From contig JBNGBT010000006.1 of NCBI GenBank assembly GCA_049903315.1, forward strand, positions 128,001-192,000: 64,000 nt of DNA. Direction: 5' to 3'. How positions within the stretch are numbered: position 1 is the stretch's first letter; each line of letters starts with the position of its first letter. Made by a program: the position numbers and the translations under genes. Shown here piece by piece: positions 1-64,000 of the stretch. The notes under the pieces are model-generated. The model searched no databases. It saw only the letters and a program-made list of their open reading frames with translations, and had not been told where the DNA came from. The stretch is from Candidatus Cloacimonadota bacterium (GTDB taxonomy: Bacteria > Cloacimonadota > Cloacimonadia > JGIOTU-2).

Positions 1-160
1 GATCGACCGTATCGATCAGAGCAGTTTTTTCACTGCCTCGAATGACATAAGCATTGTAACTCGTACCATCCGGGAGAGGGATAAGCTCATCAAAAGTGCG
101 CCTGTCCCAATCCTGGACACCTACAAAATATACATCGTTTTTAATTTTCTGGAATCCCAT
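1..160 (-). CDS. fprA: Flavodiiron protein (FprA / A-type flavoprotein), N-terminal part, runs off the window
   Basis: Manual translation gives [53 protein letters not shown], with the typical FprA N-terminal GTSYNAY...ALIDTV motif. Not in the ORF track. Confidence 0.9.
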
Positions 161-167
161 TATTCAC

Positions 168-326
168 CTAAATCTCGACAAACATATCTTTGTCTACACC
201 ACACACAGGGCATACCCAGTCGTCTGGAATATCTTCAAAGGAAGTTCCTGGTGCGATTCCGGAATCGGGATCACCGACTTTGGGATCATAAATATAGCCG
301 CATACGCTGCATTGATATTTTTTCAT
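168..326 (-). CDS. Rubredoxin (52 aa)
   Basis: Manual translation gives [52 protein letters not shown] with two CxxC motifs. GGAGG RBS upstream. Below the ORF-track length cutoff. Confidence 0.97.
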
Positions 327-347
327 CTGTTGTTCCTCCTATTATTT

Positions 348-1601
348 TTATTCAGTTTTATAACCTGCATTTTTTATTGCGTTTATCACTTCATCTCTTT
401 TATATTCACCAATTACTTTAACTCGTTTATCGGTAAGAGAGATGTCAATTTTTTTTACTCCGCTTACTTTTTTAATTTCATTTTCAATAGACATGACACA
501 ATGCTTGCAGCTCATGTCCGGCACGTTATAGATATTTTCCATATTTTCATCCTGAATATTTATTTTCTTGTTCATAAAAATTTTTAGCAAGAATGCTCTA
601 ATAATAAGTATGATAAGCAGTATTGCTGATCCAGTTTTTATCCAGACGGGAAGCATTTTCATGCCGCCTGTAAAGATGCTAATATTTCTGCCCGAGATAT
701 TCCAGAAATGGTCAAGAATAAATCCAAAGAGGAGTCCTGTGACGATAATTGAAACAAGATATGCGAACAGCGGTTTTTTGCCGAGTTTGCCACCCACGAA
801 GCTAATAGTTGCAGCATTTGTTGCAGGACCGGCAATAAGGAAAATAAGCCCCGCACCCGGTGTCATTCCTTTTAAAATAAGGGATGCAGCGATCGGTATC
901 GAACCAGTTGCGCACACGTACATCGGGATAGATATCAAGAGCATAATTGGATATGCGAATAGCGGATTTCCAAAATAGCGCACCACAAAATTATCCGGCA
1001 CAAGAAAGGAAATAATAGCTCCAATAACTATGCCGAGAAGTATCCATTTTGCGACATCTTCTATAAGATCAAAAAAACCATAACGGAGAATTGCTCTCAC
1101 CTTTTCATGAAATGTATGAGAGTGGGGCTCGGTTTCGGTGCAGAGATTGCATGAGAATCCTTCTTGTGGGATGGCATTATCATCTGCAGTTCTATCAATA
1201 ATGTTTGTCAAAGTGCCGCCCAAAATTCCAGCAAAAAAAGCAGCCACAGGTCTGATAATTGCATAAATTGGACCAAGAAGTGAATAGGTTGCGAGGATGG
1301 AATCCACACCTGTTGTAGGGGTAGACGAAAGAAAGGATATTGTTGAACCTTTTCCGGCACCTTCTTTTCTCAGATACGCAGCGACGGGGATGACGCCGCA
1401 TGAACAGAGTGGTAGCGGAACACCGAAGAGAGATGCCTTTACGTTTGACCAAAATGATCTGCCTGAGAAGTGGTTGTATATTTTGTTTTTTGGAATGACC
1501 GTATTAAGCACTCCGGCAATCAAAAAACCAAAGAGAAGATACGGAGCCATTTCTCCGAGAAGAGTCCAGATTTCTTTAAGGATACCAAGGAGGATGTTCA
1601 T
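348..1601 (-). CDS. Permease (DUF318/ArsP-like, SO_0444-type metal transporter) with C-terminal heavy-metal-associated domain
   Basis: PLPLCSCGVIP and PMYVCATGSIP motifs, many TM segments, central CxxC/His loop, C-terminal MSCKHC HMA motif. Confidence 0.85.
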   Translation of the reverse strand: MNILLGILKEIWTLLGEMAPYLLFGFLIAGVLNTVIPKNKIYNHFSGRSFWSNVKASLFGVPLPLCSCGVIPVAAYLRKEGAGKGSTISFLSSTPTTGVDSILATYSLLGPIYAIIRPVAAFFAGILGGTLTNIIDRTADDNAIPQEGFSCNLCTETEPHSHTFHEKVRAILRYGFFDLIEDVAKWILLGIVIGAIISFLVPDNFVVRYFGNPLFAYPIMLLISIPMYVCATGSIPIAASLILKGMTPGAGLIFLIAGPATNAATISFVGGKLGKKPLFAYLVSIIVTGLLFGFILDHFWNISGRNISIFTGGMKMLPVWIKTGSAILLIILIIRAFLLKIFMNKKINIQDENMENIYNVPDMSCKHCVMSIENEIKKVSGVKKIDISLTDKRVKVIGEYKRDEVINAIKNAGYKTE

Positions 1602-2029
1602 TTCTTGTTCTTATTTTTCTCTAAACAGGTTTTACAAATACCGCGAAAATAGCCGTGTTTTTGTTTTATCTGGTGCCCTTCAATCATATTCTTGTTCAAA
1701 TATGGGCAATCGATTGTGAGATCATAAATTTTTTCGCATTGTTCGCAGAGGAAGTGGTGGTGCTGCTCGGTTTCGAGATCATAACGGACCTCAGAACCGG
1801 TAATATATAAGGGAGTAACAATACCTTTTTCCATGAAAAGTTTGAGCGAATTATACACGGTAGTTTTGGAAATGGTCGGAACTTTCTTCAGCACTTCTTC
1901 AAAGATCATTGCAGCAGTCGGGTGATTGAAATTTTTATCTAAATACTGCAATATGCTCAACCTTTCATAGGTTGGCTTGATGTTAACTTCTTCTAAAATC
2001 TTCTTTAAGTCTTGCATATTTGAACTCAT
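1598..2029 (-). CDS. Fur-family transcriptional regulator, PerR-like
   Basis: HPTA, TVYNSL, HHHFLCEQC and C-terminal CKTC motifs. Overlaps the next gene by 4 bp. Confidence 0.9.
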   Translation of the reverse strand: MSSNMQDLKKILEEVNIKPTYERLSILQYLDKNFNHPTAAMIFEEVLKKVPTISKTTVYNSLKLFMEKGIVTPLYITGSEVRYDLETEQHHHFLCEQCEKIYDLTIDCPYLNKNMIEGHQIKQKHGYFRGICKTCLEKNKNKK

Positions 2030-2276
2030 TACAAATTTTGAATGATAATTTAAAAGGAATTAGGACAATGTCAAATTTAAATTAATTTTTAGGATAGTTT
2101 GTTTTCAATAGTCGTGAGCTATCACAAAAATTTGGGTTGCAATTTTGATAAGGCTAGTAGTAAAACAACATTCCGATGTTGTTTGAGCAAGAAGCAAGAT
2201 CGGAATCTTGCTTTACACCTTGTGTGCTGTATTAAAGACCTGTGTATAAATATGAGAATAATTATTCTTATAATAA

Positions 2277-3206
2277 TTAAAATCTCACTACTTTTCGACT
2301 GTTCGCAACGTCTCGCTTTAAAGGATTCGTATATCTCTGCAACACAATTCCTGCGATAATGAAAACCAATCCGATGATTGTCGAAAAGAGTATTTTTTCA
2401 CCAACAACAATACTCACCACAAAGAGAGATAAGAAAGGGGTAATATAGATAAAATTACTCACCTGCGCAGTTGTTTTTGCATATTTAAGGGCGCTGAGCC
2501 ACACAATAAAGGTCAAGCCCATTTCGAAAAATCCTACATACGCAGAACCGAGAATGCCTTTGATGTTCGGCAGAGAAAATCCTACAGGAATTGAGCGTAC
2601 CACAATAAGCACAATACTGAAAAGTAAACCGAAGCAAAAGCTCACAAACAATTTAACGACAACGTCATGCTTATCCTTGAGACTGAATATCCAGAACATT
2701 GCCCATATTACCGCACTGCTCAGAGGAAGCAAATCGCCTTTGATATCGGAGAAATTTAATCCTGCAACATTTCCGCGAGTTGCAATTATTATCACGCCAA
2801 AAAAGCTAATGACAATTGCAACAATGCTCAGTAATTTTATTTTTTGTTTGAGGAGGGGAATCGAAAGAAGCACGAGCATCAGGGGCCATGTATAGTTTAA
2901 TGTGATCGCTTCCTGTGCCGGCAAGATCGAATATGCCTTGAAAAGCACGATATAATATAGGAATGGATTAAGAAAACCAAGAAATGCTGCAAACAAAAAG
3001 TCTTTTAGAGAATATTTTTTCAGAAGGTGTAGTTTTTTTTGGAGGATGAGAACAATAAAAATGATACATGTTGAAAAAAAAGAAGCATACAGCAGCAACT
3101 CGAGATAATCTACATGACGCAGACTGAGCTTAAAGGCGGAAGCTACAGTTGACCAGAGTATAACTGCGAGGATTGCAAAAGAATATGCTTTTTTTTGTGT
3201 ATCCAT
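2277..3206 (-). CDS. EamA/DMT family transporter
   Basis: About 10 hydrophobic segments and a LNYTWP motif. Start moved to the ATG at 3206 (MDTQKK, GAAGG RBS) to avoid overlapping the upstream gene. Confidence 0.85.
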   Translation of the reverse strand: MDTQKKAYSFAILAVILWSTVASAFKLSLRHVDYLELLLYASFFSTCIIFIVLILQKKLHLLKKYSLKDFLFAAFLGFLNPFLYYIVLFKAYSILPAQEAITLNYTWPLMLVLLSIPLLKQKIKLLSIVAIVISFFGVIIIATRGNVAGLNFSDIKGDLLPLSSAVIWAMFWIFSLKDKHDVVVKLFVSFCFGLLFSIVLIVVRSIPVGFSLPNIKGILGSAYVGFFEMGLTFIVWLSALKYAKTTAQVSNFIYITPFLSLFVVSIVVGEKILFSTIIGLVFIIAGIVLQRYTNPLKRDVANSRKVVRF

Positions 3207-3211
3207 TCCTT

Positions 3212-3931
3212 CTATTGGCGTTCTTTTATGATACTTCTTACCTCTTTTTCTTTTAGATAACGCCACTCACCTATCGGCATTTTACCAATATTGATATCAC
3301 CTATCTGAACACGTTTGAGTTCGACCACGGAACTTCCAACAGATTTGAGCATTCTCCGTATTTGCTGATTCCTGCCCTCATAGATCACCATGCGGATTTT
3401 TGTAAGATTTTGAGCTTTATTATAACTTTTTATGAAGACTTTTGCAGGGAGTGTTTTACCGTCTTCAAGCTGAACACCTTCGCGAAGTTCTCGTAATTGG
3501 CGGAAGTTAATTCGTCCCTTGGCTTTCACAAGATATGTCTTGGGAAGTTTTTTGCTCGGATGCGTGATCTTCTGCGCGAAATCTCCATCGTTCGAGAGAA
3601 ATAATAATCCTTCAGAATTTTTATCAAGACGCCCAATAGGAAAGATATGCTCTTTAAATTCAGGAAGCAGTTCGAACACAGTATGGCGCTCAAAAGGATC
3701 ATCGGCTGTAACAAGATATCCTATTGGCTTATTCAGCATCAAATATATTTTGTTGGATGAAATACTGAGTTTTTTATTTTTGTATTCCACGACATCATTC
3801 TGCGGGTCGATATCTGTTGCGAGGTCATTAATAATTTTGCCGTTTACCCGGATTTTGCTCTCAAGCACAAGCTGTTCGCATGAGCGCCGGGAGCCGAGTC
3901 CTGCCTGGGCAAGAAATTTATTGATCCTCAT
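3212..3931 (-). CDS. rluB: 23S rRNA pseudouridine synthase (RluB/RsuA family)
   Basis: N-terminal S4 domain (RINKFLAQAGLGSRR), catalytic GRLD motif, EGRNQQIRRM. Confidence 0.85.
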   Translation of the reverse strand: MRINKFLAQAGLGSRRSCEQLVLESKIRVNGKIINDLATDIDPQNDVVEYKNKKLSISSNKIYLMLNKPIGYLVTADDPFERHTVFELLPEFKEHIFPIGRLDKNSEGLLFLSNDGDFAQKITHPSKKLPKTYLVKAKGRINFRQLRELREGVQLEDGKTLPAKVFIKSYNKAQNLTKIRMVIYEGRNQQIRRMLKSVGSSVVELKRVQIGDINIGKMPIGEWRYLKEKEVRSIIKERQ

Positions 3932-3934
3932 TTC

Positions 3935-4456
3935 CTACCATTGCTCGATCGTATTTGAAAGGATCACATTACAGAGTTCATTAATAATGGATTTCTGCGC
4001 ATCCTCTTCGGAAAAGAGCTCGATTCCCTGCCCGTCTTCCTCTTCAGCAGCAGTGCCTGTGCCGTACGTTGCAGAGAGACTCAGATTGTTATTCTGCCAG
4101 ATCACTTCATCGCGAACCAGGTCTTTTGCTTCGATCTGAAAGACGATCGTGACTTTCCATTCCGAAGGATTTTCCTGCATATCATATGCGTTGACCACTC
4201 TTTTATATGACCGGATAGTTCCACGGATATCCAGATCTGCATCATCGCCTTGTACGTCAAGGCGGTTATCTTCAATGAATGCATCAGTCAGATATTCTGA
4301 GACAAGCCCTGGCAACTCGTACTGCTCGGAATCATTATCAAATTCTGTGATCATGACCGTCTTAAGATGGGGATTTGAGCGTGTGTAAAATGAGTAGTGC
4401 CCGCATCCGAAAATGCAGAGTAAAACAATTGAGACCAATAAATATTTTTTCATCAT
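3935..4456 (-). CDS. lptE: LptE-like LPS assembly lipoprotein
   Basis: Lipobox IFGC followed by GxYSF. Size and the ADLxIxGxI pattern fit LptE. Ends in W. Confidence 0.65.
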   Translation of the reverse strand: MMKKYLLVSIVLLCIFGCGHYSFYTRSNPHLKTVMITEFDNDSEQYELPGLVSEYLTDAFIEDNRLDVQGDDADLDIRGTIRSYKRVVNAYDMQENPSEWKVTIVFQIEAKDLVRDEVIWQNNNLSLSATYGTGTAAEEEDGQGIELFSEEDAQKSIINELCNVILSNTIEQW

Positions 4457-4603
4457 ATGACCTTCTTATTTAAGAAATTGAATCCCTAGCTTTCTGTGTC
4501 AATTAAATCGAATTTCCTTAAGTAAATTTATTTTATAAATATTATTATAAAAAGTTTGACTACAATTCTTCCAATTGTACCTTATTTATCGGAGGCTAAA
4601 CAT

Positions 4604-5269
4604 ATGGCAAAAGATGAAATATTAACCCTGAATGAAGCTGCGAAATTTTTAAACATGTCACCGGAAACCCTGGTGAACCTGGTCTCTCAAAAAGAGCTCA
4701 AAGGTATTAAGGTCGGGAATCAGTGGCGGTTTATTAAAGAAGAAATTGAATTATGGAAAGACACACAGGATAAACCCAATGTGGAGAAGATCGCACTTGA
4801 AAATGTGGTCAGCAGATTTTTTTCGTTTATAAATTCAGATTTTATTCTCAGAGATCTGAATGCAAAACACCGTTTCGAGGTGCTCGCTTCAATGTCACAA
4901 TTTGCAAAAGAAAACAGTGTGTGCACAAAGCAGAGCTGGCTCTTTGATATGCTGAGCAAAAGGGAGCGTTTGATATCAACAGGTATCGGAAATGGTGTTG
5001 CATTTCTGCACCCACGCAGTATTCATTCCGATAAAATAAACTTTTCTGCAGTGTTGCTTGGGATTTCACAAGAAGGTGTTGATTTCCGGTCTCTCGATAG
5101 AACGCCTGTGAATTTATTCTTTCTCTTACTACTCAAGACCGAGCAGCAGCACCTTTTCGCACTTTCCTATTTAAGCCAGCTTTTCAGAGAAGATCATCTC
5201 AAAGAAAAGATCATGAAAGCTTCTGACAATAAAGCCATACTCGATCTTTTAAAATTACAGGTTGAGTAA
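4604..5269 (+). CDS. HTH_17 (excisionase-like) DNA-binding domain fused to a PTS IIA (Ntr/Fru-type) domain
   Basis: LTLNEAAKFL...KVGNQWRF HTH, then RERLISTGIGNGVAFLHPR with the phosphoacceptor His. GGAGG RBS before the ATG at 4604. Confidence 0.85.
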   Translation: MAKDEILTLNEAAKFLNMSPETLVNLVSQKELKGIKVGNQWRFIKEEIELWKDTQDKPNVEKIALENVVSRFFSFINSDFILRDLNAKHRFEVLASMSQFAKENSVCTKQSWLFDMLSKRERLISTGIGNGVAFLHPRSIHSDKINFSAVLLGISQEGVDFRSLDRTPVNLFFLLLLKTEQQHLFALSYLSQLFREDHLKEKIMKASDNKAILDLLKLQVE

Positions 5270-5326
5270 TTATACGAATTTACAAATTGTTCGATTGTCC
5301 TAAAAGACTACAAAATGGCAAAAAAA

Positions 5327-5402
5327 TGGTGGGCCCAAGAGGGATCGAACCTCTCACCGCCCGGTTATGAGCCGGGAGCTCTACCAGCTGAGCTATGGGC
5401 CC
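5327..5402 (-). tRNA. tRNA with CAT anticodon, probably tRNA-Ile2 (lysidine-modified)
   Basis: GGGCCCATAGCTCAGCTGGTAGAGCTCCCGGCTCATAACCGGGCGGTGAGAGGTTCGATCCCTCTTGGGCCCACCA, 76 nt, full cloverleaf with encoded CCA. Has C4-G69 and C5-G68 pairs and no initiator features. Confidence 0.93.
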
Positions 5403-5466
5403 TGATAAAATGGTAGGGTATTTGTCTGTCATGTAAGGGATAACCTGTCAAGTTTTACACGAAATC

Positions 5467-7467
5467 ATGAAGCACTTTGAATTAGTATCCGATTATGCTC
5501 CTCAGGGTGACCAACCTCAGGCGATCGCGGAGCTTACAAAAAACATCAAAAAGGATATTCCTTTCCAGACACTTCTCGGTGTAACCGGTTCGGGAAAAAC
5601 ATTTACCATCGCAAATGTGATCAAAAATACAGAAAAACCGGTTCTCATTATCTCTCATAACAAAACCCTTGCCGCACAGCTTTTTGGGGAGATGAAGCAG
5701 CTTTTTCCGAACAATGCCGTCGAGTATTTTGTGAGTTACTATGACTATTACCAACCGGAAGCATACCTGCCAGTTTCAGACACCTATATTGAGAAAGATG
5801 CTGATATAAACGAGCAAATTGATAGACTTCGGCTGCGTGCCACCATGTCTTTGATGGAGCGCAAGGATGTCATCATTGTCGCAAGTGTGTCATGTATATA
5901 CGGTTTGGGAGTTCCGGAGCAATACCGCGAATCACTCATTGATTTAAAAGTCGAACAGGAAATTGAAAGAGATTCCCTTCTTCATAAACTCGTGGATATT
6001 TACTACGCACGCAATGATTTTGAATTCCAGCGCGGAACTTTTCGGGTACGAGGGGATGTGGTTGAAATCTATCCCGCATATCTCGAGAATTCTATTAGAG
6101 TCGAGTTTGATTTCAATAAGATCACCAAGATATATCGCATCAATCCACTCACAGGGGAAATTCTGGAAGAACTCGAAGAGTATGCCGTGTATCCAGCAAA
6201 GCATTTTATAACATCACCTGAACATCTGGAACGAGCATTAGAAGATATCAAAAAGGAAATGCTCGCTCGAGTGGAATATTTCAAATCAAAGAACATGTGG
6301 ATCGAAGCACAGAGAATTCAGCAGCGCACAAGTTTTGATCTCGAAATGATGCGTGAGGTCGGATATGTGTCCGGCATAGAAAATTACTCCCGGCATCTTT
6401 CAGGAAGAAAAGAGGGCGAGAGACCTGCATGTTTACTCGACTACTTTCCCGATGATTACCTCATGATCATCGATGAATCCCATGCAACCATTCCGCAGGT
6501 GCATGCAATGTTCGGGGGAGATTATTCTCGAAAAAAAGCTCTTGTGGATAACGGATTCCGTCTGCCCTCTGCATATGATAATCGTCCTCTGAAATTTCAT
6601 GAATTCGAGCACATGATGAACCAGGTCGTATTCATGTCTGCTACACCTGCCAAATATGAATTGGATAAATCTGAGGGAGTGATCGTTGAACAGATCGTGC
6701 GTCCCACAGGTTTGATCGATCCGGAGATCGAACTGAAAAGTGCAGAATACCAGGTTGATGACCTACTCGAAGAGATACAAAAGCACGTAGAGAAAAAGCA
6801 GCGTGTGCTTGTGACAACACTCACAAAAAAAATGGCAGAAGACTTAACAAATTATGTGTCTCAAATCGGAGTGAGAGCAAAGTATCTGCATAGCGGAGTG
6901 CATACGCTGGACAGGATTGAGATCATTCGTGATCTGCGCTTGGGCGAATTCGATGTACTCATTGGTGTGAACCTGCTCAGGGAAGGACTCGATCTGCCGG
7001 AGGTCGCGCTTGTCGCTATTCTCGATGCTGATAAAGCTGGATTTCTCCGTTCCGAACGCTCGCTTATCCAGACGGCCGGACGCGCAGCACGTCATATCGA
7101 CGGCAAAGTTATTTTCTATGCAGACCACGTTTCGGAAGCAATGAAGTTTGCGATAAGCGAAACGAACCGCAGAAGAAAAATTCAGAAAGAATATAATAAG
7201 AAGCACAACATCACGCCCGAATCGATCAGCAAAACCATAGAAAGCATCATGAAATCAACCTCTGTTGCCGAGTTCAAAAAGGAAGAGAAAAAAGGTTTTG
7301 GCACTGATGAACAGAAAAAACTTGATTTCGAAAAGTATCTCACAATAAATAACAAAGAAGATGCGATCGAACTGCTGACAAAAGAAATGAACCGTCTGGC
7401 ACGGGATTTGCGCTTCGAAGAAGCTGCGGAGATCCGCGACAGGATACTCGAGCTCAAAGAAATGTAA
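5467..7467 (+). CDS. uvrB: Excinuclease ABC subunit B
   Basis: GVTGSGKT Walker [11 protein letters not shown] beta-hairpin, [17 protein letters not shown]-terminal UVR domain. Confidence 0.99.
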
Positions 7468-7477
7468 TGAGGTTTGT

Positions 7478-8509
7478 ATGGAAGAACGAATAACGGATCC
7501 TGAAATAATTGATGACGATGTTACTTATGATACGACACTGCGACCGAAAACGCTGAAGGACTTTGTCGGACAGGAAAAAATAAAAGAGATTTTATCAATT
7601 ACAATTGAAGCGTGCAAACAGCGCAATGAACCGATCGACCACATACTTTTTTACGGTCCTCCCGGGCTCGGGAAAACCACGCTTTCCATTATTATTGCAA
7701 ATGAACTGAAAACCGAACTCAAAACCACATCCGGTCCGGCGATAGAGAAGCCGTCCGACCTGGCGGGAATCCTGACAAATCTCAGCGCAAAGGATGTTTT
7801 TTTTATTGATGAGATTCACCGTTTGAATCATGTGATCGAGGAATATCTCTATCCTGCGATCGAGGATTTCAATCTTGAGATCATTATCGACCAGGGTCCA
7901 AGCGCGAGAACGCTTCGACTGAACCTCGAACCCTTTACTCTTGTGGGTTCGACCACACGTGCAGGCTTGATCACCTCACCTCTCCGCAGCAGGTTCGGGC
8001 TTGTACTTCGTCTTGATTATTATGACACAAAAGAAATTTTTAAGATCGTGCTGCGCTCAGCAAAATTGCTGGGTGTTGAGATAAAAAAGGATGGGGCTCA
8101 GGAGATTGCATGCCGTTCCCGCGGGACTCCGAGAATCGCAAACCGCCTTCTTCGACGTGTCAGAGATTATGCCCAGATAAAAGGGGATGGCATCATCACA
8201 AAAGAAATCGCCAAAGCGGCACTCAAGATGCTGGAAGTTGATGAACTCGGGCTTGATGAAATGGACAAGAAACTCATTCAGACGATCATCGAGTTTTACA
8301 AAGGCGGTCCGGTTGGTTTGAAAACTCTTTCCATGGCAATTGGAGAAGATTCCGGCACGATAGAAGAAATATACGAGCCATATCTTTTGCAAAAAGGATT
8401 TCTGAAAAGAACACTCCGTGGAAGAGAAGCCACAGAAAAAGCATATAAGCATTTTGGTATTGAACTGACTGGAGAAAACTCAAAAAAACAAAGTGAGATG
8501 TTTGAGTGA
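7478..8509 (+). CDS. ruvB: Holliday junction branch migration helicase RuvB
   Basis: [45 protein letters not shown]. Confidence 0.99.
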
Positions 8510-8606
8510 AGTATTTATTTCTCCCAAAAAATTGACTTTTTTTCAGAGGTTTTTTTATAAAAAATTGCTAAGTGTACGAAGGGGAAAAAAAGCCAAGGAG
8601 AACTTC

Positions 8607-10265
8607 ATGTTTAAAAAAACTACTTTATTACAATTGATTATTGGATTTATTATCATTTCATTATCTTTTCATGTATATGCACAAGCGTCCAATTGGCAGT
8701 GGGCTTATCAGGCTGGAGGATCTGATTCTGACCAGGCGAACAGGATCTATGTTGACGCTGATAACAACTGCTATGTAACAGGCAAGTTCAGAGGTACTAC
8801 CAATTTTGGTTCTCATGTCCTGACCAGTAATGGCTGGGATGATGTCTTTGTTGCGAAACTCGGTCAAAATGGGAACTGGGAGTGGGCAAAGAGTGCAGGA
8901 AGCGGACCGGGGACTTCATCTGATATTGGAAATGGGATAACAGGAGATGCTGCTGGAAATATTTATATCACCGGACAATTCAAGGGAAACGTTGATTTTG
9001 GTTCGTTTCCACTTTTCAGCAACGGCGAATACGATGTTTTCGTTGCAAAGATTGATTCCGATGGAAACTGGCAATGGGCTCGTAGCGCAGGCGGACCTAT
9101 GGGTGATGCCGGAAGAGGTATTGCTGTGGATGATGATTCAAATGTATATGTAACTGGTGAATTTTGGGATACCGTACAATTTGGAACATATTCTGTTACC
9201 AGTTCCGGCGCAAGTGACATGTTTGTTGCAAAACTAAACAACTATGGTCAATGGGAATGGGCTGAAAGCGCTGGAGGTCTAGGGGAAGTCTATGGACGAG
9301 GAATTGCAGTCGATGGCTCAGGTAACTGTTATACAACAGGGCTTTTTTACAACACAGCAAATTTCGGCACACATTCAATTAGCAGTAGCGGATCGTCAGA
9401 TGTATATGTTGCAAAACTTGGCTCTGATAATACCTGGCAGTGGGCTGTGGATTGTGGAGGTTCACAAACAGATTACGTAGAGAGAGTATCTCTCGATGGG
9501 ATAGGGAATCCATACATTGTGGGCAGTTTTAAATCCGTTGCGACTTTTGGCTATTCCTATCTCAGCAGTCTTGGTGATTATGATATTTTCGTTGCAAAAC
9601 TCGATCAAACAGGAAACTGGCTATGGGCGAGTCAGGCAGGAGGAGTTCAGAAGGATTATGGTTATGATATTTCAACTGATATTGCTGGAAATTCTTACAT
9701 AACAGGTTATTTTAAAGATACTGCTTATTTTGGTTCTTGTAATATTACTAGCAGCGGTTTGTATGATGTGTGTGTCGCAAAGCTTGGTGATGATGGCACC
9801 TGGCTGTGGGCAGAAGATGCAGGTGGAACAGGGTGGTGCGAAGGTCATGGAATTGGTCTTGATAATGATGAGAATTGTTGCGTGACGGGCTTCTTCCAGG
9901 GAACCGCTTATTTTGGTACGAATTCCGTAGTAAGCAGTGGAAGTAATGATGTTTTTGTTGCGAAAATTGGTGATTCCGTTTCATCAGATCCTGAAATTAA
10001 TCCGGATGCGTTAAATCTATCTCATTATCCCAATCCAATTAATATGCATGCGATAATCAGTTATTCCCTCAGACAATCAACTCCAGTTTCTTTAGAAATC
10101 TACAATCTAAAAGGACAATTAGTTGAAACATTGTTCGATGATAATATTCAAGCAGGAGATCATACGATTGATTGGAATTGTCAAAATGTTCCAACAGGCA
10201 TGTATTTCCTTAAAATGAAAACAGGTAATGAAGAAAGCATAAGGAAGATGATTTTGTTGAGATAA
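8607..10265 (+). CDS. Secreted SBBP-type beta-propeller repeat protein with C-terminal T9SS-like sorting domain
   Basis: Signal peptide, about 7 repeats of DVFVAKL..GNWxWAxxAGG..D.G.GI..D..GN.Y.TG.F, and a C-terminal YPNP...IYNLKGQ...KMILLR. AAGGAG RBS before the ATG at 8607. Confidence 0.85.
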   Translation: MFKKTTLLQLIIGFIIISLSFHVYAQASNWQWAYQAGGSDSDQANRIYVDADNNCYVTGKFRGTTNFGSHVLTSNGWDDVFVAKLGQNGNWEWAKSAGSGPGTSSDIGNGITGDAAGNIYITGQFKGNVDFGSFPLFSNGEYDVFVAKIDSDGNWQWARSAGGPMGDAGRGIAVDDDSNVYVTGEFWDTVQFGTYSVTSSGASDMFVAKLNNYGQWEWAESAGGLGEVYGRGIAVDGSGNCYTTGLFYNTANFGTHSISSSGSSDVYVAKLGSDNTWQWAVDCGGSQTDYVERVSLDGIGNPYIVGSFKSVATFGYSYLSSLGDYDIFVAKLDQTGNWLWASQAGGVQKDYGYDISTDIAGNSYITGYFKDTAYFGSCNITSSGLYDVCVAKLGDDGTWLWAEDAGGTGWCEGHGIGLDNDENCCVTGFFQGTAYFGTNSVVSSGSNDVFVAKIGDSVSSDPEINPDALNLSHYPNPINMHAIISYSLRQSTPVSLEIYNLKGQLVETLFDDNIQAGDHTIDWNCQNVPTGMYFLKMKTGNEESIRKMILLR

Positions 10266-10422
10266 TTTATTGACATATTTTTTTGAATATTCAAACAAAG
10301 TAGTACTGTACTGGTTGGTAATTTTCATGAGGACATTTGACGCTGTTAGTTTAGCTGGAAAGCATTAAAAAAGTAAGAATTAGATTGTATTATTGATCAA
10401 AAAACTAACTAAGGAGTGCAAC

Positions 10423-12102
10423 ATGTTGAAAAAAATTACTGGTTTACAATTAACGCTAAAGTATACCGTTTCTTTACTCGTGCTACTATTAATTTCATCA
10501 TTCCTCTATGCGCAAACGCCTGACTGGCAATGGGCCGTAGGTGCTGGAGGTAGTCAGAATGATATAGGCAATAAAATCTGTATTGATAACTTGGATAATT
10601 GCTACGTGACAGGAAGCTTTAGTGGAACTGCAAATTTTGGAACTCACTCTATAACCAGTAGTGGTGGGAGTGATATTTTTGCTGCGAAATGTGATAATAA
10701 TGGTAATTGGTTGTGGGCTGCGAGCGCTGGAGGTCCGAGTCTCTATGATTCAGGACAAGATATTGCAGTGGATCCAAACGGAAATGTATATGTGGTTGGT
10801 TATTTTCAAGAAACAGCCAATTTTGGCTCCTATTCTGTTACCAGCAATGGTGGGAATGATATGTTTGTTGCTAAATTAGATGTTGATGGAAATTGGAAAT
10901 GGGCAAAAAGTGCAGGAAGTGCGAATTACGATTCCGGACTTTCAATTTCTGTTGATGATAATTGTAATATTTATACCACCGGCTTTTATTATGATACTGT
11001 TAATTTCGGAACCTACTCTATTACAAGTTCAGCATGGTCTGATGTATTTGTAGCGAAACTAGATCATAATGGGAATTGGCAATGGGCATCAAGTGGTGGT
11101 GGTGATGGATCCGATGATGGACGGGGAATTATTGCAAATAATACAGGAAGCTGTTATGTGTGCGGAGATATTGCAGGTACTGCTGCCAATTTTGGAACAC
11201 ATTCGGTTGTTACGAACGGTTCTGCTGATGCTTTTATTGCCAAAATCGATACTGATGGAAACTGGGAATTGGCAGCGAGTGGTGGTGGTTCGGAATGGGA
11301 TACTGGCTATGCAGTCGATATTGATGGAATGGAAAATTCTTATGTAACCGGTCGTTTTGCGTCCACTGCAACATTTGGATCATCGACTATTACAAGCTAT
11401 GGTGATAATGACATGTTTATAGCCAAACTCGGTCAAGACGGAAATTGGCAATGGGCGAAAAATGCCGGAAGTATACAGAAAGATGAAGGTTATGACGTTG
11501 CGACAGATGCAGGTGGCGGTTGTTTTTTAACTGGATTTTTCCAGGATACAATTTATTTTGGAGTGCTGAGCTTGATGGGATGGTCAGAAAGAAATATTTT
11601 TACAGCTAAGATTGATGCTGACGGGAACTGGGAATGGGCAGATGGCGCAGGAGGCAGCTGTGGAGATGAGTGGGACGAAGGTCACGGTATTGCATTAAAT
11701 AATAGGGGTACATGTAAGGTAACTGGTCAGTTTTATGATACAGTTTATATTGGAATGCTTCATGTTTCAAGTAGCGGTTCTGCAGATATATTTGTCGCGA
11801 ATATGGAAATTCAAGTAGATGCAGATCAGGAAGTAAATAATCCGTTATCTTCAATAAGTATTCAACCTAATCCAGCTAAACGTCATGCATCTATTAGTTA
11901 TTCAATAGATCAAGTAACTCCAGTTTCTTTAGAAATCTACAATCTCAAAGGACAGCTAGTCGAAACATTGCTCGATGATAATTTGCAAGCTGGCGATCAT
12001 ACCGTCGCGTGGCATTGCCAGAATGTTCCGGCAGGGATATATTTTCTGAAAATGATTGCAGGAAATGAAGAAAGCATAAGGAAGATGATTTTGTTGAGAT
12101 AA
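10423..12102 (+). CDS. Secreted SBBP-type beta-propeller repeat protein with C-terminal T9SS-like sorting domain (tandem paralogue)
   Basis: Same architecture as 8607-10265. AAGGAG RBS before the ATG at 10423. Confidence 0.85.
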   Translation: MLKKITGLQLTLKYTVSLLVLLLISSFLYAQTPDWQWAVGAGGSQNDIGNKICIDNLDNCYVTGSFSGTANFGTHSITSSGGSDIFAAKCDNNGNWLWAASAGGPSLYDSGQDIAVDPNGNVYVVGYFQETANFGSYSVTSNGGNDMFVAKLDVDGNWKWAKSAGSANYDSGLSISVDDNCNIYTTGFYYDTVNFGTYSITSSAWSDVFVAKLDHNGNWQWASSGGGDGSDDGRGIIANNTGSCYVCGDIAGTAANFGTHSVVTNGSADAFIAKIDTDGNWELAASGGGSEWDTGYAVDIDGMENSYVTGRFASTATFGSSTITSYGDNDMFIAKLGQDGNWQWAKNAGSIQKDEGYDVATDAGGGCFLTGFFQDTIYFGVLSLMGWSERNIFTAKIDADGNWEWADGAGGSCGDEWDEGHGIALNNRGTCKVTGQFYDTVYIGMLHVSSSGSADIFVANMEIQVDADQEVNNPLSSISIQPNPAKRHASISYSIDQVTPVSLEIYNLKGQLVETLLDDNLQAGDHTVAWHCQNVPAGIYFLKMIAGNEESIRKMILLR

Positions 12103-12120
12103 ATTCAATATACATTTATT

Positions 12121-12188
12121 AAGGACTGTTGTCGGAATAGTGCGAGAGCACCCGGGAAGTATTTCGCGACGGTCCTTTCTTTATTTAT
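12121..12188 (+). terminator. Long stem-loop after the second propeller gene, probable terminator
   Basis: AAGGACTGTTG(T)CGGAATA pairs with TATTTCGCGACGGTCCTT and is followed by TCTTTATTT. Confidence 0.5.
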
Positions 12189-12292
12189 GATATTCAAAAT
12201 CCATCTTTACGACGGGATAAACCTGTCTCTACTCTTTTTTCTTTTTTATCATTTTCTTATTCTCATTTTCCTCATCTCTCTTCACTCCACTC

Positions 12293-12356
12293 TTTTCAAC
12301 TTTTCAACCTTATAACCTTCCAACCTTTACACTTTCTCACTTTCTAACCTTTACAC
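12293..12356. repeat. Degenerate 8-bp tandem repeat (8 units, YTTnnMAC)
   Basis: ttttcaac ttttcaac cttataac cttccaac ctttacac tttctcac tttctaac ctttacac, inside a 150-nt G-free tract (12226-12375). Confidence 0.8.
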
Positions 12357-12447
12357 TCAATTTTTATAAATCCTTGACGGACGATTTGACATTTAAAATT
12401 TTTTTCCCTATTATATAAAAAATCAATATAAGGAGAGTTCATTCATT

Positions 12448-13410
12448 ATGATCAAGGTTCAAAATCTCACAAAGGATTACGGACACTTGCGTGCGGTGGA
12501 TAACATCTCATTCACCATACCAAAGAGCGGGATCATTGGAATTCTCGGTCCAAATGGCGCGGGAAAAACAACCACACTCAAGATGATGACCTGCTTTATG
12601 CCTCCTACAGAAGGAACTGTGTTCATAGATGACAAGAACATCTATCAGAATTCAGTTGAGATCCGCAAAATGATCGGATACCTTCCGGAGGGCTGTCCTA
12701 TTTACACAGAGATGAATGTTGTTGATTTTCTCTATTTTATAGCAGAATTGCGCGATATTCCAAAAGATTCTGTGAACAGTAGAGTAAAAGAAATGATCGC
12801 ATCCTGCGGCTTGGAAGAAGTTGTGGGAAAAGAGATCGGGGAGTTATCAAAAGGATACAGGCAGCGTGTCGGGCTTGCTGCTGCACTCATTCATGACCCG
12901 GAAATTCTTATCCTGGACGAGCCCACTTCCGGTCTCGATCCTAACCAGATCGCTGAAATACGATCACTTATTAAACAGCTTGGAAAAGAAAAAACAGTAC
13001 TTGTCTCCACTCATATTCTCAGTGAAGTGGAAGCGATTTGCGAGCGCGTGATCATTATCGACAGAGGAAAGATCGTTGCCGACGCATCGCTCCAGGAAAT
13101 TCAAAACTCTTTCCACAATCAGAACAGGATCTATTTTGAAATCCAATCTAAAAAAGATGCAGATATCCTCCCGGAATTTGAAGCGATAGCAGGTGTCGAA
13201 AGCTTGCAACTCTTCAGCAAGCACGAAGACGAACTCATCACAAAATTCTTCATCAATTATTCCAAAGATATGGATATTCGTCCGGCATTGTATAATTTCA
13301 TTAAAAAGAACAAGGATTGGACAATTCTTGAAATGAGAACAGAACAGCATAGTCTGGAAGATATCTTCAGACAACTGACGGAAAAAGGAGAGGAGGTCGC
13401 ACATGCATAA
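12448..13410 (+). CDS. ABC transporter ATP-binding protein, GldA-like
   Basis: GPNGAGKTT, LSKGYRQRVGLA, ILDEPTSGLDPNQ, STHILSEV. Confidence 0.92.
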   Translation: MIKVQNLTKDYGHLRAVDNISFTIPKSGIIGILGPNGAGKTTTLKMMTCFMPPTEGTVFIDDKNIYQNSVEIRKMIGYLPEGCPIYTEMNVVDFLYFIAELRDIPKDSVNSRVKEMIASCGLEEVVGKEIGELSKGYRQRVGLAAALIHDPEILILDEPTSGLDPNQIAEIRSLIKQLGKEKTVLVSTHILSEVEAICERVIIIDRGKIVADASLQEIQNSFHNQNRIYFEIQSKKDADILPEFEAIAGVESLQLFSKHEDELITKFFINYSKDMDIRPALYNFIKKNKDWTILEMRTEQHSLEDIFRQLTEKGEEVAHA

Positions 13411-14119
13411 CATCATGACCATCGCAAAACGTGAAATCAAGAGCTATTTCTTTACTCCTGTTGCGTACATTCTTATGACCTTTTTTCTGCTCATTACCGG
13501 CTGGTTTTTTGCATCAGAGCTCTTCCTTGTCAACGAAGCAACAATGCGAAATATTTTTTCACTCACTCCGCTTATCTTCATTTTCTTTATTCCTGCAGTT
13601 ACCATGCGCTCGATCTCGGAAGAAAAACGCTCAGGCACGATCGAACTGATATGTACATCTCCTGTGAAGGACTCGCAGATCGTACTCGGAAAATTCTTTG
13701 CTGCATTGTCGCTTCTTGTTGCAACTATTTTCTCGACAGTAATATATGTAATTATACTTCTCATTCTCGGCAAACCGGACGGAGGGGTGATCGTCGCAGG
13801 ATATATAGGTTTGCTTTTTATGGGATCCGCATATGCTGCGATCGGTATTTTTGCAAGCACGATCTCAAAGAACCAGATCGTATCCTTCATGGTGTCTTTC
13901 TTCATCATTATGATTTTGTACCTGCTTGATAAATTCATGTATTTCATTCCCACATGGCTCGGTTCGATTCTTCAATACATCAGTGTTGACTATCATTTTC
14001 AGAATATTGCACGCGGCGTGATCGATTCGCGCGATATCATATATTACCTCTCACTGATCTTCATATTTCTCTTCTTTGCCTGGAATTCACTCACCAAACG
14101 AAAATATCTCTCAAAGTAG
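13403..14119 (+). CDS. ABC-2 type permease, GldF-like
   Basis: IAKREIKSYF, TMRSISEEKRSGTIELI, IVLGKF, RGVIDSRD, six TM segments. Confidence 0.88.
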   Translation: MHNIMTIAKREIKSYFFTPVAYILMTFFLLITGWFFASELFLVNEATMRNIFSLTPLIFIFFIPAVTMRSISEEKRSGTIELICTSPVKDSQIVLGKFFAALSLLVATIFSTVIYVIILLILGKPDGGVIVAGYIGLLFMGSAYAAIGIFASTISKNQIVSFMVSFFIIMILYLLDKFMYFIPTWLGSILQYISVDYHFQNIARGVIDSRDIIYYLSLIFIFLFFAWNSLTKRKYLSK

Positions 14120-14132
14120 AAAGGAGCACATC

Positions 14133-15698
14133 ATGGGAAAATTAAACAATACATCAAAAATAATTTTAGTGTTCGTGATAGTGGTTCTTATTAACCTTAT
14201 TTCTCTCTACCTTTTTACAAGATTAGATCTCACTGCAGACAGACGATTTTCTATCTCAAATTATAGTAAAGAACTGGTAAGAAATCTCGATGATAAGTTT
14301 ACCATAAAATGTTACTTTTCTAATGATATTCCCTATCCCTACAACACTATCCGCAGGGATGTGAAAGATAAACTCGAGGAATTTAAGGCATTTGCAAGCA
14401 GATATTTCCAGTTTGAATTCGTCAAAGCTGAAGATGAAGAGAATTTGGCGCTGGATGCACGAAATTTTGGCATACCGGAAATCCAACTCAACACAATTGA
14501 GAACGATCAGATACAGATAAAAAAGGTCGTGATGGGAATGGTCTTCATGTATGAAGATAAAACAGAAGTGCTTCCTATCGTGCAGGATACAAGAAACTTG
14601 GAGTATGAGATCGCTTCAAAGATGAACAAGCTGATCAAAGTAGCACTCCCCACTGTTGCATTTCTGCAGGGACATGATGAGATCCTCTTCCCGGATAAGA
14701 TGCAGAAGATCCAGCAGATGCTTCAGGCAAACTATAATCTGAAACCTGTAAATCTGAAAGAAGATCCAGCTGGTTTGAATGATACTGAAATTCTCGTGAT
14801 TGCAGGACCCAAAACCGTCATTCCCGATGATGAGAAATATCTCATCGACCAGTTCATTATGTCTGGGAAAAAGGTGATGTTCCTTATGGATAATATTCAG
14901 GCAGACATCAATACCGGACAGGCAACTTTCTATGAGAATGATATGAACGACTGGTTCAAGAATTACGGATTCGAGATCAAACGAAACCTGATATTCGACA
15001 TGAAATGTTCATCTATACAGGTACGCCAGCAATACCAGGGCGGATATAGTATCAGTTATATACAATATCCTTTCATACTTGATCTGGCAGATTTGAACAG
15101 GGATAATATCATAGTAAAAGATCTGAAATCCCTCATGATGGCGTTTGCGAGCTCAGTAGAAACATCCAGTGTTGAGAATGACAGTTTAGATGTGACATGG
15201 CTCGCACAAACTTCGGAGCGATGCGGCACACAGGTCGGCACTCTGAATATTAATCTTCAATACAAGATACCTCTCAATCAATATAATAGAGCTCATCTGC
15301 CTGTTGCTGCAATCCTGATGGGTAAATATAACAGTTATTTTGCAGAAAGGGGTATGCCCGACAGCATCGATACATCTGGCTTTATGAAAACTGGTATGAC
15401 TTCACGCATACTTGCTGCAGGGAATGCAAGCTTCATTATGGATGATTTTGCAAACCAGAATAACGCAACTTTCTTTGCCAATGTTGTGGACTGGATGGCT
15501 CAGGAAAAAGGACTGATTGAGATTCGTTCCAAAAATATTGCGTCCCGTCAACTCAAAGAAGTGTCTGACGGCTCGAAAGGAACGATTAAATTCATCGCTG
15601 TACTCCTTCCTCCAATCCTTGTGATCCTGATCGGCATTCTTTTCTGGCGTCTCAAAAAAGCTCGATATGCACGAATTCAGCGTTATATGGGGGTGTAG
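14133..15698 (+). CDS. GldG-like ABC transporter auxiliary component
   Basis: N- and C-terminal TM anchors, RLDLT..RFSIS, LEYEIAS, FLQGHDE, IDQFIMSG, NVVDWM. AAGGAG RBS before the ATG at 14133. Confidence 0.85.
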   Translation: MGKLNNTSKIILVFVIVVLINLISLYLFTRLDLTADRRFSISNYSKELVRNLDDKFTIKCYFSNDIPYPYNTIRRDVKDKLEEFKAFASRYFQFEFVKAEDEENLALDARNFGIPEIQLNTIENDQIQIKKVVMGMVFMYEDKTEVLPIVQDTRNLEYEIASKMNKLIKVALPTVAFLQGHDEILFPDKMQKIQQMLQANYNLKPVNLKEDPAGLNDTEILVIAGPKTVIPDDEKYLIDQFIMSGKKVMFLMDNIQADINTGQATFYENDMNDWFKNYGFEIKRNLIFDMKCSSIQVRQQYQGGYSISYIQYPFILDLADLNRDNIIVKDLKSLMMAFASSVETSSVENDSLDVTWLAQTSERCGTQVGTLNINLQYKIPLNQYNRAHLPVAAILMGKYNSYFAERGMPDSIDTSGFMKTGMTSRILAAGNASFIMDDFANQNNATFFANVVDWMAQEKGLIEIRSKNIASRQLKEVSDGSKGTIKFIAVLLPPILVILIGILFWRLKKARYARIQRYMGV

Positions 15699-15740
15699 GA
15701 TGAAAAACAGAAAATTCAGCATTCACAAGGAGGAGCTCAA

Positions 15741-16655
15741 ATGAAGAAATCTTTGATCTGGCTCATAGTCATTGTCGTTTTACTTGCAATCATATATTTC
15801 GTGATAAAAGGTTTTGAGCCCAAACTTGAGCGAGGTGAGGATTCTGGATTTGCGGGATTCACAAAAGATGGTGTCACAAAGATTGAGATCACAAGTCCAA
15901 CTGGAGAAAATGATGTCACTCTCCAAAGAGATGATATTTGGGAGATCAGCTATCCGATTGAATATTCAGCTGACGAAAAAGCCATTGAAAGACTCATAAA
16001 AACTCTCACTGATATGAACTTTATTACTATTGTTTCTGAAAATCCAGAGAAGCAGGACATCTTTGAAGTAACTCAGGAAACAGGCCGTGATATTAAGGTG
16101 TACAAGGGAGATGTGCCGGTGCTTCATTTCTTTGTTGGTAAAACTGATCAGTCAAGAATGAATACCTATATCAGAGAAGCAAATTCGGATAAAGTTTTTG
16201 CAGTTCATGGAAATCTTACGTATACATTTAATCGTCCAGTTGACCAGTGGCGGGATATGTCGATCGTAAGCATTCCGGAAAATGATCTTCAACAGCTTGA
16301 GGTTGCATGGGGAGATACCACTGTCGTGTACACACTCATAGATACATTGTGGTCAATCGTACAGGATGATGAGTATATGGAGCTGCACCAGAAAAAGCTT
16401 TCCTCGATAATAAAGGCGTTCTCGCCATTGCGCGCTTCCGGATTCCAGGATGAACCGGTAGAACTTGATTGGAAAAATCCGGATGTTGTTTTGTATATTC
16501 GTTCATTAAGTGGTCCTGAATATGTATGCAGATTCATCGAAAAGGATGATAAGCAGTATTATGCAAAACAGGATGATTTCGAGCAGGTGTTCCTTGTCTC
16601 GAAATATACCGCTGATAGGTTTATGAAGAAGTATTCTGATTATCAAAATATGTAA
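15741..16655 (+). CDS. DUF4340-like membrane-anchored periplasmic protein
   Basis: N-terminal anchor, W...P..Y.AD and WRD motifs, and the usual position after a GldG-like gene. Confidence 0.7.
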   Translation: MKKSLIWLIVIVVLLAIIYFVIKGFEPKLERGEDSGFAGFTKDGVTKIEITSPTGENDVTLQRDDIWEISYPIEYSADEKAIERLIKTLTDMNFITIVSENPEKQDIFEVTQETGRDIKVYKGDVPVLHFFVGKTDQSRMNTYIREANSDKVFAVHGNLTYTFNRPVDQWRDMSIVSIPENDLQQLEVAWGDTTVVYTLIDTLWSIVQDDEYMELHQKKLSSIIKAFSPLRASGFQDEPVELDWKNPDVVLYIRSLSGPEYVCRFIEKDDKQYYAKQDDFEQVFLVSKYTADRFMKKYSDYQNM

Positions 16656-16680
16656 GAATATACTTTAATAAATATAATAA

Positions 16681-16714
16681 AGACCTTTGAGTTTTGCTCG
16701 AGGGTCTTTTTTTT
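16681..16714 (+). terminator. Rho-independent terminator
   Basis: AGACCTTTGAG-tttt-gCTCGAGGGTCT followed by a T-run. Confidence 0.8.
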
Positions 16715-16860
16715 GCCACGAAGGCACGAAGACACAAAGCAAACTCAGCAATATAATCTTTGCCACGAAGACACAAATAAATAAAAATTTCTCTGACTAC
16801 TAAACAGGGGCTTGGTAACGAGAATTGAGAGGGTATGACAAGATTGCGGGGAATTGGATG

Positions 16861-17196
16861 CTAAGAAAACAAAAACAAAATAACGCCAACTGCTCCACGG
16901 ACTACACCGATAGATGCGACAAATATGTAGAACCAGTTCGCATCAGGAAGATGCATATAGGTCAACACCATAATGATTGCGACTATGATACCTTCGTAGC
17001 TATTTGATTTTTGTAAAAGCGATTCTTCACGCTCATCTGGTTTATACTTTGCCTGCACAAGTATCAGGGCTATCAGGAAGGGAATAAAGCCGATTATGAC
17101 ACCGTAAATATCGTACTTCACACACGCGAAATACGTAAGGATCCCGGAAAGGAACTGGATCACGAACATAAGAATGTAATTGCCTTTAATTTTCAT
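16861..17196 (-). CDS. Small hypothetical membrane protein (about 4 TM)
   Basis: Hydrophobic 111 aa with a PDERE motif. Overlaps the end of the upstream XRE regulator. Confidence 0.7.
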   Translation of the reverse strand: MKIKGNYILMFVIQFLSGILTYFACVKYDIYGVIIGFIPFLIALILVQAKYKPDEREESLLQKSNSYEGIIVAIIMVLTYMHLPDANWFYIFVASIGVVRGAVGVILFLFS

Positions 17197-17404
17197 TGTT
17201 GTTCTCCTTATTTAGATAAAAAATTTCTTCGACAGTTGTGTTAAAAAATGCAGCAATTTTTAACGCCGAGTGCACTGAGGGAATAAATTTTCCCCTTTCG
17301 ATTGAATGAATTGTCTGCCTGCTCAATTCAACCGATTTCCCGAGCTCGTCTTGAGTGATATCAAACTTAGCTCTCCAAACTTTCAAATGATTTCCGATTT
17401 TCAT
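17186..17404 (-). CDS. XRE-family helix-turn-helix regulator
   Basis: NHLKVWRAKFDITQDELG..V..SRQTIHSIERGKFIPS..ALKIAAFF...VEEIF. Confidence 0.92.
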   Translation of the reverse strand: MKIGNHLKVWRAKFDITQDELGKSVELSRQTIHSIERGKFIPSVHSALKIAAFFNTTVEEIFYLNKENNNEN

Positions 17405-17656
17405 TTTATCTCCTTGGTGTCAGATGAAAAGTCTACATGATATTATGTCAAGTATAATTTACAATTTATAATGTGTAACGTACCTCATCGTTCAAGATAG
17501 ATGCGAATTATCTCTTCCTTCATTTGTGATTGAAGAACGGATTTTCGATATGGGATGATGCTGATTGGTCAAACTTCTTGACAGAACAATGAATAAAAAA
17601 AAGAGAAAATTGTAAGGAAGAAAATAAATAGTATCAGAGAATATTCTGTTAAGGAA

Positions 17657-18127
17657 ATGAACATGTTTAGAGAAATGAGAAGACAGGACAGGAAAATAAA
17701 TACCAAAGAAGCCCAAAAGTTATTAACAAATGCTGAATATGGCATACTCTCAACTATCAATGCAGACGACTATCCATATGGAGTGCCGGTTCATTTTGTT
17801 TTCAAAAACGAAGCAATATACATTCACTGCGCAGCAGAAGGTCAAAAACTGGATAATATTACGAAAAATCCAAAAGTCTCATTTTGTGTGGTTGGTCAAA
17901 CAGAAGTTGTACCAGATGAATTTACTGCAAATTATACAAGTGTTATTTTATTTGGAAAAGCTGAATTGATAAAAGGTAACGAAAAGCATGATGCGCTGGT
18001 TTTGATACTGGAAAAATATTCACCGGATTATATGCATAAGGGAGAAGAACTGATTGCGAAAGCAAAGGATGAAGTTGCAGTCATTAAAATTTCGATCGAG
18101 CATATGAGTGGAAAAGCACGAAGGTAA
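17657..18127 (+). CDS. Pyridoxamine 5'-phosphate oxidase-like FMN-binding protein (NimA-like)
   Basis: MRRQDR, YPYGVPVHF, IYIHCA.EG.KLDNI..NPKVSFCV, YTSVILFG, SGK. Confidence 0.88.
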   Translation: MNMFREMRRQDRKINTKEAQKLLTNAEYGILSTINADDYPYGVPVHFVFKNEAIYIHCAAEGQKLDNITKNPKVSFCVVGQTEVVPDEFTANYTSVILFGKAELIKGNEKHDALVLILEKYSPDYMHKGEELIAKAKDEVAVIKISIEHMSGKARR

Positions 18128-18146
18128 ATGTAAGTAAATTTTTATA

Positions 18147-19034
18147 TCAAGGCGTTATAAGCTGTATCCTATGGGGTAAAATCTTCACATAGATGTTCTT
18201 TTTATCCTTGATAAGTGGTATCTCACCATCAAGATAGAGCGGCAGGTCGCGCTGAGCTTCAATAAAAATTTCTTTACCCCTGTAGAGGTGAGCTGCAGAA
18301 AGTTCCGTATGCGTTCCCTTCACTGCTTTGGGAATGAACTTCAGTATTTTTCTTCGTGAGAGTTTATCAATTATACAAAAGTCGAATTCCTCATCATCTA
18401 TCTTGGCATCGGGCGTGAGGTAAAATTGTCCGCCGCAGCAGATACCGTTTCCTACAGTAACAAAAAGTGCATCCTGCGTAAAAGTTTCACCATTTATGGT
18501 AAGTGTCACATAATAGCTGTCTTTTCTGATGAGGGCTTTCATCACGGCATACATGTAGCCTGGGAATCCGTTGAGCCATTTGTTTTTTATATAAGAGATC
18601 GCAACCTGTGCATCGAAACCGACCCCGAGTGTATTAATGAAATAATAATCCTCCACCTGCCCGATATCGACACATTTTACATGATGATTCTTGATTACTT
18701 CTATGATGTCATGCAATTTATGAGGGAGATCCAGGTTTTTTGCAAAATCATTTCCGCCGCCAATTGGGATAATGCCAAGATTCACATTTTCAGGATAGCC
18801 GGACTTCATAATGCCATTAACCACTTCATTGATTGTGCCGTCGCCGCCAGCTGCAATAATATTTTCCACTCCCTGAACAACGGCTTCGTGTGCAAAATCT
18901 ATTGCCTGTCGGGAGCAATCCGTTAGTACCAGCTCGTAGGGCATATTGAATTTTTTGAAATAGTGCTCGATCGTGCGGACACTCTTGAATGCTTTTCCTT
19001 TTCCAGCAAATGGATTCAGTATTATTTTATACAT
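18147..19034 (-). CDS. Diacylglycerol/lipid kinase family protein (YegS/DagK-like)
   Basis: ILNPFAG, AGGDGTINEVVNG, IPIGGGNDFA, GFDA, LDGE. Confidence 0.92.
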   Translation of the reverse strand: MYKIILNPFAGKGKAFKSVRTIEHYFKKFNMPYELVLTDCSRQAIDFAHEAVVQGVENIIAAGGDGTINEVVNGIMKSGYPENVNLGIIPIGGGNDFAKNLDLPHKLHDIIEVIKNHHVKCVDIGQVEDYYFINTLGVGFDAQVAISYIKNKWLNGFPGYMYAVMKALIRKDSYYVTLTINGETFTQDALFVTVGNGICCGGQFYLTPDAKIDDEEFDFCIIDKLSRRKILKFIPKAVKGTHTELSAAHLYRGKEIFIEAQRDLPLYLDGEIPLIKDKKNIYVKILPHRIQLITP

Positions 19035-19090
19035 TATTATTCTCCATACAATACCATGTTTCGGAATTTGTTGAGATCAAACAAAAAAAA

Positions 19091-21700
19091 TTAAACCGTA
19101 CGAGAATCGTGTATCAGTTCAGGAATTTTCTGGAAAAGAGTGTGTGCATTCTCGATGTCTTTTCCGCCAGCCATTGCCATGTCAGGTTTTCCGCCGCCTT
19201 TTCCGCCGATGAATGCTGCAGCGCGGTTTACGATCTTCCCTGCATGGAAACGCTTTGTCAGGTCTTCTGTGACAGTACAGATAAGTGAAATTTTATCATC
19301 AAAAATTGCTCCGAGTACACCAATACCGGACCCGATTTTCTGTCTGAGCATATCCGCAGCTTCTTTAATCTGACGTATGTCTTTGACATCGAGCAAGCCT
19401 GAAACTACTGAGATGCCGTCAATTGTTTTTTTGCTGCTGATCAGTTGATCTATAATGTCTTTCAGGGATGCACGTTCAAGTTCTTCGATTTGTTTTCGTA
19501 GCTCTTTATTATCAGCGTGTAATTTATCGAGTTTTTCAGGAATATCTGAAACTTTCGTATTTAATTGCATTTGAAGCTGATGGAGGATGTGTTCGTGTTG
19601 TTTTACAAATTCATAAGCATATAATCCTGTCACCGCTTCTATTCTGCGAACACCTGCAGCAATAGAGCTTTCAGAAATTATTTTGAAAAATCCGATGTCA
19701 CCTGTTCTCTTGCAGTGAAGTCCACCGCAGAGTTCCATCGAGTAATCTCCAATTTCGATGACCCGCACTTTTTTCTCATACTTTTCACCAAAAAGAGCCA
19801 TTGCGCCTTTTTTCCGGGCATCCTCAAGGTTTTCGATGGAAGGACTCACCGGGATGTTCATTATAATCTTTTCATTGACAAGCAGTTCCACTTTATCAAG
19901 CTCATCCTGGGTAACCTGCTGGAAATGTGTGAAGTCGAAACGCAGTCTGTCCGGTGCTACATGCGAACCTTTTTGATGAAGATGGGTTCCCAATACTTGC
20001 CGAAGCGCAGCATGGAGAAGGTGGGATGCAGTGTGGTTTCGTGCAATATTATTTCTTCTTTCAAGATCGACTATTGCTTTGACATTTTTATCTTTGATCG
20101 CACCCTTGATCAGTTTGCCGAAGTGAAATATTACGTCATTCTGCTTTTGAACATCCTCAACTTCGATCTCAAATTCATTGTTGAATATTTTTCCCGTATC
20201 AGCGATCTCACCGCCGGATTCAGCATAAAATGGAGTTGTATTTAAAACAAATACAACATTGTTTTCTTCATCGACATAATAATGTTCAATCACACAATTT
20301 GCGACATCTTGCTCATATCCGACAAATTCACTTTTATGCTCTGGAGGTATATCCAGTTTTGAGAATGTATCACTTTGCCGGTCGAATTTTGCATCGTCAC
20401 GAGCCCGGTTTTTTTGAGCTTCCATCTCTTTTTCAAATCCCTTTTTATCGACCTCAAATCCTTTTTCCTCAGCCATGAGTTCCGTTAGATCAAGAGGGAA
20501 ACCGTAAGTATCATAAAGCATGAAAGCATTTTTACCGGAAATCACAGTACTCATTCCAAGGTGTTCTACAATATCATTGAATTTGCTGATGCCCATATCG
20601 AGTGTTTGATTGAAGCGCTCTTCTTCAGCATTGATAACCATCTGAATATGCATTTTCTTTTCTATGATCTCGGGATATTGATCTCCAAGAATACCGCATA
20701 CAGTGTCCGCGAGTTCTGCAAGAAATGGCTTGTGTATATTGATGATCCTGCCAAAGCGAGTTGCTCTGCGCAGTATTCTCCTGATGACATAGCCCCTTCC
20801 TACATTGGATGGGAGTACGCCGTCTGCGATAGAGAAAGTCAATGCGCGGATATGGTCTGAGATAACGCGGAATGCATGTTTGTCATCTTCAAATTTGACC
20901 TGAGCAATTTTTTCAATATGCCGGATTATCGGCATGAAGAGATCAGATTCATAATTGGAAGTTTTTCCTTGCAGTATAGCAACAAGACGTTCAAAACCTG
21001 CACCGGTATCCACATGTTTTTTGGGCAGGTCGATGAGTTCACCGTTGTCCAGTCTGTTAAATTGAATAAATACGAGATTCCATATTTCGACATAGCGACC
21101 GCAAGAGCCGTTCACCTCGCATTTGTGGTTTGGATCATCCTTTTGAGAACAGTGTTCGATACCTCTGTCATAATGGATTTCTGAGCACGGACCGCAGGGA
21201 CCAGTGTCAGCCATCTCCCAGAAATTGTCTTTGTCACCAAATTTGAGTATTCGATCAGGTTCGATGTCTGTTTCTTTATTCCAGAGTTTAAAGGATTCAT
21301 CATCTTCATAATGTACTGATGCATAGAGTTTTTCTTTTGGGATTTTCCAGATGGATGTGACCAGTTCCCACGCCCAGAGAATAGCTTCTTTTTTATAATA
21401 GTCACCAAAAGACCAGTTACCGAGCATTTCAAAGAAGGTGTGATGATATTCGTCTTTTCCCACTTCTTCGAGATCATTATGTTTGCCGCCGGCGCGGAGG
21501 CATTTCTGGCTGTCTACTGCACGTGTATAGTCTCGCGATCCGGTTCCGAGAAAGATGTCCTTGAACTGGTTCATTCCTGCATTGGTGAATAATAGTGAGG
21601 GATCGTTTATTGGTACAAGTGGAGCAGAAGGAACGATCTCGTGTTCTTTTGCTGCAAAGAATTCAATAAAACTTTTTCTGATCTGCGAACTCGTAAGCAT
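19091..21700 (-). CDS. alaS: Alanine--tRNA ligase
   Basis: LLFTNAGMNQFK, HHTFFEMLGNWSFGDY, EIWNLVF, editing motifs HTASH and ELCGGLH, C-terminal GGKGGG. Confidence 0.99.
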   Translation of the reverse strand: MLTSSQIRKSFIEFFAAKEHEIVPSAPLVPINDPSLLFTNAGMNQFKDIFLGTGSRDYTRAVDSQKCLRAGGKHNDLEEVGKDEYHHTFFEMLGNWSFGDYYKKEAILWAWELVTSIWKIPKEKLYASVHYEDDESFKLWNKETDIEPDRILKFGDKDNFWEMADTGPCGPCSEIHYDRGIEHCSQKDDPNHKCEVNGSCGRYVEIWNLVFIQFNRLDNGELIDLPKKHVDTGAGFERLVAILQGKTSNYESDLFMPIIRHIEKIAQVKFEDDKHAFRVISDHIRALTFSIADGVLPSNVGRGYVIRRILRRATRFGRIINIHKPFLAELADTVCGILGDQYPEIIEKKMHIQMVINAEEERFNQTLDMGISKFNDIVEHLGMSTVISGKNAFMLYDTYGFPLDLTELMAEEKGFEVDKKGFEKEMEAQKNRARDDAKFDRQSDTFSKLDIPPEHKSEFVGYEQDVANCVIEHYYVDEENNVVFVLNTTPFYAESGGEIADTGKIFNNEFEIEVEDVQKQNDVIFHFGKLIKGAIKDKNVKAIVDLERRNNIARNHTASHLLHAALRQVLGTHLHQKGSHVAPDRLRFDFTHFQQVTQDELDKVELLVNEKIIMNIPVSPSIENLEDARKKGAMALFGEKYEKKVRVIEIGDYSMELCGGLHCKRTGDIGFFKIISESSIAAGVRRIEAVTGLYAYEFVKQHEHILHQLQMQLNTKVSDIPEKLDKLHADNKELRKQIEELERASLKDIIDQLISSKKTIDGISVVSGLLDVKDIRQIKEAADMLRQKIGSGIGVLGAIFDDKISLICTVTEDLTKRFHAGKIVNRAAAFIGGKGGGKPDMAMAGGKDIENAHTLFQKIPELIHDSRTV

Positions 21701-21833
21701 GAAAATGATGTCCTTTTTGTGGTTAGAGAAAATTCGACACCTGCTCTGTCAAGAAAAATCAAGTAAGAGGGAACTTACCCCTCGATACATGAGCTTACAA
21801 ATAAATCGTATTGGTAGAAGTAATTGATTGCTT

Positions 21834-24800
21834 CTATCTTAGTAAAATCATCTTCCGGGGCTCAAATTTTTCTGAATCTAATTTTAGAGTATAGAAATAT
21901 ATTCCATTCGAGACTTTTCTGTTTTGACTATCCAGTCCATCCCATTCGATATGGTTATCTCCTGCTTCAAAATTTTCTTTCTGTATAGTGGTTACGAGTT
22001 CACCTTTAATGTTGTATATTTTGAGTGTTGCCAGAGTTGCCGGTCTTAGTAATGAGAAATTAATACGAGTTGAAGAATAGAATGGATTAGGGAAGTTTGA
22101 ATGGAGAATTATTGGTTCAGTAATTTCATTTTGAGGTTCCTCTTCGTCTATTGCTACGTGGAAGTTTCCGACAGAAAAAGCAGGCTCCATTTTCCATATT
22201 GTTTTGTTTCCTGAATCATCAATGAAAGATAATTTCAGGTCGATTGCTGTGCTGTCGTAATTCGTAAGAGCGGTTACATCAGCTTCATACAGCCAGCCGA
22301 TCATGCTGTCCTGCACGATCGGTGTTACAGGAATTTCCTGCCATATATCTGTTCCGTGTTCTTTATAATGAAGACGGGTTGAATCGAGAATCACTTCTTT
22401 ATACGTAAAATGATATCTCAAATAAGGTCCAACAATTTTCCAGTCTATAACAGAAAATTGCAATAAGCAGTTTTCATTTGTGGAAAGCGTTTGCGTGATA
22501 CATCCGTTATGATCGAACAATTTATATGAAGTTAGTTGAGGTGGAGATGCGTCCACCTGACTCATGTCAAAGTAGAAGTCAGCTGTTGCAGTTCCTTTGT
22601 AATCAGCTATGTAGTAACTAGAGTCGATAGTTTCTAAGTTATAAATTTCATCATACAGATGCATATACTGAATCTTTTCCAATGCTTCGTTCAGAATTCC
22701 TGATGTGATGATACTCCCATTTTGGTCATAAAGAAAGAATGGACTCTCATATGAATCTCTTATACGTATTTCGTCAAGTGATCCACAGAAGTTGCAATTT
22801 GGTGGATCATAGATTACCATGTAATCGTCATTTTTGCTGAAATATAAATGTGGATATACTAAACCTTCCCCAAAGTGCAATGTGTCTTCATTAACAAGAA
22901 TATAGGTTGATACATTTGGAATGAAACAGTAACTCGCAATGTTTTCATCTATTGAATATATTGGCAGTGTCTTGAACCACATTTTTGTATCATCGAATAC
23001 ATCATCATTTTCTTGTCCTGCGAGGAGAAATCCTGTTTTAATGTATTCGCATGTGCTTGCATTATAAAATAATGGGATGGACCATTTGTAATCGGAATTT
23101 GTTGTCACTTGTGTAATGGTTGAAGCCGCAAAGCTAGTCATTTCCATCATAAATTGAGGAAAAGCAAATTTATAGCCATTTCCAATGTTAACATAAGGTG
23201 AATGAATTCCTGGAGGGAATGTTAGAGCAAGGTTTTTCATAAAGAAGTCAGATGGATTATTTGTGAGAGTTAAATCACCTGATATTCCTTGTAAAATTTC
23301 ATGATTTACTATGTGACAAATATGTTCATTATCTATATCGAACTGTGTTTCACCACAAATAAAAGTATAATCATCAGATATATCTGAAACATACCACGTA
23401 TTTGGGGAATTAATAAAACCAATTCCCAATAATATAAAACCTTCTGGTGGTATCATTTCGCGAAGACTCGTAGCATTATCAAGCGATGAAAGCAATCGAT
23501 CCTGTTCATCTACAGCTGCTAATATAAATTCATGCTGGGCTTCATCAGAATGTATTTCAATATCTATATTTGATTGTATGCTCATGTCTTCATAGAAAAC
23601 GAAGTACTGTCGATTATTCTTTTCAATAATTGAAATAAGATCATACACGCCAAATGGTGCTTCAAATTCATAACAATAATAACCCATATAAGTTGCATTA
23701 AATTGATCGATATATACATGCTCGTTAAGTAGCATAAACTGAGATGAAGGACAATCAAATGTTAATCTTATAGTTGCCTGAACTACAAAAGACCAGGGTA
23801 GCTTGAGTTCTTGCTGAGTAGTATTTATGGATATAGTTCCGTCATGTGTGCAATGTAAAGAAGAAGGAGGGTCGATACATGAGTTATCAACTGTTAGATT
23901 TATGAGTGTTGTCATTGAGTCATTTGGAGCTAAGGAAAAATACTGTGGATTTGCCGACAGACTGATACCCGGTTTAATGCCGCCAAATAAAATCATAAAA
24001 TCTTGGTTAATGTCAGAATCGTTTATAATCTTTATGGTTTTTGTTTTAGTCCAGATGTTTTGCGAGAAATCATCAAGACCAAAGCTTGCACATGCAGGTA
24101 TCGCGAAGATGTCGATCTCAGCAGCTTTTTTTGCATTTACTCTTCCGCATCCCTGTGCCATCACATGTTCGTTAAGATCTTTCGCAGAAAGCATTATTGC
24201 GGATTTTAATCTTTCAGGTCCCCAATCCGGATGAAGGGATTTTATGAGTGCGCAGACACCTGCGACATGGGGAGCCGACATCGAAGTTCCACTCTTATAC
24301 GTGAATCCATTATTGAGTGCAAGTGAGTATATTTCCTCTCCCGGAGCAACCACTTCAGGTTTCATGTTCAAAATTTTTGTATTTGGTCCCTTTGAACTGA
24401 AATAACTAATTTCGTCACTTTTATTCGTAGAACCAACCGTGAGTGCTGTGCGTGCAGTTCCGGGGCTTCTAATGGTTTTCCATCCACCAGAATTCCCTGC
24501 CGATACACAGGAGATTACACCCAGCGCTGTTGCATTATCGACAGTAATTGAAAGAGCATCATCAGGTTCGCCGCTCCCACCGAGACTCATATTTATGACG
24601 TCAACTTTATCTGAATAGTCACCATCCCAATTAGGATCGAGTGCTCTGTTGACTCCGTTAATTATTCTCCATTCAGTACCAGTACCCTCTTCATCTAAAA
24701 CCTTGAAAGCCATAAGTAATGAATGAGGAGCAACGCCTTTAAGCGAATAACCATCACCAGAAATAATACCTGCAACATGCGTTCCGTGACCATTATCATC

Positions 24801-25490
24801 CATTGGATCATTATCCATGTGTATGAAGTCATATCCGTCGATCACTTTGAAACCCGGCCCAAATGCGCGTCCAAGGTGGGGGTGCGTATAATCGATGCCT
24901 GTATCGAGTACTCCAACGACAATGCTATCACCCATTGTTCCAAAGTTGTACCATACAGAATCAGCTTGAATAAGGGGAACGCTTTCGTACAGGTCAGCCG
25001 TATAAACTTTATTTTTGTGCAACTTTTTTACATACGGCAGTTCATGAATAGCGCTCATCATGATCCTTGGGACTTGTGCATTTATACCGAAGAAAACTCT
25101 GTAAATGCCTTCTGTAAATTCAGGTTGTGGCAATGGTGCTTTGTGGTTTTGTGATATCTTATAAAAGAGATTTAAAACATCATCTTCAAAATCATCAAAT
25201 CGGTTGGTGTAGAAAGATTGCGTTTTGTCAGAATCGGGATTGTTTTTCTTCTCTATAAAGTAGGGTGGTTCAGTAAATTCAACAATAATATCTTCAACTT
25301 CTGCAGGATCATATTCAATGATAACGGGATCTTCATCCCTGGTTTGAATGATGCGGTATTGACATCCTTCTCTTTTCTCGAACTCGAATGTTTTTTGATT
25401 CTGACATGTGTTTACAGCAGGGGTACAAAACAATTGAACTGAAATTGTTAGTATGACTAAAATTAAACCCGGAACCTTTAAATACTTCAT
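21834..25490 (-). CDS. Secreted S8 (subtilisin-family) serine protease with C-terminal T9SS-like sorting domain
   Basis: Catalytic triad motifs VLDTGID, HGTHVAG and GTSMSAPHVAG, a signal peptide, and C-terminal NFPNPF...IYNIKG...KMILLR. Confidence 0.92.
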   Translation of the reverse strand: MKYLKVPGLILVILTISVQLFCTPAVNTCQNQKTFEFEKREGCQYRIIQTRDEDPVIIEYDPAEVEDIIVEFTEPPYFIEKKNNPDSDKTQSFYTNRFDDFEDDVLNLFYKISQNHKAPLPQPEFTEGIYRVFFGINAQVPRIMMSAIHELPYVKKLHKNKVYTADLYESVPLIQADSVWYNFGTMGDSIVVGVLDTGIDYTHPHLGRAFGPGFKVIDGYDFIHMDNDPMDDNGHGTHVAGIISGDGYSLKGVAPHSLLMAFKVLDEEGTGTEWRIINGVNRALDPNWDGDYSDKVDVINMSLGGSGEPDDALSITVDNATALGVISCVSAGNSGGWKTIRSPGTARTALTVGSTNKSDEISYFSSKGPNTKILNMKPEVVAPGEEIYSLALNNGFTYKSGTSMSAPHVAGVCALIKSLHPDWGPERLKSAIMLSAKDLNEHVMAQGCGRVNAKKAAEIDIFAIPACASFGLDDFSQNIWTKTKTIKIINDSDINQDFMILFGGIKPGISLSANPQYFSLAPNDSMTTLINLTVDNSCIDPPSSLHCTHDGTISINTTQQELKLPWSFVVQATIRLTFDCPSSQFMLLNEHVYIDQFNATYMGYYCYEFEAPFGVYDLISIIEKNNRQYFVFYEDMSIQSNIDIEIHSDEAQHEFILAAVDEQDRLLSSLDNATSLREMIPPEGFILLGIGFINSPNTWYVSDISDDYTFICGETQFDIDNEHICHIVNHEILQGISGDLTLTNNPSDFFMKNLALTFPPGIHSPYVNIGNGYKFAFPQFMMEMTSFAASTITQVTTNSDYKWSIPLFYNASTCEYIKTGFLLAGQENDDVFDDTKMWFKTLPIYSIDENIASYCFIPNVSTYILVNEDTLHFGEGLVYPHLYFSKNDDYMVIYDPPNCNFCGSLDEIRIRDSYESPFFLYDQNGSIITSGILNEALEKIQYMHLYDEIYNLETIDSSYYIADYKGTATADFYFDMSQVDASPPQLTSYKLFDHNGCITQTLSTNENCLLQFSVIDWKIVGPYLRYHFTYKEVILDSTRLHYKEHGTDIWQEIPVTPIVQDSMIGWLYEADVTALTNYDSTAIDLKLSFIDDSGNKTIWKMEPAFSVGNFHVAIDEEEPQNEITEPIILHSNFPNPFYSSTRINFSLLRPATLATLKIYNIKGELVTTIQKENFEAGDNHIEWDGLDSQNRKVSNGIYFYTLKLDSEKFEPRKMILLR

Positions 25491-25661
25491 GTTATCCTCC
25501 TGTCTTAGGTTGTCCTCCAGTCTTGAATTGATTTTTGAAAATCATAACTAAGTTGTCAAATTTATTTTTTTTACTGCTTTGAAACAAAGGTCGTGATATT
25601 TGATGGAATAGTCTAAAATATTTGACAAAGGATTGGGTGCTTAAAAATGTAGCGAACTCAC

Positions 25662-25736
25662 GGGCCAGTAACTCAGTGGTAGAGTATCGCCCTTTTAAGG
25701 CGAGAGTCGAAGGTTCGAATCCTTCCTGGCTCACCA
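25662..25736 (+). tRNA. tRNA-Lys(TTT)
   Basis: GGGCCAG...TCGCC-CT-TTT-AA-GGCGA...GTTCGAAT...CTGGCTCACCA cloverleaf. Confidence 0.96.
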
Positions 25737-25756
25737 TTTGTATCAGCATTTTTTGA

Positions 25757-25831
25757 GGCCCCATCGTCTAACGGTTAGGACTCAGGATTTTCATTCCTGC
25801 AATAGGGGTTCGATTCCCCTTGGGGTCACCA
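25757..25831 (+). tRNA. tRNA-Glu(TTC)
   Basis: GGCCCCA...CAGGA-TT-TTC-AT-TCCTG...GGGGTTCGATTCCCC...TGGGGTCACCA cloverleaf. Confidence 0.96.
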
Positions 25832-25864
25832 TTTGTGATTTCTTGCGAGAAATATCTCGTAAGT
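25826..25864 (+). repeat. attL-like junction (tRNA end plus right arm)
   Basis: TCACCATTTGTGATTTCTTGCGAGAAATATCTCGTAAGT matches 45585-45623 and 50464-50502 at 38 of 39 nt. Confidence 0.85.
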
Positions 25865-25926
25865 GCCTTAAAATTTGGGTAGTTAGGGGGGTTCGATAAC
25901 TCTTTGGGGCTTGATACTTTTTCTAA

Positions 25927-25956
25927 TAAAAAAGCCGCCACAAACGTGACGGCTCT
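25927..25956 (-). terminator. Terminator of the minus-strand hydrolase/lipoprotein operon
   Basis: AGCCGCCAC-aaac-GTGACGGCT hairpin with an A-run on the + strand (T-run on the - strand). Confidence 0.65.
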
Positions 25957-25986
25957 ATTCAATTTAGCAATAAAAGATGGATTGAA

Positions 25987-26613
25987 CTAATTTATTTTTG
26001 ATATGGTTTTCAGTTCTGTATTATAGTAATAACCCCATTCGCCCATTGCTGCTAATGCCTGGGCTGGATCGTTGTAGAGTGGCAACAGGTTCATCTCAGA
26101 GGGATCATAGAGAGCTTCACCAACCATATTTCTCAGTAAGATGGGATAATACGTTTCATCATTGAGCCAGTCTGCTTCCCACCAGGTAACTGAGTCGAAG
26201 AAATGATCCAATACTGCCCTATAAGCTCTTTTAGCCTGCTCTCTTGCATTTTGACTACCACCCACAGTATACAATTCATGTAGTGACATTGCACAGAAGT
26301 ATTGATATTCACCTGTTGGACTTTTTGCTAGTATAGTAGCCCATAAATAAAATTGAGATTTTGCAGACGGGCATTCATCATAGAGATCCCACACATTCCC
26401 CATATACACATTTGCATCCGCATAGGGATTTTCAGGATCTGTTAAGATGTCTGTATTAGGATAGACCCCTTCATCTGCACCATATAAGGTGAGTTCATAA
26501 TCCGTGGGCAGTTCAATAATATTAACAATAGTACCATTTTTTCGGTCACAAGCAGATAGGAGAACAAGGAGTATGATAACACTTACCATGATCGCTATTG
26601 ATTTTATTCTCAT
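25987..26613 (-). CDS. Hypothetical lipoprotein of the beta-glucan locus
   Basis: Lipobox LSAC after a hydrophobic signal (start MRIKS at 26613, AGGAG RBS). Directly downstream of the hydrolase-barrel gene. Confidence 0.75.
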   Translation of the reverse strand: MRIKSIAIMVSVIILLVLLSACDRKNGTIVNIIELPTDYELTLYGADEGVYPNTDILTDPENPYADANVYMGNVWDLYDECPSAKSQFYLWATILAKSPTGEYQYFCAMSLHELYTVGGSQNAREQAKRAYRAVLDHFFDSVTWWEADWLNDETYYPILLRNMVGEALYDPSEMNLLPLYNDPAQALAAMGEWGYYYNTELKTISKIN

Positions 26614-26652
26614 TTTATCTCCTGTAAAATTTTGATTTTGCATATATTACTC

Positions 26653-29600
26653 CTAAAAATCGATTTTAAAGTACACACCGGTTTGGAATTCATAATCATT
26701 CATTTCATCACTGTTTTCATTTCCTGGTGAGTTTTCATCAAGGGTTCTGAATATAGTCTTGAAGCCTAATCTGCTTGAGAATTCTTCATTAAGGAAATTG
26801 TCGATGAGTACCGAATAATCAAACATGAATTGATAGGGGAAAGTGATGTTGAACTGTCGGTACCAGTCGTATGGTCCCCAAGCATTCTTCTTTGCATACG
26901 CAGAAATGATGTGTTTTTTATTGATCACAAATTTCGTATCAAGCGAGTAGTATTGCGGAGATTTTCGTTCAGGATTTCCTGTAGATTGCTGTTTGCCAGC
27001 TTCGATATTAGTAATTATTTTCAGATTACGACTGGGATTCATAATGAATCTACCTTTTGCCAACCAGACATTTGCTTTTGGCAGTCCTCCGGAAAATGGA
27101 ACATTAGTTTTACCTTGCTGATAATAGAAAAGATATGCATCGGTATCAGTATCATAACGAGTGTAATTTCCACCAATACTGAACGCCAGACCAGCATCTT
27201 CCCGATAGTCACTATCCCAAGCATAGAAATAACTTGCCGGAGTAGGATCATATGTCAAGAAGAATTCGCCTGAGGTTGCTTCTCTATTATCCAAAACTGC
27301 GAATGGATCACTATCGCTGTTGCGTGGAGAAAGACCCGGATAGAAATTTGTTCCATTAGTGTAGGGTTCAATACTGGGATTAGGGCCGATCAGATTTTGT
27401 CTGTACAGGAACCGTGGCAAGAGCCAGAAGTTGCCAACAGGCAGCAAAAATCCACCTTCATAGACTATTTTATTACCAAGGGCTGAATAGGGCATCGTAG
27501 TATCGAATTCTCTTAATGGATTTCCAGCATTTGCAACCAATCCTGCATAGGTGAAGGATGCATCGATCAATGCTCCACCAAAGATATTATACGTTACCTT
27601 AGCTTTTATACCCTGGGTATCCTCAAATTTGATCTTATCTTCGTATATTGTGGTGTCTCCATCAACATAATAGAATTTCTCATCTAGTCTTTCGCTGCCA
27701 GAAAAGAGATAACCAATCTCGACTTTTGTTTTTGGGATTACTTCTGTTTCCATACACAATGTCGTCTGACGTGTTGCACGTGATGTGGCTTCTGTCGCAG
27801 TTGCAGAAGCATTTGCTCTCACAAAATCCTCGGCATGTATCAAAGTATATTTGAAGAGATTGTTGCCAAAGTCATATTTTATCATAGCCTTGGGATTTGC
27901 TCCCCAATAGACTTCCGGTCCTGCTACAATAGTGAGTCCTGGCATGAATTTTTTTCCAATAAATTCTAATCCGTATGGTGCTTTTGCATTCCAGATATCC
28001 ATTCCTTCCATATCTGTTGCTTCATACATCAGCCCATAGAAGTCACCTTTATAACCCCAATGGAACCGTGGAACATGATAGAACATTGAGAGATCAAAAT
28101 TCTCAGTGCTGTAATTAGCATCAAAGCTATAGATTTCTATCCTCTCATTATCTTTTATTTCTTTAGTCGTATTGACTTCCAGACCATCATCATTGAGTTC
28201 AGTAATCACAGAGGTATAATATTCACCTCTTTTTCCATAATATTGTTCGAGTTTCTTATCAACAACGTTCCCCAAGATGTTTAGTGTAAAATTCCCCCAA
28301 ATCTTACTCGTAGGTTGAAAATCGAAATCAAGAAAGAGCATTTCACCATCTGAGAAGTCAAGTCCGTTCTTTCCATTCTTTTCTATATCTCGAGATTTAC
28401 CATTGAAAACCAGATCACCTTCAAGACTTCCGCCACTTAAATGAATAGCATCATTTTTCTTTTTTTCTTCTTGCAGCAATCTTACATCACCAGTTAGAGA
28501 CATTACTTTCATGTCTATATCATCTATGAATTCATTCATCGTGGTCTTATCCACTTTATATGGGTCAATGCTCCAAATATTTGAAAGGACATCATAGGCT
28601 GCACGTGGTCTTGCGGTATAGACACCATCATCATTAGGATCACCTAATGCGCAGATGCCGTACCATTCTTCGTTCATATTATTACGACCTTTAACAAAGT
28701 CAAATGAGTAACCACCGTTACTCCATGAGGCGTGTTTATCATGCACATAGAGATTTTCTACCTGAAGATACTTCCACCATTCATCGCGCCATTCAAATAT
28801 ACATCCACCGATAACATTTCCCTCTTCACCTTTCCCGTAACTTTTGTTATAAATTTCCTGCCAATTTCCCTTGATTATCTCTGCTTGTGCTTTTTGATCT
28901 TCTTGATTAGTAAGAGCGTTAAAAGCATCACTTCCAAACTCAGTTAACATAACTGGTAGATCAAGTTCTTTATCTACTCTCTCCCACATGTCGGTAAAAC
29001 TAATTCCCCGATAAGAATTTACGCCCAGAATATCAAGGTCTGGACAATATTCAACAATTAGATCCAGGTATTGGATATCACCATTAACGATAGAAAACGG
29101 GTGATTATGGTCTATTTCTTTTCCTGCATGAATGATCTCGTTGAATAAACTATACAGGGATTTTGCTTTTTCTCTATGCTGTTCACCTACTGGCAGGTCT
29201 TCAATTTCAAAACTGGACCATTCTAGACCATAGTTGCTTTCGTTACCAAGGGCGAACATGAGTACACCTGGCGTGTCTTTATACTGTTTAACAAGTTCCA
29301 GTATATCTCGCTTTAAAGTTTGCCGAGTGAGTTCGTCAGAATAGTTTGTTCTTTCAATCCATGCTCCTCCGATATTATATCCATATCTGCCCATCAAATG
29401 ATTCACGATAGTCATGATGCCATGCTTTTCGTAGATATAGGTTATCCATTTTGGAGGAATAAGCCCGAATGAACGAATGGTGTTAATACCAGCTTTTGTC
29501 ATTAAATTACACTCATAATCAAGGGTTTTCATGATTTGCTCATCAGTGTTAGCCCATAGATTATAGGCGTAATTCTCACCTTTGGGTGTGTAGCCCCACA

Positions 29601-29781
29601 CGACACCTTTGATGAAAAAGTCTTTACTATCAACTTGTAATTTCCATCCAAGATTATCATGATACGTCGTTACCTTTTCTGGTGTTGATGCATAAATGAC
29701 CGTATAAATACATAAGAAAACAACTGTCAGAAAAAAACTGATCAACCTTTTTTGTTGCGTTTCACTACTTAATTTAATCAT
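26653..29781 (-). CDS. Clan GH-A (GH2/GH158-like) TIM-barrel glycoside hydrolase fused to a C-terminal putative outer-membrane beta-barrel
   Basis: Signal peptide, FFIKGV, GINTIR, LGNE (acid/base), TEFG (nucleophile) and FEWRDEWWK. The roughly 600-aa beta-rich C-terminus ends in QTGVYFKIDF. Confidence 0.75.
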   Translation of the reverse strand: MIKLSSETQQKRLISFFLTVVFLCIYTVIYASTPEKVTTYHDNLGWKLQVDSKDFFIKGVVWGYTPKGENYAYNLWANTDEQIMKTLDYECNLMTKAGINTIRSFGLIPPKWITYIYEKHGIMTIVNHLMGRYGYNIGGAWIERTNYSDELTRQTLKRDILELVKQYKDTPGVLMFALGNESNYGLEWSSFEIEDLPVGEQHREKAKSLYSLFNEIIHAGKEIDHNHPFSIVNGDIQYLDLIVEYCPDLDILGVNSYRGISFTDMWERVDKELDLPVMLTEFGSDAFNALTNQEDQKAQAEIIKGNWQEIYNKSYGKGEEGNVIGGCIFEWRDEWWKYLQVENLYVHDKHASWSNGGYSFDFVKGRNNMNEEWYGICALGDPNDDGVYTARPRAAYDVLSNIWSIDPYKVDKTTMNEFIDDIDMKVMSLTGDVRLLQEEKKKNDAIHLSGGSLEGDLVFNGKSRDIEKNGKNGLDFSDGEMLFLDFDFQPTSKIWGNFTLNILGNVVDKKLEQYYGKRGEYYTSVITELNDDGLEVNTTKEIKDNERIEIYSFDANYSTENFDLSMFYHVPRFHWGYKGDFYGLMYEATDMEGMDIWNAKAPYGLEFIGKKFMPGLTIVAGPEVYWGANPKAMIKYDFGNNLFKYTLIHAEDFVRANASATATEATSRATRQTTLCMETEVIPKTKVEIGYLFSGSERLDEKFYYVDGDTTIYEDKIKFEDTQGIKAKVTYNIFGGALIDASFTYAGLVANAGNPLREFDTTMPYSALGNKIVYEGGFLLPVGNFWLLPRFLYRQNLIGPNPSIEPYTNGTNFYPGLSPRNSDSDPFAVLDNREATSGEFFLTYDPTPASYFYAWDSDYREDAGLAFSIGGNYTRYDTDTDAYLFYYQQGKTNVPFSGGLPKANVWLAKGRFIMNPSRNLKIITNIEAGKQQSTGNPERKSPQYYSLDTKFVINKKHIISAYAKKNAWGPYDWYRQFNITFPYQFMFDYSVLIDNFLNEEFSSRLGFKTIFRTLDENSPGNENSDEMNDYEFQTGVYFKIDF

Positions 29782-29820
29782 AGTCTTTCACTCCGTAAGC
29801 TATTGCATTATTTTAAGTTG

Positions 29821-29864
29821 AATGCTATATAGCAATATTCATATCATGAAAAAAAATCTGTCAA
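29821..29864 (-). promoter_or_regulatory. Promoter (-35 TTGACA) and palindromic operator ATTGCTATATAGCATT
   Basis: On the minus strand, TTGACA (29864-29859), a 22-nt gap, then the 16-mer (29836-29821). The same arrangement occurs at 31278-31321. Confidence 0.75.
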
Positions 29865-29948
29865 GAAATTACAAATTTATGAAAACCTTTTGATTTTATG
29901 TGTATGTGCTGGGCTGTATATATTTGAAGAAATGCTTGGAAAACTTTA

Positions 29949-30998
29949 TCAAAAAGGGGTACAGGAATCACGCATAATTAACTGTGCTGGAAGGATTTTG
30001 TGCTCATAGTCAAGCTCATTTCCGTTAATGGAATCAATGAGCATACTGACTGCTTTTTCAGCCATAGTTCCTATTGGAGCAGCATTTGTGGTGAGTGTTG
30101 GAAAAACCTTCGATGCAACTTCTATATCATCGAAACCAATAATGCTGATATTATTAGGAATTTGCAGACCTTTTTCTTGGATCACTTTCATTGCTCCAAT
30201 AGCCATTGAATCATTTGCGCATATTATAGCAGTGGGAGGTTTTGGTAAGGATACGAAGTAATCCCCAGCAGCTTCTCCAGATTCATAAGAGTAATCTCCT
30301 CTATAGATTAATGATTTATCGTGTGGTGATCCGTTTGCCGATACTGCCTTTTTGTATCCGAGAAGCCTGTCCTTGGAAACGTCAGAATCCATGAGACCGG
30401 TAACAAAACCAATGCGTTTATGCCCGAGGGATAAAAGGTATTCAGCAGATTGATAGCAGCTGTTAAAATTATCTATTGTTACAGAAGGAATAGATTTATC
30501 TGCTGCAATATTATCAAGGAGTACGACAGGAAAATACTTTTTAACTTCTTGAATATCATCTTCAATTCTAGGAAAGCAACAGATGATGACACCATCAATC
30601 TTTTTCTGATTTTTTAGTGGGTTTAGATTATCAAAATCTGTAAACAGAGATATCGTATATCCATTCTTTCTCACAGTTTCTTCAAGTGCCTTAAAAACTA
30701 GTGAATAATATGGGCTGGAGACACCTTGTTTAATGCCTTTATCCAAGAAAAAACCGATATTCCGGGTTACTTTTGGGCTCATTTTTCTACGGCTTACAAA
30801 TGTTCCTTTGGTTGTGAGTTTATGTAAAATACCTTCCTCAACCAACTCATTCACAGCCTTGCGCACCGTCATGTAGGATGCGTTAAGTTCCTTTGCAAGA
30901 ACTCTTTCTCCTGGAATTTTTTCAGTATAGTTTCCATTCTGAATATCTTCTTTAATCTTATCCTTTATATTCACGTATTTTAGAGTAGGTTTGCTCAT
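29949..30998 (-). CDS. GntR-type wHTH plus LacI-type sugar-binding domain transcriptional regulator (AraR-like architecture)
   Basis: PGERVLAKELNASYMTVRKAV..LV.EG, then YLLSLGHKRIG, ANDSMAIGA, ISIIGFDD, PTLTT. Confidence 0.92.
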   Translation of the reverse strand: MSKPTLKYVNIKDKIKEDIQNGNYTEKIPGERVLAKELNASYMTVRKAVNELVEEGILHKLTTKGTFVSRRKMSPKVTRNIGFFLDKGIKQGVSSPYYSLVFKALEETVRKNGYTISLFTDFDNLNPLKNQKKIDGVIICCFPRIEDDIQEVKKYFPVVLLDNIAADKSIPSVTIDNFNSCYQSAEYLLSLGHKRIGFVTGLMDSDVSKDRLLGYKKAVSANGSPHDKSLIYRGDYSYESGEAAGDYFVSLPKPPTAIICANDSMAIGAMKVIQEKGLQIPNNISIIGFDDIEVASKVFPTLTTNAAPIGTMAEKAVSMLIDSINGNELDYEHKILPAQLIMRDSCTPF

Positions 30999-31277
30999 CG
31001 AGATCCTTATATTCTTATTTATTAATAATATTATTTATTATATTTGATTCATTAATAATATAGCAGAAGAAAATTCCACGGCTGATATTATAGTGAAATA
31101 ATTATCATTGCTATAGATCATATGGATACTAAAAAAGAATTTCAAATATAATTTAGTCAAGTAAACAATAAATAAATGTTTTTGATAAATATGCTATTAT
31201 ATCTATAGATATTGGATGCCAATTGATTGTTTGTAAGGGAACGATGAAGATAATTTTTTAAGTTTTTCTAAAAAAAA

Positions 31278-31321
31278 TTGACAAAAGAATTTGAAATTAA
31301 TAGAAATTGCTATATAGCATT
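31278..31321 (+). promoter_or_regulatory. Promoter (-35 TTGACA) and palindromic operator ATTGCTATATAGCATT
   Basis: TTGACA at 31278-31283, a 22-nt gap, then the 16-mer at 31306-31321, upstream of the GH16 gene. Confidence 0.75.
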
Positions 31322-31365
31322 GATAGCTCGAAATAAAAAAATACTTCAATAAAGGGAGTTTAGCA

Positions 31366-34347
31366 ATGAGAAATATAAGTTTTGTTTTGATTGCTGTGTG
31401 TTTAATTATACTTTTTAATGGATGCGATAGGATCACTGATCCTGACCCGATACCAGATCCTACACCTTCAGCCGATTATGAATTAGTATGGTCGGATGAG
31501 TTCGATCAGAGGGCAACCACTCTTGATGAAAGTAAATGGAATTACGATCTTGGCTATGGTAATGAAGGGTGGGGAAATGATGAATGGCAACTGTATACTG
31601 ACGATGTAGAAAATATTAAAGTAGAAAATGGCAATATGGTTATTACTGCGGTCTGGGATTCAACACAATTTCTCGAACCTGGAAAACGAGACGGTTCCAT
31701 CACTTCTGCTCGTGTTAATACAAAAAACAAATTTTCTATGAAATATGGAAAAATTCAGGCACGAATAAAACCTCCTACGGGTAATGGGATGTGGCCTGCG
31801 TTCTGGATGCTTGGAAATGATTATGATGTTGTTGGCTGGCCCCATTGTGGAGAAATAGATATCATGGAAATAAGTCCGTTTATCTACAATGACAAAACTG
31901 CTATGTTTACTTTACATTGGTGGGATGATGTGGACTCGACTAATGCATCTTATGGTACTACAAAACTATTCAATGTCTCATTATCAGATGATTATCATAT
32001 CTTCGAGGTTGAATGGGATCAGCAAAGGATCATCGGCAAAGTTGATGGAATCATGTATTTCGTAAAAGTGCTTGAACAGGGAACGATGGATGAGTTTTTC
32101 CGAAAATTCTTTATTATATTAAACATTGCTGTTGGTGGATCCCTGGGTGGACCTCCAGATGCAACCACTGAGTGGCCTCAACATATGTATGTAGATTGGA
32201 TCAGAGCTTATCAAAAAGCTGAGAAACCAATTGAAACCTTTGGTATCTTTACTGATCTTACTCCTGTTGATGATGGTTTGACGATCGGTGTAGATGCTGA
32301 AATATATGTGTGGGAAAATACCCTTACAACAGGGACGATACCACCTTATGAAGGGGATAATGTGATATCCTGGGCAACAACCGGAGCTGGATGGTTTGGT
32401 GGTGGAATAAGCTCTAATCTGCCAGCAGATCTATCCCTTTTCGAAGGTGGAAATGTTAAATTTATGATAAAGATTCCTGCAGATGTAAATTTTAAGATCG
32501 GGATCAATGACTTGCAAGGTATAGAGAATTACGTAAACTTCCCTGCCAATCAAACAACATACGGTTTAGTGAGAGATGGTGAATGGGGACGAGCAACAAT
32601 TCCAGTAGAAGACATTAAGGGTGGGGTTGATCTTGAAATGCTGAAATATGAATTCATCATTCTTGAGCAAAACGGTGCTCAATGTGAATTTGCACTGGAT
32701 GACATCTATTGGGATGGTGGTGGTACCGCAATCAGCAACGTTCATTTTGATGAAGATACCTACACAACCGATGCAACAAATGCAACTATTTCTGTGCTTG
32801 ATGAAGGAGCTGCTGATTCGCTTGTTTTCGTTACTGTTGATAACGGGACAGACACCATTAGCATAAACATCACGCTCAATGGAAGCGGTAATGGAACAGG
32901 AACATTGAATTTTGGTCCCACAAGTGATGAAACTGATACCATCGAAATACAAGATGGTGATACACTTACCGTCACCTACTTTGATGCGCAGGGAAATGTA
33001 AAAACAGATACTGCAAGTATAGTGACCGGAGAGATCGAAACATTCGGAATATTCACTGACCTTACTCCTGTGGATGCTGGTATACACGTAGGTGAAAATG
33101 CGGAAATATATGTGTGGGAAGGAACGCTTACAGCTGGAACTATCCCACCATATGAAGGAGATAATGTTATCTCTTGGGAAACCACAGGATTGGGATGGTT
33201 CGGTGGAGGAATTGCATCATATCAGCCAGTTGATCTGTCTGGTTTTGAACCGGGATATATTAAATTCATGATTAAAATTCCGGCTAATGTCACTTTTAAG
33301 ATCGGTATCAATGATACACAAGGACATGAAAACTATGTCGAATTCCCGGCAAATCAAACAACTTATAATCTTATAAGAAATGGAGAATGGGGACAGGCTG
33401 CAATACCGGTAGTTGATATCAAAGGTAGCGTTAATCTGGAAATGTTAAATTATGAGTTTATGATCTTAGAACAAAACGGAACTCAATGTGCATTTGGAAT
33501 AGATGACATCTACTGGGATAAAACTGGAGTACCTTTTAGCAATGTAAGTTTTAATTCCGCGAGTTACTTGATTGATGATACTGGAGCCATGATAACAGTT
33601 ATCGATGAATTAGCGGTAAACAGTCTTGTTACAGTTACGGTGGATAATGGCACTGAAACGATCTCAGTAGATGTTCAGCTTGATGCTGCGGGTGAAGGTT
33701 CTTCAAACATAAATTTTGGTCCCACAAATGATGACACCGATACTATTGCGATAACTGAAGGTGGAACAATTACGGTTACGTATATTGACAACAATGGTAT
33801 TACAATAACTGATTCTGCTGACATTGAAAACGGATCTGGTTCAGAAACTGCAGGAATTTACTCAGAATCACACACTGATCCGATGATTCCATATTCTCAG
33901 ATCATCAACAGTGCTGACTGGAGTGGAAATTCTACCGTGCCCGATGAACAAGGTACGGCAGTAACACCAGTAGATGGGACATACGTTCTTTCTGTAAATT
34001 TCGAAGCAGGTGGAGCTACATATGGTGGTATATCTTTTGATTTCGGAAGTGCTGATATCTCATCTTATGAAACCCTGATCTTAAGTATTGATAAATCAGC
34101 TATGTCTGGTCTTGTACATTTAGGTGTTAAATTGGAGGATAACTCAGCGGGTAATACTGAGGTGAACATCTCATCATACACACCGACGATCAAGGGGAAC
34201 TGGGCAACATATGAGATTCCATTATCACATTTCACAGTTCCTGATCTTACAGATCTTAAATACCTTGGACTCTGGAACCCCAAAGATAGTGGAAATAATC
34301 TGCTTTTCAGCACGCTCTATTTCGATGATATGTATTTAGAACAATAA
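31366..34347 (+). CDS. GH16 beta-1,3-glucanase (laminarinase-type) lipoprotein with duplicated accessory/CBM-like modules
   Basis: Lipobox FNGC, LVWSDEFD, WPAFWMLG, catalytic EIDIME, ILNIAVGG, YVDWIRAYQ, and a 268-aa internal duplication. Confidence 0.92.
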   Translation: MRNISFVLIAVCLIILFNGCDRITDPDPIPDPTPSADYELVWSDEFDQRATTLDESKWNYDLGYGNEGWGNDEWQLYTDDVENIKVENGNMVITAVWDSTQFLEPGKRDGSITSARVNTKNKFSMKYGKIQARIKPPTGNGMWPAFWMLGNDYDVVGWPHCGEIDIMEISPFIYNDKTAMFTLHWWDDVDSTNASYGTTKLFNVSLSDDYHIFEVEWDQQRIIGKVDGIMYFVKVLEQGTMDEFFRKFFIILNIAVGGSLGGPPDATTEWPQHMYVDWIRAYQKAEKPIETFGIFTDLTPVDDGLTIGVDAEIYVWENTLTTGTIPPYEGDNVISWATTGAGWFGGGISSNLPADLSLFEGGNVKFMIKIPADVNFKIGINDLQGIENYVNFPANQTTYGLVRDGEWGRATIPVEDIKGGVDLEMLKYEFIILEQNGAQCEFALDDIYWDGGGTAISNVHFDEDTYTTDATNATISVLDEGAADSLVFVTVDNGTDTISINITLNGSGNGTGTLNFGPTSDETDTIEIQDGDTLTVTYFDAQGNVKTDTASIVTGEIETFGIFTDLTPVDAGIHVGENAEIYVWEGTLTAGTIPPYEGDNVISWETTGLGWFGGGIASYQPVDLSGFEPGYIKFMIKIPANVTFKIGINDTQGHENYVEFPANQTTYNLIRNGEWGQAAIPVVDIKGSVNLEMLNYEFMILEQNGTQCAFGIDDIYWDKTGVPFSNVSFNSASYLIDDTGAMITVIDELAVNSLVTVTVDNGTETISVDVQLDAAGEGSSNINFGPTNDDTDTIAITEGGTITVTYIDNNGITITDSADIENGSGSETAGIYSESHTDPMIPYSQIINSADWSGNSTVPDEQGTAVTPVDGTYVLSVNFEAGGATYGGISFDFGSADISSYETLILSIDKSAMSGLVHLGVKLEDNSAGNTEVNISSYTPTIKGNWATYEIPLSHFTVPDLTDLKYLGLWNPKDSGNNLLFSTLYFDDMYLEQ

Positions 34348-34364
34348 TAAAAAAGGATAAATTG

Positions 34365-35831
34365 ATGAAAAGAGAAAGAGTTGAATCATCTAATAGCAGA
34401 AATTTAGTACCATTTGGACAGAAAGTTTCTTTTGGATTAGGAATGTTTGCCAATCAAATGTTTCCTGCTGTCCTGGGTATATTTATGGTGGTCTTGGTCC
34501 AGGATCTGGGCTTCCCGGGCTGGATGTGGGGAATTTTATTTTTCCTGCCAAGGATATTTGACGCGATTACGGATCCCATCATGGGTTTTATTTCGGACAA
34601 CACCAGATCAAAATGGGGCAGACGAAGACAGTATGTCTTTATTGGTGCCATCATCATAGGCGTTGCTTTTGTTGTTATGTGGCAGTTGTACAGTGAGAAT
34701 GGAGTAAATTACAACTTTATTTATTTCCTTCTCTTTTCATTTGTTTTTTATCTAGGTCTAACTATTTTTAGTGTGCCTTACGTTGCCATGGGCTATGAAA
34801 TGAGCAGCGATTACCACGAACGCACAAGCATTATGGCCGTTGCCCAATGGATCGGCCAGTGGGCCTGGGTTATTGCTCCCTGGTTTTGGGTTATCATGTA
34901 CAATCAGAAGTGGTTCCCGTCAGCTGATGTCGCTACAAGGAAACTTGCGGTATGGGTGGGGATCATTTGTATGTTGTTTGCTATGGTTCCAGCATTATTT
35001 CTGAAAAGCAGATCTACAGTTCATGAACACTACTCTCCTCTTAACTTAAAATCAATCAAGGGTAGTTTATTAGAAATTTTTTCAAACTTTAAGGAAGCAT
35101 TTAAGATTCCTCAGTTTGTAAAATTATGTTTATCAACGTTTTTTATATTTAATGCATTTAATACTATTGCAGCGTTTTCATTCTTTATCATAGTCTATTA
35201 TTTGTTTAGTGGAAATGCAGGGGCTGCTGGAGTTTGGCCTACACTTTTCGGTAGCTTGGCTTCATTAGTAACTACTTTTTTAGTTATTCCCATTGTTGCC
35301 CGTATGTCCAGGCTATTGGGCAAAAAAAGAGCGTTCATCGTATCGCAGAGCATATCAATCATCGGATATATTCTGTTGTGGTTTCTTTTTGTTCCAGGGA
35401 AACCTTACATGTTTATCCTAGCGCTTCCTTTCTTTTCCTTTGGAATTGGAAGTTTATTTACCTTGATGATGTCGATGACTTCAGATGTGATGGATCTGGA
35501 TGAGTTAAATTCTGGAAAACGTCGTGAAGGGGTATTTGGTGCTATTTATTGGTGGATGGTCAAGTTTGGCTTCGCTATCGCAGGATTATTAAGTGGTGTT
35601 ATTATGTCAGTAGTAGGATTTGATGCCAGTGCTGCTACGCAAACTGAGGGTGCCATAATAGGATTGAGGATTTTTTATTCCGGATTGCCAATACTGGGTA
35701 CGCTTACCGCCATTTTACTGATGCGTAAATATGATTTAACTGAAGAACGTGCAAATGAGATTCGAGCTGAACTGGAAAAACGTCACGCTCAGAAAACTGA
35801 AGTTGAAGAACTCGATTTAGAGAAATCTTAG
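34365..35831 (+). CDS. MFS sugar transporter, GPH (glycoside-pentoside-hexuronide) family
   Basis: PRIFDAITDPIMGFISD.TRSKWGRRR, EMSSDYHERT, GKRREG, about 12 TM segments. Confidence 0.92.
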   Translation: MKRERVESSNSRNLVPFGQKVSFGLGMFANQMFPAVLGIFMVVLVQDLGFPGWMWGILFFLPRIFDAITDPIMGFISDNTRSKWGRRRQYVFIGAIIIGVAFVVMWQLYSENGVNYNFIYFLLFSFVFYLGLTIFSVPYVAMGYEMSSDYHERTSIMAVAQWIGQWAWVIAPWFWVIMYNQKWFPSADVATRKLAVWVGIICMLFAMVPALFLKSRSTVHEHYSPLNLKSIKGSLLEIFSNFKEAFKIPQFVKLCLSTFFIFNAFNTIAAFSFFIIVYYLFSGNAGAAGVWPTLFGSLASLVTTFLVIPIVARMSRLLGKKRAFIVSQSISIIGYILLWFLFVPGKPYMFILALPFFSFGIGSLFTLMMSMTSDVMDLDELNSGKRREGVFGAIYWWMVKFGFAIAGLLSGVIMSVVGFDASAATQTEGAIIGLRIFYSGLPILGTLTAILLMRKYDLTEERANEIRAELEKRHAQKTEVEELDLEKS

Positions 35832-35841
35832 GATATATTAG

Positions 35842-37518
35842 ATGCGAAAGAATATATTTAAAACATTAGTTTTCAGTATTCTTTTAATATCACTTTTCGG
35901 TTGTGGAGTAAATAGTAGTAAAAAACTTAACTCCACATCCGAAATTTTGCTTACTTCAGCTACTGGAGAAAAACTTGCAGAACAAAAAAATGTTAGTTTT
36001 CAATCTGGAAAGGCAACCGGAAATGTAATACAAATCTTTCCTGATAGCTTAAAACAAACTATCGAAGGCATCGGCAGTTCTTTCACAGAATCTTCTGCTT
36101 TTGTTTTAGCTCATCTGGATGAACAGAAAAGACAGGAAGTGATGGAAAATATCTACGGGGAAAATGGAGCAAATTTCTCTTTGACCCGTACACATATCGG
36201 AGCTTGCGATTTTACAGTTAAAGGCAAATATTCCTATGATGATGTAACAGGTGATACAGAATTGAAAAGCTTCAGTATCGAAGAAGATTTAGCGGGATTC
36301 CAGAAATCTGAATTTCCGAAAATTCAAGATGAGAAGTTTGATCTTCTACCGATGATCAAACAGGCTTTGGAGATTAAAGCAAATCAGAAAGACCATGAAC
36401 TCAGAATAATTGCTTCAGCCTGGACAGCTCCTCCCTGGATGAAGGATATCGAAGAATGGTATATTCCTGGTTCTGAGGAAAACAACTGGCAGGGAACTGG
36501 CGGAGCACTCAAACCGGAATATTATTCTACATATGCAGATTACATTTCAAATTATCTCAATGCATACAAAGTAAGTGGTGTAGATATTTGGGGAATAACA
36601 CCTGTAAATGAACCACATGGCAATAATGGGCAGTGGGAAAGTATGCACTTCTCACCAGAAACACAAAATGAATTTATTAAGAAATGTTTGGGTCCCAGAT
36701 TAAGAGAAAGTGATCTCGCCGATGTAAAACTACTCATTTATGATCAAAATCGTGATGGACTTGAACATTGGGCTGAGGTGATCCTTTCAGATCCGGAAAC
36801 CCAACCTTACGTGTATGGAGCAGCAGTACACTGGTATGAGAGTACTTATAAAGTGTATGAAGATGTTTTGGATCGAGTGCATGATAAATATCCTCAATAC
36901 AAAATTATTCATACTGAAGGATGCATTGATGATCTCGGTAAAGACCCACCAAATGGTGTAACTGACCCGGTGGGATACAAAGAAAAAAATTGGTTCAATA
37001 ATGATGAATTCTGGTGGAACAAAAATGCTACTGATTGGGCTTATTCAGTTACCTGGCAGGGAGTGAATGCTGACGATCATCCTATTTATGTGCCAGTTCA
37101 TAGGTATGCACGAAATATCATTGTGAGTATCGATCACTGGGTAAGTGGTTGGATCGATTGGAATATTATTCTTGATAAACAAGGTGGACCAAATCATGTA
37201 GGAAATTTCTGTGGTGCACCCATCATGATAGATACTGATGCAAGGAAGGTCTATTATACACCAATCTTTTATGTGCTTGCTCAATTCAGCCGTACGATCC
37301 GACCTGGAGATAAAGCAGTCGCAATAGAGCAATATACACCAGGACTTAGCGAGGATGATATGCATGCTTGTGCCACTATTAATGAAGACAATATGTTGAG
37401 CGTGCAACTTTTAAATACGACAACTAGAGCCATTACATATAATTTACAGATACATGATAAGTATGCAGAGATCATGATCGACGCAAATTCAGTTCAAACT
37501 GTACAGGTTCAACTTTAG
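35842..37518 (+). CDS. GH30 glycoside hydrolase lipoprotein
   Basis: Lipobox LFGC, QTIEGIGSSFTES, SAWTAPPWMK, PVNEP, YDQNR, HWY, HTEGC, WIDWN, GGPNHVGN. Confidence 0.9.
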   Translation: MRKNIFKTLVFSILLISLFGCGVNSSKKLNSTSEILLTSATGEKLAEQKNVSFQSGKATGNVIQIFPDSLKQTIEGIGSSFTESSAFVLAHLDEQKRQEVMENIYGENGANFSLTRTHIGACDFTVKGKYSYDDVTGDTELKSFSIEEDLAGFQKSEFPKIQDEKFDLLPMIKQALEIKANQKDHELRIIASAWTAPPWMKDIEEWYIPGSEENNWQGTGGALKPEYYSTYADYISNYLNAYKVSGVDIWGITPVNEPHGNNGQWESMHFSPETQNEFIKKCLGPRLRESDLADVKLLIYDQNRDGLEHWAEVILSDPETQPYVYGAAVHWYESTYKVYEDVLDRVHDKYPQYKIIHTEGCIDDLGKDPPNGVTDPVGYKEKNWFNNDEFWWNKNATDWAYSVTWQGVNADDHPIYVPVHRYARNIIVSIDHWVSGWIDWNIILDKQGGPNHVGNFCGAPIMIDTDARKVYYTPIFYVLAQFSRTIRPGDKAVAIEQYTPGLSEDDMHACATINEDNMLSVQLLNTTTRAITYNLQIHDKYAEIMIDANSVQTVQVQL

Positions 37519-37527
37519 AGAGTTACT

Positions 37528-38643
37528 ATGAGAAAGTATGTATTACTAATCCTGCTCATAACAATTTCAGTAATGATATTGATTTCATGCAGCACGAGTA
37601 CAACTCTCGAACAAATTCGAACAAAACTGGAATCCAAAGAGCAATTTGAGCAAAAAGATCCAACATCAATACGCGAATTTGAGCCTTACCTGAATGGAAG
37701 TTGGATTGGGAATGCTGTTGCCTATAGTTGTTATCGGGGAGGACAAGCACCAGGAATCAAGGGACCGACAAAACAAGAGATCCTCGAAGATTTGAAGCTC
37801 ATAAAAAAGTATTGGAATTTAATTCGCATCTACAATGCCGATGACGATGCTGAACGTATCCTGAGTGTTATCCAGGAACATGATCTTTCGATTAAGGTTA
37901 TGCTGGGTGTATGGCTCGAGAATGAAGAGGAAGATTCTGTTAAAAGAGAAAATAACATAACCAATGTAGTGAGATCAATTGAATTGACTAATAAATATCC
38001 TGGAATAATTATCGCTGTTAATGTGGGTAATGAGACACAAGTTTTTTGGTCCTGGCATAGAATGAATACGCAAAACCTGATCCACTATATCAGAGCGGTT
38101 AGAAATAATATCACACTTCCTGTTACTACTGCAGATGATTACAATTTTTGGAACAAACCAGAGAGTGAAATTATAGCAGATGAAGTTGATTTTATCGTTA
38201 CTCATATTTACCCCTTATGGAATGGGAAGACATTGAATAATGCAATTCTATGGTTGGATTCAATATATCAAGATGTACAGAGTAAACATCCCGAACAACA
38301 AATAATCTTAGGTGAAATAGGCTGGGCAACTCAATACAATCCTGATAAAAAAGGAGAGGGTGAACAAGGTTCACTTGTAAAAGGTGAAGTTAGTATTCTT
38401 GCACAGGAAAAATTTCTAATCAATCTCAATAATTGGATTGACCAAAATCAGATTACTACTTTTCTTTTTGAGGTTTTTGATGAGCCTTGGAAAGGTGGTG
38501 GTGATAATTCAGGACCCACCGAAATTGAAAAAAACTGGGGTGTTTTTTATGAAGATCGTACCCCGAAAGAATCATTTAAGAACTTTTTGCTATATAAAAC
38601 TAGTGCAGATGGCAACATGGAATTTAATATTTTACGAAAATGA
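37528..38643 (+). CDS. GH17 family beta-1,3-glucan hydrolase lipoprotein
   Basis: Lipobox LISC, AYSCYR.GQ.PG, LIRIY, VMLGVW, NVGNE, PVTTAD, HIYP.W, GEIGWAT, FDEPWK, EKNWG. Confidence 0.88.
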   Translation: MRKYVLLILLITISVMILISCSTSTTLEQIRTKLESKEQFEQKDPTSIREFEPYLNGSWIGNAVAYSCYRGGQAPGIKGPTKQEILEDLKLIKKYWNLIRIYNADDDAERILSVIQEHDLSIKVMLGVWLENEEEDSVKRENNITNVVRSIELTNKYPGIIIAVNVGNETQVFWSWHRMNTQNLIHYIRAVRNNITLPVTTADDYNFWNKPESEIIADEVDFIVTHIYPLWNGKTLNNAILWLDSIYQDVQSKHPEQQIILGEIGWATQYNPDKKGEGEQGSLVKGEVSILAQEKFLINLNNWIDQNQITTFLFEVFDEPWKGGGDNSGPTEIEKNWGVFYEDRTPKESFKNFLLYKTSADGNMEFNILRK

Positions 38644-38759
38644 AAAGTAATACTGAATTAGAAAATCAAAATAATTCACAAATGGAATCTTTGTTTGGTG
38701 GAGACCCAATCAAGATTTCAATAACAAGAAAATATGACAAACCCTAAAAAGGAGAAAAA

Positions 38760-40109
38760 ATGAAAAAAACAATTAAGTTGTTTGTTATTACTTTGTTCTT
38801 ACTCTCAATGAGCACTATTGCGTTTGCACAAAACGCACCAATTGATTTTGAACCAGGTGGATATGGAGCTGACTGGACATGGACAGTATTTGAAAATGAT
38901 ACAAATCCACCAGTTGAGATCATAGCTAATCCCGATGTCTCAGATCCAAATACATCAGCAACCGTTGCAAAATTTACTACACTGCAAACAGGTCAACCCT
39001 GGGCAGGATGCGAAACATTACACGGTTCTGATATCGGAACGTTTACCCTGGACCAAACAAACTGTACAATTAAAATTATGGTCCACAAACCTGTAATCAG
39101 TGATGTAGGTATCAAATTGGTGAAACCTGATGGCTGGTCGATGGGAGAAATTAAAGTTGCGAATACCCTCGTAGATGGATGGGAAGAGCTTACATTTGAC
39201 TTCTCTAGCCAAGTATCAGATGGATATGATCAAATAGTAATTTTCCCGGATTTTGATTTGGCAGGCAGAACCCAAGATAATATTTGTTATTTCGATAATA
39301 TCACATTCTCTGAACAAGTTATCCCACAAGGCCCCACCGATCCTGCCCCAACTCCAACCCATGATCCAGATGATGTATTTTCTATTTATAGTGATGCTTA
39401 TACCAATCTTGCAAATACGAACTTCAATCCGAATTGGGGACAATCTACTGTTGTAACAGTAAATTATCAAGTGAGTGGAGATAACACCTTAAGATATCAA
39501 GCGCTTAATTACCAAGGAACGAACCTTGGTAGTGTTGATGGTGGAGTCCCTCAGGATGTGTCTGAATATGATTATCTTCATGTAGACTTTTGGACTACGA
39601 ATGCTACAACTTTGAATTTCTTCGTAATTGATCAGATCCCAGGCGAAGTGTCTTATTCATTGCCAATAACAACTGGAGAATGGGTGAGTGTAGATATTCC
39701 TTTGAGTTATTATTCAACTGGCGGAGAAGACCTGACTGATATACATCAATTCAAGATTGATGGTGGTGATGGTTCAAGCACAGAAGTGTGGTTTGATAAC
39801 TGGTATTTCTATAAAGAGGTTGGTATTGATGATCCCGTCTCTCCAACATCTCTTCTTGTAAAGAATCATCCAAATCCTTTCAAGCAAAGTACAACGATCA
39901 AGTTCTCTTTAACAGAACCTGGCCATGTTGAGCTTAAGGTTTATGATACCAAGGGTCGATTTGTTGAGACACTTGTTGATGATGATAGATTGCCAAATAC
40001 TTATCAACTTACCTGGAATGTTGATGACGCAAAATCCGGTATTTATTTCTACCGTCTAACAGTTAATGGGAAAATGATCGATACTAAGAGTATGATCATA
40101 TTGAAGTAA
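38760..40109 (+). CDS. Secreted putative carbohydrate-binding protein with C-terminal T9SS-like sorting domain
   Basis: Signal peptide, two beta-sandwich-like modules (WEELTFDFS; SIYSDAY..NFNPNWGQST; WVSVDIPLS), a Pro-rich linker, and HPNPF...KSMIILK. Confidence 0.75.
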   Translation: MKKTIKLFVITLFLLSMSTIAFAQNAPIDFEPGGYGADWTWTVFENDTNPPVEIIANPDVSDPNTSATVAKFTTLQTGQPWAGCETLHGSDIGTFTLDQTNCTIKIMVHKPVISDVGIKLVKPDGWSMGEIKVANTLVDGWEELTFDFSSQVSDGYDQIVIFPDFDLAGRTQDNICYFDNITFSEQVIPQGPTDPAPTPTHDPDDVFSIYSDAYTNLANTNFNPNWGQSTVVTVNYQVSGDNTLRYQALNYQGTNLGSVDGGVPQDVSEYDYLHVDFWTTNATTLNFFVIDQIPGEVSYSLPITTGEWVSVDIPLSYYSTGGEDLTDIHQFKIDGGDGSSTEVWFDNWYFYKEVGIDDPVSPTSLLVKNHPNPFKQSTTIKFSLTEPGHVELKVYDTKGRFVETLVDDDRLPNTYQLTWNVDDAKSGIYFYRLTVNGKMIDTKSMIILK

Positions 40110-40120
40110 TAATCAATTTT

Positions 40121-40155
40121 CAGCCGGTACATATCTTTGTGCCGGCTGTTTTTTT
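40121..40155 (+). terminator. Rho-independent terminator
   Basis: CAGCCGGTACA-tatctt-TGTGCCGGCTG followed by T7. Confidence 0.8.
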
Positions 40156-40210
40156 AGTATTGGGTTTATTCTCAAAGTATAAGGACGAAATCTTGAATCC
40201 TGAGATTGAT

Positions 40211-43200
40211 ATGCATTACCAGTTAAATACAAAGGGTGAGTTTGTTATCATTGATTATAACTCATCCAAACTATTCTCAAGTTTCTTCCCTGGAGTTGCC
40301 GGCAAAAACGGCATTCCCATGTGGACGTTTTACGTAAATCGCGGACAATGCATTTGCAGCATGGGGGTGGAAGGAAAACATCATCCGGTCATGGAATTTC
40401 TTCCTGCGAATTGGGCTTATAATCTAGTTTCAAGTCAGGGCTTTAGAACATTTGTAAAACTGCCCGATCATCCCTCGCTCAAATTCTATGAACCATTCCA
40501 AAACAATTTACGGGATAAAGATATGCATCGAACACAGCGTATGATCATAACATCTTTCCAATTGAGGTTGGAAGAAATGAATCATACTCTGGGGCTTAAA
40601 TTTACAATTGAGTATTTTAATATACCTCAAGATAATTATGCTGGACTTGTTCGCAAGCTGTATATAGAAAATCTGAATAATGAACACATCAAAATTGAAG
40701 GTCTCGATGGACTGCCACTTATTATTCCCTACGGTCTTGATGATTATGGCCTTAAACATATGAGACGATTAGTAGAAGCATTTGTTGAAGTTACCAATTA
40801 CGATACTAAAGTACCTTTATTTAAAGGGAAGGTGAAGCCTGCAGATCGGCCTGATGTGGTAAGGATAAAGAAAGGGAATTTTTATATTGGTTTTGATAAT
40901 GATTCAAAACTGGTTACTCCAATCGTTGATCCAGTGAAAATTTTTGGAAAGCGGGGTGATTACAATTATCCTGAAAATTTCTTAAAATCATCATCAGAGA
41001 ATTTGATCAATGGACAGATTTTTGAGAATCGTTTGCCGTGTGCGATGGGTGTTATTACTACTAACCTCGCAGCAGGTGAATCATTCACATATACATCGAT
41101 TATTGGTCATGCAGGATCTGTTCAGGAATTGAATGAACTGGTACCTAAAATTACTAATCAAGAATACATTGAGAATAAAGCAACTGAAAACAAGAATATA
41201 GTTAAAGCATTAAGTCAACAAAATTTTATTTGTAGTTCGGAACCTGTTCTGAACCTTTATGCCAGACAGAATTTTATAGATAATACTCTGCGTGGTGGAT
41301 TTCCCTACACAATAAAAGGTAAAGAGAGTTCTACAACCCTGCATCTCTATTCACGCAAACATGGCGATTTGGAAAGGGATTATAATGATTACCGCCTCAA
41401 TCCGACACCGTATTCTCAGGGAAATGGGAACTTTCGGGATGTGAATCAAAATCGTAGATGCGATATCTTTTTCAATCCGGATGTGCAGGAAGGAAACGTT
41501 GAACATTTTTACAATCTGATCCAGTTGGACGGTTTTAATCCACTTGTGATAAAAGAAGTCCGTTTCACAGTTTTAAATCAGGAAAAGCTGAAAAACATAC
41601 TGGCCGAATATCTTGGTTGTGAAAAAATAGAAATTGTGAGTACATTTTTACAACAACCATTTGCCCCCGGTGAATTGTTGCTTTTCCTAAGAGAGCAAAA
41701 AATTGATGTTACAGATGATATTGATACCTTCATCGGTGATGTTCTCGGGGTTTGTAAAAAGAACTATGGTACTCAATATGGAGAAGGTTTCTGGACAGAT
41801 CATTGGACGTATAATCTGGATCTTCTGGAAAATTATCTGGCTGTATATCCTGACAAAAAATATTATATCTTATTCGATAAGAAATCATTCTCGTTTTATG
41901 ATAATCCTCATCGTGTTCAATCCCGAGATGATAAATATGTGATCTGGGATGGAAAAGCCATACAACTGAGTTCGGTTGTTTTTGATGATGAAAAAGATTT
42001 ATTAATCAAGCAGCGTACTTTAAACCAAAACAAGGTTCATACGAATTTTGGGAAAGGTGATGTTTATTATACGAACCTATTCACTAAAATACTTTCTCTG
42101 CTTGTTAACAAATTTGCTTCTTTGGATGCTGAAGGAGTCGGTGTAGAAATGGAAGCAAATAAGCCGAACTGGTATGATGCGTTGAATGGTTTGCCTGGTT
42201 TACATGGTTCCAGTATCAGTGAAACTCTGGAAGTTAAACGACATATTTTATTCCTTTTAGAGTCCTTTGAAGAACTTGATCTAGAAGGTCAGAATTTGTT
42301 GGTTTTCGAAGAAATGAAAGAGTTTTTGAACGAACTCCATAATCTTCTAAGGACGCAATTAACTCCCTTTGAATTCTGGGCTAAATCTGCATCTATTAAG
42401 GAAGAATATCGTGAAAAGACTCGATTGGGAATCAGCGGTAAAGAAGTAGTATTATTAAAAGATGATATAATTGTTTTTCTACAAGACGGTCTAAAAAAAC
42501 TGGATGTAGGTATCAAAAAGGCGTGGAACAAAAAGGATAATGTGATCTCTACATATTTCATTAACGAACCTGTTGAATACGAAGAAATAAAGCTATCTGA
42601 TTCTAATGGAAATCAAATTTTGAAGCGAAATGCAAGGGAAATGCCGTGCATTAGAATAAAAAAGTTCAAGCAAAGACCATTACCTCTATTTCTGGAAGGA
42701 CCGGTTCATTACTTGCGTTGTAATACAAACAAGGAACATGCCGAAACATTTGCAACCAATATTAAAAAAAGCGGATTGTTCGACACTAAGCTGAAGATGT
42801 ATAAAGTGAATGAATCTCTGGAAGATCAGCCACCTGAAATTGGTCGTGCTAGAACTTTTACTCCAGGTTGGTTTGAGAATGAATCTATCTGGCTGCACAT
42901 GGAGTATAAATACATGCTGGAATTGATGAGGAATGGTCTTTATAAACAGTTTTACGATGATTTCAAAAATGTTTTTGTTCCTTTTATGAAACCCGAAGTA
43001 TATGGTAGAAGCATTCTGGAAAACTCATCCTTTATTGTAAGCAGTGCAAATTCAGATCCATCATTACATGGTAACGGATTTGTCGCAAGGTTGAGTGGAG
43101 CGACTGCTGAATTCATTAATATCCTGATGTTCATGGTAATCGGGCAGAAACCGTTTGAAGTTGATAATAATGAGCTTCAGTTTTGTTTGAAACCTGCGCT

Positions 43201-43501
43201 TCCTGGTTGGCTATTCACCAGGAAACCGTACAGTAAAAGATTATTCCTGCATGATAACTGGCAGGAAGTAGAATTTAAAGAAAACACATTCAGCTTTATG
43301 TTCTTAGGTGAAATTCTCGTTACGTATCACAATCCGAACAGAAAGGATACTTTTGGTGTCAATGCTGTGGTACCTGCATCTTGGAAATTAATCGATGAAG
43401 AAGGAAATATAGAGATAATCAAAGATAACAAAATAAAAGGTGATATTGCTGAAAAAATCCGAAGAAGAGAGATAAAACGGATTTATGTAAATTTAAATTG
43501 A
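40211..43501 (+). CDS. Putative beta-1,3-glucan phosphorylase, GH161-like
   Basis: FSSFFPGVAG..GIPMWTFYVNRGQ, YSRKHGDLERDYN, SQGNGNFRDVNQNRR, KPNWYDALNGLPG, ENESIWLHMEYKY, RLSGATAEF. No signal peptide. Start moved to the ATG at 40211 because the longer ORF begins inside a terminator. Confidence 0.72.
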   Translation: MHYQLNTKGEFVIIDYNSSKLFSSFFPGVAGKNGIPMWTFYVNRGQCICSMGVEGKHHPVMEFLPANWAYNLVSSQGFRTFVKLPDHPSLKFYEPFQNNLRDKDMHRTQRMIITSFQLRLEEMNHTLGLKFTIEYFNIPQDNYAGLVRKLYIENLNNEHIKIEGLDGLPLIIPYGLDDYGLKHMRRLVEAFVEVTNYDTKVPLFKGKVKPADRPDVVRIKKGNFYIGFDNDSKLVTPIVDPVKIFGKRGDYNYPENFLKSSSENLINGQIFENRLPCAMGVITTNLAAGESFTYTSIIGHAGSVQELNELVPKITNQEYIENKATENKNIVKALSQQNFICSSEPVLNLYARQNFIDNTLRGGFPYTIKGKESSTTLHLYSRKHGDLERDYNDYRLNPTPYSQGNGNFRDVNQNRRCDIFFNPDVQEGNVEHFYNLIQLDGFNPLVIKEVRFTVLNQEKLKNILAEYLGCEKIEIVSTFLQQPFAPGELLLFLREQKIDVTDDIDTFIGDVLGVCKKNYGTQYGEGFWTDHWTYNLDLLENYLAVYPDKKYYILFDKKSFSFYDNPHRVQSRDDKYVIWDGKAIQLSSVVFDDEKDLLIKQRTLNQNKVHTNFGKGDVYYTNLFTKILSLLVNKFASLDAEGVGVEMEANKPNWYDALNGLPGLHGSSISETLEVKRHILFLLESFEELDLEGQNLLVFEEMKEFLNELHNLLRTQLTPFEFWAKSASIKEEYREKTRLGISGKEVVLLKDDIIVFLQDGLKKLDVGIKKAWNKKDNVISTYFINEPVEYEEIKLSDSNGNQILKRNAREMPCIRIKKFKQRPLPLFLEGPVHYLRCNTNKEHAETFATNIKKSGLFDTKLKMYKVNESLEDQPPEIGRARTFTPGWFENESIWLHMEYKYMLELMRNGLYKQFYDDFKNVFVPFMKPEVYGRSILENSSFIVSSANSDPSLHGNGFVARLSGATAEFINILMFMVIGQKPFEVDNNELQFCLKPALPGWLFTRKPYSKRLFLHDNWQEVEFKENTFSFMFLGEILVTYHNPNRKDTFGVNAVVPASWKLIDEEGNIEIIKDNKIKGDIAEKIRRREIKRIYVNLN

Positions 43502-43517
43502 AAATGGAGAATGTATA

Positions 43518-45449
43518 ATGAAAGATATTGAAGTTAGAATTTCTGAGTTATTAGTGAAAATGACTCTTGATCAGAAAGTAGGACAGATCGTCCAGCCGGA
43601 AAGGCAATTTGTTACCCCGCAAGAAGTAAAGAAATATCATATTGGTTCAGTTCTCAGTGGTGGCGGATCGGTTCCCGGTGATAACAAGCCGGATGATTGG
43701 ATAAAAATGAATGATGCTTACTGGGAAGCTTCCATGGAAGAAGACGAAGAGCATCTGGCAATTCCGATCATCTATGGAGTGGATGCAATCCATGGAAACA
43801 CAAACGTGAAAGGGGCAGTTGTTTTCCCGCATAATATCGGATTAGGTGCAGCTAATGATCCTGACTTGCTGGAAAGAATTGCTGCTGTTACTGCCAAGGA
43901 GATCGCAGCAACGGGCGTTGAATGGACTTTTGCTCCAACACTTGCAGTGGCTCGTAACGATCATTGGGGTAGAACGTATGAAAGCTATTCCGAAGACCCT
44001 AAAATTGTCTGCGATTACGCCCCCAGATTTGTTAAGGGACTGCAAGGAAATTATGGGGAAGAAAACGTGATCGCCTGTGCTAAACACTGGGTTGGTGACG
44101 GAGCAACACTGCATGGAATTGATCAGGGAGATATGTGTATCAGTGAACATGAATTACGTAGAATTCATGTTCCTCCTTACAAAGCTGCGATAGATGCTGG
44201 TGTGCTGACTGTGATGGTTTCGTTGAGCAGCTGGTATGGAGAGAAGTGCCATGGTCACAAATTTCTGATTACTGATCTTCTGAAAAATGAACTGGGATTT
44301 AATGGCTTTGTGATCTCCGATTGGGATGGTATCGATTATCTAGATAAGAGTTATGAAGAGTCTGCTGTAATGGCTATGAATGCAGGTATGGATATGTTCA
44401 TGATCACCGGAAAATGGAAAGAATTTATCCAACACATGAAAGCAAATATTCATAACGGCCACATTCCCATGGAACGTCTTGATGATGCCGTGCGCAGAAT
44501 TTTGCGCGTAAAATTCTTGTTTGGTATGTTTGAAAAACCGCGTCCTACAGAAAGAACACTATCGCTGGATCATTCTTGTTTTGGCTCACTGGAACATCGC
44601 GAAGTCGCAAGAGAAGCAGTTCGTAAATCTCTGGTCATGCTCAAGAATGATGAAGATATACTACCACTAAATAAAAATGCTCGAATTTTAGTTGCTGGGA
44701 AAAATGCTCACAACCGCGGACATCAATGTGGTGGATTTACCGTAGCTTGGCAAGGTGTTGATGATAATGACGAGTCAAAAGACAAAACATATATCATGAC
44801 AGATTCTGAAAAAGAGAAACCGCGAGATAAAAAGATAAGTAACGGAATATCTCATAGATCATCAATCATCGGCGGATCTTCGATTTGGGAAGGTATTCAA
44901 GCTGTTGCTCCAAATGCTCATTTGAGTATTGATGGCTCAGATGCTGATCCTGCTAAATATGATGTAGCAATTGTTTGCATCGGGGAAGTCCCTTATGCAG
45001 AAATGCTTGGTGATATTCGTGTTGAGGGATTGAGAAAAGGTTTAAAGATCAGCAAAGGTTCAAGTATTGATGACACGCTACCGGGTGATGAAATTCCTAT
45101 TGTGAAAAAAGGACCGTATGGAACTCATCTCTATTTGCATGAACTTCATCCCGAGGATATTGCAACTATTAAAAATATTACCAGCAAAGGAATTCCGGTT
45201 GTCACGATTATGATCTGCGGTCGTCCGTTAGTTATTGAACAAGAGCTTGAAGAATCGAAAGCATTTGTCATTGCCTGGTTCCCAGGTTCCGAAGGGCAGG
45301 GAGTGGCTGATGTTATCTTCGGTGATTATGATTTCCAAGGCAAACTGAGTTTTTCTTTATCGCGTTTCGATCAGGAAAACTGGAACCTAGGCGATGAAAA
45401 TTATAATCCGCTTTTCCCGTATGGATATGGATTGAAATATGATAGATAA
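43518..45449 (+). CDS. GH3 beta-glucosidase (cytoplasmic)
   Basis: YGVDAIHG, FPHNIGLGA, RNDHWGRTYESYSED, AKHWVGDG, ISDWDG, AWFPGSEG, PLFPYGYGL. Confidence 0.95.
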   Translation: MKDIEVRISELLVKMTLDQKVGQIVQPERQFVTPQEVKKYHIGSVLSGGGSVPGDNKPDDWIKMNDAYWEASMEEDEEHLAIPIIYGVDAIHGNTNVKGAVVFPHNIGLGAANDPDLLERIAAVTAKEIAATGVEWTFAPTLAVARNDHWGRTYESYSEDPKIVCDYAPRFVKGLQGNYGEENVIACAKHWVGDGATLHGIDQGDMCISEHELRRIHVPPYKAAIDAGVLTVMVSLSSWYGEKCHGHKFLITDLLKNELGFNGFVISDWDGIDYLDKSYEESAVMAMNAGMDMFMITGKWKEFIQHMKANIHNGHIPMERLDDAVRRILRVKFLFGMFEKPRPTERTLSLDHSCFGSLEHREVAREAVRKSLVMLKNDEDILPLNKNARILVAGKNAHNRGHQCGGFTVAWQGVDDNDESKDKTYIMTDSEKEKPRDKKISNGISHRSSIIGGSSIWEGIQAVAPNAHLSIDGSDADPAKYDVAIVCIGEVPYAEMLGDIRVEGLRKGLKISKGSSIDDTLPGDEIPIVKKGPYGTHLYLHELHPEDIATIKNITSKGIPVVTIMICGRPLVIEQELEESKAFVIAWFPGSEGQGVADVIFGDYDFQGKLSFSLSRFDQENWNLGDENYNPLFPYGYGLKYDR

Positions 45450-45520
45450 TATCGATAGATAAAAAATCAACTTGTGGATTTCAAACAAGATTAATTGTTC
45501 TTTGAATTTATAGTACATCT

Positions 45521-45669
45521 TTCAACACCTCATTCATTACCACGAGTTCTTTGTAGATTTCTATGTAATCTTCGAGGTTAAGGATCACCATTTGTGATTT
45601 CTTGCGAGAAAAATCTCGTAAGTAATTTATGATAAGTAAATTAAGGGTGTTCGATAAAGAGCACCCTTT
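45521..45669 (+). repeat. Junction repeat, copy A (left arm, tRNA-end core, right arm)
   Basis: 149 bp identical to 50400-50548. Weaker similarity continues to about 45743 and 50620. Confidence 0.95.
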
Positions 45670-45721
45670 CTCTTATCCTAGCAATACAAAATCTATAACT
45701 GACACTATATCAGTGAATTGC

Positions 45722-45741
45722 GGGGTTCGATTCCCCTTGGG
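45722..45741 (+). repeat. Second tRNA-Glu 3' fragment (T-arm)
   Basis: GGGGTTCGATTCCCCTTGGG, identical to 25805-25824. Confidence 0.85.
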
Positions 45742-46236
45742 TCTATTAGGCAATTCTGATATTTTAATGAATAATTTACTTCTTATTTGAGTTGTGGATC
45801 CGAGGATGGGTTTTTATATACAGAAAACATAATAAAAAAAATTGACACCCATTACACAATTCCAATTAATCTAGTTCAAAGGAAAAAATATGATGGCAAC
45901 GAACGATAATTGGAAGAATGTATTGGGAGGACATACCCCCCCCATTTTATTTTAGTAACTAACGCATATTATGCAAGTTACCACAAACCGGCATATTTTA
46001 ACAAGGAAAAACATAGCAAAAATACAATATTACTATTTCTCGGGAAAAATAAATTACTTCATTCCGACCTTACTATTCCGGTTCCCGGGAATAGTGGGGT
46101 GCAAGGAATATGAGTACTGAATCGGCTAAGGTTGGATTGAATATGATGTTGTGGGATATGTATTATGGGTCGTTCTTTTAAAAGAAAATGTGTTAATTAT
46201 TAGTTCATTAAATGACAATGAGACAAAAAAGGAGAA

Positions 46237-48068
46237 ATGATGAAAAAGTATATTTCACTATTAGTGGTACTTATAATATTATTATTCTGTAGCAACTTAT
46301 TTGCAGGTTATCTTTATGTCGAAATATGGAATGCTACAGGATATGAGATGAATGATTGTTGTATTTATCTTAACATCTCAGAAGAAGTTAGTGGAGCAAC
46401 ATGGCAGCCTGGGTTTACACCTTATGTGTTTGAAGTTGATGATCCCTCCAGTGTATATGTATGGGCTTTTTGTTATGCTGATTGCTATGGTTGGGAATTT
46501 TATGCGAATGGAGATGATTACTCTTACTGGAATCCGAATACACAGCATTGGGAAGCTTCTGTAGAAGTTAATGGTGTGTATAATCCTTCACAGATAAATT
46601 TTACTATTACTGTTAACAATGAAATCGATGAAGCATCCAATTGTAGTTTGATCAGAAATCCAAACACTAATCCGGAAACTCTCTTTGTAAACCAAACGAT
46701 TTCTACTGGGACAACAACCTATACTGAATATGAGATATATGTAGATGATGAACTAATGGTTGAGGGTGACGTTGATGGATTTTATTCCGGACAGGTATAC
46801 GATGTAAGTGATTTGGAAGTTGTAGATTATAATTTTAACTCTTCAACATATGTTTTGGATATCTATGCAGAGTTAGACTTAGAATATGATGATACTCCTC
46901 CTGATTATGACTACAATGTAACCAGTTTATCTTCATCAGGTTGGAACTGGGTCTCTTTCCCTGTTCTTGATCCCGATTATGACGATCCTATAGACTATGT
47001 TCTGGAACCAATACTCGATGATTTGGATGAAGTTGTTCATGATCAGGATTACATATATTGGACTGGTACTAGTTGGCAAAACAATATTGGAGATTTTCAA
47101 AGTATCGATGGATATAAGATACAGATGGACGATGATGCTGAACTTGAAGTTGCGGGATGGGTTGAAGATCCTGATACAGAAATACCCCTCTACGAAGAGG
47201 AGGAAAATTGGATAGGATATTTTATCCCATACAGCCATCACCTTCATGGGCATTTGGAGATGCCTGGCAATATCTAAACTGTATTCAAGCAGAAGATTGG
47301 AGTATGTACAAAAAGAACGGGATATGGTATGGACCTGCCGGTGTCACTATAGATTATGGAGATGGTTATGTAGTATGGGTTGACGATGATTGTACTCTTG
47401 AATGGGTTTGTTTTGGTCAAATGAAAAGCTATGAGAAACCTGAATCACAATATTTCTCTTATGAGGAGAAGGCAAGTTATGAAGCAATCGATATTACAGG
47501 CATTGATGAAAGTGTGTTAGAAATAGGTGTTTTTGAGAACGATATTTGCGTCGGAGCTTCAGTTGTGGAAAATGGTTTTGCACAAATTCTTGCATATACT
47601 GAGAATGTAAATAAAAAAGGTTCTGAACTTACTTTTCAAATAGTGAGTGGAAAAGGAGATAAGCAAGAGATATGCAGCTTTTATGTGTATGATTTTGATA
47701 AAAATACCTACATAAAAAAGAATCTCATCTCCGGCAATCAGAAGTACTCACTCGTTAAATTGAGCAAGGGAGAGGGAAACCAAACACCTATCGAGCTTTC
47801 ACTCTCACAGAATATTCCGAATCCCTTCTCTTCTCATACTCTTATATCATATTCAATTCCGAAAGAATCTCATGTGAAGATATCAGTTTACAATTTAAAG
47901 GGCCAAAGAGTGAAAACTCTCGTTAATGAAATATTATCAGTTGGTAGCTATTCTACAGTATGGAATGGCACTGATGATAAAGGTATCACATTACCAAACG
48001 GTGTTTATTTCTATAAACTTGATAATGACAATACATCAATCAGTAAAAAAGTAATAATAATGCATTAA
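46237..48068 (+). pseudogene. Secreted acidic protein with T9SS-like CTD, split by an apparent 1-nt deletion near 47237 (ORFs 46237-47277 and 47208-48068)
   Basis: ORF1 has a signal peptide but no CTD, and ORF2 has a CTD but no signal. Adding one base gives continuous ENWIGYFIPYS[Q/H]SPSWAFGDAW. Confidence 0.7.
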
Positions 48069-48083
48069 TTAGCATATATGAGA

Positions 48084-48118
48084 ACAAGACCGTATTGAAA
48101 AATACAGTACGGTCTTGT
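48084..48118. terminator. Intergenic stem-loop
   Basis: ACAAGACCGTATTG-aaaaata-CAGTACGGTCTTGT, without a strong T-tail. Confidence 0.5.
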
Positions 48119-48145
48119 AACTCTTACTAATATTTCTGGAGTCAT

Positions 48146-50371
48146 ATGCAAAAATTTTTAATTCAATTAATTCTCACAATATTATTTGTTTGTTTTGCAT
48201 CATTTTTATATTCTCATATAATCATCGTCGATATCAATGGAACAGGAAATTACACGAGCATACAGGAAGGAATAGAAAATTCATCAAGCGGTGACACCGT
48301 TTTGGTACATCCCGGAACATATTATGAGAATATAAATTATAATGGAAAGAACATTACGGTAGCAAGTTTATATATCAATACACAAATTGATTCATTTGTA
48401 AAAAATACTATAATTGACGGTAACCAGAATGGGAGTGTGGTAACCTTCGAAAGTGGAGAAGATACCTCTGCAGTTCTTTGTGGATTTACTCTTCAAAATG
48501 GAAGTGGTACATATAATTTACATAATATTAGAGGTGGAGGAATTTTTTGTATCAACTCTAATCCTAAGTTATTAAGTTGTAATATCCAAAATAATAATGC
48601 CGAGTTCGGTGGTGGTATTCATTGCAGATATTCAATGATACATATCTCAGGAACAACGATCCGTTATAACCATTCGATATATGACGGCGGAGGGATATAT
48701 TTAAGAGACGAGTCTAATATCATTTTCGATAGTATTAACCGATCAAACATTTATTTAAATTACGCAGGATGCGGTTGTGATATAGGTTCTTATGAAATAA
48801 GCGGTATAGAAGTAATAGTAGATACGTTTACCGTTATTGAACCAGATGATTACAATACATATCCTTATGAAAGCTATGATTTTGATATTTATAGTAATAA
48901 GATAGAAATGATAAATTGTGACCTATATATTAGTCCTTTGGGTAATAACACAAGTAGTGGATTTTCACCTGATGATCCATTGAAAACAATATCCTATGCG
49001 ATGACAAAGATAAAGTCGGATAGCATAAGCTGTAATACAATATATCTATCAAATGGGATATATTCACCAGCTACGAATGAGGATTTATTCCCGATTAATT
49101 GTAAAGATTATGTTTCTATTCAAGGGGAGGATAAGGATTTAACTATTCTTGATGGGAGTAATGAATGGTTTTTACTATATTCCTATGAAGACAATGATTA
49201 TTCTATAAAAGATATTACATTACAAAATGGTTTTAATGATATAACAGGAGGGGGTATGAGTATTCATTATGGACAAGATATATTTTTGAAGGATATAAAT
49301 TTTATTAACAATAAAGCTGAAGTGGGTGGTGGAGGATTGAATATATTTGAAACACAGGGGGTATTTGAAAATTTAACAATTCGTAACAATTCGTCTGATG
49401 GAGGAGGTGGTCTCTTTGTTTCTAATAATTCAAATCCTGTATTTATTAATTGTATTATCGATAGAAATAATACAATTACTCCAGGTTGGGGATATGCAGG
49501 AGGAGTAAGTTGCACAGTTGAGTGTAATCCAGTATTTATTAACACGGCAATAACAAATAATGAATCAGATGAAACAAGCGGATTAAGTGCTTCTGGTGGT
49601 GCTGGGGATTATTGCGATCCAATTCTAATAAATTGTACTATTTGCGATAATTCAGAAAACCCATATGGAACTATTTATCAAGGAGATGGATCTCATATTA
49701 GTTTAATAAATTGCATATTAAGGAATTATTCAGATGATGAGGTTGTATTCTCTACCAATCCACCAGCAAAAAAAGTCACTGTATCGTACTCAAATATTAA
49801 AGGTGGTATTGATGCTATAAACACGAATAACAATGGTAGCATTATCTGGGGAGACGGCAATATAGACGAAGATCCGCTGTTTGTTGGCGGGGATCCCTTC
49901 AGTTATGAGTTAACACCAGAATCTCCCTGCATCGATGCCGGCACACCGGACACAACAGGACTGCATTTACCTGCAACGGACTTAGCAGGTAATCCGAGAA
50001 TATTCAATGGAAGAATAGATATCGGTGCATATGAGTGTCAGGATACAGTAAGCGTGGATGAACCGGACACGAGTTTTATTCATAATTTGTATTTATTCCA
50101 GAATACCCCGAATCCTTTTACGAATGAGACGGAAATATTGTTCATCACTGCGGATTACGAAAGAGTAGAAGATTACACACTTTCCATATACAATACCAAA
50201 GGACAGCTTGTCCGCAGGTTCGATGGTAGAACTAATAATTTTTGGGTAAAGACAAAGATTGTCTGGGACGGAACGGATGAACGGGGCAAACACGTAGCAC
50301 CCGGAACATATTTATATAAATTAGAATACAACGGACATGCAGTGGTGAGGAAGATGGTGAAGGTGAGATAG
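48146..50371 (+). CDS. Secreted right-handed parallel beta-helix protein with C-terminal T9SS-like sorting domain
   Basis: YTSIQEGI..GDTVLVHPGTYYEN, repeated GGGI/N-x-A motifs, SPCIDAG...DLAGNPRI..GRIDIGAYE, and QNTPNPF...KMVKVR. Confidence 0.85.
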   Translation: MQKFLIQLILTILFVCFASFLYSHIIIVDINGTGNYTSIQEGIENSSSGDTVLVHPGTYYENINYNGKNITVASLYINTQIDSFVKNTIIDGNQNGSVVTFESGEDTSAVLCGFTLQNGSGTYNLHNIRGGGIFCINSNPKLLSCNIQNNNAEFGGGIHCRYSMIHISGTTIRYNHSIYDGGGIYLRDESNIIFDSINRSNIYLNYAGCGCDIGSYEISGIEVIVDTFTVIEPDDYNTYPYESYDFDIYSNKIEMINCDLYISPLGNNTSSGFSPDDPLKTISYAMTKIKSDSISCNTIYLSNGIYSPATNEDLFPINCKDYVSIQGEDKDLTILDGSNEWFLLYSYEDNDYSIKDITLQNGFNDITGGGMSIHYGQDIFLKDINFINNKAEVGGGGLNIFETQGVFENLTIRNNSSDGGGGLFVSNNSNPVFINCIIDRNNTITPGWGYAGGVSCTVECNPVFINTAITNNESDETSGLSASGGAGDYCDPILINCTICDNSENPYGTIYQGDGSHISLINCILRNYSDDEVVFSTNPPAKKVTVSYSNIKGGIDAINTNNNGSIIWGDGNIDEDPLFVGGDPFSYELTPESPCIDAGTPDTTGLHLPATDLAGNPRIFNGRIDIGAYECQDTVSVDEPDTSFIHNLYLFQNTPNPFTNETEILFITADYERVEDYTLSIYNTKGQLVRRFDGRTNNFWVKTKIVWDGTDERGKHVAPGTYLYKLEYNGHAVVRKMVKVR

Positions 50372-50399
50372 GAACCGAGAAACAAATCACAGTATGTCC

Positions 50400-50548
50400 T
50401 TCAACACCTCATTCATTACCACGAGTTCTTTGTAGATTTCTATGTAATCTTCGAGGTTAAGGATCACCATTTGTGATTTCTTGCGAGAAAAATCTCGTAA
50501 GTAATTTATGATAAGTAAATTAAGGGTGTTCGATAAAGAGCACCCTTT
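50400..50548 (+). repeat. Junction repeat, copy B
   Basis: Identical to 45521-45669. Confidence 0.95.
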
Positions 50549-50646
50549 TTTATTTTCCATTAAATACAAAGTTTATGACTAATCCTATATCAATGAGTTG
50601 CAGGATTCGTTTCTCATTTGGTTTCTTCAAAGTTTTCTTTTAAAAA

Positions 50647-50834
50647 AATAAAAAAGCCGCCACAATCGCGACAGCTTTATTCACTTTAGCAAATTAAGAT
50701 GGATTGAACTAATTTATTTTTGAGACGGTTTTCAATTCTGTATTATAATAATATCCCCATTCGCCTATTGCTGCTAATGCCTGTGCTGGATCGTTGTAGA
50801 GTGGCAAAAGATTCATTTCAGAAGAATCATATAA
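50647..50834 (-). pseudogene. Relic 3' end of the glucan-locus lipoprotein gene plus its terminator region
   Basis: Homologous to 25925-26112. Translates to DSSEMNLLPLYNDPAQALAAIGEWGYYYNTELKTVSKIN*, versus DPSEMNLLPLYNDPAQALAAMGEWGYYYNTELKTISKIN* in the intact gene. Confidence 0.85.
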
Positions 50835-50926
50835 GTGTTGATAAATTGCATTATCAATATATTAAAATATTTGACATGCGAAATGCGAATGTAAATTTCA
50901 GAAAAAATATTAATCGTGGAGTAAAA

Positions 50927-51445
50927 ATGAATAAAAATTTATTGATATGTATATTATTCATAATATTTGTATCATGTCTAAACGCCACAGATTTGGATAC
51001 TGGTTTTGAAAAAGGAAACATTCCGGGCTCATGGAAGGTTGTTAACAATAATGGTGATAGTTATCAATGGGAAGCGTATAAAGCCACGATCGGTTCACAT
51101 TCAGGCGATTGGATAGTGAGAGTACAAACTCATTCAACGGCACTTGATGACTGGTTGATAACCCCCAGACTGAAGCCGGTTGAGGGTCATAATATTTTAT
51201 CTTTTTATTATATGTCATATAGTGATAGTTACCCTGAAGATTTTAATGTAAAATTATCTACAACCGGTAATACGATCAGTGATTTCACTGTAAACTTAGG
51301 TTCTGTGTCAAATGCACCGATACAATGGACAAAATTTGAATATGATCTTAGTGCGTATAATGGAAAATCAATATATATAGCAATTCAGTGTACTTCTGAT
51401 ACAGGCTGGTTCCTCTATGTTGATGATATAAAGATCGACGAATAA
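50927..51445 (+). CDS. Small secreted cleaved-adhesin / choice-of-anchor J-like beta-sandwich protein
   Basis: Signal peptide, GFE.G.IP.SW, DDWLITP, W..FEYDLSAY.G.SIYIAI, LYVDDI. GGAG RBS before the ATG at 50927. Confidence 0.75.
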   Translation: MNKNLLICILFIIFVSCLNATDLDTGFEKGNIPGSWKVVNNNGDSYQWEAYKATIGSHSGDWIVRVQTHSTALDDWLITPRLKPVEGHNILSFYYMSYSDSYPEDFNVKLSTTGNTISDFTVNLGSVSNAPIQWTKFEYDLSAYNGKSIYIAIQCTSDTGWFLYVDDIKIDE

Positions 51446-51467
51446 TCGTAACTTAGTCGAAGTACTA

Positions 51468-51532
51468 ACCTCATTCAAACCGCAAGCTCTTTATAAATCT
51501 CAATGCAATCTTGGAGGTTAAGGGTCACCATT
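51468..51532 (+). repeat. attR-like junction, diverged copy C (left arm plus tRNA-end core GGGTCACCA)
   Basis: Aligns with 45527-45592 with about a dozen substitutions and one indel. The right arm is absent and a terminator follows directly. Confidence 0.8.
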
Positions 51533-51535
51533 ATT

Positions 51536-51564
51536 AAGCCGTCACAACCGTGGCGGTTTTGTTA
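51536..51564 (+). terminator. Hairpin directly after the last tRNA-end copy, possibly the original tRNA operon terminator
   Basis: AAGCCGTCAC-aacc-GTGGCGGTTT followed by TGTT. Related to the hairpins at about 25932 and 50654. Confidence 0.6.
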
Positions 51565-51752
51565 TTTATGCAGACTCTCGAGAGTATAAATCTTATAAAA
51601 AGATTCCCAAATTCCATGGCAAATAAATTTTTCTTGACAGAAGATAGCCTGAAAAATAGAAAAAAAACACTCTTTGCTACACATCTTTTTGATTCCTCTT
51701 GAAGTTCATTCCATGAAATATTAATATAATGTGAAAAATAAAAGGAGTCAAT

Positions 51753-53741
51753 ATGATAAAAAGAACAGTATTATTTATTTTAGTGTTTACACTATTCTTT
51801 AGTGCATTACTCGCAAACCCGGTTGAAAAAATAAACAATTGGGCAAAAAAACAGACAGAGAATATCAATGCGAATAGTGTGGTGAATTTCCTGAATGGAA
51901 ACAAGGCGGGAGGTAATATATCCTTTGGACCAGAATATGCATTCAATCCTGGGACTTCTTACGACATTTCTGCAACAACTCTTGATGCTACACACTTTGT
52001 TGTTGCATATATGGATGTTGGTAATTCTCAGTTTGGTACTGCAATTGTGGGAACCGTTTCAGGAAGTACAATCTCTTATGGAACTGAATATGTGTTCAAC
52101 GATGCTCCAACTGCGCCATGCTCTGCGACAGCTTTGGATGCAACACACTTTGTTGTGGCATATTGTGATGGGGGTAATGATTATAAAGGAACTGCTGTTG
52201 TGGGAACTGTAACAGGGTCTGATATCACATGGGCATACGAATCAGTATTTAATTCTGCAAGTGCCCATTATTGTTCTGCGACAGCTTTGGATGCAACACA
52301 CTTTGTTGTGGCATATCGTGATGAAGGTAATAACAGCTACGGGACTGCGATTGTAGGAACTATATCAGAACCAATTACTTATATCGAGTATGGATATGAA
52401 TGTGTATTTAATCCTGGTGTAACATCATATTGCTCTACTACAACCCTGGATGCAACCCATTTTGTTGCTGCTTATTCGGATCAAGGCAATAACTGTTATG
52501 GAACTGCAATTGTAGGAGTTGTTTCAGGTACAGGGAATGAAGCTACAATATCATATGGAACTGAGAATGTATATAATTTTGAAACTACTGTAGATAATTC
52601 TACCACAACCATGGATGCCGATCACTTTGTTGCTGCATATTGTAATTATTACGGTGCTAAATGGGGAATTGCAATTGTGGGTACTGTGACAGATACTTTT
52701 ATCTCTTATGGAACTGGATATGTATTCAATCCCGGAGCAACGACATATTGCTCTGCCACAGCATTGGATGCTACTCATTTTGTTGTTGCGTATAATGATG
52801 CGAGCAATCCCCTACACGGTTCTGCCATTGTGGGATCTGTGTCAGATTCTGATTTATCTTATGGTTCTGAATATACCTTTTCTTTATACGGATCAATGAA
52901 CGCAGCAATTACTCTGGATGCAACACATTTTGTTGACGCATATAGCGATGCGAGTTATGGGAATTCAGTTCTAGGAGAAATTGGGGGTGAGGTTACCGTA
53001 ACCGGCACAAGCATTGCCCCTTTTGGAACCTCACCTGGAGCAACAGGAGTTGGAATGTTGAAGCTTTCTTTTATTACAGATTTAGGAACCGCTACCTGGA
53101 CAGATGTAAAAGTTGATTTAACAGGAACCGCAAATGATGATGACATTTCCTTAGTTGAGATATGGAAAGATGACGGGAATGGAATCTGGGATGGTTCGGA
53201 TTCAAAAGAAGATACTCAAATCGGTTCTGGAACTTTCAGTTCAAACACGGCAAATATAACTATTATAGATCAGGATATCTCAATAGTCCCCTGGGATTAT
53301 TTTATCGTGTACAATATTGCTGTCGGAGCCGATACGAGCCATACTGTTGGCGCAGGATTGGCAGATGAATCTTATATTACAACTGTAAGCCCAGCCACGG
53401 TTTTTCCATTCTCAAATATTGAATCAAATTATACTCTACTTCCAGTATCAACCATACCTCAGCAGGAACATTATGGTCTTTTACAGAATAACCCCAATCC
53501 ATTTGTTGAGAGTACAAAGATATCCTTCAATCTCAAAAAGATGTCGAAGGTGGAAGTGAATATCTATAATCTCAAAGGACAGCTTGTGAAATCGCTGTAT
53601 TCCGGAACGGCATCATCTAAAAACTTGGATTGGAATTGTATTGATGAAAACGGAGAGAAACTTCAGGCAGGCATGTATTTGTATTCGTTATTTGTGAATG
53701 GTGAACTTACAGAAACAAAGAGACTTATATTAATGAAGTAG
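51753..53741 (+). CDS. Secreted protein with seven 51-aa repeats (putative beta-propeller), an Ig-like region and a T9SS-like CTD
   Basis: Seven repeats of YGxEYVFN...SATxLDATHFVVAYxD..N..GTAIVGTV, a signal peptide, and NNPNPF...IYNLKGQ...LILMK. Confidence 0.82.
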   Translation: MIKRTVLFILVFTLFFSALLANPVEKINNWAKKQTENINANSVVNFLNGNKAGGNISFGPEYAFNPGTSYDISATTLDATHFVVAYMDVGNSQFGTAIVGTVSGSTISYGTEYVFNDAPTAPCSATALDATHFVVAYCDGGNDYKGTAVVGTVTGSDITWAYESVFNSASAHYCSATALDATHFVVAYRDEGNNSYGTAIVGTISEPITYIEYGYECVFNPGVTSYCSTTTLDATHFVAAYSDQGNNCYGTAIVGVVSGTGNEATISYGTENVYNFETTVDNSTTTMDADHFVAAYCNYYGAKWGIAIVGTVTDTFISYGTGYVFNPGATTYCSATALDATHFVVAYNDASNPLHGSAIVGSVSDSDLSYGSEYTFSLYGSMNAAITLDATHFVDAYSDASYGNSVLGEIGGEVTVTGTSIAPFGTSPGATGVGMLKLSFITDLGTATWTDVKVDLTGTANDDDISLVEIWKDDGNGIWDGSDSKEDTQIGSGTFSSNTANITIIDQDISIVPWDYFIVYNIAVGADTSHTVGAGLADESYITTVSPATVFPFSNIESNYTLLPVSTIPQQEHYGLLQNNPNPFVESTKISFNLKKMSKVEVNIYNLKGQLVKSLYSGTASSKNLDWNCIDENGEKLQAGMYLYSLFVNGELTETKRLILMK

Positions 53742-53757
53742 CATTCTTTAAATGTTT

Positions 53758-53786
53758 GGGGTTGAAAATTTTCAACCCCTTTTTTT
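53758..53786 (+). terminator. Rho-independent terminator
   Basis: Perfect palindrome GGGGTTGAAAATTTTCAACCCC followed by T7. Confidence 0.85.
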
Positions 53787-54029
53787 ATACATGCAAAACT
53801 ACTCCAACAGATTCTGTTGATTATTTGTGAAACTTATTTCAATCTGAAACAATAGGCATAAAATAAATACTTCATCATTTACAACACATCATGTATTGCG
53901 GCAAATTAAAAAGAAAATATTGACTACATAATTCGAGTCGAATTTTTAGAGAAAAGTTAAAAATGAAAATTTTAAAAACCTTCAAAAAATATGAATGAGA
54001 AAAAATATAATATAAAAAAAGGAGTACGC

Positions 54030-55277
54030 ATGAAGTACCAACTATTATCAAATAGTGAAATGAAAGCAATTGACGCATTGAAGGAATATCATGGGGGAGC
54101 TAAAGATATAGTAAAAACGATTGATAAGATGAGGAAATATGAGACCAGAAAACGCATTCTCGGGGAAAAAGGTTTTGGAAATATGATCGAGGATGCAGAG
54201 AAATGTGTGAAGAAATTTGCGAAAGTCCAAGATTTTGAGAAAAAAAATAACATATCCTACAATGATAAATTCGGTATCGCAACTGCACAGGTTTCCGGTT
54301 GGCAGGGAGCAAAAGTTACCCACCATGCAATGAAACGAATTGCAGAAAGCGCAGAGACTGACGAAGCCTGTTTTGTCCCCTCGGAATTCATTTCTGTCGT
54401 AGCGCTCACTGATAATTATGTGTATAATGGAGATCTTATGGCAACGCTTATGATGTCCGAGAATATCATGAAAGCTTCCAAATTCTGCAGCACAAATCTT
54501 ATTGGTATTCCGCAGATTGAAACAAGATTTGTCGAGCTCGAGAAAGTAACAGGAAGTACATTTGAGCGCGCTGATATTGGGGGTGGATTATCTGCCTTAA
54601 TTTTGAAAAATCAGGGAACATTCTTTGGAAATTTTGGTGGGATCGAAGTTGCAAACAATAATCACCTCGTATATTTAGACGGCATCACTCGAACGGCACT
54701 TGCAACGGGAGCAGATTTCTTCCTTAATCCGAGCTGGAGCACGATCATTGCAGTGTGCTATTATGGAAGAGATATTCCAAACCTCCATATAAAAATATCC
54801 ATGCTGCTTGCCACACAAAATACCATGCAATTCCGCATGCTTCTTAATATCATGAAAGAATATCTTAGAGAAGACGGCACTTCTCCACTTTATGAGATCA
54901 ATATTGGAAATGGTGCTACAGCTGAAACTTTCATTCAATGTGCAAAAGAACTGAAAGAGAGTGGTATCAAGGGTGTCAGTCTGGCTGCGCATATATATAT
55001 AAATCCCGATCTTGGTATCGCAGGTTTCAACTGGACGGACAATGCATTCAAAGTCCTGGAAAGCGGCACGAACATGACCTTCAAATACGAAAGCGACGGC
55101 ACTGCACGAGAACTGGATACAATGGAAGCATATTTTATGTCTGAAGATGACCGGGAGTTGAATGCTGAGAAGATCGGAGATGTGATCTTTTACAAAGCAC
55201 TCCGTGCAACAAAAGATGGCAAGGCATTCATGAAAAAAGGCATTAAAGCAGTCTTCGGCGGCGCGTCTTATAGATAA
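54030..55277 (+). CDS. Hypothetical cytoplasmic protein (415 aa), function unknown
   Basis: Long ORF with an AAGGAG RBS before the ATG at 54030 and a globular, enzyme-like composition. No motif I can assign. Confidence 0.8.
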   Translation: MKYQLLSNSEMKAIDALKEYHGGAKDIVKTIDKMRKYETRKRILGEKGFGNMIEDAEKCVKKFAKVQDFEKKNNISYNDKFGIATAQVSGWQGAKVTHHAMKRIAESAETDEACFVPSEFISVVALTDNYVYNGDLMATLMMSENIMKASKFCSTNLIGIPQIETRFVELEKVTGSTFERADIGGGLSALILKNQGTFFGNFGGIEVANNNHLVYLDGITRTALATGADFFLNPSWSTIIAVCYYGRDIPNLHIKISMLLATQNTMQFRMLLNIMKEYLREDGTSPLYEINIGNGATAETFIQCAKELKESGIKGVSLAAHIYINPDLGIAGFNWTDNAFKVLESGTNMTFKYESDGTARELDTMEAYFMSEDDRELNAEKIGDVIFYKALRATKDGKAFMKKGIKAVFGGASYR

Positions 55278-55296
55278 ATCTAAAATGAACAAGATA

Positions 55297-55358
55297 ACCA
55301 CAGAGCACACAGAGAGCGCCCGTCTCCTCCGCCAGCTGGCGGATACGTCGTGGCAAGC
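55297..55358. repeat. GC-rich REP-like intergenic element
   Basis: ACCACAGAGCACACAGAGAG (9-bp period) followed by the perfect 16-bp palindrome TCCGCCAGCTGGCGGA at 55328-55343. Confidence 0.55.
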
Positions 55359-55483
55359 AGAAAATATATTAGAAATCAAAGAATTGTTTGTTTAATTATT
55401 AACTTATTAACTTATAACTCTTTTGTAGTGAGTTATTTCGTAATAGATAATTACTTTAATGAAAATGATAGAAAGGTCGAAAG

Positions 55484-56704
55484 ATGGTTGATAACTGGCA
55501 GTATAAATTTTCTGACATTATGAAAAATTATGGTGGATATTCCATCGGAAAGTTATTCAGCTTGTTAACTGATCCTGAAATAATATCGCTTGCGGGAGGA
55601 TTGCCCTCACCGGATATTTTCCTGAAAGAAGAAACGAGGATCGCTTCCAAGAACAGACTTGAAAAAGAGATCGAAACAATCATGCAATACACTCCGATCG
55701 GCGGTGAGTCCACACTCATCGAGGCGATTATCCAATTCATGAAAAGAGAGAATATCGAGATCACCAGAGAAAATCTTCTGATCACTTCTTCCGGGCAGCA
55801 TGGACTCGATATTACAGGGCGGCTCTTTCTTAATCCCGGTGATATCGTTATGATCGACCGTCCAACCTTTGCGGGTGCGATAGTAGCTTTCCAGCTTCAG
55901 AATCCGGGCTTTGTAGGCGTGGACATTGAGGATGATGGTCCTGATGTGGATGGGTATAGAGAAAAAATCATTGAATTGGCAAATGAAAACAAGAAGCCCA
56001 AATTCATCTATGTGGTGCCGGATTTCCAGAATCCTTCGGGCATCACTATGAGTTATGAAAAAAGAATTGCTCTTCTTGAACTGAGTTATGAATTCGATAT
56101 TCCTATTATTGAAGATAGCCCCTACAGGGATTTGCGATATTATGGCGAATCCATTCCATCATTGTTATATCTTGATCAGCAGAGGAATGGAAATAATGTC
56201 ATCGGTGTGTTTACATTTTCCAAACTTTTCTGTCCTGGAATGAGGGTGGGATATAATATTGGTGCTCCGGAAGTGATACAAAAAATGACGAATATTAAAG
56301 AGGGGAATGTACTCAATACTCCTAAATACAACCAGGATCTCTGCACTGCATTTCTCACTGAGATGAATTTCAACAGGCATATTGAAAAGTGCATCAAATA
56401 TTACAGGAAAAAACTCGAAGTATTCCTCAATACAATGGAAGAATGCTTCCCTGAAGAAATGGGAGTTACATGGACGAAACCGGAGGGTGGATTGTTCCTG
56501 TGGGTTACAGTTCCTGAGCAGATTGATACAAAAAAGCTCTTTTATGAAGCAATAAAATTTAAGGTAGCTTTTGTTCCCGGTGAAGTATTCTATGGCGAGA
56601 ATCCCAGTAAAAATCATATGAGAATTAATTTTTCCTATGCATCAGAAAAGCAGCTCGAAGAAGCAGTAAAGCGCTTATCTGCCTGTATCAAAGACCAGCT
56701 TTAA
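55484..56704 (+). CDS. PLP-dependent class I/II aminotransferase (LysN/aromatic aminotransferase-like)
   Basis: ISLAGGLP, PDFQNPSG, IEDSPY, TFSKLFCPGMRVG (PLP lysine), PEGGLFLW, MRINFS. Confidence 0.92.
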   Translation: MVDNWQYKFSDIMKNYGGYSIGKLFSLLTDPEIISLAGGLPSPDIFLKEETRIASKNRLEKEIETIMQYTPIGGESTLIEAIIQFMKRENIEITRENLLITSSGQHGLDITGRLFLNPGDIVMIDRPTFAGAIVAFQLQNPGFVGVDIEDDGPDVDGYREKIIELANENKKPKFIYVVPDFQNPSGITMSYEKRIALLELSYEFDIPIIEDSPYRDLRYYGESIPSLLYLDQQRNGNNVIGVFTFSKLFCPGMRVGYNIGAPEVIQKMTNIKEGNVLNTPKYNQDLCTAFLTEMNFNRHIEKCIKYYRKKLEVFLNTMEECFPEEMGVTWTKPEGGLFLWVTVPEQIDTKKLFYEAIKFKVAFVPGEVFYGENPSKNHMRINFSYASEKQLEEAVKRLSACIKDQL

Positions 56705-56716
56705 AGGTTTTTCAAC

Positions 56717-57508
56717 ATGAATTTGGGCATAAAAGATAAAGTGGCTTTCGTTACCGCAGCAAGTAAAGGACTTGGAAAAGCTGTTGCGATGCAGCTTTCC
56801 GATGAAGGAGCTCGGGTCGTAATCTGTGCAAGAAATGAAGAGCATCTTCTTCGTACGAGAGATGAGATAGTAAATCGTACTGGAGGAGTAGGGAAAGCTA
56901 TTTCTTTGGATGTTACAAATAAAGAGCAAGTCGCAAGTGCAGTAGAAGAGATTAAGAAAGAATTCGGCACTCTTGATATTCTGGTGTGTAATGCCGGGGG
57001 TCCTCCTGCGGGTATGTTTGAAGATTTTTCTATTGACGATTATAGAAATGCGCTCGAACTCAATCTGCTGAGTACAATTTCTCTGTGTTATGAAGTTATT
57101 CCTCATATGAAAAAACAGCAGTGGGGGAGGATCATCAATATAACTTCTGTGTCCGTAAAGCAGCCAATAGATAATTTGATACTTTCCAACACTGCCCGAA
57201 CCGGCGTGATCGGTTTTTCGAAATCTCTTTCAAACCAGGTTGCAAAGTTTGGTATTACAGTGAATGCAGTCTGTCCCGGGTATACAAAAACCGAGCGTGT
57301 AACTAATTTAGCGCGTGCTTTTGAGGAAAGCGGCAAAGGCTCTATCGATGAGTTCTATAAGAAAATCGAGAGCAGTATTCCTATGGGAAGACTCGGCACG
57401 CCGGAAGAATTTGCCAACGCTGTTGCGTTCCTTGCCTCTGAAAGAGCAAGCTATATCACAGGAGTTGCTCTGCAGATTGATGGTGGATTTGTAAAAGGAC
57501 TATTTTAA
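56717..57508 (+). CDS. Atypical short-chain dehydrogenase/reductase (BKR-like subgroup)
   Basis: TAASKGLG, NAGGPP, LSNTAR in place of YxxxK, ITVNAVCPG, IPMGRLG, IDGG. Confidence 0.9.
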   Translation: MNLGIKDKVAFVTAASKGLGKAVAMQLSDEGARVVICARNEEHLLRTRDEIVNRTGGVGKAISLDVTNKEQVASAVEEIKKEFGTLDILVCNAGGPPAGMFEDFSIDDYRNALELNLLSTISLCYEVIPHMKKQQWGRIINITSVSVKQPIDNLILSNTARTGVIGFSKSLSNQVAKFGITVNAVCPGYTKTERVTNLARAFEESGKGSIDEFYKKIESSIPMGRLGTPEEFANAVAFLASERASYITGVALQIDGGFVKGLF

Positions 57509-57521
57509 TTGAGAGGTAAAA

Positions 57522-57878
57522 ATGATAGATTTATTTAAGAAATTTGATAATACTCCATATCCACCTATGCTGAAGGATCTACCTGAAATAGATATTCCTA
57601 TTAAGGGCATTCGCGGCTGGGTTATTAAAAGTGACGATAAGCAGATTGTTTTTTTTGATATCGACCCTGTCGGCATGATGCCCGATCACTCACACTGCGC
57701 TCAGTGGGGTTTTATGATCGATGGGAAAATGAGGTTGACCATTGGCGAAGAAACAAAAATTTATCAAAAGGGTGATTGGTATTACATCCCCGAGGATGTT
57801 ATTCATTCTGCAGAATTTCTCACAAAAGTATTTGTGATCGATGTATTTGATGATCAGAATCGTTACAAAATTAAATAA
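57522..57878 (+). CDS. Cupin domain protein
   Basis: PDHSH..QWG...G...L, GDWYYIP..V.HSA. Confidence 0.85.
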   Translation: MIDLFKKFDNTPYPPMLKDLPEIDIPIKGIRGWVIKSDDKQIVFFDIDPVGMMPDHSHCAQWGFMIDGKMRLTIGEETKIYQKGDWYYIPEDVIHSAEFLTKVFVIDVFDDQNRYKIK

Positions 57879-57904
57879 GTTAAAAATATACAAGAGGAGA
57901 AAAA

Positions 57905-58933
57905 ATGGCTAAACCTAAACTTATCTTGATCGGTTGCGGAACCGTCGGACTGGGATTGTTGGAAATAATTCAGAAAAAGAAACCTGATATTGACATTGTT
58001 GCGATATCCGACTTTAAAAAAGGTTCCCTGCATTGTTCGGATGGACTCCATATTGAAAAGGTTATTGAAATTTTGAATGCGGGAGGTTCTTTGGAAGAAT
58101 ATGAGTGCAGTTCTGATTGCTGCAAAGGGGAACTTCACAAGGGATGGGATGCTCTCGAAACAATTCAAAAAAGTGATGCGGACATCATGGCTGAAATCAC
58201 CTACACAGATCTTAAAACAGGGCAACCAGCCACGAAACACATCGAAGAAGCATTGAAAAAAGGCATGCATGTCACCACCTCGAATAAAGGACCTGCAGCA
58301 TTGTATTATAAAAAACTTTCTAAACTCGCAGAAGAAAACGGCGTGAAATTCCTCATCGAAGGAACAGTCATGAGCGGCACACCTGTTTTTGATCTGGCGC
58401 GCGAATGTCTTGCCGGATGCGAAATTACTGAAGTGAAAGGCATACTGAACGGCACAACAAATTACATTTTGACTAAGATGGAGCAGGAGGGCTGGTCGTA
58501 TCTGGATGCACTCAAAAAAGCACAGGAACTTGGTTATGCAGAAGCAGATCCCACCGCTGATGTGGAAGGATATGATGCGCTAGCAAAAGTCGTGATCCTC
58601 AGCAATGTGCTTCTCGGCGGAAACGTCAAACCGGAAGATGTGCCCTGCGAAGGTATCAGCAAGATCACTTTGGAAGATATTAAAGCGGCAGCGGCTGAAG
58701 GAATGAGGTATAAACTTATTGGGTCAACAAAGCGCGAGGGAGACAAGATCGTTGCTTCTGTAAAACCGGTAAAACTTCCCCTTTCTGATCCTCTTACCGG
58801 CGTGAATGGCGCGAACAATGCCCTTACTTTCGATACGGATTTAATGGGAAAGATCACCATTCAGGGCGCTGGGGCAGGCAAAATAGAAACTGGATATTCG
58901 ATATTTGTTGATATCTTAAATATTATTAGATAA
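57905..58933 (+). CDS. hom: Homoserine dehydrogenase, short form without ACT domain
   Basis: GCGTVG, HVTTSNKGP, EGTVMSGTP, GILNGTTNYIL, GYAEADPTADVEGYDA..K, GAGAG. Confidence 0.9.
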   Translation: MAKPKLILIGCGTVGLGLLEIIQKKKPDIDIVAISDFKKGSLHCSDGLHIEKVIEILNAGGSLEEYECSSDCCKGELHKGWDALETIQKSDADIMAEITYTDLKTGQPATKHIEEALKKGMHVTTSNKGPAALYYKKLSKLAEENGVKFLIEGTVMSGTPVFDLARECLAGCEITEVKGILNGTTNYILTKMEQEGWSYLDALKKAQELGYAEADPTADVEGYDALAKVVILSNVLLGGNVKPEDVPCEGISKITLEDIKAAAAEGMRYKLIGSTKREGDKIVASVKPVKLPLSDPLTGVNGANNALTFDTDLMGKITIQGAGAGKIETGYSIFVDILNIIR

Positions 58934-58949
58934 AGAATTGGAGACTTAT

Positions 58950-60362
58950 ATGAAAATGCTTATAGACGGTCAGTGGATTGATAAAAAAGAAAAGATAGAA
59001 GTGAGAAATCCTCTCAGCAATGAAGTGATCGATACTGTTCCTGCAGGGACAAAAGAAGATATAAAAAAGGCGATCGATGCGGCTGTGGAAGGATTCGAAA
59101 TCAGCAAAAATATGCCGGTTCATGAGCGGGTTGATATCCTTTTCAGAGCTGCTGCGATCATGAAAGAACGACAGGAAGAGCTTGCAAGAACAATTGCAAT
59201 GGAAGGTAGTAAAACAATTAAAGAGGCACGTGGTGAAGCAGCACGCGCAGTGAACACGATTACGCTTTCTGCAGAGGAAGCAAAGAGAATTCTAGGTGAA
59301 ACAATCCCTTTCGACAGCATGCCCGGTGCAGAAAATCGTGTGGGATATTACTATCGATTTCCAATTGGCGTTATTGCTGCGATCACTCCTTTCAACGATC
59401 CACTTAATCTCGTGGCACATAAGCTTGGACCCATCATTGCAGGCGGAAATTCATGTGTGCTGAAACCCGCAACTGTGACGCCACTTTCTGCTCTCAAGCT
59501 GGGAGAAATCCTCATGGAAGCAGGACTTCCTCCCAAGGTTCTCAATATCGTTACCGGTCATGGAGATGAGATCGGAGATGCATTGGTGACTGATGAAAGG
59601 ATCAGGATGGTCACTTTTACGGGTGGACCGGATGCAGGAAAAGAAATAATAAAAAAAGCCGGATTGAAAAAGATCGGCATGGAACTCGGTTCGAACACAC
59701 CGGTCATCGTAATGGATGACTGCGACATCGATGCAGCAGTTGAAAGCTGCGTGTCAGGTGCTTTCTGGGCAGTTGGACAAAACTGTATTGGCGTACAGCG
59801 TCTCTATGTCCAAAAAGGAATTTATAAAGAGTTCGAGAAGAAGTTTGTAGAACGAACTAAGAAGATGAAAGTCGGTTACCAGCTTGATGAAGATACAGAT
59901 ATGGGTCCTATGATCACCGAAACAGAAGCCAAACGTGTGGAGAGTTGGGTGAAAGAAGCAGTTGAAGCTGGTGGAATATTACTGACCGGCGGAGAACGCG
60001 ACGGCGCAGTTGTGCAACCCACAGTGATGCGTGATGTGCCCAAAACATGCCATCTTGGACACGAAGAAGTTTTCGGACCGGTCGTAATTCTCTACAAAAT
60101 TGATAACATTGATGAAGCTATCAAAGAAGCAAACGATGTGGTTTATGGACTCCATGCAGGCATATTTACTAATGATATCAAGACTGCATTTAAAGCGATA
60201 AAAGGAATTGATGTCGGCGGTATTATGATCAATGACTCATCTGATTACCGCATCGATGGTATGCCCTTTGGCGGTGTTAAGAATTCTGGACTTGGACGCG
60301 AAGGCATCAAATTCTCATTAATGGAAATGACTGAACCAAAGGTGGTATGCTTTAATTTATAG
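58950..60362 (+). CDS. NAD(P)-dependent aldehyde dehydrogenase
   Basis: ITPFND P, KPA..TP, FTGG, MELGSN, catalytic GQNCIG, EEVFGP, PFGGVKNSGLGREG. GGAG RBS before the ATG at 58950. Confidence 0.95.
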   Translation: MKMLIDGQWIDKKEKIEVRNPLSNEVIDTVPAGTKEDIKKAIDAAVEGFEISKNMPVHERVDILFRAAAIMKERQEELARTIAMEGSKTIKEARGEAARAVNTITLSAEEAKRILGETIPFDSMPGAENRVGYYYRFPIGVIAAITPFNDPLNLVAHKLGPIIAGGNSCVLKPATVTPLSALKLGEILMEAGLPPKVLNIVTGHGDEIGDALVTDERIRMVTFTGGPDAGKEIIKKAGLKKIGMELGSNTPVIVMDDCDIDAAVESCVSGAFWAVGQNCIGVQRLYVQKGIYKEFEKKFVERTKKMKVGYQLDEDTDMGPMITETEAKRVESWVKEAVEAGGILLTGGERDGAVVQPTVMRDVPKTCHLGHEEVFGPVVILYKIDNIDEAIKEANDVVYGLHAGIFTNDIKTAFKAIKGIDVGGIMINDSSDYRIDGMPFGGVKNSGLGREGIKFSLMEMTEPKVVCFNL

Positions 60363-60552
60363 AATCTGTATATATGAATGACAGTGTTCCAAGATGTGAC
60401 GCAGGCGTCACGAATTGAGCTGGACTCATTACCATCTACTTCTCCGAATGGAAAAACTTATTCTGTCCTGATTTCACAAAAATTAATTGACACGAAACAA
60501 AGCGCCCTAACATTCACTATCTATATTACAAAATATTTAGAAAGGATGATGT

Positions 60553-61665
60553 ATGGCACTTTTTTCCAAAAAAGTAAAAAAGAAAAATGAAACGGCTACA
60601 GACGAGAACACGATCCCGGCACAATGGAAGGTTTTCAATAATAGAGAGTCCTTCAGCTTGATATTTCAGGGTGAAGATATTTCCGAAAGAGTGGTAGTCG
60701 AGATGCTCGATGACGATGCAGTGATCTTCGATCCTGAAGTCGGCATTTATTTTCTATTGAAGGGAATCAATAGCGTTGCAGAAGATGAAATACAAGACGT
60801 AATTGGATATTTTGCTGCGGATGGGGTTGCATGTATTTCGATCGATGAGTTAAAAACATATTACTGTTTCTACGAAGGTGAAAATGTCAGCAGTAACACT
60901 CAATCATTCTGGATAAATGAAGATCTGTGTATTTGGGTTGCTGAGGACGAGGATTATCATCTTCTCAAATATAGCGAGAATCCGGTTGATAATGAGCTGC
61001 TCATCCCACAGTGCCTTGAAAGTGACAATGGTACTCTTTGGTATAAAGATGGAGAAAGTGGCTTCTGGCTGATGATAAATGGTGAGGCAATAGCTCCTCA
61101 TACAAATAGTGATTGGGTGGGGGATGATTATCTTGTATATGATTATGAAAGCGGCACATGGTATTATTTTGTTGATTATGAAACCGCTCCGCCATTTACT
61201 CCATTTTCCGCAGCAGTTCTTGAAGTAGAAGGAAAATATCTCTGGACGAAATCATCCAATGAAAATCATTTCATTTTTTACAAAGAAGGAAAGAGTATTT
61301 CTAATAGCTTAAATGCGATTTTTGTCAATGATGATCTCATTGTGTTCATCGAAGAAGAGAATGCTCATTATCTCATGCAGGATTTTCGAAATGTGGAGCT
61401 GTTCAATCTCTACGAGCCGGTTCTCCTTCCCAATAATACTGACGCTGTATGGCTTAAACCCAACTCCGATGAGTTTATGCTTTATGTGAGAGGGAATAAT
61501 ATAAGTTCTGATGTCACGCCAAGAATGATGGAAGGCAGCTTACTTCTTCTTCATCGTCCAACTAATATGATCTATATGTGTCCTGATTATGAACAGCAAC
61601 CATTGAATGAATTCCTCCCCGCGGCAACTATGGAAGCAGGTAAATTCCTACATTATTTTGATTAA
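60553..61665 (+). CDS. Hypothetical acidic protein built from about five 68-aa repeats
   Basis: Recurring W....F.L...G..I......[WF].nddL.v....Y.L pattern. AAGGA RBS. No signal peptide. Confidence 0.75.
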   Translation: MALFSKKVKKKNETATDENTIPAQWKVFNNRESFSLIFQGEDISERVVVEMLDDDAVIFDPEVGIYFLLKGINSVAEDEIQDVIGYFAADGVACISIDELKTYYCFYEGENVSSNTQSFWINEDLCIWVAEDEDYHLLKYSENPVDNELLIPQCLESDNGTLWYKDGESGFWLMINGEAIAPHTNSDWVGDDYLVYDYESGTWYYFVDYETAPPFTPFSAAVLEVEGKYLWTKSSNENHFIFYKEGKSISNSLNAIFVNDDLIVFIEEENAHYLMQDFRNVELFNLYEPVLLPNNTDAVWLKPNSDEFMLYVRGNNISSDVTPRMMEGSLLLLHRPTNMIYMCPDYEQQPLNEFLPAATMEAGKFLHYFD

Positions 61666-61680
61666 AAGATCATACATTAT

Positions 61681-61717
61681 AATGCCACATCTCTTAAGCG
61701 GGTGTGGCATTTTTTTT
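61681..61717 (+). terminator. Rho-independent terminator
   Basis: AATGCCACATC-tcttaagcg-GGTGTGGCATT followed by a T-run. Confidence 0.8.
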
Positions 61718-61787
61718 GAAGGATCGATAAACTTTGACATGATTATTTGTATATATGTAATATTCTAAGAAATTTTTAGGAGATGCT

Positions 61788-64000
61788 ATGAAGCATACGA
61801 GATTTTTTTCATTTTTCACCATACTCTTCATTCTTTTGATACTTTCTTTTAATGCATATTGTGATTCTACAAAATATGAGAACAGCCAGGCGGCACGCAT
61901 ATTGATGGATGGTAATTTTTCGGACTGGGATGATATTCCCATACTTTATCAAGATCAAACAGGGGATCAGCAGTACGGCAATATAGATTTCGGCGTATTA
62001 AAAGCTGCGAACGATGAAAGATTTCTGTATATTTATATCGAAATTGGTGATGAGTTGAACCTTCAAGACAATAACCAAATATCACTTTTCCTCGATACCG
62101 ACAACAATGCAAGTACGGGCATTCTAATAAATGGCATTGGCGCAGAAGTAAAATGGGTATTCGGCAGCAGGCAGGGAGTATATACTGCACGCTACACAAT
62201 TTACCATCAATACATCGGACTTGTTACCGCACCGACCGTAACCTCCGACAGGTTTGAGATCGCGATCGACCGGACTTTGTCATTATTCGGACAGCAGTTA
62301 TTTCCCTTGAATTCATTCAGGATCGCATTTCATGATGACGGAGCCGGGGATGATTATCTTCCCAATATTGGTGATATTGTTTCGTATAGTTTTGATAACT
62401 CGACACTTCCGCCACTCAATCCTCTTTCTATAAAGAAAACACCTGGATCGGATTTCAGGATAATGGCGTATAATGTATTATCAAATAATATTTTTGAGCC
62501 GTCATTATATAATAATTTTGATCGAATTCTCTCTGCGATAGATCCGGATATCATTGCCCTTGAAGAGATATATGATCATACCTCAAATGATGTGAAGCAG
62601 CTTGTAGAGTCGATGCTTCCTTCGGGCACAGGCGAGCAGTGGTATTGCCAGGGCATATATGGAGATGATATATATGCAGTGAGTAGGTTTCCTATCACGG
62701 AATATTTTGTGTTGAATAAATGCGCGGCATTTCTTATTGATTTAAATCCACTCGTCGATTCGGATTTTTTATTCATCGTTGCCCATCTTTCATTCGGGGA
62801 CTACAATGAAGACCGGCAACTCGAGATTGATGAGCTTATGGCATTTATCAGGGACGCAAAAGAACCGGGCGGTGTGCTCACGTTGGAGGAATTTACTCCA
62901 ATACTCATCACGGGTGATTTGAACCTTGTCGGGTATGCACAGCAGCTTGAAACACTCATCACGGGTGATATTGTCAATCCGCAGTTTGGACCTGATTTTT
63001 CGCCAGATTGGGATGGTTCTGACTTTGGTGACCTCTGCGCTCGTTTGACAGATTTAACGATGTTTTATACATGGTATTCTGCAACCAGTTCTTATTATCC
63101 CGGCAGACTCGATTTCATGATCTACAGTGATTATGTGCTCAATTCAGACCATAAGTTTGTGATGTTTACTCCCGAAATGAGTGCGGATTCTTTGAATGCT
63201 TACGGGCTTTATGCAGATGATGTGCCCGATGCCTCGGATCATATTCCTATCGTTTCGGATTTTACTGTTACTCAACCCGGATTGACTTCCATTTATGATA
63301 TCCAATACACCACAGATCCTGGACCCAACGGCACCTATCCTTCATTACTGGTTGATCAGACTATTACCACATCGGGTATTGTGACCGCTGTTGGTTATGG
63401 AGGTTATGATAATGATTTCTTTATTTCATCTCCAGAGGGCAATCCCTGGGAAGGGATATACATATATTTTGCAGATGCCAGTCCAAGTATCGGTGATCTA
63501 GTTGAAATTACCGGGGATGTGTATGAATATTATGGATTTACTGAGATTCGATATGCATCTGTAGATGTCGTCAGTTCAGGGAATTCTGTGCCCGAACCAT
63601 TACTCGTGAACACAGGAAATTTGATCGAACCTGTCAATGCAGAAGCGTATGAGTGCTGCCTTGTGAAAGTCGAAAATGTCACTGTTACGCAGGCACCAAA
63701 TTCTGATAATGAGTGGTATATTACTGATGGCTCCGGAGAGTGCCAGGTCGATGACGGAATGTTTGCCTATCCTGCCACTTTAGGAGAAGAATTTTCGTAT
63801 ATTATTGGCGCATTGGATTATAACTGGGAAGAATATGGGATTAATCCGAGAGATGTAAATGATCTTGGTGCGTACTCGATTGATGAGCCGCAGAATGCTT
63901 CGGTAATTTTACTTCAAAATTTTCCGAATCCTTTCCAGGAAACAACGAAGATCAGCTTTTCTTTGAATCGAAACTCACATGTAAATATTCTCATTTACAA
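61788..64000 (+). CDS. Secreted endonuclease/exonuclease/phosphatase (EEP) domain protein with an OB-fold-like region and T9SS-like CTD, truncated by the window end
   Basis: Manual translation gives a MKHTRFF.. signal, DGNFSDWDD, RIMAYNV, PDIIALEEI, ITGDLN, GRLDF, SDHIP, SIYDIQ..GDLVEITG.V.EYYG.TEI and QNFPNPF. Missing from the ORF track because there is no stop codon. Confidence 0.85.
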   Translation, partial: MKHTRFFSFFTILFILLILSFNAYCDSTKYENSQAARILMDGNFSDWDDIPILYQDQTGDQQYGNIDFGVLKAANDERFLYIYIEIGDELNLQDNNQISLFLDTDNNASTGILINGIGAEVKWVFGSRQGVYTARYTIYHQYIGLVTAPTVTSDRFEIAIDRTLSLFGQQLFPLNSFRIAFHDDGAGDDYLPNIGDIVSYSFDNSTLPPLNPLSIKKTPGSDFRIMAYNVLSNNIFEPSLYNNFDRILSAIDPDIIALEEIYDHTSNDVKQLVESMLPSGTGEQWYCQGIYGDDIYAVSRFPITEYFVLNKCAAFLIDLNPLVDSDFLFIVAHLSFGDYNEDRQLEIDELMAFIRDAKEPGGVLTLEEFTPILITGDLNLVGYAQQLETLITGDIVNPQFGPDFSPDWDGSDFGDLCARLTDLTMFYTWYSATSSYYPGRLDFMIYSDYVLNSDHKFVMFTPEMSADSLNAYGLYADDVPDASDHIPIVSDFTVTQPGLTSIYDIQYTTDPGPNGTYPSLLVDQTITTSGIVTAVGYGGYDNDFFISSPEGNPWEGIYIYFADASPSIGDLVEITGDVYEYYGFTEIRYASVDVVSSGNSVPEPLLVNTGNLIEPVNAEAYECCLVKVENVTVTQAPNSDNEWYITDGSGECQVDDGMFAYPATLGEEFSYIIGALDYNWEEYGINPRDVNDLGAYSIDEPQNASVILLQNFPNPFQETTKISFSLNRNSHVNILIY

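Follow-up and report, generated by a model that had tools for sequence, protein, structure and literature searches.

The window analysed here, 64,000 nucleotides of contig JBNGBT010000006.1 of a Candidatus Cloacimonadota bacterium, to whose positions all coordinates refer, carries at a tRNA-Glu gene three tandem cargo modules from which the recombinase is gone (Table 1). Module 1 encodes GH16, GH17-like, endo-1,6-beta-glucanase-like, GH149-like, GH3 and GH2-like proteins and a GPH transporter, several of these family matches lying below the curated cut-off. The att core from the 3′ end of the tRNA recurs at three further junctions, A, B and C, with one altered base in the cores of A and B (TGGTGATCC). 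Empty tRNA-Glu sites were found in four of the nine genus genomes in which the locus was found (G001, G006, G007 and G009). With an intact target tRNA, a core repeat at the far end and an empty site in relatives, the locus has the features of a tRNA-targeting genomic island, and with att-flanked cargo lacking its own recombinase those of a cis-mobilizable, non-autonomous element. No intact large serine recombinase (LSR) gene is present in the window, only stubs of 69-86 bp.

Table 1. Features of the tRNA-Glu island locus in the 64,000-nt window.
Feature	Position	Strand	Remarks
tRNA-Lys(TTT)	25662..25736	+	ARAGORN; upstream neighbour of the target tRNA
tRNA-Glu(TTC)	25757..25831	+	ARAGORN; 3′ end (GGGTCACCA) is integration target and att core
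tRNA-antisense-encoded tail	25791..25832	-	MVTPRGIEPLLQE, then stop; integrated form, P0002 ends in the same 13 residues
Module 1	25832..45591		Beta-glucan utilisation cluster, without recombinase
Right arm R0	25833..25901	-	In-frame 69-bp LSR 3′ stub; + strand folds into hairpins
Copy of empty-site post-tRNA hairpin	25934..25953	+	Deletion-scar marker
Left arm A with core (45582-45591)	45508..45591	-	attP-state tail MVILNLEDYIEIYKELVVMNEVLKDVL, then stop
Right arm A	45592..45671	-	LSR 3′ stub, one frameshift; + strand hairpins 45601-45622, 45643-45668
Module 2	45592..50470		FlgD-Ig/Por-secretion-tail genes 46237-47277, 47208-48068, 48146-50371; without recombinase
tRNA-Glu T-arm copy	45722..45741	+	Exact, 20 nt; inside decayed LSR-derived region
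Left arm B with core (50461-50470)	50387..50470	-	Tail MVILNLEDYIEIYKELVVMNEVLKDIL, then stop
Right arm B	50471..50556	-	LSR 3′ stub, one frameshift; + strand terminator-like hairpin 50522-50547
Hairpin (50656-50675) and remnant of the first gene of the beta-glucan cluster	50647..50831		89% identity to 25925-26109
Module 3 cargo	50927..51445	+	Small cleaved-adhesin/MAM-domain gene
Left arm C with core	51475..51531	-	1-nt deletion breaks tail; terminal attR-type junction
Host hairpin trailing the tRNA at empty sites	51538..51557	+	attB right arm

The original prediction took the right arm for the remnant 3′ end of a gene, plausibly that of an LSR, and this proved correct. The frame at the tRNA junction encodes LRDISRKKSQMVTPRGIEPLLQE followed by a stop, as had been read, and is identical at 34 of 36 residues to P0002, a 495-aa LSR (PF00239 and PF07508) that ends in the right-arm frame and the tRNA-antisense tail. 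The resolvase catalytic domain of P0002 has the YxRxS motif, with Y9, R11 and S13 invariant in 12 sequences; PF07508 marks the recombinase domain, the model contains helices 332-379 and 385-428 in keeping with a zinc ribbon and coiled coil, and the predicted fold matches serine integrases (E 5e-21). The arm at the tRNA junction aligns to the recombinase without frameshift, while A and B each need one. Frameshift-aware alignment to P0002 gave scores of 43-148 for eight right arms, 0-6 for the ten other junction flanks and 0-11 for shuffles. The open reading frame 50387-50569 noted earlier does exist, its SNTLNLL part being off-frame relative to the recombinase; a search with this frame among longer proteins returned 43 candidates, none with E <= 10, its N-terminal part being off-frame. 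A tyrosine-integrase origin of the arms was rejected: none of six PF00589 matches lay on this contig, and the coding sequence in the arm is that of an LSR. The region 25832-25960 folds with a z of -3.0, and promoter-like sites were at chance level (37 vs 35.3).

Beyond the core, copies A and B encode MVILNLEDYIEIYKELVV, as predicted, in minus-strand frames that open at 45591 (ATG) and 50470; their full tail has 27 residues and stops at codon 28. Copy C (51531, minus strand) likewise encodes MVTLNLQDCIEIYKELAV and a stop; this stop, at codon 19, is due to the 1-nt deletion and is not the natural end of the tail. The same lesion occurs in locus L031, which is the locus of the window minus modules 1 and 2, core-joined. 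The identity of the left arms is 0.77-0.90 up to codon 25, 0.63 over codons 26-28 and 0.30-0.41 past the stop. LSR half-sites measure about 25-30 bp; the conserved left-arm span, 84 bp, exceeds this length. The tail is probably helical according to a low-confidence model (mean pLDDT 55). The arm pattern had no match in viral contigs.

The variation between the arms has the signature of a coding sequence. A recount upheld the 11 substitutions reported between A and C in 18 codons, of which 7 are synonymous third-position changes (codons 10, 11, 12, 13, 15, 16 and 18) and four change the amino acid (codons 3, 7, 9 and 17). The binomial probability of at least 7 synonymous changes in 11 is 0.003, or 0.009 with 3:1 transition weighting, values that overstate the bias because the arms are related and A and B look homogenised. 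The bias holds in a larger set of 13 arms, with a pN/pS of 0.12-0.13, although the subset L027-L033 is biased because the pattern used to find it was degenerate at third positions. In the six arms found by DNA similarity, 14 alleles are synonymous and 4 non-synonymous (expected synonymous fraction 0.19). At the junctions B and G003 the cargo is the same and no LSR is present; the two differ by nine synonymous and two amino-acid-changing codons, a comparison weakened by the homogenisation of A and B. We propose that most of the synonymous bias was left behind, as a fossil, by selection that acted on the gene during the active phase of the islands.

The tail is found joined to a recombinase end in P0004, a natural 73-aa fragment in which an LSR end (FVLFPEG, YRTPLT) is fused in frame to a LNLEDYIEIYK tail. 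Full-length proteins ending in the two ways predicted were found in part: P0002 has the tRNA-antisense tail, and none was found with the exact LNLEDYIEIYK tail. The tail profile run against 1.84 billion representatives retrieved four proteins of 28-73 aa, none full-length, and the C-terminal region of P0002 retrieved only P0002 itself among 1496 candidates. As a single query, P0002 detected no related locus in either the genome or the viral contigs, and alignment A5 had no match in the viral contigs. Within the genome, tblastn with P0002 returned the 36-residue stub and a tRNA-His LSR only; the latter, 26% identical to P0002, is the sole PF00239 match, and no cognate LSR was found.

Intact tRNA-Glu islands with the same split layout were found in two relatives, G182 and G209. 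Their LSR frames of 504 codons carry PF13408 and end in tRNA-Glu, a MerR-HTH gene adjoins the LSR, and the cores at the far ends lead into in-frame tails sharing Y-x-E-I-x-x-E-L. The gene crosses the att core, with no stop inside the island end, in P0002, G182 and G209, and the other island end gives an in-frame alternative C-terminus in P0004, G182, G209, L125, L126 and junctions A and B. Of 80 related LSR loci, 51 extend into a tRNA or tmRNA read antisense. A tail profile matches the C-terminus of 8 of 18 forms that do not end in a tRNA vs 2 of the 51 that do, and at only two of these 51 loci (L125 and L126) did the 10 kb searched contain a convincing far-end tail. For the tRNA-His, -Met and -Arg LSRs of the phylum, no convincing far-end core was found in the DNA examined.

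These data support, with a probability of roughly 90%, the interpretation of the arms as attP halves of islands that target tRNA 3′ ends and whose LSR gene crosses attP; here the islands lie in tandem and the recombinase bodies are deleted. In an excised circle, or at the junction of tandem islands, the reading frame of the gene would enter the core (TGGTGAnCC) from the right arm and continue in the left arm, where it would acquire the 27-residue tail. Integration at tRNA-Glu would exchange this tail for 13 residues read antisense off the tRNA, and the right arm would supply the tRNA transcript with replacement hairpins, which may act as terminators. The islands would then have accreted in tandem and lost their recombinase bodies, leaving the 69-86 bp stubs and three stranded modules. 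The tail switch at the att core that had been predicted is therefore real as a split layout and a fossil in this genome, where deletion of the recombinase body leaves no switch possible now.

Two other explanations of the left arm account for part of these observations. That it is a stand-alone micropeptide still under selection, the alternative offered in the original prediction, would agree with the ATG-started open frame of 27 codons at A and B, its strong synonymous bias and the codon-28 stop retained in 8 of 13 arms. However, the first codon is contributed by the sequence across the core, 4 of the 13 arms have CTG, TTG or GTG there, no Shine-Dalgarno-like run was seen by eye in the 25 nt upstream at the tRNA junction (T), A, B or C, and 5 of the 13 arms are broken or stopless (C, L031, L028b, G002 and L033), the stop of L027 being three codons late. 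Since P0004 has this very peptide as an LSR end, we regard the micropeptide as scarcely credible. It is almost as improbable that the arm is conserved only as a recombinase-binding DNA site or an RNA structure, its codon pattern being incidental. The arm does belong to the att site and has a weak fold (z -1.7 and -2.4), and a low ratio is also seen in one antisense frame (0.24-0.26), as expected when third positions coincide. The noted frame nevertheless has the lowest ratio of all, 15 of the 18 variant alleles of the six-arm set are at third positions, conservation ceases at the stop codon, and no clear dyad symmetry surrounds the core (best 11-12 of 29 matches, crossover dinucleotide not located). 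P0004 again argues against it.

Whether the modules still move is a separate question, compatible with the attP-spanning anatomy. We consider it possible, if rather doubtful, that they are mobile non-autonomous cassettes served by a recombinase in trans. Their content and order vary at core boundaries: in G003 a module-2-like unit adjoins the tRNA and the beta-glucan cluster is distal, opposite to the order of the window; in L032 the beta-glucan module is terminal, and L031 varies as well. Furthermore, the near identity of R0 to an intact LSR implies that the loss is recent or that the enzyme still circulates. Yet the P0002 query detected no cognate LSR in 21 family genomes, as in the genome itself, a base is changed in the A and B cores, and the modules could also have been reordered by in-place deletions or by arms recombining homologously with one another. 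In assembled contigs from 4 of 20 sequencing runs, no joint demanded excision. The joints in runs X1 and X3 (45741 to 45585, 45623 to 50647) can be explained by the tRNA-proximal junction mapping to its paralogous pieces, and the joint in X19 has a side of 22 bases, so that none was taken as excision. The contig depth of modules 2-3 was about 85% of that of the flanks in X1 and X3; this was given no weight, since one of the contigs includes host DNA and depth does not equal a share of cells.

An integrase gene spanning its own attP is a layout already known for serine integrases (DsiB, the rumA ICEs) and for Mx8. The accessible text on the Dehalococcoides ssrA islands with the serine integrase DsiB (McMurdie et al. 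2011, PMC3146451) describes a tmRNA target in place of tRNA-Glu, an integration module of six genes that includes a second small recombinase, where G182 and G209 have the MerR-HTH gene, and divergent ends for which it reports no conserved attP-side tail. The islands of the window are not strict members of that group, which is defined by integration at ssrA and the six-gene dsiAB module. Accretion-derived cis-mobilizable elements, as treated there, are likewise att-flanked, recombinase-less and in tandem at one target; in the window, by contrast, the stub and tail of the lost gene can still be recognised in each module. In the rumA streptococcal ICEs, PMC4701971 places attR inside the serine integrase gene, the integrase of the excised form differing in length and C-terminus; those elements are conjugative, with a protein-coding target and without a tRNA-antisense tail. 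The same paper relates that the Myxococcus phage Mx8 (Magrini et al. 1999) has attP in its integrase gene and that integration exchanges the C-terminus for 13 residues, which reduces activity, a difference between the two forms that these sources report for Mx8 only; its enzyme is a tyrosine integrase with 112 residues replaced, that of the window family a serine recombinase with 27. Passages of PMC12884075 add nothing further on tails. P0002 shares with the solved serine integrases (9dxd/9dxh, Bxb1 9iu2, LI/A118 4kis, phiC31 9rah; 15-21% identity) the resolvase and recombinase domains and the predicted zinc ribbon and coiled coil, all upstream of the crossover. We found no publication on this tRNA-Glu island family or on recombinases of tRNA genomic islands in Cloacimonadota.

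By analogy with Mx8, the odds that the tail matters for recombinase activity are about even. A broader and improbable extension is that the 27-residue helix serves the whole family as an activity switch, with the left arms as shared tail donors, in an integron-like stack of tRNA-Glu cassettes whose order sets recombinase activity. A recombinase beside the tRNA would then be tail-less and quiet, and a newer module would push the gene outward and restore its tail with its own left arm. The left arm of recombinase-less modules would stay coding-competent because the enzyme of a neighbour or of a visiting island is completed by it. The codon differences between the B and G003 junctions and the variable module order are hints of such tail donation.

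With attB (empty sites), attL, attP-like junctions, attR, the parent enzyme and both tails, the locus is a clean fossil case. With these matched parts it becomes directly testable whether the attP-encoded end is required by the integrase, as was asked for DsiB in 2011. Given the tRNA-derived filler tails of the 51 loci, assays of LSRs that are taken from integrated genomes for use in genome engineering may be run on enzymes without their native C-terminus. For the organism, a beta-glucan cluster and surface-protein genes would have become fixed at a tRNA through recombinase loss.

Read on the minus strand from the att core, the left arms of copies A and B encode MVILNLEDYIEIYKELVV and that of copy C encodes MVTLNLQDCIEIYKELAV followed by a stop, as originally predicted, and 7 of the 11 substitutions separating A/B from C are indeed synonymous third-position changes. 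The chance of such a synonymous share is 0.003 at a synonymous-site fraction of 0.21 and 0.009 with transition weighting, P-values here being overstated because the arms share kinship. Arms were present in 4 of the 10 other genomes of the genus and in eight metagenome stretches; beyond these genus arms, a search of 232 genomes of the phylum gave three weak short matches only. After removal of L029, L030 and L034, duplicates of arms already counted, the synonymous bias persisted over 13 arms, with a pairwise pN/pS of 0.13 in the predicted frame and of 0.24–11.8 in the other five. Since the search pattern that retrieved the metagenome arms allowed degeneracy at third codon positions, the count was repeated on other subsets. 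Six unbroken arms retrieved by DNA similarity carried 14 synonymous versus 4 non-synonymous alleles, and codons 14 to 23, which the pattern did not cover, carried 10 versus 6 in 11 arms. Identity among nine arms was 0.77–0.90 up to codon 25, 0.63 at codons 26–28 and 0.30–0.41 beyond the stop. The tail of A and B has 27 residues and stops at codon 28, as do 8 of the 13 arms; L027 stops at codon 31. This stop is missing or the frame broken in C, L031, L028b, G002 and L033, and a 1-nt deletion shared by C and L031 brings the stop of C to codon 19. As judged from these sequences, the pattern fits earlier selection followed by decay.

The frame at the tRNA junction was searched for homologues among longer proteins, and a full-length recombinase was recovered (two matches among four candidates). 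This protein, P0002, is a large serine recombinase (LSR) of 495 aa with PF00239 and PF07508, and its C-terminus, SYRTPLTTPILRHLRDISRNKSQMVTPRGIEPLLQE, is identical to the window frame at 34 of 36 positions. Its predicted model (pLDDT 81, residues 480–495 below 50) has the LSR architecture and matches serine integrase structures. Frameshift-aware alignment gave an LSR stub of 69 bp with zero frameshifts at the tRNA (R0), stubs of 80–86 bp with one frameshift at A and B, and, in G008, stubs reaching 215 bp; the remaining 10 junction flanks scored 0–6. The proposal that the right arm is the 3′ remnant of an LSR gene thus holds, except for the SNTLNLL residues of the right-arm ORF, which the frameshift at A and B places off-frame. 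The tail profile, run against 1.84 billion representatives, found four proteins, all short. In one of these, the 73-aa natural fragment P0004, the LSR end runs via MV into ILNLEDYIEIYKDLIVMNEVLKDLL; going by this sequence the attP form of the recombinase exists in nature, found only as a fragment.

PF07508 occurred in 24 of 232 phylum genomes, and 30 loci were examined among the matches listed. In two genomes (G182 and G209), 504-codon LSR frames 37% identical to P0002 run into tRNA-Glu(TTC), located behind tRNA-Lys, and end in VSRRGVEPLLQE or VSRRGVEPLMQE. Both islands have a core at the far end, whose arm encodes an in-frame tail of 44–45 residues with the motif Y-x-E-I-x-x-E-L in common with the window tail. 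A MerR-HTH gene lies directly upstream of the LSR in both (L065:2264-3406, L067:2259-3224) and is a candidate regulator or directionality factor. Just beyond the G209 island (L067:7713-11791), ORFs of 1067 and 295 codons look, by their motifs, like Cas9 and Cas1.

A wider scan gave at least 416 related stretches among the at least 600 pattern matches listed, of which 80 were retained. The ORF continues into an antisense tRNA or tmRNA in 51 of the 80 (tRNA-Glu in 11), and convincing far-end tails were seen within 10 kb in two of these 51. With 11 loci left out as short, cut off or masked, the tail profile matched (p<0.05) 8 of 18 C-termini without a tRNA end versus 2 of 51 with one. Because the matches favour non-tRNA C-termini, the tail looks like the ancestral last helix of the family, its helical state being a low-confidence prediction. 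The sole LSR of the window genome (L046, G000:C6:1336-2983) likewise runs into a tRNA gene, that of tRNA-His, on the antisense strand; the far end of its element was looked for and not found. A decayed P0002-like LSR (L115, G008:C9:43460-43882; 45%, 2 stops) runs into the other isoacceptor, tRNA-Glu(CTC).

Features of the array, in window positions
Feature	Position	Content
tRNA-Lys and tRNA-Glu(TTC)	25662-25831	
Module 1	25987-45449 (cluster)	compact beta-glucan utilisation cluster
Core copies	45582, 50461, 51522	repeat of tRNA-Glu 3′ end
Junction A	45516-45670 (stretch shared with B)	
Junction B	50395-50548 (stretch shared with A)	
T-arm copy	45722-45741	exact 20-nt copy of tRNA-Glu T-arm
Module 2		FlgD-Ig/Por-tail genes
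Overlapping ORF pair	46237-48068	resembles a single frameshifted FlgD-tailed gene
Module 3		adhesin-domain gene

The array runs from the tRNA through R0, module 1, left arm A/core/right arm A, module 2, left arm B/core/right arm B, module 3 and left arm C/core to the host hairpin. The remainder of the genome's 71 contigs holds no further copies of the arms, and gene and family annotation found no recombinase gene in any of modules 1–3. The abundance of FlgD-Ig-tailed proteins in the genome points to a Cloacimonadota bacterium as the host. Despite their different cargo, junctions A and B share an identical stretch of ~155 bp, which suggests, from sequence comparison, recent gene conversion or duplication. 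The T-arm copy may descend from a part of the LSR gene that resembled the tRNA and was afterwards replaced by tRNA sequence, or it may be an attR scar of the tyrosine type; the corresponding G002/G003 segment aligns at LSR residues SPKSLSNR. In the overlapping ORF pair, contigs of runs X14 and X19 carry a 1-base insertion near 47234-47236.

The tRNA-Lys/Glu locus was located in nine of 11 genus genomes: in four the site is empty, the tRNA being followed at once by the same hairpin as after core C, and in five a right arm follows. L031 corresponds to the window locus minus modules 1 and 2 (93% identity across 50461-51431). In G003, a module-2-like unit adjoins the tRNA and the beta-glucan cluster lies beyond a B-type junction, a position at which the window retains a 185-bp remnant only; the cluster recurs at differing positions in G003, L028 and L032. 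Copies of the host hairpin found internally, behind right-arm stubs, suggest deletions of nearly entire islands. On the tRNA-sense strand the right arms form strong hairpins (z -3.0 to -7.7) with terminator-like matches, the likely reason for the persistence of the stubs. In G008, an assembly with 6% contamination, additional tRNA-Glu copies or fragments bear right arms, and on C63 a tRNA-Glu/hairpin site without an insert is separated by 15 kb from an attP-like junction in the same orientation (L022:95 and L022:14947). Querying 21 family genomes with P0002 recovered no cognate intact LSR.

Neither tail form can be produced in the window genome. Present mobility of the modules in trans is possible but less likely than not, and it was not seen in the contigs of four sequencing runs mapped to the window. 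Still less probable is that the left arms serve to complete recombinases of neighbouring or visiting islands, with the array order setting recombinase activity.

The feature originally predicted is real and had been read correctly from sequence alone: the LSR gene contains attP, and a different C-terminus is encoded in each of the two junction states. Integration would cut the enzyme back to a filler tail, and excision or tandem stacking would restore the helix. Since the crossover falls downstream of every core domain, trimming need not inactivate the enzyme; by analogy, the odds of a genuine activity difference between the two forms are about even. PMC4701971 reports that in the rumA ICEs attR falls within the gene for the serine integrase, and cites phage Mx8, whose swapped integrase form has lower activity. 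The literature search found no paper on the tRNA-Glu island/LSR family of the window; the rumA ICEs and the Dehalococcoides DsiB system of McMurdie et al. (PMC3146451) stand beside its split-LSR layout as prior comparators. The layout is thus of a known type, and the window copy is its fossil.
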